A stretch of DNA of 41,359 bases from Macrostomum lignano (Eukaryota), in the NCBI GenBank assembly GCA_002269645.1, contig NIVC01002953.1, forward strand, positions 1-41,359. Direction: 5' to 3'. The position numbers and the translations under genes were made by a program. Below, in pieces: positions 1 to 41,359 of this stretch. Position 1 is the first letter of the stretch. Each line of letters starts with the position of its first letter. Below the pieces are notes generated by a model. It was not told the origin of the DNA. It searched no databases and was given only the letters and a program-made list of their open reading frames with translations.

Positions 1-1040
1 GTGAGAAGCTTCTCTTATATCTCCCCTTCTCTCCTCTCCCCTTCTCTCTTCTCCCCTTCTCTTATATCTCCCCTTCTCTCCTCTCCCTTCTCTTCTCCCC
101 TTCTCTCTTCTCCCTTCTCTCCTCTCCCCTTCTCTCTTCTCCCTTCTCTTATATCTCCCCTTCTCTCCTCTCCCCTTCTCTCTTCTCCCCTTCTCTCTTC
201 TCCCCTTCTCTCCTCTCCCCTTCTCTCTTCTCCCCTTCTCTCTCTCCCCTTCTCTCCTCTCCCTTCTCTCTTCTCCCCTTCTCTCCTCTCCCCTTCTCTC
301 CTCTCCCCTTCTCTCTTCTCCCCTTCTCTCCTCTCCCCTTCTCTCCTCTCCCCTTCTCTCTTCTCCCCTTCTCTCCTCTCCCCTTCTCTCTTCTCCCCTT
401 CTCTCCTCTCCCTTCTCTCTTCTCCCCTTCTCTCCTCTCCCCTTCTCTCTTCTCCCCTTCTCTCCTCTCCCCTTCTCTCTTCTCCCCTTCTCTCCTCTCC
501 CCTTCTCTCTCCCCTTCTCTTCTCTCCCCTTCTCTCTTCTCCCCTTCTCTCCTCTCCCCTTCTCTCCTCTCCCCTTCTCTCTTCTCCCCTTCTCTCTTCT
601 CCCCTTCTCTCCTCTCCCCTTCTCTCTTCTCCCTTCTCTCCTCTCCCCTTCCCTCTTCTCCCCTTCTCTCCTCTCCCCTTCCCTCTTCTCCCCTTCTCTC
701 CTCTCCCCTTCTCTCCTCTCCCTTCTCTCTTCTCTTCCCCTCTCCCCCTCTCCTCTCATCTCCTATCTTCTCCTCTCCCTCTTCCCCTTCTCTCCTCTTC
801 TTTCTCCTCTCCCCTTCTCTCCTCTCTCCTTCTCTCTTCTCTTCCCCTCTCCCCCTCTCCTCTCATCTCCTATCTTCTCCTCTCCCTCTTCCCCTTCTCT
901 ACTCTTCTTTCCCGACTCCTCTTCCCTATTCTCCTCGAGTCCTCCCCTCTCGTCTGTTAGCAATGTTAACTTAACTCCCCTCTCCTCACCTTTCTTCTCT
1001 TCTCCTGCCATCTCATCTTTCCTTTTTGACTTCGCATTTT
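1..1040. repeat. Pyrimidine-only low-complexity tandem repeat built from CTCCCCTTCTCT(C/T) variants
   Basis: The + strand is almost only C/T for about 1 kb. The listed 319-aa S/P/L ORF is a by-product of the repeat. Confidence 0.95.
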
Positions 1041-2569
1041 CTCTTTTCCAACACCGAAAGCATGCAGTGGTCAACAGGGGGCAACTTTAATCCAACTGTG
1101 GCCATAGCGTTCCACTCTCTCCTCCTCGGCCTAAGCCAGGGCCTTGGGACGCAAATTACATCGCCCACAGTTAAGACGAGATGAAAACCGCGGGGCGTGC
1201 GGGTGTGAATTGCATTGCGTCACTTGCGGTAGGAAAATTCGATCAAACATTCGTGTACTCATTTTCATTTCATCATGCTTTCTATAATCGCACTACGTAG
1301 CGCTGGGCCGGTGATCCGCTACGAGTATATGCGCATTTAGAGATCTATTTTTATTTACCTTTGTGAAACTGTGAATCGTCATCGCGGAGTCTGGAGTCTG
1401 AATTCGGAACTGTTTATCTGGAACAGAAATGTGCATACACACAAACCTTCCTTCCTGTAGAGGTAATCTGCCTCCATTGTCAGTTGATATCAAGCTAATT
1501 TCGATAACAAGTGAAACTAAGCTTGATTCAGATTTGAGGAGATGAACTCGATGTGCATGTTGTATGCATACCCGCTCAAAGCTTTGAGTATTCTAAACCA
1601 TATTGATTGCCCTGCACTTACATAGACGTCACTTGATCTATGAAATTCTTTTTCAATTGTTGCATAACTCCTGATAGCAGCTGTATGCTCTTGTTCGAAC
1701 TTGTAGGCTTGTTGCGTATGAAATTTTGCAAATAATTTTATCTTGCGCTTCTGAATGCAGATTTGGAATTTGTTATAATCCTATTATAGAGCTGCTTGTA
1801 TACTCAGCTGGGGTAAAAAATCTCTATAATTCTGTACCCGCACACTGCAAGATTACAGAATCCCACACACTGCAGGATTACAGAACCCATTGGAACCCCT
1901 CTAGAGGCCCGAGGCTCGAGGCTCGATCGGTACCTGCTCTAGTGTCGTTAGCAACCCGTTTGGAATCTCTTCTAGGGCTAGCAACTACTGGTACCTTTTC
2001 AAGTGTTCCCCAGGCGTCCTTAGCTACCAAGTCCCTTCCATACAAGTCTAGCCGCGGCCAAAGCCGAAGTGTCAACGAGGACGGCAAGGATTAACGGGAA
2101 GGATTGAGAGCTCAGGCGCTGCACCGCGCAAACGGCTGTGTTGATTTTATAGCGCTGTAAATGCAAGAATTAATTACTGTTTATTGGGGGGGAGGGGGAC
2201 AGTAACGGGAGGGGAGGAGAGAGTTGCGTCGTAAAAAGTGATGCTTCAATATATTGCTTCCTTAATCCAATTTGAGCTTCTGGATTAGTTTTTGGATTTA
2301 ATCTGTGCGAAAATCCCGTTCAGAATTTTTCCTATATACACATCCCCATCGCCTCAGCGCTCCTGCTGATGAAGCTATATATTCCAAAAATTATGATTAT
2401 GTATGCAGCAGCCACGCTATTAATTTCACCCATAGGTTTGCTGCTTTTTCTGATATTGTAAAATATGGGTAGCTTCTAGTGAAATCTCTGTGAATATCCC
2501 TAAATATTCTATCAGAAATTGTTCGGCGTTTAGCCGCGTGGCTGCACTGACTAAACCAGCGGTCAATTA

Positions 2570-3272
2570 CGAGGGGGTTCAATAAATTTCCGGACACGAC
2601 TGGCTACTAGCAGCAAGAACTAAAACCCAGTGCGCTACTTCTCAAAGTAGTCCCCAGCAGCATCGATGCACTTCTGCATCCTCGTAAACCAAGTGACAAA
2701 GCAGCTGCACCACTCGGAATGCGGGATCCCCTCGAGTCGCTCACAGAAGGCCTGCACAGCCTGCTCTGGCGACTCAAATCGAGTTCCTTTCAGCTGCCGC
2801 TTTACCGCAGGGAACACGAAGAAGTCGCACGGTGCGAGGTCAGGGCTGTACGGCGAGTGGCCGAGCTGCTGCACTCGCTGCTGCTGCAGAAACTGCGCCG
2901 ACTGCTGCTGGGACTCAGGGTCGTAGCTGTACACCCAGGTCTCTCACGACCTCAGACACCGAGTTTGAGCTGCCGCCGTTGAACCTGCGCAGCATGGAGC
3001 GGCACCATTCAACCCTCAGTCAGGTGATGGGGGACCCATCGTGAGGACACCTTGCTCAGGCACAACCGCTTGTGCAGCATTGTGGTGACACTTCCCGATG
3101 AGTTACCCAGGACAGTGGCTATTTGCTGTACCGTCACTCGTGAGTCCTCGTCCACCAGCTGCTGCACAGCAGCTGCGTCCGCATCCGACGTGGCAGTCAC
3201 AGTCACAGGACGCCCAGGCCGGGCTGCGTCTTCAAGCGACGCTCGGCCACTGCGAAACTCGGCAAACCTAAC
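2570..3272 (-). mobile_element. Decayed, internally deleted mariner (Tc1/mariner) transposon with one TIR
   Basis: Minus strand across frameshifts reads FAEFRSGRASLEDAARPGRP...SRWVPHHLT...ETWVYSYDPE...HSPYSPDLAPCDFFVF, containing the mariner WVPHEL and YSPDLAP motifs. TA (2568-2569) is followed by the TIR CGAGGGGGTTCAATAAATTTCCGGAC, which resembles irritans/Hsmar2-type ends. The first catalytic Asp (TGDE) and the HDNARPH segment are missing. Confidence 0.92.
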
Positions 3273-3775
3273 GTCATTAGGATTCCAGTTTTCAGGTGTG
3301 TCATTAGGATTCCAGTTTTCAGGTGTGTCATTAGGATTCCAGTTTTCAGGTGTGTCATTTGGATTCCAGTTTTCAGGTGTGTCATTAGGATTCCAGTTTT
3401 CAGGTGTGTCATTAGGATTCCAGTTTTCAGGTGTGTCATTAGGATTCCAGTTTTCAGGTGTGTCATTAGGATTCCAGTTTTCAGGTGTGTCATTAGGATT
3501 CCAGTTTTCAGGTGTTTCATTAGGATTCCAGGTGTGTCATTAGGATTTCAGGTGTACCATTGGGATTCCAGGTGTCATTAGTATTCCAGGTGTGTCATTA
3601 GGATTCCAGGTGTGCGTGCCATTATGATTCCAGGTGTGTCATTAAAAGTTCAGATGTGTCATTAGGATTCCAGGTGTGTTATTCGGATTCCGGTTGTTTC
3701 ATTCGGATTCCGGTTATTTCATTCGGATTCCAAGTGTGTCATTTGAAGTTCAGGCGTGTCATTCGGATTTCAGCT
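3273..3775. repeat. 27-bp minisatellite GTCATTAGGATTCCAGTTTTCAGGTGT, degenerating to shorter units on the right
   Basis: About 9-10 near-perfect 27-mers, then shorter, divergent units. Confidence 0.93.
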
Positions 3776-4924
3776 GCTTTTTAGAGTCCAGTGCAATAGT
3801 ATAAATTTGGGAGGTCTTCTTGTCTTTAGTCTGTAAGTACTCTGTAACGTCGGGGAATTTTAAGGCCTTTTTTAGTTCCCTTGGCTTCAAGGAACTTGAA
3901 AGGAACTTGGAAGGGGATGCAGTTGCTTACAGCTGCACCCCTCAACCCCTCTCTAGCGCTGTGCCAAATCCCAAGGCTTGGCTTCCACTGGCTCCAACCA
4001 AAGGTGATATAAAACCGACAGGGGTCCAAGACCAACACACACACACAACGGGACCCGGGGGCGGAGAATTCCAATAGTCCAGCTTTAGAAGGGTTTTAGA
4101 AGAACTGCCCTTTTTTGGTTGGCTGAATCAGCTCCTAGCCAGTTATACGCCGGCGGGCAGGCCTCCCCAAGCCTAGCTTTAGCAGTCTAGCACTGGGCCA
4201 CTGGTCCGCAAACTCGTCTGTTAATGAGGCGGCAGAGATCAAACGGACTCCGGCGCTTGGGTGGGGGGTAGGGAGAAAGGGGTGGAGAGAGAGAGAGGGG
4301 GAGAGAGTCAAGTCCAGGAAAAGGTGGGCCGGCGGTCAAAAAGCCACGCCACCTCATAATGCCACTGATACTCTCATAGTTTAGAGGGCCGCGCTCCAGT
4401 CTTGCCCTTCCCTCCCCTCCCTCCCCCCCCTCATACCCAGCGCGCGGAGCCAATAGCGTCCGAGCGGCTTCCTTTGATCTTCTGTTCTTGTCCGCTGCCG
4501 CCGCCGCCACCGCCGCTGCCGCCGCCGCCACCGCCGCCCCACCTCCGTCCTGCACCTCCTCCCTCTAATTTCTGACTCCGAAACCCCACACCCCACTCTC
4601 ACAGCGGGGGGGTGTTAAAATAGGTGGTCCCCCGCCCAAGAGCGCAGAACTTGAAGTGGTCTCACTCACTTAATATATAGAAACAGTCAACTCGCTCCGT
4701 GTCGGCGTCTCTGTGTAAAGAAGAAAGACAAGTTAGAGAGAGAGAGAGCGAAAAGGCAGAGAAAACAAACTCAACTACCTGGCCGCTACCTGTTAATATC
4801 CAGTTGGATTGTGGTTTGTGGATCAATTTCTCTTTGCTCCGCAACTCCCCGCCTTGTTGACACTTCTAATTATACAAAGTTTTCCCCCAATTAACAAAAG
4901 CTCTTCATCACTGACTGAAAGCAA

Positions 4925-5720
4925 ATGGCAGCCATGTCTAGCACGTCCTCCTGGAGCCCCATTTCCGGTGCAGGTTTCCTGGCCGCCAATCAGCCGCAGT
5001 ACCAGTTTCCGGCTCAGCCGCATCACCTGCTGTTTTCACAGCACCAGCAGCATCCGTCAGCTGGGCCCTGTCTCTGCAGCCTGTGCGTGCAGCATCCCGG
5101 CGCGCTTCATCAGCTTCCTTTGCAGCAGCAGCACCCACTGCACCCTAGCCAGCATCATCAACAGCAGCAGCCTCATCACAACCAGCAGCATCAGCATCAG
5201 GCTTATAACTTCAGCAACTCAGCAAATATGAGCTCGCTGATGCAGCATCAGTCACAGAATTCAACTCCATCAGCCGCTGCAGCAGCCGCCGCCGCAGCTG
5301 CCGCCGCCGCAGCTGCAGCAGCCGCGAGCAGTAGCCTGGCGGGGCCGCTGACATCCTCGATGCACGCCGCCTGCGCTACAAACTGGTCGGCGGCGGCCGC
5401 GGCGCCGTTGCCGCTGACCTCGTCGGCATCAAGTCTCCAGTCTGCCAACGCCGCCCGCACCCAGCAGCAGTCGTCGGTGGCGGCATCGACAGGCACTTCG
5501 GCTTCTTCAGCAGCCGCGGCCGCGGTAGCCGCTGCCGCCGCCGCGGCTGCCTCCTCGCTGCCCAACCCGGTGGTGACGGGAGACCAGGCCTCCTCCGACG
5601 AGGCCCTGTCGCCGCCGCACCAAGACGATCCGATGGACGACGTGATGGACGTTCGCGAGGCGACCCGGCTGCAGCAGGAGATGATCAAATCGTGGCGGCA
5701 GAAGCGACGGGTCAGCTGTG
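4925..5720 (+). CDS. Cdx: Cdx/caudal ParaHox transcription factor, coding exon 1 (Q/H- and A/S-rich N-terminus)
   Basis: ATG at 4925. The exon ends ...KRRVSC-G at a GTGAGT donor (5721), phase 1, and joins the AG at 9473 to give GAG ATG AAA ACT CGG (EMKTR). Confidence 0.85.
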
Positions 5721-5879
5721 GTGAGTTGCGCTTTTGCTCTGGTGATGAGATGAGAAATGAGCATCGGCGAGTCAGGAGACTAGAGGTAAGAAAGTCGGAG
5801 ACCTAGAGATATGATTTAGGAGACTAGAGATAGTAAAGTTGGAGACTAGATACATGTATTAGATTCGGGAGACTACAGA

Positions 5880-6530
5880 AAGGAAACTAAAGATAGGAGT
5901 CGGGAGACTATAGATAAGAGAGTCAATCGGGAGACTAATATTAATATAGATAGGAGAGTCAATCGGGAGACTAGATATAGATAGGAGAGTCAATCGGGAG
6001 ACTAGATATAGATAGAAGAGTCAATCGGTAGACTAGATATAGATAGGAGAGTCAATCGGGAGACAGGATATAGATAGGAGAGTCAATCAAGAGACTAGAT
6101 ATAGATAGGAGAGTCAATCGGGAGACTAAAGATAGATAGGAGAGTCAATCGGGAGACTAAAGATAGATAGGAGAGTCAATCGGGAGACTAGATATAGATA
6201 GGAGAGTCAATCGGGAGACTAGATATAGATAGGAGAGTCAATCGGGAGACTAGATATAGATAGGAGAGTCAATCGGGAGACTAGATATAGATAGGAGAGT
6301 CAATCGGGAGACTAAAGATAGATAGGAGAGTCAATCGGGAGACTAAAGATAGATAGGAGAGTCAATCGGGAGACTAGATATAGATAGGAGAGTCAATCGG
6401 GAGACTAAAGATAGATAGCAGAGTCAATCGGGAGACTAGATATAGATTGGAGAGTCAATCGGGTGACTAGATTTGGATAGGAGAGTCAATCGGGAGACTA
6501 GATATAGATAGGAGAGTCAGGAGACTAAAG
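5880..6530. repeat. 31-bp minisatellite GAGACTAGATATAGATAGGAGAGTCAATCGG in Cdx intron 1
   Basis: About 19-20 tandem copies with a 31-nt period. Confidence 0.95.
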
Positions 6531-7419
6531 ATCGGTAGCGGATATAGGGGGAGGCGCACAGGGCGTGTCCCCCATCGAGTTTGATTTTGTTCCTAATACG
6601 CATATACATGTATCTTAGTAATAAGCGCCCCGTTCTAAATTTTCTCTATAAAATCGTTGATTTTCGTAATATCAACGAGAAACATTGGCGAGATCATGAT
6701 GATTCCTAGCCAGAGATATAAAGGTAAATCCAAGTCTCAGCAGGACTAAACTAGAAAACCTACGGACCGATTAATCCATTAGATTAACTTTTCCGGCGAA
6801 AAAAAGAAGCTACTTGAGCTTGAGGTCACAGGGAAACACAACACCATGCAGAAAGAATTTATGCAGATTGCGTCTCTAAGGGCATCCACTTATCTTGTCC
6901 TCCCACCAACCAATATCCTTAGGGATATGGGTACCAACTGAACTGATTAATTTATTACCGAACAGAAACTCCGTTTTCGGGTAATAATGCAATAAATATC
7001 CATACATCTAAGGCAAGTAGGTAGCGCGGCAATCATTGATATTGCACCAGCAGCTCTCTTAAAATCCGCCCACCGATCAACCGAGGACAAAGACGAAGTC
7101 GAACTCGGGAGTCAAGTTGATATCTTCTTGACTGGCATTATTAATGTTTTATGACCCTCCTTCGTGTTTGCTGCAGTCGTGCGCCGGCCCATAGCAACAA
7201 ACAATAAGCAGCCTTTAATCTATGAAAGCTATAAATGCTTTATTCACCTGCCATTGCAACTTCTGTGCAACCTCTGCGCGCATGCATCCGTAAGGTAGAA
7301 AAGAGTTTGCATAAAATTAAACAGGGACCGGTGCCCCTGAAACACGGCCGCCACTGCTAGCGCCCCTAAATAGAGATTTTTGGTGGGATCCCTAGGGGGC
7401 CTCTAAAACTAAAAAACAG

Positions 7420-7745
7420 CGATCCCAAAACCATGGATCCCTATAACCATGGATCCCCAAAGCTTGAAATCCAAAAAACCATGAATCTCAAAAACCATGG
7501 ATTCCCAAAAAATCATGGATCCCAAAAACCATGGATCCTCAAAACCCACAATCCAAAACCATGGATCCCAAAAACCATGGATCCTCAAAACCCACAATCC
7601 AAAACCATGGATCCCAAAAACTATGGATCCTCAAAACCCGCAATCCACCAAAACCATGGATCCGCAAAACCAGAAATCCAAAACCATGGATCCATAAAAC
7701 CATCGATCTCTAAAGCCATGGATCCCTTAAACCATGGATTCCAAA
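7420..7745. repeat. Irregular minisatellite built on AAAACCATGGATCC in Cdx intron 1
   Basis: Repeated CCATGGATCC core with variable A/C-rich spacers. Confidence 0.85.
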
Positions 7746-8339
7746 AACCAGAGTGCCATGAGAATCTGTATTTATGGATTCGGCTGTACTCTTGTCACAC
7801 TAACATTCGAGGTCAAATTAATCTTGGCTCCTTAAAGGAGGCGCAACAAAAATAAATAGTTTATAGAGCAATCGAAGCTGTTAGAACATTGGTTTCAAGT
7901 GTGACAACCCAGCCAGTTGTCACACAGATATAGCTGTCTCGTGTCTAAGCATAGATACAGTTTTACAGCGTAATCGCTTCAACATGGCATTCTTTCTATT
8001 GCTTTGTGCAAATACGCGCATCTGTTATACTCGTGGGATTCATAACAGTAGGAATTCAGCAAAATTATGAGCAGTACAACTCTGAATTCACGAAGCAGCA
8101 TTCCTTAAGTATAATGACATGACAATGACAAGTTCTTAGGGATGTTTTCGAGGGGTTCTAACCTCTTTTTCTTCTCTAACCAGGCAGTTTATTTTCTCTG
8201 TCTTTTTACGGTCACATTCTACCGAGCAGCTGCAGTTTAACACCTTTATTGCATTCCATTCCCACCTTCTGCATGGGTTCAATTCAAAATTGCTTTTTAT
8301 TTTTAAATATTGGCTATATAAGTATCTGTGATTTGTTTA

Positions 8340-9405
8340 TATTCACTACTGTCACTCTTATTTCACTGTCAATGCAGTTAATCTCACTCTTTATCTCACT
8401 GTCGCTACAGTTTATCTCACTCTTCTATCTCACTGTCGCTGCAGTTTATCTCACTCTTCTATCTCACTGTCACTGCAGTTTATCTCACTCTATCTCACTG
8501 TCACTGCAGTTTATCTCACTCTATCTCACTGTCACTGCAGTTTATCTCACTCTTCTATCTCACTGTCACTGCAGTTTATCTCACTCTATCTCACTGTCAC
8601 TGCAGTTTATCTCACTGTCGCTGCAGTTTATCTCACTCTATCTCACTGTCACTGCAGTTTATCTCACTCTATCTCACTGTCACTGCAGTTTATCTCACTC
8701 TATCTCACTGTCACTGCAGTTTATCTCACTCTATCTCACTGTCACTGCAGTTTATCTCACTGTCGCTGCAGTTTATCTCACTCTATCTCACTGTCACTGC
8801 AGTTTATCTCACTCTATCTCACTGTCACTGCAGTTTATCTCACTCTTCTATCTCACTGTCGCTGCAGTTTATCTCAATCTTCTATCTCACTGTCACTGCA
8901 GTTTATCTCAATCTTCTATCTCACTGTCACTGCAGTTTATCTCACTCTATTTCACTGTCACTGCAGTTTATCTCACTCTTCTATCTCACTGTCACTGCAG
9001 TTTATCTCACTCTATCTCACTGTCACTGCAGTTTATCTCACTCTATCTCACTGTCACTGCAGTTTATCTCACTGTCGCTGCAGTTTATCTCACTCTATCT
9101 CACTGTCACTGCAGTTTATCTCACTCTATCTCACTGTCACTGCAGTTTATCTCACTCTATCTCACTGTCACTGCAGTTTATCTCACTGTCGCTGCAGTTT
9201 ATCTCACTCTATCTCACTGTCACTGCAGTTTATCTCACTCTATCTCACTGTCACTGCAGTTTATCTCACTCTATCTCACTGTCACTGCAGTTTATCTCAC
9301 TCTTCTATCTCACTGTCGCTTCAGTTTATCTCACTCTTTTATCTCACTGTCGCTGCAGTTTATCTCACTCTATCTCACTGTCGCTGCAGTTTATCTCACT
9401 CTATG
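8340..9405. repeat. 31-bp minisatellite TCTATCTCACTGTCACTGCAGTTTATCTCAC with 21- and 34-bp variants, Cdx intron 1
   Basis: More than 30 tandem units. The 409-aa ORF here is a repeat artefact. Confidence 0.95.
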
Positions 9406-9472
9406 GTTTAATGGTGTTCTGGTAAGAACAATATACTATACGTTTCCTTGTGTTCCTTTGCTCGCCTTTCAG

Positions 9473-9621
9473 AGATGAAAACTCGGACTCAAGACAAATA
9501 CAGGCAGGTGTACAACTCCCAGCAGCGCTTTGAGCTGGAAAAGGAGTATCACTATCAGAAGTACATAACTTCGGCTAGAAAATCAGAATTGTCCGGCATT
9601 CTGCATTTGTCCGAGCGACAG
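9473..9621 (+). CDS. Cdx: Cdx coding exon 2 (homeodomain helices 1-2)
   Basis: TTTCAG acceptor; encodes [49 protein letters not shown], matching the Cdx signature KTRTKDKYRVVY...ELEKEFH; GTGAGT donor at 9622, phase 0. Confidence 0.95.
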
Positions 9622-9679
9622 GTGAGTCTATGCTCATAATTTTATTAGCTTTTGGGATAATAAAGTTTTAGGTTCATGC

Positions 9680-9836
9680 AGTTTCGGGTATTTGTCATGC
9701 AGTTTCGGGTATTTTTCATGCAGTTTCGGGTATTTTTCATGCAGTTTCGGGTGTTTGTCATGCAGTTTCGGGTGTTTGTCATGCAGTTTCGGGTGTTTGT
9801 CATGCAGTTTCGGGTATTTGTCATGCAGTTTCGGGT
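9680..9836. repeat. 21-bp minisatellite GTCATGCAGTTTCGGGT(A/G)TTT in Cdx intron 2
   Basis: About 8 copies. Confidence 0.9.
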
Positions 9837-11009
9837 TCAGAACGCGCCCTAAGTTTAAGCTCTTTAAGCTTGTCTAAGTTTTAATCAAAACAGTTGTGTT
9901 TACTGTGGAAGAAATAAGGCTTGGAAAGTTATCAAGATTTCGTACCTTGATTTTGTGAGCCGATCAAACTGAGCATAGAGTGACTCCTGCAGTGAGCACG
10001 CGGTTTGAGGCTATTGTATACACAATAGTTAGAGATCGCAAATCAAAATAAAATTTTCAACTCTGCATGGTAACAATGCTGACGCAACCCTCAACCTTTC
10101 CTTTCCTCTCCTCTCCCGAACTGAAACTCGAAAGCAGCGATCTGTAACGGGTTGTGACCGGGGGAATTTATTGTCTGTCTTTCACTGTGCATTTCTCGGA
10201 GCTTGACTCGCAAAACTTGACCCCTCCATCCATCCCATCCATTCATTCATTCATCCTCCACGCCTTGGATTTATAAGATCTGGTCAATTGGTATCTAAGC
10301 GGGCTCTATACTATATATTTGCCAGTGTGTCATATATACCTCTATTGTTCTTCTCCATACTGAAATTTATCTAAAAATCTTTGCAAGCGCGGTTATGGTT
10401 GACTAATTTCCCCGCTTGTCTATGTATGCAAACAACTATGCTCATGTTTAGTTATTTAGGCACATTCTATACTCTGACTAGAGTAACTTTTATAAGGCTA
10501 AGATTAGCTGCAGATCTGTCATGGTATATATTATTGTATATAATCCTATTGTTATATTATTGCTAGGGGAGATTGATGACGCAATCTTTTGACTTATTAA
10601 TTTGTAACTGTGCAAATTGGCTATGCATACCCATATAGGAATGGAAAGGGGGCGTGGTCTCACAGTCTGCGCTGCTGTGCTCACATATTCGGAGAATAAT
10701 TATCAGCAGAACAGTTTTTATCAGTTTCAATTATCAAACTTCTGATGCAGTTCTGATGCTTGTTGTTAAGCTGCATTGTTGCCGCGTTGCCCAACTAGAC
10801 TGTCATAAATCATGCTCCTGAAGCAAAGACAGGGTTTGTGTGGGCTTCAAATTCGTGAAGGCATTAAATTTTAAATTTGGTTCGATCATTTCGGAATTCT
10901 GTGCAGAGTATGCACCAAAATGTTCATGAGCTTCTTATTCTGAAAATTTTTGTCCCCGAGATCCCCACTGTCCTGCAATCCTTGAGATCCCGAATCCCAG
11001 CAGTCCCAA

Positions 11010-11627
11010 AACAGATGCCACAGTCCCAAAACATATCCCACAGTCCCAAAACAGATCCCACAGTCCCAATATAGATCCCTCCACAGTCCCAAAACAGATC
11101 CGACAGTTTCAAAACAGATCCCACAGTCCTAAAACAGATCCTATACAGTCCCAAAACAGATCCTATACAGTCCCAAAACAGATCCAACAGTCCTAAAACA
11201 GATCCCACAGTCCCAAAACAGATCCCACAGTTTCAAAACAGATCCTACAGTCCTAAAACAGATCCTATACAGTCCCAAAACAGATCCCACAGTCCCAAAA
11301 CAGATACTACAGTCCCAAAACAGATCCTATACAGTCCCAAAACAGATCCCACAGTCCCAAAAGAGATCCCACAGTCCCAAAACAGATCCCACAGTTTCAA
11401 AACAGATCCCACAGTCCCAAAACAGATCCGACAGTTTCAAAACAGATCCCACAGTCCTAAAACAGATCCTATACAGTCCCAAAACAGATCCCACGGTTTC
11501 AAAACAGATCCCACAGTCCCAAAACAGATCCTATACAGTCCAAAACAGATCCCACAGTCCCAAAACAGTTCCTATACAGTCCCAAAACAGATCCTATACA
11601 GTCCCAAAACAGATCCTACAGTCCCAG
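11010..11627. repeat. 20-22-bp minisatellite ACAGTCCCAAAACAGATCC(C/TAT) in Cdx intron 2
   Basis: About 30 degenerate copies. Confidence 0.9.
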
Positions 11628-12030
11628 CAGATCCCAGGTAGAATTCAAACAGATCCCAGGTAGAATTCAAACAGATCCCAGGTAGAATTCAAACAGATCC
11701 CAGGTAGAATTCAAACAGATCCCAGGTAGAATTCAAACAGATCCCAGGTAGAATTCAAACAGATCCCAGGTAGAATTCAAACAGATCCCAGGTAGAATTC
11801 AAACAGATCCCAGGTAGAATTCAAACAGATCCCAGGTAGAATTCAAACAGATCCCAGGTAGAATTCAAACAGATCCCAGGTAGAATTCAAACAGATCCCA
11901 GGTAGAATTCAAACAGATCCCAGGTAGAATTCAAACAGATCCCAGGTAGAATTCAAACAGATCCCAGGTAGAATTCAAACAGATCCCAGGTAGAATTCAA
12001 ACAGATCCCAGGTAGAATTCAAACAGATCC
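11628..12030. repeat. Perfect 22-bp minisatellite CAGATCCCAGGTAGAATTCAAA
   Basis: About 18 identical copies. The unit shares AACAGATCCCA with the adjacent older array. Confidence 0.95.
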
Positions 12031-12121
12031 CATTCAAGTGTACTAACATTTACTAAAAGGTCAAGTTTCCCTAACCAATAGAGCCATCCACTTTAAATAT
12101 CCCATATCCCATATCCCGCAG

Positions 12122-12550
12122 ATCAAGATCTGGTTTCAAAACCGTCGTGCCAAAGAGCGCCGACAGAAGAAGAGCAGCGGCGGCGGCGGCGGAGGTTCGA
12201 AGCCTTCAGCGGCGGCGGCTGCGGCCGCGGACATTTCGAGTGCTCACTCTGAGCAGGATTTCAGCAACATCTGCCACAACAACAACAATAATAACAATAA
12301 CAGCGGCAGCCTCAAGGACGGTGCGGTGCAGCTGGGCAGTCCGTCATCAATGTCCAATCTGTTATTATCTGAAGCGGTTGCTGCATCGCATCTGATGCCT
12401 CATCAGCAGCTGCAGCAGCAGCATCATCAACTGCAGCATCAACTGCAGCAGCAACAGCAGCATCACTTAACTCAGCATCACATGATGTTACAGCATCAGC
12501 AGCAGCATCTTCACGCTTCATCAACAGAAGTGAAGCTGGAGCACGCTTAA
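12122..12550 (+). CDS. Cdx: Cdx coding exon 3 (homeodomain helix 3 plus G/A/N/Q-rich tail)
   Basis: CCCGCAG acceptor; reads IKIWFQNRRAKERRQKK...VKLEHA to TAA at 12548-12550. The three exons total 1374 nt = 457 aa plus stop. The intron at homeodomain position 44/45 is the conserved site. Confidence 0.93.
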   Translation: MKIWFQNRRAKERRQKKSSGGGGGGSKPSAAAAAAADISSAHSEQDFSNICHNNNNNNNNSGSLKDGAVQLGSPSSMSNLLLSEAVAASHLMPHQQLQQQHHQLQHQLQQQQQHHLTQHHMMLQHQQQHLHASSTEVKLEHA

Positions 12551-13399
12551 CAATATATATTTTCAACAATTTAATCAAAGCATTTTACCCTGTCCCTTTA
12601 TCAATTTTAAACGCTTCGAAGTTCAACAACTTTCGAGGGAATTCTTTCCTACAAAAAGGGATTTAAAAAAATCTTTACCGCCTTGTTGCACGATAAAATG
12701 CAATGTGAGTTTCTGTTGTCATGTTTAGCTGTACTGTTATCATCACTAAAAATATGATTTGTTTGTACAGATCATAAAAGCCTGAATGCCAGGCCCACAT
12801 GCATATTACATAATTATTTTGTTTATTTTCTTTTGCGCTAGAGCACTAATTCTCTTTCCTTTAATAATGCTTCTTTTTCAGCAGTAAGGAGTGTCATATT
12901 AACTATATGCTCGATTAATATACATTAATGTGCCAACATTATTTAATTTAGTGAAGATTCAAGAAATATTCGAAAATTTGGTTTGACCATGCATGGTTAT
13001 TGCCACCTTCTGTGTCTTGTGTGTGTGTGCATGGGAATCTGATTAAAATCCACTCACTGTGCTCGCCTATAATTATGAATATTATAGTCCACTCCTTCTC
13101 TCCTGATGCAACTCCGACAACTCGCCTTTTTACTCCTCGACTATTGCATTGTTTCTGTAATCTGTCCTAAGGCAAAGCTATTCGGCATATATTATATATT
13201 GAATAATATAGAAACTCTGTTTAATTTCATACAAATAATAATATTGTTTGTTACTGTTTTATAAACTTTAGTTTAGTTTTGTTATTAAAGCTAAACTTTG
13301 AATTGTTTGAAATAATACTGACTGATTTATATTTAAGATTTTGTATTTTTTCCTGCGCGTTTATTTTAGACGTGAAATGCGATTAATAGAGAGGTGAGT

Positions 13400-14290
13400 G
13401 ATGAGGGAGGGTAAGATGCAGAGGAATGGTAGGGTGAGATGCAGAGGGAGGGTAGGGTGAGATGCAGAGGAATGGGAGGGTAAGATGCAGAGGAATGGTA
13501 GGGTGAGATGCAGAGGGAGGGTAGGGTGAGATGCAGAGGAATGGTAGGGTGAGATGCAGAGGGAGGGTAGGGTGAGATGCAGAGGAATGGTAGGGTGAGA
13601 TGCAGAGGAATGGTAGGGTGAGATGCAGAGGGAGGGTAGGGTGAGATGCAGAGGAATGGTAGGGTGAGATGCAGAGGAATGGTAGGGTGAGATGCAGAGG
13701 GAGGGTAGGGTGAGATGCAGAGGGATGGTAGGGTGAGATGCAGAGAGATGGTAGGGTGAGATGCAGAGAGATGGTAGGGCGAGATGCAGAGGGATGCTAG
13801 GATGAGATGCAGAGGGATGCTAGGATGAGATGCAGAGGGATGGGAGATGGAGATGCAGATGGATGCTAGGATGAGATACAGAGGGATGCTAGGATGAGAT
13901 GCAGAGGGATGGGAGATGGAGATGCAGATGGATGCTAGGATGAGATGCAGAGGGATGCTAGGATGAGATGCAGAGGGATGGGAGATGGAGATGCAGATGG
14001 ATGCTAGGATGAGATACAGAAGGATAGTATAGGGTGAGATGCAGAGGGATGCTAGGATGAGATACAGAGGGATGCTAGGATGAGATGCAGAGGGATGGTA
14101 GAGTGAGACGCATAGAGATGCAGAGGGAGGCCAGGGTGAGATGCAGAAGGATGGGAGATGGAGATGCAGATGGATGCTAGGATGAGATACAGAGGGATGC
14201 TAGGATGAGATGCAGAGGGATGGGAGAGTGAGACGCATAGAGATGCAGAGGGAGGCCAGGGTGAGATGCAGGATGGGAGATGCAGATGCA
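13400..14290. repeat. Purine-rich 23-bp minisatellite GGGTGAGATGCAGAGG(A/G)A(T/G)GGTA and variants
   Basis: About 35-40 tandem units whose variants change progressively along the array. Confidence 0.92.
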
Positions 14291-14424
14291 AGGAGTACTG
14301 TTGCGTGTTCTCAATACTCGTGCATCATGTAATCTTGTGCATTATTGATACAGCTTGTCGTGTACATGAATTTTGTAGTTTTAAACTCTGGTAGTTTTGT
14401 ATCTCTACAACACTTATGGATTTA

Positions 14425-14478
14425 GCGGGTGTCGGCTGCCCCCCCCCCCCCCAGGGAAAAACCTTGGATACGACACTG
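14425..14478. mobile_element. Possible isolated right end of a hAT-type MITE
   Basis: A poly-C tract followed by GGATACGACACTG resembles the right end (CCTACGCCACTG) of the 19018-19209 element. No left end was found. Confidence 0.35.
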
Positions 14479-17251
14479 CACTAAACTAATGTACTCGTAA
14501 GAACTGCATATAGTAACTACAGCAGTTACAACTGCACAGACACTGCACCTGCTTAAGTCTGGTATCGCGCACTTCTGAAGGAAACATTAGAAAGTTAATA
14601 AACTTGATGCCGCTGAATTATAGTCCGAGCATAATATTTATATTATCTGCATCTGCACTCACAATTTACACGACCATTGATCATTGAAAATGGACCCACT
14701 TTGGTAACTGGTTGGCGGTTGAAAATGCATTGTATTTATTACAGCACCGTTTTACGCCGCGCTAAAATTCTAATTCTTTAAACAACTTCAAACGAAGCCG
14801 CGCCTTTGGCCTTTTTCCGCCACCTACCCAGTACCCCACCCGTTTTTACCGCCAACCAAACTAATTTAATAATATAGCCTGATTAAGTGTGACAAAGCGA
14901 GCAATGTGTTGTATTTATATTATAAGTTACGTTACTGTTTTATAATAATTACAGTAGATGGCTCCCAGACTCCAGAGATAGAGAGCACAGCACATGGCAC
15001 AATCCGGTCACAATTAAGATCTTCATAATTTACTCACTCAAAAAGCCGAATTAAAATTTGACTTTGTGAGGCCAGGTGAGACTGAGAGAAGAGTTAAATA
15101 AGGTTTGCTCAGCTCAGACTCTCAGATGCTTTTTCTTAATTACTTAATTAACAAAAGCCATGTATATGGAGTGCTAAATATGTACCATTGGTGGTTTATA
15201 CTTTAAAATCTCTCAATACGATCTAGTGATTAGTGACAATTTTAAATCCGAATTCGAAAGCGATTTACCTCGTCATCAAGTTTGAAGTATTCTAATTTAC
15301 AGTTTTTTTTTCAGGACGGTTTGGTTGCTTTATTCATTTTTGTTCTAATTAGATAAAGGTAAATTAAAATTTAATTACATAATAAGGTAGTCTTTCATTC
15401 ATTAATTTCACACTGATATTCGGACTGTCACGTTGCTTTGCTTTTAATAGTTTACGTAGAAACTTTACGCCGCTTTTAATAATGAGAATGATGATGACTC
15501 GAGAAAGGGATAAAGCTGAAAAAAGTTATCGTTTCAACCTTAACTGAGTTTATTTTTACTTTCCGAGTGGGTAAGGGGTGGGTTGGGGTTCGGGGTTGCG
15601 CCTTTTAGTTGAGGGAGGCAATAACTTTACCAGTGGGTCGGGACGGGGAAGGTCATAAAAGTCAACCAAACCCCCCCCCCACACACACACATACGGTCGA
15701 GCCCCACCCCCCCGCGTCCGGGAGAGTGGGGTTGGTTTTCGTTTCCGAAAAAAACTGGGATAAGAGGGGCCATTGCCAGTGGGTGGCCCATACTAATGGC
15801 CAGTAAGTAGTAGGCGAAGTGTGGGTTGTATTGTGTTGTGTTGTGTCTGTGTAAAAGTAAATTGTTAGTTCGGAGCTCGGTCCGAGAGACTAGACTAAAG
15901 AAGACAAGGACACTTGTCCTTTTCCGAACGAACATGTTGTTGGTTTTGAATTTTGAATTTGGTTTTGAATCTAATCCTACAGAAATGATCAACTACTAGC
16001 TACTACCTCCTATTAATCTCAAATTGACGACAATCACGTATATGATACAGAATTTTTATGTTCAATGTAAATTAAGATGTAAATGTTTACATTTTACACG
16101 ATTTTTATCGTGTTTTGTTAGTTAGAAAAGAATTTGGCAGAAAGAACAAAAACACAATGCACCAGAAATCCTCTGTACTGTATGAGAAAGAATCAACTAA
16201 GATCTTGTCTTGTTTGAGATCTAAGTCTGATCTTGCCTTGTTGCTATATTGCTATACGTCTCATGTTTGTGTCTTTCAGACGCAAAGTCTGCATGTTTTG
16301 AGTCTGATTCTGATATGGCGGTGTGCCAATCCAATCCGGGGAGTCGTGCCGACTACTTTTTATTTCTACTTCTAAAACTTTGCCTGTGTATTTTGAGTTG
16401 GGAATGTGGGATCCGGCCTCTTTTATTCATATTTGGTCGTTTACAACAATGTGATGTGAAATGATACAATGTAGAGACAATGATCGACTCAAATCAATGA
16501 ATGGCAAAAAATAGAATAGAAATGAAGGAAGGGATCAGCTCAGCTCTCGACTCTCAGTTCTCCCATCGCACCAACTCATGTCCCACACGCCACACGTGAT
16601 TTGATTGAAAATTTGAATCGATTAAAAAAGCGTTAAATTTAAACAAAAATGCTATTATTTAAACCATTTCCACTTGTGAGACTGTTTTGAATTGAGTTGA
16701 GAAGAGTCGCAAAATTTTAATTGTTTTTTGCGTGTTTAGAAAGAGCCAGTGCAATGCTGTATGTAATTGCATATGCAGAGAGAGTGGCATTGCATTCGAA
16801 TTCAAGTGGTATTAGGGGGCATTTTGTGGTGCAATATTAGTGTGCATCGGCGCGTATGAAGTATTGTATTATATATACATATAGTAGGATAAAGTATTAT
16901 GGCCACTGGACAATTTTCACAATACCGGCCGCCGGCCACTGTTCTCAATTCAACCAATTTAGGGGGCCCGCCCATATAAGCCCACCCGACCCGCCAACCG
17001 CCCCTCTGCGCGCAAGGCTCCATTATAACCTCTCCCCGCCCGACCAAAGCTAACTTCTCTTTGATCTTTGCCGCCACACAGGCGCGCGCGGCTGGACGGG
17101 GCCAACGCACCAATGCAATTGCAGATTTGCAGTGCTTTTTTACGCTACGCCACCACACCAGACAGGGACTACTAGATTTCACTACTATCTGGAGTGGAAA
17201 CTGTCTGTTCCATTTTAAATTAGGGATAGAATTCTAAAAACGGTATTTTTA

Positions 17252-17996
17252 TGTGCTGGCGCCCCTTGGTGCTGGCGCCCCTTGGTGCTGGCGCCCCTTG
17301 GTGCTGGCGCCCCTTGGTGCTGGCGCCCCTTGGTGCTGGCGCCCCTTGGTGCTGGCGCCCCTTGGTGCTGGCGCCCCTTGGTGCTGGCGCCCCTTGGTGC
17401 TGGCGCCCCTTGGTGCTGGCGCCCCTTGGTGCTGGCGCCCCTTGGTGCTGGCGCCCCTTGGTGCTGGCGCCCCTTGGTGCTGGCGCCCCTTGGTGCTGGC
17501 GCCCCTTGGTGCTGGCGCCCCTTGGTGCTGGCGCCCTTGGTGCTGGCGCCCCTTGGTGCTGGCGCCCCTTGGTGCTGGCGCCCCTTGGTGCTGGCGCCCC
17601 TTGGTGCTGGCGCCCCTTGGTGCTGGCGCCCCTTGGTGCTGGCGCCCCTTGGTGCTGGCGCCCCTTGGTGCTGGCGCCCCTTGGTGCTGGCGCCCCTTGG
17701 TGCTGGCGCCCCTTGGTGCTGGCGCCCCTTGGTGCTGGCGCCCCTTGGTGCTGGCGCCCCTTGGTGCTGGCGCCCCTTGGTGCTGGCGCCCCTTGGTGCT
17801 GGCGCCCCTTGGTGCTGGCGCCCCTTGGTGCTGGCGCCCCTTGGTGCTGGCGCCCCTTGGTGCTGGCGCCCCTTGGTGCTGGCGCCCCTTGGTGCTGGCG
17901 CCCCTTGGTGCTGGCGCCCCTTGGTGCTGGCGCCCCTTGGTGCTGGCGCCCCTTGGTGCTGGCGCCCCTTGGTGCTGGCGCCCCTTGGTGCTGGCA
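17252..17996. repeat. GC-rich 16-bp tandem array GCTGGCGCCCCTTGGT
   Basis: About 46 copies, identical except one 15-bp unit near 17530. The unit has no stop codon in any frame, which explains the five long ORFs listed here. Confidence 0.97.
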
Positions 17997-19017
17997 AATC
18001 AAGTACCACTGTACCACCCTTCCGCATCCCACTCAGAATCTTTGAACTCCGTAACTAACGAACCCTTTCTTCGACTTGCTGCATGAATTGGTGGCGGCAG
18101 CAACTATAAGGGCAATGCCAATTGCCGAACCAAACAAAAACTCTTAATTTTCCCTTTTCTTTCTGTTCCGTCCTCCATTTTCTTAATCCCCTTACCGAGC
18201 CAATCTCTTAGTACTGCTTACTATGCATAGTTTATATTTATACGCTTTATTAGTCCAGGTAATATAGGTTACCACTTACCACTACCACAATGTAACCTGT
18301 GAATTAATGCCACCCCACCCCTACGCCAACCACTCCCCCTCTCTCTATCCTTCTTCCATTCGTAAAGTTTTTTTTCTGCCAACCATTCATTGCCTTTGCA
18401 GACAGAACCAAGACAGACCAAACCATGACCCTTAATATCTATGCGTCTGTCTGTCTAGCTTACCTATGCAATAGTTGGCGACTTCAGAAAAGAATCAGAA
18501 CCCTCGCGTGGGGATGCCTGTGGATTTAGATAGATGGAGGGGGACCAACCGATGTCTGTTATCAGGTTTTGCTAGCTGCAAAGGCTTGCATTTGTAATTA
18601 ACCTGTAACCTTAGATTTTACATCCATCTGTCTTTCAGAGCACACATTGAAAAGTTGTAATTGTATTGTATAGCTATTTAACATTTTATCTAGTTCGCGA
18701 ATTTAATTCCAGTGATTTGTAAAGACAATTGCTAATTTAAGAAAAATAAAACGGTTTTCTATAGTCTAAAAACAAAAATTGCGATTCATGTAACAGTTGC
18801 ACTACTAATGGGAATTATAAGTAGTCTATAAGGTTCTGATTCTCAACAATCGGGATAAATAAATTAAGCTTGTTGAACAAAAATGTATGCTGATGAGAGC
18901 AGAAATTTTTTTGTTAGACAGGAATAATTGTACATCATGTCATCACTTAGTAGAATAAGCAGTGAATCAATTTGGATGGCAACGTAGTTTTAGTCTGGGT
19001 TAGTAGTGGGTAGGTAA

Positions 19018-19209
19018 CAGGGGCGTAGCCAGGAATTTCCTACGGGGGGGATACACCAAGGTGAATTTTCTACGGGGGGGGATACACCAAGGTAAAAGTG
19101 CTCACATGGTAGCATGTATAGCGAAAAAGGGCAACAAAAAAGTTTTGGTGAGGCTCTTCGGGGGGGGGAGATACACCCCCCCCCCTGATCCCCCCACCCT
19201 ACGCCACTG
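19018..19209. mobile_element. 192-bp hAT-superfamily MITE
   Basis: TIRs CAGGGGCGTAG...CTACGCCACTG. An exact 8-bp target-site duplication GTAGGTAA lies at 19010-19017 and 19210-19217. Confidence 0.88.
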
Positions 19210-19289
19210 GTAGGTAACAGTATTTTATTTGAAGGCTCAATTCACACGTAGCACGTACATTTGTAAGTTGGAAAGTTTTACAAATTTTT

Positions 19290-19570
19290 ATGTCAAGGCT
19301 TATGGGGGAACGGCTGAGATGGCAAAGCTTACTGGGGGCATTGATGAGATGTCAAAACTCGAGTTTAACTGCTGAGATGTCAAGGCTTACTGGGGGAATT
19401 GCTGAAATTTCCAAGCTTACCGGGGGAATTGCTGAAATTTCCAAGCTTACCGGGGGAATTGCTAAAATTTCCAGGCTTACCGGGGGAATTGCTTAAATGT
19501 CAAGGCTTACGGGGGGAAGTGCTAAGATATCAAAGCTCACTAGTGGAATCGCTGAGACGTCAAGACTTAC
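19290..19570 (+). repeat. Degenerate 30-bp repeat reading as decapeptide (I-A-E-I/M-S-K/R-L-T-G-G)n
   Basis: About 9 units of consensus ATTGCTGAAATTTCCAAGCTTACCGGGGGA. One in-frame TAA and local indels. Confidence 0.75.
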
Positions 19571-19901
19571 ACATAAGGATAGGATATACATAAATAATTT
19601 TCGTCCCTTGCACCTTGCTTATTGGACGCCCGAAGGGCACAATATGTCTAGTTTTATGGCTAAATTTGATAATTTTCAACACCTTATAAACTTCTTAATC
19701 AGAACGGCATGGTTACTGGGAAACGGAAAATTGTCTGTAGTAAAACTTCCCTCCTTCAAAAATATATCATCATTGACACAAGAGTACACGCTGAAATTCA
19801 CAAACTGGAATTTCCAAATACAAGAAAACATTATTGGCATTTACGAGTATGTTCTTGGGAATTTTCTTGTTCCTATACTACCAAAAATGGTCCTTGGCTG
19901 G

Positions 19902-20387
19902 CTACGTCTCTCGAAGCCACATGACATCTTTCGGCCAGGTGTCAACTTCTGACAAGTCCAACCTGGCTCCGGGATCATCAACGGACGGCTCCGCCCCTGC
20001 TGAGGAAGCCAGCAGCTTGTGCGGAGCAAAGCGCAGCTGCTCGGACATTAGCCGAGCCGCAGCAGCCGCAGATTCGGCCGGCACCCCAAGCAGCAGTACG
20101 CCCGTCACGTTCGACCACGCGAGCGGACCGCTGGCGGCGAGCTGCAGGCTGCTCAGCCCGGCGAACGCCATGTCCCACTTGATCAGCAGCTTCGGCGCTG
20201 GCCATGGCGACATCGATGCGAGAATCACGTCGAGTCGGACGTCGCCAACTCGAACTCTGTCGACCTCTTCTTCGATAGCTTCCTCCTCGTGGCTGGTCGA
20301 TGGACCAGCGTCCCCGTAACTTGACGACTCAGAGAACGCTGGCAGGAGTCGCGGTCTGGAGAGATCCACGCATGCGTTGGAGACCAC
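19902..20387 (-). pseudogene. Probable 3' exon of a FkbM-like SAM methyltransferase gene
   Basis: CGCAG acceptor before GTG at 20387. VVSNACVD...VRLDVILASM...LLIKWD...NVTGVLL resembles the FkbM C-terminal pattern (NAV..; LDxl; iKiD). GC-rich host-like codons. Confidence 0.5.
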
Positions 20388-20516
20388 CTGCGATGAATGA
20401 TGGTTGATTGCGGGCGCTGCTGTAATCCCGCATGGGGTCGGGACGGTACGAGCGTAGAGTCCTTCCTACGAGTAATAGCACTAATTGATTGCTCAAACAG
20501 GTAAATATAGACAACC

Positions 20517-20570
20517 CAGGGGCGTCGCCATGGATTTCGTGGGGGGGGGGGCAAAGCCCAGAATTCCACT
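20517..20570 (+). mobile_element. Left end of a hAT-type non-autonomous element
   Basis: CAGGGGCGTCGCCATGGATTT followed by a poly-G tract, the same layout as the left end of 19018-19209. Confidence 0.5.
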
Positions 20571-20866
20571 TGACTAAATTTCAGATTATGGCGTGCATTT
20601 AAACAGAAAGAAGTGTGAATTTCGTCTCAACAAGATTGCATTCCTCGGATACGTTATTGACGAAAATGGACTTCACCCATCAAACGAGAAAGTTGAGGCA
20701 ATTCACAATGCACCGGCACCAACAAATGCAACCGAAGTTCGCTCTCTAATTGGAATGATATCCTACTACGCGAAGTTCATCCCGAATCTGTCGTCGATTC
20801 TGGTACCGCTCAATCGACTGTTGTGCAAGGAATCGGAGTTTCGCTGGAGTGAGGAGTGCAACGCTG
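20571..20866 (+). mobile_element. Ty3/Gypsy pol fragment (RT thumb/connection)
   Basis: LNRKKCEF...IAFLGYVIDENGLHPSNEKVEAI...EVRSLIGMISYYAKFIPNLS...PLNRLL...FRWSEEC is the typical Gypsy RT C-terminus. It is cut at 20866 by an LTR. Confidence 0.9.
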
Positions 20867-21062
20867 TGTAGGGTTGCGTTTGGTTTGGGCCGTCGGGGTG
20901 GGAGCTGCTCTATTAGTATATGTACTTGCATCTCGTTTTCTTCTCTGTACATGCCCACCACCCCAGTTGGGTGAGTCACTTTAATCGATCTATCATCGCT
21001 GACTATTTAATCGCTCGTCAAAATACACTTCGTAAACTTACTCTAAATTCTCGGCTCTTACA
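20867..21062 (+). mobile_element. 5' LTR (196 bp) of a second Ty3/Gypsy element
   Basis: Starts TGTA and ends TACA. It interrupts the RT fragment and is followed after 1 nt by a PBS and gag. Confidence 0.75.
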
Positions 21063-21063
21063 T

Positions 21064-21074
21064 TGGTGGCAGCG
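21064..21074 (+). promoter_or_regulatory. Primer-binding site TGGTGGCAGCG
   Basis: Lies immediately after the LTR. It is complementary to the 3' end of eukaryotic tRNA-Leu(AAG)-type tRNAs (...CGCTGCCACCA). Confidence 0.7.
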
Positions 21075-21096
21075 AGAACCCAGTGCAAGTGCACTC

Positions 21097-21680
21097 ATGG
21101 CCCTGAACACCCTTCTACTGCCAAAGTTCAGTGGAACAGACGGCACTGACGTGAGAAAGTGGCTGCGCATCTTTGAGGAATTTGCCAACGATGCGAAATG
21201 GGACGACGCGACCTCAGCGTCGAAGGTGAAGCTGCTGCTCACGGGAGAAGCCCAACTGGTCGTCTGGGACCTGGCCGAGACAAGACAAAAGAGTTTTAAA
21301 AGTATAAAGGAGGACCTCACAAAGTTTTATGGAGGCGAAGCCGACAGCTTTAAGGCCATGAGCGACTTCTACGCGAAAAAACGTGGAGATGCCGAGACAC
21401 TGCGTGAGCTCTGCTTTAACCTGAAGCTGCTACACCAGAAAGCCAGACCGGAGGACTCAATTGCTCAGCGAGACCGAGATGTGCGCTTCAAGCTTCTGCA
21501 GCTGCTCAAGGCCGACATTCGTGACAACCTGCTTAAGGCAGAGGACGCAGAGACCTGCAGCCTGGAGACTCTGCTGCAGCGGGCGGCTCGGCTGGAGGAG
21601 CTGGCTGGGCGACAGTCGGTGGCGGCAGTCGCAGCCGTCAGCGCTACATCATCGGCAGAACCAAGCGAGGCCCAGCGCCC
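21097..21680 (+). mobile_element. Ty3/Gypsy gag (capsid), 3'-truncated
   Basis: ATG at 21097; LPKFSG...WLRIFEEFA...KW...LLLTGEAQ...F...E...ELCFNLKLL is the retrotransposon gag capsid pattern. No zinc knuckle or protease follows. Confidence 0.82.
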
Positions 21681-22095
21681 CCTAGAGACGGTTGCCAAGG
21701 TAAACACGCCAAGGCCGGAGCCAATATCCAATAGCCAGTGATTTTGATCCGTTTCATCTTTGCCGCCGAGGAGTTCGAGCACCGTCTCAACAGCTTCGTA
21801 GCCCTTGTCAGCGCCCGACAATAATCGTCGGGAGGTCTCGTCCTCGCTAGAGTAAGTCGCCACTGTCAGAGCCAGCGACTCGAGGTGGGCGGACTGCTCG
21901 CTAGCCAACTTGGGAAAGGCGGTTAAGCGTTTGATATAGCACAAATTTCTCGTGTGCCTGGGTCGGTAGCATACCCGGTCCCAGGTGGCTTGGTCGTACT
22001 GCTCCGATTTGACCTCCCAGCATTTGTCTAAAGGTTTGAGTTGCTTTTTCGGTTTCCGGAGCATATGTTTAGCGGTTTTAGATACTGCAGGTTTT
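21680..22095 (-). pseudogene. FkbM-like SAM methyltransferase exon 2, truncated by the retroelement block
   Basis: TTGCAG acceptor at 22096-22097, phase 2, matching the exon 1 donor. It ends ...HWLLDIGSGLGVFTLATVSRG, a SAM-binding motif I. Confidence 0.7.
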
Positions 22096-22284
22096 CTGCA
22101 ACATGAAATGAGTCAAACAAATCTATGTTAAAATTGAAGATGCGGTAACCATGCAGCTACAGCAACTGACTGCCGATGACAGCTGACTGCTAACCCTAGC
22201 TGTAACCCTAAACCTAATCTAGTCCCTAATCCTAATCCTAACCTCAATGGCATAGAGGGCAAATTTCATGAAGAAAAATCTTAC

Positions 22285-22604
22285 AATGTTGTGCTTGTAC
22301 GGGCACGACTACTTGTGGCAACAGTTGTCGCGGGTGAATCATGTCGCGGAGTCCGAGTAGTCATTGACAATAGCTTCTTTACTGCTATGCTTGTTGTTAA
22401 ATCGACATTTAAACTTGGTTTTGAATCAGCAATAGCAGTCTGCTGCATCAGGGATGCTGCACTTTTATCACTGTAATTGTCTCTTTCTGAAAGTGGACGA
22501 TTGTACAGCAGAACAAATGCTAGAAGCAGGCACAGCAGACACGCGTGCCGTCTCCAGCCTCTAAACTGCCACTGAAGCTGCTTGGCTAGGCAGACACGAA
22601 CCAT
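22285..22604 (-). pseudogene. FkbM-like gene exon 1: type II membrane anchor and S/T-rich stem
   Basis: MVRVCLAKQ...RRHACLLCLLLAFVLLYNRP has a basic cytosolic tail then a hydrophobic anchor. GTAAGA donor at 22284, phase 2. Confidence 0.65.
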
Positions 22605-22770
22605 ACGGGGAGCAATGCTGTTTTAGAGTTCACAATCCAGCTAGAGATCCCGGATTCTGCAGGGTTTCCAAGCCTTTCATCAGTCAGGTACCTGCTTTTA
22701 AACACCAGCGGGCCGCTGAGGCTGGATGGTGGGAAAGAAAATTGGCAGGAGAATGCTGTCCCCTTACCTA

Positions 22771-23182
22771 CTACAAGACCTGTACCAGCACGCGCGGGTG
22801 TCCCATTGTTTCTGAGGAGGGAGTGTACTCTCCTAAGTTGTACTGCCAGGGGTGAGTAGATCTCCAGGTTTTGGCTAATGGAGATTCAGAAGCCTGCCTC
22901 TTGTTGTGCAGGCCAATATTCTCTCTTTGCTTTCTATTCCTCTGTTCTGTGTTCAATTTCCTGGTAATATACTCAGCAAAAATCTGTCTACATGCATATA
23001 TGCTCGCAAAAGATGGAGTCCCTCTTATGCGTACATAAATAATGCAGCTTGTAAAAATCTCCGCTAGAGAAGTGTAGAATTTCTAGCCTGTTTTTGTGCC
23101 AAGAGCCACTAATTTTTAACATCTGCTGCCTTCTTGGCATGTAGTTCTCGGGATTGAAGCTTGAAACTTTAGCCATAGACAA
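22771..23182 (-). pseudogene. Unidentified ORF with one apparent frameshift and a C-x-H...C-x-H motif
   Basis: The ORFs 22988-23182 and 22771-22956 join if 2 nt are restored in an AT dinucleotide run near 22995, giving YLCTHKRDSIFCEHIYACRQIFAEY. Confidence 0.3.
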
Positions 23183-23294
23183 TTACAAATTAATAAATAA
23201 TGATAATAATGTTGTTTGAGATTAAGCCAGCAAGCAGGCTGAGTTCGTTCTCTTAGTTAGGTGAGCACAAAACTGGTGACAAGCTTAGAAGAAA

Positions 23295-24296
23295 ATGATT
23301 GATTCTCCCAGCAAGCAGAGAAATTCTGTAACGAGCAAGAAAAAATCCCAGCCACTTGGAAAACAGAACCTAAAAGATCAGCGATGCTTTCAAATCGCGT
23401 TCGGCATAGCTGTCGACCGACTCAAAAGCCGGGTGCGAACTCCAAGCAAGGACGTTCTCCGCGTTACCCACAGCCGACGACTGAGCATCTGCCGAGACGT
23501 CAGCAGCCGCTGCGTCCGAAAATTTACTTACATTAGCAACGAAGAGGCCGTGACTAGCAGCTCGATTGCCTCTCTTGACCGTGATAGCGACACAGCATCT
23601 AGCGACTCAAAACCGAACACTCTGATCGGTAGATCCGACATCAGCAGCTGCCTTGTGCAGCAGAGCAGCTCCCAACTGCATCGCGACAGTTCAACTCACT
23701 GCTACTACATGCGTTCGGACAACGAACGGTCTCACGATACGGTCCTTGTTGCCAAGCAGAGTCTACCGGCGCAGCCAACAGTTTCAGATAACAACAGCAA
23801 CGACAACAACGATCAGGAAGAGCAGCAGCAGCAGCAGCAGCAGCAGAACTACCTATGCTCCGCAGAAACTGCCACTCGTAGCAGCAGCAACGGCCGCAGC
23901 CGTGGCAGCACTTTTCGCCTCAAGCTCGACCGTCAGCAACTCGCTCGGGCGCTGGGCCCAGCAGCTACCGAGGCCGACGCTTCGTCAGCAACTGTCGACT
24001 TTCCGAGTGAGCTTCTGGTTGACGTCAACTGCTCCAGCAGCTGTCGAGTGTCGGCGGTGTCTCTACGACAGAATGACTCGCAGCAGTGCGTTCTGTCACT
24101 CACTGTTGTGGAAGCTTCGTCCACCGGCGGCAGCAGAAGTCGTCGAGAAGCTGACTCTGAGAGACTGTCAGAGACTGCTCGTTCCCGAGGCACTGCCCAG
24201 ACAGGCAAAACTGCCAAAATGACGGCGGGAGACTTGGTTAATGACGACGCCAGCACATTGTCTGGTGGCTTCGGTGACGCCGCAACGCGGCATTGA
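23295..24296 (+). CDS. Intronless 333-aa Ser-rich protein with poly-Q; function unknown
   Basis: Long non-repetitive ATG-initiated ORF with the same CAG/AGC-rich style as the Cdx exons and AT-rich flanks. No domain recognised. Confidence 0.55.
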   Translation: MIDSPSKQRNSVTSKKKSQPLGKQNLKDQRCFQIAFGIAVDRLKSRVRTPSKDVLRVTHSRRLSICRDVSSRCVRKFTYISNEEAVTSSSIASLDRDSDTASSDSKPNTLIGRSDISSCLVQQSSSQLHRDSSTHCYYMRSDNERSHDTVLVAKQSLPAQPTVSDNNSNDNNDQEEQQQQQQQQNYLCSAETATRSSSNGRSRGSTFRLKLDRQQLARALGPAATEADASSATVDFPSELLVDVNCSSSCRVSAVSLRQNDSQQCVLSLTVVEASSTGGSRSRREADSERLSETARSRGTAQTGKTAKMTAGDLVNDDASTLSGGFGDAATRH

Positions 24297-24769
24297 GGCG
24301 TTATAACAAAATTTTGCTCGAAAAAATCACTTGTCGTGAAGCTTATACGCATTGGTTTAACACCTCGTAACTTTCTTACTGATTCATTCATTGCTCAACG
24401 CAAAAAATATTGAGCTTGAAGTTAATTTGTGTCAAAAAAATTTTTTCTATTTACTCGTACATTTAGTTTTTGCATCTAAATTGTACTCTCCGAAACGAAG
24501 AATAAAATGTGGCCCAACTTAAAGTCCAACATTCGGTATTGCTTCGATGGGATTAATTATAAGCTACCTTGGTTTAATAAAAGTACACCCACTATTTGGC
24601 TTATTTAACGGCTCTCTCTTCTATTCATGTGTTTGCCAGTACTATAATGTCGAATTAATATCTATTTGTTATCAATTTTCAGTGCCTGATTTTGTCCAGT
24701 ACAGCTTGAGAATAATCTGTCAGTCAGTTGCGAACAGAATACAACAGCAACTGCCAACAGTAACGTCTG

Positions 24770-25305
<536 letters not shown>

Positions 25306-25401
25306 CAACAGCTGTTTGTCAACAAGTCAACAGCTGCCGATTCGAAATATCTGGTCAGCGGGCTGCCACCCCATCTCCCTTATCCCCATGGGGCCCACAG
25401 A

Positions 25402-25604
25402 TTATCTGCAAAGATTTCGCAGCAGAGACGGCAGAGCCTGGTGGTTGGATGTTTTGATAGAATTTTCCCGCGCAACCATCAGTTTCAGCCTCTCTTTACG
25501 AGTTAAGTCTTCTTCCTGTCTGCTCCAACTCCTGCTCAAAGCACGGTTCGTGCCGGCGCCAATAAAAACACGAACGAACTCATCCGTAGCGTGATTGCCA
25601 TTGC
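25402..25604 (-). other. Possible terminal coding exon (about 67 aa) of an unidentified gene
   Basis: TTGCAG acceptor, then an open frame NGNHATDEFVRVFIGAG...LLRNLCR ending in TAA. No intact upstream exon was found. Confidence 0.25.
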
Positions 25605-26039
25605 CTGCAATGTGAGTAAGTAGCGCATGATAAAATTAAGACAACCCCAGCCAGGATGCAACCAGTAGTATCTTTTGCTGGGCCTGCTCTTCTCTTACTA
25701 ATATTAATAACTGCAAGGATGCCGGATGCACGCACTATTATAGATGTATGGGGTCATGCAAACGCTAGCTTGGCTCGTTTCTTTGGTTTCCCTTCGGGCC
25801 TCAACTCGGATTCCACATCCTGTTTGTCTTGCTTCTTTGACCGAGATCGTGATCAGTCATTTGTCTGTCGTTTTGGTTTAAGGTTAACTCTTCGTCGAAA
25901 TGCACTTACTTAGATTGTTCATGTTCGGAATTACCGTGTATGATTAGACACAAATGGTTATCGACAAATGAGTGGTTTTTTGAAAAAATAATTAATTTTT
26001 ATCAAGATTAGAGGCAATTATTATCAGGATTCGATACAA

Positions 26040-29000
26040 CGATCAGGATTAGTCACAAATACCATCAGGATTAATCTCTATCAGAGTTAGACATAATGAT
26101 TATCGGGTTTAGTCACAATGATTATCGGGATTAAGTAGACACAAAGATTATTAGGGTTAGACACAATTTTTGGGATTAGTCACAATGATTATCGCGATTA
26201 GTCACAATGGTTATCGGGATTAGTCACAATGGTTATCGGGATTAGACACAATGGTTATCGGGATTAGTCACAATGGTTATCGGGATTAGACACTATGGTT
26301 ATCGGGATTAGTCACAATGGTTATCGGGATTAGTCACAATGGTTATCGGGATTAGTCACAATGGTTAGCGGGATTAGACACAATGGTTATCGGGATTAGT
26401 CACAATGGTTATCGTGATTAGACACAATGGTTATCGGGATTAGACACAATGGTTATCGGGATTAGACACAATGGTTATCGGGATTAGACACAATGGTTAT
26501 CGGGATTAGACACAATGGTTATCGGGATTAGACACTATGATTATCGGGTTTAGTCACAATGATTATCGTGATTAAGTAGACACAAAGATTATTAGGGTTA
26601 GACACAATTTTTGGGATTAGTCACAATGATTATCGCGATTAGTCACAATGGTTATCGGGATTAGTCACAATGGTTATCGGGATTAGTCACAATGGTTAGC
26701 GGGATTAGACACAATGGTTATCGGGATTAGTCACAATGGTTATCGGGATTAGACACTATTGTTATCGGGATTTAGACACTATGGTTATCGGGATTAGACA
26801 CAATGGTTATCGGGATTAGACACTATGGTTATCGGGATTAGACACAATGGTTATCGGGATTAGACACTATGGTTATCGGGATTAGACACAATGGTTATCG
26901 GGATTAGACACTATGGTTATCGGGATTTAGACACTATGGTTATCGGGATTAGTCACAATGGTTATCGGGATTAGACACTATTGTTATCGGGATTTAGACA
27001 CTATGGTTATCGTGATTAGACACAATGGTTATCGGGATTAGACACAATGGTTATCGTGATTAGACACAATGGTTATCGGGATTAGACACAATGGTTATCG
27101 GGATTAGACACAATGGTTATCGGGATTAGACACAATGGTTATCGGGATTAGACACAATGGTTATCGGGATTAGACACAATGGTTATCGGGATTAGACACA
27201 ATGGTTATCGGGATTAGACACAATGGTTATCGGGATTAGTCACTATGGTTATCGGGATTAGACACTATGGTTATCGGGATTAGACACAATGGTTATCGGG
27301 ATTAGACACAATGGTTATCGGGATTAGACACAATGGTTATCGGGATTAGACACTATGGTTATCGGGATTAGACACAATGGTTATCGGGATTAGACACAAT
27401 GGTTATCGGGATTAGACACAATGGTTATCGGGATTAGACACAATGGTTATCGGGATTAGACACTATGGTTATCGGGATTAGACACTATGGTTATCGGGAT
27501 TAGACACAATGGTTATCGGGATTAGACACAATGGTTATCGGGATTAGACACAATGGTTATCGGGATTAGACACTATGGTTATCGGGATTAGACACAATGG
27601 TTATCGGGATTAGACACTATGGTTATCGGGATTAGACACTATGGTTATCGGGATTAGACACAATGGTTATCGTGATTAGACACAATGGTTATCGGGATTA
27701 GACACAATGGTTATCGGGATTAGACACAATGGTTATCGGGATTAGACACAATGGTTATCGGGATTAGACACAATGGTTATCGGGATTAGACACAATGGTT
27801 ATCGGGATTAGACACAATGGTTATCGGGATTAGACACAATGGTTATCGGGATTAGACACAATGGTTATCGGGATTAGTCACTATGGTTATCGGGATTAGA
27901 CACAATGGTTATCGGGATTAGACACTATGGTTATCGGGATTAGACACAATGGTTATCGGGATTTAGACACTATGGTTATCGGGATTAGACACAATGGTTA
28001 TCGGGATTAGACACAATGGTTATCGGGATTAGACACTATGGTTATCGGGATTAGTCACAATGGTTATCGGGATTAGACACAATGGTTATCGGGATTAGAC
28101 ACAATGGTTATCGGGATTAGACACTATGGTTATCGGGATTAGACACAATGGTTATCGGGATTAGACACTATGGTTATCGGGATTAGACACTATGGTTATC
28201 GGGATTAGACACAATGGTTATCGGGATTAGACACAATGGTTATCGGGATTAGACACAATGGTTATCGGGATTAGACACAATGGTTATCGGGATTAGACAC
28301 TATGGTTATCGGGATTAGACACAATGGTTATCGGGATTTAGACACTATGGTTATCGGGATTAGACACAATGGTTATCGGGATTAGACACAATGGTTATCG
28401 GGATTAGACACTATGGTTATCGGGATTAGTCACAATGGTTATCGGGATTAGACACTATGGTTATCGGGATTAGACACAATGGTTATCGGGATTAGACACT
28501 ATGGTTATCGGGATTAGACACAATGGTTATCGGGATTAGACACAATGGTTATCGGGATTAGACACAATGGTTATCGGGATTAGACACAATGGTTATCGGG
28601 ATTAGACACTATGGTTATCGGGATTAGACACAATGGTTATCGGGATTAGACACTATGGTTATCGGGATTAGACACTATGGTTATCGGGATTAGACACAAT
28701 GGTTATCGGGATTAGACACAATGGTTATCGGGATTAGACACAATGGTTATCGGGATTAGACACTATGGTTATCTGGATTAGACACAATGGTTATCGGGAT
28801 TAGACACAATGGTTATCGGGATTAGACACTATGGTTATCGGGATTAGACACAATGGTTATCGGGATTAGACACAATGGTTATCGGGATTAGACACAATGG
28901 TTATCGGGATTAGACACTATGGTTATCGGGATTAGACACAATGGTTATCGGGATTAGACACAATGGTTATCGGGATTAGACACTATGGTTATCGGGATTA

Positions 29001-31150
29001 GACACAATGGTTATCGGGATTAGACACTATGGTTATCGGGATTAGACACAATGGTTATCGGGATTAGACACTATGGTTATCGGGATTAGACACAATGGTT
29101 ATCGGGATTAGACACTATGGTTATCGGGATTAGACACTATGGTTATCGGGATTAGACACAATGGTTATCGGGATTAGACACAATGGTTATCGGGATTAGA
29201 CACAATGGTTATCGGGATTAGACACTATGGTTATCGGGATTAGACACAATGGTTATCGGGATTAGACACAATGGTTATCGGGATTAGACACTATGGTTAT
29301 CGGGATTAGACACAATGGTTATCGGGATTAGACACAATGGTTATCGGGATTAGACACAATGGTTATCGGGATTAGACACTATGGTTATCGGATTAGACAC
29401 AATGGTTATCGGGATTAGACACAATGGTTATCGGGATTAGACACTATGGTTATCGGGATTAGTCACAATGGTTATCGGGATTAGACACTATGGTTATCGG
29501 GATTAGACACAATGGTTATCGGGATTAGACACTATGGTTATCGGGATTAGACACAATGGTTATCGGGATTAGTCACAATGATTATCAGGATTAGTCACAA
29601 TGATTATCGGGATTTATAGTCACTATGGTTATCGGGATTAGTCACAATGGTTATCGGGATTAGTCACAATGATTATCAGGATTAGTCACAATGATTATCA
29701 GGATTAGTCACAATGATTATCGGGATTTATAGTCACTATGGTTATCGGGATTAGTCACAATGGTTATCGGGATTAGTCACAATGATTATCAGGATTAGTC
29801 ACAATGATTATCGGGATTAGTCACAATGATTATCAGGATTAGTCACAATGATTATCAGGATTAGTCACAATGATTATCAGGATTAGTCACAATGGTTATC
29901 GGGATTAGACACAATGGTTATCGGGATTAGACACAATGGTTATCGGGATTAGACACAATGGTTATCGGGATTAGACACAATGGTTATCGGGATTAGACAC
30001 TATGGTTATCGGGATTAGACACTATGGTTATCGGGATTAGTCACAATGGTTATCGGGATTAGACACAATGGTTATCGGGATTAGACACAATGGTTATCGG
30101 GATTAGACACAATGGTTATCGGGATTAGACACAATGGTTATCGGGATTAGACACAATGGTTATCGGGATTAGACACAATGGTTATCGGATTAGACACAAT
30201 GGTTATCGGGATTAGACACAATGGTTATCGGGATTAGACACAATGGTTATCGGGATTAGACACAATGGTTATCGGGATTAGACACAATGGTTATCGGGAT
30301 TAGACACAATGGTTATCGGGATTAGACACAATGGTTATCGGGATTAGACACTATGGTTATCGGGATTTAGACACTATTGTTATCGGGATTAGACACAATG
30401 GTTATCGGGATTAGACACAATGGTTATCGGGATTAGACACTATGGTTATCGGGATTTAGACACTATTGTTATCGGGATTAGTCACAATGATTATCAGGAT
30501 TAGTCACAATGATTATCAGGATTAGTCACAATGGTTATCGGGATTAGACACAATGGTTATCGGGATTAGACACAATGGTTATCGGGATTAGACACTATGG
30601 TTATCGGGATTTAGACACTATTGTTATCGGGATTAGACACAATGGTTATCGGGATTAGACACAATGGTTATCGGGATTAGACACTATGGTTATCGGGATT
30701 TAGACACTATTGTTATCGGGATTAGTCACAATGATTATCAGGATTAGTCACAATGATTATCAGGATTAGTCACAATGATTATCAGGATTAGTCACAATGA
30801 TTATCGGGATTTATAGTCACTATGGTTATCGGGATTAGTCACAATGGTTATCGGGATTAGTCACAATGATTATCAGGATTAGTCACAATGATTATCAGGA
30901 TTAGTCACAATGATTATCGGGATTTATAGTCACTATGGTTATCGGGATTAGTCACAATGGTTATCGGGATTAGTCACAATGATTATCAGGATTAGTCACA
31001 ATGATTATCGGGATTAGTCACAATGATTATCAGGATTAGTCACAATGATTATCAGGATTAGTCACAATGATTATCAGGATTAGTCACAATGGTTATCGGG
31101 ATTAGTCACAATGGTTATCGGGATTAGTCACAATGGTTATCGGGAATAGT
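26040..31150. repeat. 5.1-kb 22-bp satellite GACAC(A/T)ATGGTTATCGGGATTA
   Basis: About 230 head-to-tail copies with no spacers. The edge units are GTCACAATGATTATCAGGATTA variants. Confidence 0.98.
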
Positions 31151-31409
31151 CAAAAGTTACTGGGCTTTATTCGTCCGGTTGATTTGATTGGATGCCTTTT
31201 CTTCAGCCCATTTACATGTAGATATACCCAGCTGTGTTCAGTAAGTTACTTCAGTAGCCACGGCACACACAACTGGAACAGACGCTAACAACAAGGAAAT
31301 CGGTGAGATATTCAATACTTTTTGGTTTGAAAAAACTGTTAGCAGTTTTTTATAATTGTCATAATTAATCTGACTGATTCTCTCGATAAAATCAGTTTTA
31401 ATTAGTTTA

Positions 31410-32398
31410 GCACTTCTGACACACAGTTTAGTGCTTCTGACACAGTTTAGTGCTTCTGACACACAGTTTAGTGCTTCTGACACACAGTTTACTGCTTCTG
31501 ACACACAGTTTAGTGCTTCTGACACACACAGTTTAGTGCTTCTGACACACAGTTTAGTGCTTCTGACACACAGTTTAGTGCTTCTGACCCACACAGTTTA
31601 GTGCTTCTGACACACAGTTTACTGCTTCTGACACACAGTTTACTGCTTCTGACACACAGTTTAGTGCTTCTGACACACAGTTTAGTGCTTCTGACACACA
31701 GTTTACTGCTTCTGACACACAGTTTAGTGCTTCTGACACACACAGTTTAGTGCTTCTGACACACAGTTTACTGCTTCTGACACACAGTTTAGTGCTTCTG
31801 ACACACACAGTTTAGTGCTTCTGACACACAGTTTACTGCTTCTGACACACAGTTTACTGCTTCTGACACACACAGTTTAGTGCTTCTTACACACAGTTTA
31901 GTGCTTCTGACACACAGTTTACTGCTTCTGACACACAGTTTAGTGCTTCTGACACACAGTTTAGTGCTTCTGACACACACAGTTTAGTGCTTCTGACACA
32001 CAGTTTAGTGCTTCTGACACAGTTTAGTGCTTCTGACACACAGTTTAGTGCTTCTGACACACAGTTTAGTGCTTCTGACACACAGTTTAGTGCTTCTGAC
32101 ACACACAGTTTAGTGCTTCTGACACACAGTTTACTGCTTCTGACACACAGTTTACTGCTTCTGACACACACAGTTTACTGCTTCTGACACACAGTTTACT
32201 GCTTCTGACACACAGTTTAGTGCTTCTGACACACAGTTTAGTGCTTCTGACACACAGTTTAGTGCTTCTGACCCACACAGTTTAGTGCTTCTGACACACA
32301 GTTTACTGCTTCTGACACACAGTTTACTGCTTCTGACACACAGTTTACTGCTTCTGACACACAGTTTACTGCTTCTGACACACAGTTTAGTGCTTCTG
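31410..32398. repeat. 21-bp minisatellite CTGACACACAGTTTA(G/C)TGCTT with 19- and 23-bp CA-length variants
   Basis: About 46 copies. The array ends abruptly at the AGTAGT start of the Polinton-like element. Confidence 0.96.
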
Positions 32399-32670
32399 AG
32401 TAGTATATAAAAAGACGCTTCTAGACCCAGAGCACTTTTTTAATGACCGTTTTAAGGGTCTAGAGGGGGGACACGGGGGGTAAATAAAAAAAACACATCT
32501 AAACACCATTAATACATCTAATCACCCATAATCACCCCTAACAATAAAAATCACTTCCAAACACTTCCAAACACTCCCCAACACCCCCCTCGCGTCCCCC
32601 CTCTTAAGACCTTACAAACGGTCATTAAAATAAGGTCTGATCTAGAAGCGTCTTTTTATATACTACTACT
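32399..32670. repeat. 272-bp terminal quasi-palindrome (inverted arms of about 82-88 bp around a G-free loop)
   Basis: AGTAGTATATAAAAAGACGCTTCTAGA (32399-32425) is perfectly complementary to TCTAGAAGCGTCTTTTTATATACTACT (32641-32667). The inner arms pair imperfectly. Confidence 0.93.
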
Positions 32671-32752
32671 CTATAACCCCTTGCCCGCGCCGCAGGCGCG
32701 AAGGGTCGGAAAGAATAGAAGCTATTTATAGTCAGCTCACCTACCCACCCAA

Positions 32753-32850
32753 CATTCCATTTAGACCAGATTTTAGACCAAACAAAACTAGACTATCGTT
32801 TTGGTTTTCGTTTTCAAAAATTTGGTCTAAAATCTGGTCTAAATGGAATG
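32753..32850. repeat. Perfect 30-bp inverted repeat with a 38-nt loop upstream of the first viral ORF
   Basis: CATTCCATTTAGACCAGATTTTAGACCAAA (32753-32782) pairs with TTTGGTCTAAAATCTGGTCTAAATGGAATG (32821-32850). Confidence 0.95.
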
Positions 32851-32888
32851 CAGACAATCTTTTTCTGTTACTAAAAATAGAACAAAAA

Positions 32889-33287
32889 ATGACACACGTT
32901 ACACATATGCAAAATCTGAATGAATTGCAGGTAGGAGACCCAGTTGAATACCGAGGTGAGGGGCTTTTTGATGTGGTTGGAACAGCAGCAAATTTTGTTA
33001 AAGACAATATGGGGCTTATAGGGCAAGCTGGCTCTGCAGCAGGCTCTATAACAAATGCTGTAAAAGGAGGAATTGAAGCAGCTAGAGCGGCAGAAGAACT
33101 AAAGAAATTGAGAGATTTTAACGACACCCTCTCACAAATAAATGCAATAAAAGATTTAAAGCTGGCACAAGCCGCACAACCAACAGAAACCCCCACGAAA
33201 AGCGCACCAATAAGTAATAAAGATATTCAGGATTTTAATAAAATGTTAAATACTATTAAAGGTGGAAAAGGATTAAAGAAATTTTAA
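32889..33287 (+). CDS. 132-aa putative virion protein; amphipathic helix after a GxG site, reminiscent of adenovirus pVI
   Basis: RGEG-LFDVVGTAANFVKDNMGLIG, then a G/A-rich stretch and coiled coil, and a C-terminal KGGKG-LKKF. Confidence 0.55.
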   Translation: MTHVTHMQNLNELQVGDPVEYRGEGLFDVVGTAANFVKDNMGLIGQAGSAAGSITNAVKGGIEAARAAEELKKLRDFNDTLSQINAIKDLKLAQAAQPTETPTKSAPISNKDIQDFNKMLNTIKGGKGLKKF

Positions 33288-33297
33288 CAATATAAAA

Positions 33298-34283
33298 ATG
33301 GACACAGATAACGACCGCTTATATTTTATAGGAGAAATTGTAGATACTTTAGATCTAGATGATAATAAACATAGCCACACAATGTTAAAAAGATTGGATC
33401 GATTAGGTAAAAAGTTTGACTACGACATCGATACATTTAAACTCGCAGCAAAATATGCACAAGAAGGAAGGCCAATATCCTTTAAGAATCGCGGCAGAAA
33501 TTATAGGTTGACAGACTCCGATGTGAAATTTTTAATGGAGACTCACACTAAAAAGGACGGCGGATTACTACCCATTCTACCGCTTCTTTTAGGACTTGGT
33601 GCAGCTGGAGCAGTCGGTTTAGCCGGAAAAAGAATTCATGATAATGTAAAACAGCTAGGAGAGTTAAGAGCGAAACAGGGGGGAATCTTACCCCTTGCAG
33701 CTTTGCTCCCAATAATTTTTGCAGGAATTGGAGCAGCTGGAGGAGTTGCTGGCGGAGCAGCTGGAATTGCAAAAGCAGTAAATGACAAAAAAGCTGCGGA
33801 CGAAAAAGCTAAAAGAGAGGCCGAATTTCAAAGACAGCAAATAACGCAGGACGCACAATTTAAACAAAAACTTATCGATACAATTAATAGTAGTTCAGCA
33901 ACAGCTGAGCAAAAAAGAAATGCAGAAGCTAGGTTATCAGCTGGAAAAGGTTAATACTAAAAGGATCAAATCATGGCAATGGTTTACTTTTACAAGGAAC
34001 AACCCAAGGAAGTGGAGTTGTAGCAGATAAACTACATGAATTTGGTCAAACTTTAGAAAAAACGGGTGAGAAAGCTAAAGGATTTTTTGACAATATTGGA
34101 TCCAATTTTAGGCCAGCAGTTCAGAAGATTTTTACTAAGTTAGGAAAAGATTTTAATATCATTGAAAAACACGACGGAAGCGGATTATATCTCGAAATGA
34201 GACCAAAAGCAGGTTCAGGAATTTTCTTAAATTCAAACGTTATGGGCAATGGATTGCTATTACCAAAAGCAGATCTCGAATAG
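33298..34283 (+). CDS. Core-protein precursor with two adenovirus pX-like hydrophobic peptides and repeated GxG-L sites; one frameshift at about 33951
   Basis: KDGG-LLPILPLLLGLGAAGAVG and KQGG-ILPLAALLPIIFAGIGAAGGVAGG resemble pX (GG-ILPLLIPLIAAAIGA). The -1 frame from 33951 stays open to TAG at 34281 with GNG-L, GSG-V, GSG-L, GSG-I and GNG-L sites. Confidence 0.68.
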
Positions 34284-34367
34284 GCTCCTGGGGGGAGGGT
34301 CTGGACACCAAAAACACAAAATTAAAAAATCAATAATTCAAACATTATATAAATTTTATTCTATAAA

Positions 34368-34558
34368 ATGGAAGCAATTTTAGCTCAAATCGACAACCCG
34401 AACTTAGAGCACAATTAATAGCTCAAATCGATGCACAACGAATTGCCGATAGGGCTGAAATAGAAGCAAGAATTAGGGCAGAAAATGAGATACGTTTAGA
34501 AAGACAATTAAATGATATTAATAACCCCAACCACAAGGACAAAATGGAGCTGAAGTAA
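34368..34558 (+). CDS. Small coiled-coil protein of about 63 aa, one frameshift near 34400
   Basis: TATAAAATG start; reads MEAILAQIDNP/ELRAQLIAQIDAQRIADRAEIEARIRAENEIRLERQL. Confidence 0.45.
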
Positions 34559-34608
34559 TATATATAGATATAGATATAAATACAAATTATAAAGAATATT
34601 TTAAACAA

Positions 34609-41359: not shown

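Follow-up and report, generated by a model that had tools for sequence, protein, structure and literature searches.

A 272-bp palindromic tip with two opposed end signals at the left end of a Macrostomum lignano Polinton/Maverick

The locus described here raises the question of why a mobile element should carry its end signal twice at one end, in opposite orientations. We know of no demonstration of Polinton excision and copying, and the standing model requires that a single strand of 15-20 kb bring its two ends together; a conserved fold-back tip would be a small, defined cis element that could separate local protein priming from self-priming by simple observations on end polarity, snap-back forms and protein caps. 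In a 41,359-nt stretch of Macrostomum lignano DNA (contig NIVC01002953.1 of assembly GCA_002269645.1, referred to here as the window), a sequence-only reading had noted two opposed AGTAGT termini 272 bp apart, and proposed for them a terminal hairpin or second origin, a mini non-autonomous genome or a relic end-to-end junction, with a fold-back chimera as the artefact to be considered. We show here that a Polinton/Maverick has its left end at this site and that the 272-bp unit forms the palindromic tip of that end, with a second, opposed end signal built into it.

The terminal unit and the element behind it

The outer arms of the unit (32399-32425 and 32641-32667) are complementary at all 27 of 27 positions, and the terminal 27-mer occurs at exactly two sites in the window, two matches being found in none of 100 shuffles. 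Both the perfect pairing of the outer 27 nt and the divergence of the inner arms are thereby confirmed as first read: complementarity is 77% between 32438-32480 and 32588-32630, and a gapped alignment of the arms beyond the first 27 columns matches at 46 of 60 columns, the others being 8 mismatches and 6 gaps (perfect 27-bp tip versus drifting remainder of the arms, Fisher p 0.004). The 272-nt unit folds at -65.0 kcal/mol on the + strand and -66.4 kcal/mol on the - strand, with z scores of -14.2 and -13.5 respectively, and none of 200 shuffles folds equally well. The span of 272 bp holds for the opposed termini but not for the pairing, which ceases to be perfect at 32667 (269 bp) and leaves the ACT at 32668-32670 as an extra, unpaired triplet. 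A comparison with Rfam gave 17 matches, all of them generic miRNA hairpins far under the gathering threshold.

The loop has no G on the + strand, as had been stated. The G-free run is exactly 111 nt long (32481-32591) and is the second-longest in the window, behind a host CT microsatellite; the chance of such a run over the element is about 5e-6. It shows autocorrelation at a period of 10 (0.62, z 5.3, none of 2000 shuffles), and the segment 32481-32587 folds at 0.0 kcal/mol on both strands. The G-runs proposed for its complement stand only in part, in that TTAGGGG is present but occurs a single time, as one unit of the decayed 10-nt repeat, and with a lone TTAGGGG inside a decayed 10-mer array we reject a telomere-repeat reading of the loop. 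We likewise reject the suggested G-quadruplex: neither strand of the unit contains a G4 pattern, even with loops of up to 12 nt allowed, and its G4-enabled minimum-energy fold is without any G4. Two of the unit's long G-runs sit in the stem.

To the left of 32399 lies animal DNA that is rich in tandem repeats and carries a homeodomain exon, and to the right are AT-rich intronless ORFs; the part of the element inside the window is about 9 kb, its left end only. By its testable features the element is a Polinton/Maverick. It encodes, in a frameshifted gene, a pPolB with N-terminal terminal-protein and vOTU domains, for which the fold matches are weak, and AGTAGT stands at the true host junction at 32399, with mixed flanks in two of four sequencing runs among the matches listed. 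In the relatives G001:C67 and G001:C9, a 6-bp TSD together with a TIR at both ends is present. Integrase, packaging ATPase, protease and capsid genes were not detected within the ~9 kb of element in the window.

The pPolB matches the Pfam families Endonuclease_7 (E 7.5e-7) and DNA_pol_B_2 (E 5.7e-4), and its fold matches, to Y-family polymerases and OTU domains, are weak, none of them at E <= 0.001. In a model of the native frame of its N-terminal part (mean pLDDT 83) there are four strands plus two helices, and a loop that lies between helix 2 and strand 4 reads Gly-Ser-Gly. As modelled, the window pPolB has a terminal-protein fold with Ser at the linking position, both the fold and the position of the linking residue being as in the accessible text of PMC11071308.

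A TATAAA(A)ATG-like motif lies right before element ORFs (window 33280-33300 and 34350-34370), and likewise before ORFs of several relatives. In viral contigs, exact end-motif scans gave two chance matches within unrelated contigs and none for the inner-junction motif, and a single-sequence pPolB scan gave no match. Neither did blastn of the element end against phage records; a sigma-70 scan, whose model is not applicable here, stayed at chance level.

Table 1. Positions of the features of the element end and its surroundings in the window
Feature	Position	Strand	Evidence
Host 21-bp minisatellite receiving the insertion; last 6 bases (32393-32398) are the predicted TSD	31404..32398		Tandem Repeats Finder array 31404-32399
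Outer end motif AGTAGT and 27-bp perfectly paired origin core (putative); true element terminus	32399..32425	+	Pairing, 27-mer count, loose ends
Outer imperfect arm	32426..32481	+	46/60 columns match the inner arm
G-free loop: A-run, then decayed C/A-rich repeat of 10-nt period; unstructured on both strands	32481..32591		Composition, autocorrelation, folding
Inner arm, repeating the terminus in inverted orientation, without mismatch at 32641-32667, ending ACTACT plus one more ACT	32583..32670	-	Pairing, folds, gapped alignment
Small GC-rich stem with GCA triloop, just inside the inner terminus	32678..32705	+	-11.2 kcal/mol, z -2.4, 5/200 shuffles as good; weak
Polymorphic segment of 152 bp, containing a further hairpin whose 30-bp arms (32753-32782 and 32821-32850) pair perfectly; missing in many copies	32706..32857		z -12.4, joints
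Candidate inner TIR boundary, 10 bp before the first ORF	32878..32879		Two X5 contigs depart from the window here; weak
ORF for a pX / adenovirus mu-like core protein, typical of Polintons/adintoviruses	33298..33954	+	Pfam Adeno_PX E 0.0026, under curated cut-off; PF05829 in 10/31 homologs
Protein-primed DNA polymerase B (pPolB), several frameshifted pieces in this copy; terminal-protein-like and OTU-like N-terminal domains, Endo VII-like insert	34552..38354	+	Pfam, model

Copies, flanks and the insertion point

Most of the stretch is contained in 20 of 24 listed runs (8 studies), and four runs from three studies (X5, X9, X15 and X20) were compared as contigs. All 30 bins of the stretch are covered in each of the four. 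Among the loose ends listed, those with mixed flanks meet 32399 in X9 (4 contigs, agreement 0.53) and in X5 (2 contigs, agreement 0.58), and because different flanks join there, 32399 marks an actual element end at several loci. The unit is accordingly the genuine left terminus of a Polinton/Maverick that is endogenous and present in multiple copies. Over the unit, depth is comparable to that of the interior; depth gives no copy number and does not separate one unit per element from two, but it gives no sign of a large free population of 272-bp units.

In a diverged subfamily, seen as an X20 loose end at 32685, ACTACTACT still runs on into the TATAACCCC motif; contigs of low depth from X15 and X20 connect the arms through different loop sequence, and in one contig each of X9 and X15 a G-free, loop-like sequence runs straight into 32670 without the inner arm. 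Because loop-like sequence directly joins 32670 in these two contigs, some copies may lack the inner arm; G-free 30-mers make up 0.2% of the host flank. At a few positions of the unit the majority of the depth shows another letter than the window, and the window copy thus has private changes or errors there.

Joints that skip the 152-bp segment run from 32705 to 32858 in three of the four runs and from 32707 to 32860 in all four. The segment has 2-bp microhomology at its bounds, and its arms repeat a TAGACC motif that is also found in the terminal arm. The TIRs of relatives end about 50-70 bp inside the hairpin, and a candidate for the inner boundary in the window is given in Table 1.

These observations bear on readings in which a headless Polinton is preceded by an assembly chimera, by the relic of an end-to-end junction or by a mini-element of 272 bp that exists free; these we regard as largely refuted and consider extremely improbable. 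The unit does have both a left and a right end motif, and could in principle be moved by an integrase, and no contig among those listed spans the whole of it. However, a mini non-autonomous genome is not supported, given the lack of a 6-bp TSD around 32399-32670 and of any large depth excess, and no loose end follows 32667 or 32670 among those listed. Two joined ends would place ACTACT and AGTAGT back to back, whereas the motifs here point outward. A chimera is at odds both with the coverage of every bin in four runs from three studies and with the diverged subfamily, which retains the inner-terminus junction, and relatives carry the unit at both ends.

The insertion lies in a host minisatellite, and in X15 and X20 contigs the repeat of this minisatellite runs on beyond 32399. 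Two neighbouring host arrays precede the insertion, at 26087-31149 (22-bp x229) and 31404-32399 (21-bp x47), and the relative G001:C67 is likewise inserted in a simple repeat. Elsewhere on the host side, window positions 4919-5806 and 12047-12550 are exons of a homeobox gene with long Ala/Gln tracts, the introns of which are filled by minisatellites; a piece at 3009-3536 (- strand) resembles a mariner-type transposase (HTH match), and an ORF at 20917-21741 (+ strand) is retrotransposon gag-like by eye only.

The same end design in other Polintons

Profile scans gave 169 pPolB loci from three public collections, with some contigs counted twice, and a gapped scan of 1.45 Mb for opposed end motifs found 10 matches, compared with 2 in one shuffle. 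The match in L132 was dropped as lying inside the polymerase region, and one in L134 (position 2045) as lying 1.3 kb outside the element; those retained are in the window, L016, L145, L134, L162 and L176, with two in L177. L176 and L177 are not independent finds, because they were fetched by their likeness to L134. The shared layout consists of host DNA, end motif, arm, loop, and an inverted arm ending in the opposed motif, followed by the genes. The hairpin z score is -5.5 in L016, which is among the nearest pPolB relatives of the window (53% identity over the C-terminal piece), -10.3 in L145, and -26 in L134, which together with L162, L176 and L177 makes up an ACACAC-ended family. L085 probably shares the design, with a 257-nt AGTAAT-ended hairpin (z -13.9). 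A single end is in view in L016, L085, L145 and L162, with an estimated boundary, and searches for the second end of L145 and of L162 did not find it. We give no frequency of hairpin ends, because most of the 169 loci show no element end. Local inverted repeats of at least 17 bp are absent from 385 kb of pol coding sequence.

Two relatives are seen end to end. G001:C67, in an AAT microsatellite and with matching 6-bp flanks, carries a 159-nt ACACAC hairpin at each end, inside a 226-bp TIR; in G001:C9 (291-15427), which is flanked by an exact 6-bp TSD, both 221-bp TIRs contain an AGTAGT hairpin of 174 nt. In both elements the TSDs lie outside the outer motif. The proposal of a terminal hairpin with a second copy of the origin is thus borne out as a structure, which recurs in other Polintons and is present at both ends of these two complete relatives; its function as an origin is putative. 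This recurrent design of Polinton ends is real, and we think it very likely that the hairpin belongs to the terminal repeat throughout a lineage, probably with a counterpart at the right end, and is no accident of the window copy.

The arms of these hairpins have a fixed polarity. A one-base bulge is found on the inner arm at five of five ACACAC ends, and the two ends of G001:C9 differ at 1 position when compared unflipped and at 15 when flipped, such that flip/flop is seen neither at the five ACACAC ends nor at both C9 ends, although these numbers are small. Among four diverged ACACAC hairpins there are double-sided changes at 20 of 48 pairs. Covarying arms also arise through template switching, without any function.

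The hairpin could also be a non-functional by-product, produced when copy-back or template switching at the terminus gave a second arm, with further rounds of switching preserving the likeness between the arms. Accidental annealing is named as an alternative in the accessible text of a preprint on virophages of the protist Halocafeteria seosinensis (bioRxiv 10.64898/2026.07.28.741278), the variant without the inner arm occurs in two of the four runs, and plain-TIR Polintons exist: L013 has a plain AGTAGT TIR without a hairpin, and the hairpin is therefore not needed in general. On a quick tree built on 74 of 114 distinct rows, in which the nine-row starred clade with the window also takes in L016 and L085, elements with hairpin ends are interspersed among plain ones (3 changes, no clustering). 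We nonetheless think a by-product quite unlikely, since elements with two different end motifs and two polymerase types share the design, which complete elements carry at both ends, and since the one-base asymmetry of the arms is kept across four diverged subfamilies, where plain homogenisation would erase it.

The integrase, ATPase and capsid of G001:C9, in which integrase and ATPase are both present, are 86-96% alike to those of the ACACAC family, but its polymerase differs (22% to that of L145) and so does its end sequence. Because G001:C9 shares integrase, ATPase and capsid with that family and yet differs in both polymerase and end, the end follows the polymerase. A hairpin or cruciform that acts as an excision or integration signal, with the host-element junction set at a stem base where the integrase, the Endo VII-like insert of the polymerase or a host structure-specific nuclease would cut, would agree with the stem base being the junction in every case seen and with the Endo VII-like domain within the window pPolB. 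We find this very unlikely, however, as G001:C9 has hairpins and yet no Endo VII domain in its polymerase (Pfam), and near-identical integrases (89-96%) are paired with two different hairpin sequences.

Several other features of these loci were recorded. Compared with L134, the element at 291-15427 of L187 (G001:C9) shows a polymerase-module swap with both ends replaced, and at 169-464 of the same locus two Polinton ends stand 8 bp apart, with an ACACAC-type and an AGTAGT-type hairpin, one element having inserted beside the end of the other. L134 contains a 4.7-kb tandem duplication within the element (5679-15150) that covers the C-terminal part of the polymerase, the integrase and small ORFs. 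Directly repeated GCGAG / CTCGC words occur at the hairpin tips of L134 (3435-3455), L176 (1625-1650), L177 (225-245) and L016 (200-215), with none in the window unit; such repeats can form sheared G-A pairs, on one strand only. Palindromes upstream of pol in L005, L019, L036, L046, L053 and L137 have no tie to an element end and were not counted; large imperfect ones lie upstream of pPolB in L005 (4657-4840, between divergent ORFs), L046 (2719-3242) and L019 (656-1025). Polinton-bearing, apparently eukaryotic contigs are filed in bacterial/archaeal MAGs (L119-L171, 53 loci).

Priming at a folded end and known systems

The best explanation, and one to which we give about an even chance of being correct, is that the tip forms a panhandle locally and so restores a duplex origin at which the terminal protein can prime. 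A single strand would be displaced or excised from the element, and its 3' end (...ACTACT) would fold onto the inner copy 270 nt away, restoring a blunt duplex origin locally in place of pairing with the far end 15-20 kb off. The terminal-protein domain of pPolB would then prime at the rebuilt origin, and the polymerase would copy round the loop, unwind the stem and proceed into the element. Such a panhandle predicts a fixed orientation of the outer and inner arms and perfect pairing needed only in the terminal origin core, and it would favour a loop unable to compete for pairing; terminal-protein priming at a local origin would thus account for a tip that pairs perfectly, inner arms that drift, a loop left open and a polarity that is fixed, with no nickase needed. 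The true terminus at several loci, the lack of structure in the loop on both strands, and the recurrence of the design at both ends of complete relatives are in its favour. Against it stand the armless contigs of X9 and X15, the plain TIR of L013, and the long unpaired loop of the window, which contrasts with the tighter stems in most relatives.

The folded 3'-OH could instead be extended directly. In this parvovirus-like self-priming, the polymerase would extend the folded-back 3'-OH to give a snap-back duplex closed at one end, which would then be nicked or re-initiated from the open end. The geometry permits this: paired to the inner copy, the 3' ACTACT is flush and has template ahead of it. 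On the other hand, flip/flop is absent at all five ACACAC ends and both C9 ends, no strand-changing joint is found among the joints listed (15 of 17), an indirect measure for the window's own family, and the element has a predicted terminal-protein domain. Fixed polarity is itself compatible with self-priming, since in some parvoviruses the left end keeps to a single orientation. The preprint on H. seosinensis virophages and PLVs (bioRxiv 10.64898/2026.07.28.741278) proposes this model, with parvovirus hairpins as the analogy, for their terminal palindromes, which it ties mostly to non-pPolB elements. We consider self-priming the main rival, though an unlikely one.

The local panhandle can be extended to a wider reading, which we put forward tentatively and would not expect to hold in full. 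A subset of animal Polintons with the canonical terminal-protein polymerase would have hairpin telomeres in both TIRs and two priming routes, one by protein at duplex ends and one by fold-back of displaced strands; the end sequence would travel with the polymerase module, and failed resolution would give rise to giant palindromic Maverick-ended satellites. If true, this would link Polintons mechanistically to hairpin-ended viruses. Parvovirus terminal hairpins are imperfect palindromes of 100-300 nt in which the 3' end could self-prime, but the window element differs in that no Rep/NS1 is seen in the ~9 kb in view, a predicted terminal-protein domain is present, and no flip/flop was found in its relatives.

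The element shares with Polinton/Maverick (adintovirus) elements that have (AGT)2//(ACT)2 TIRs its AGTAGT terminus, a pPolB near the end and a pX-like gene, with a 6-bp TSD in the complete relatives, and (AGT)2 is the commonest vertebrate Maverick end motif according to the accessible text of PMC8097293. In that of PMC4196379 a single strand pairs its two TIRs into a 'racket', and only the end-to-end racket is described; here, in contrast, the end motif occurs twice per end, in opposed orientations, and one end can form a duplex alone. The statement that standard models have one origin per end therefore holds for Polinton summaries, as far as their accessible text goes, but terminal palindromes in Polinton relatives were already described in the 2026 preprint. 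The panhandle proposed for adenovirus and PRD1 would likewise restore a duplex origin from a single strand to allow protein priming, although it joins the two ends of the entire genome, whereas one end of the window element can pair locally; even for PRD1 and adenovirus, panhandles are without direct evidence in the accessible text of the source (PMC11886824). Casposons are self-synthesising like Polintons and some of their TIRs have palindromes inside, but they are prokaryotic, use a Cas1 integrase, and have internal palindromes rather than an opposed terminus, according to the accessible text of PMC4046053.

The main texts of PMC8097293, 10.1101/2023.08.22.554363, 10.1101/2024.01.15.575659 and a coral survey (10.1101/2023.10.06.561300) make no mention of a hairpin or palindrome, and those of PMC8502044 and PMC8363768 make no mention of a hairpin. 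The coral survey requires a 15 kb spacer between TIRs, and surveys that require a long TIR spacer thus do not look for end hairpins. In the accessible parts of the literature surveyed we found no description of opposed end motifs in animal pPolB Polintons, and Repbase entries or supplements may already show such ends.

The idea of a terminal palindrome has a recent precedent in protist relatives. In the accessible text of bioRxiv 10.64898/2026.07.28.741278, endogenous virophages of H. seosinensis (subtypes 1, 2, 5 and 6) and PLV subtype 4 have palindromes in their TIRs beside the TSDs, mostly with non-pPolB replication genes; hairpin priming is proposed and a global survey called for. The likeness lies in a palindrome at the tip of the TIR next to the TSD and in the proposal of fold-back replication. 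That case concerns a protist host and, in the example figured, palindromes of 52 nt, whereas ours concerns animal Polintons with a terminal-protein pPolB and units of 104-272 nt, with 100 nt of unpaired loop in the window; because of this loop, a palindrome search with a gap limit of 10 would miss the window unit. What is new here, relative to the accessible parts of the literature surveyed, is the occurrence of the design in animal pPolB Polintons and, in one module swap, an end sequence that goes with the polymerase. Animal Polintons with pPolB thereby join the protist virophages and PLVs, mostly without pPolB, for which such a feature has just been described.
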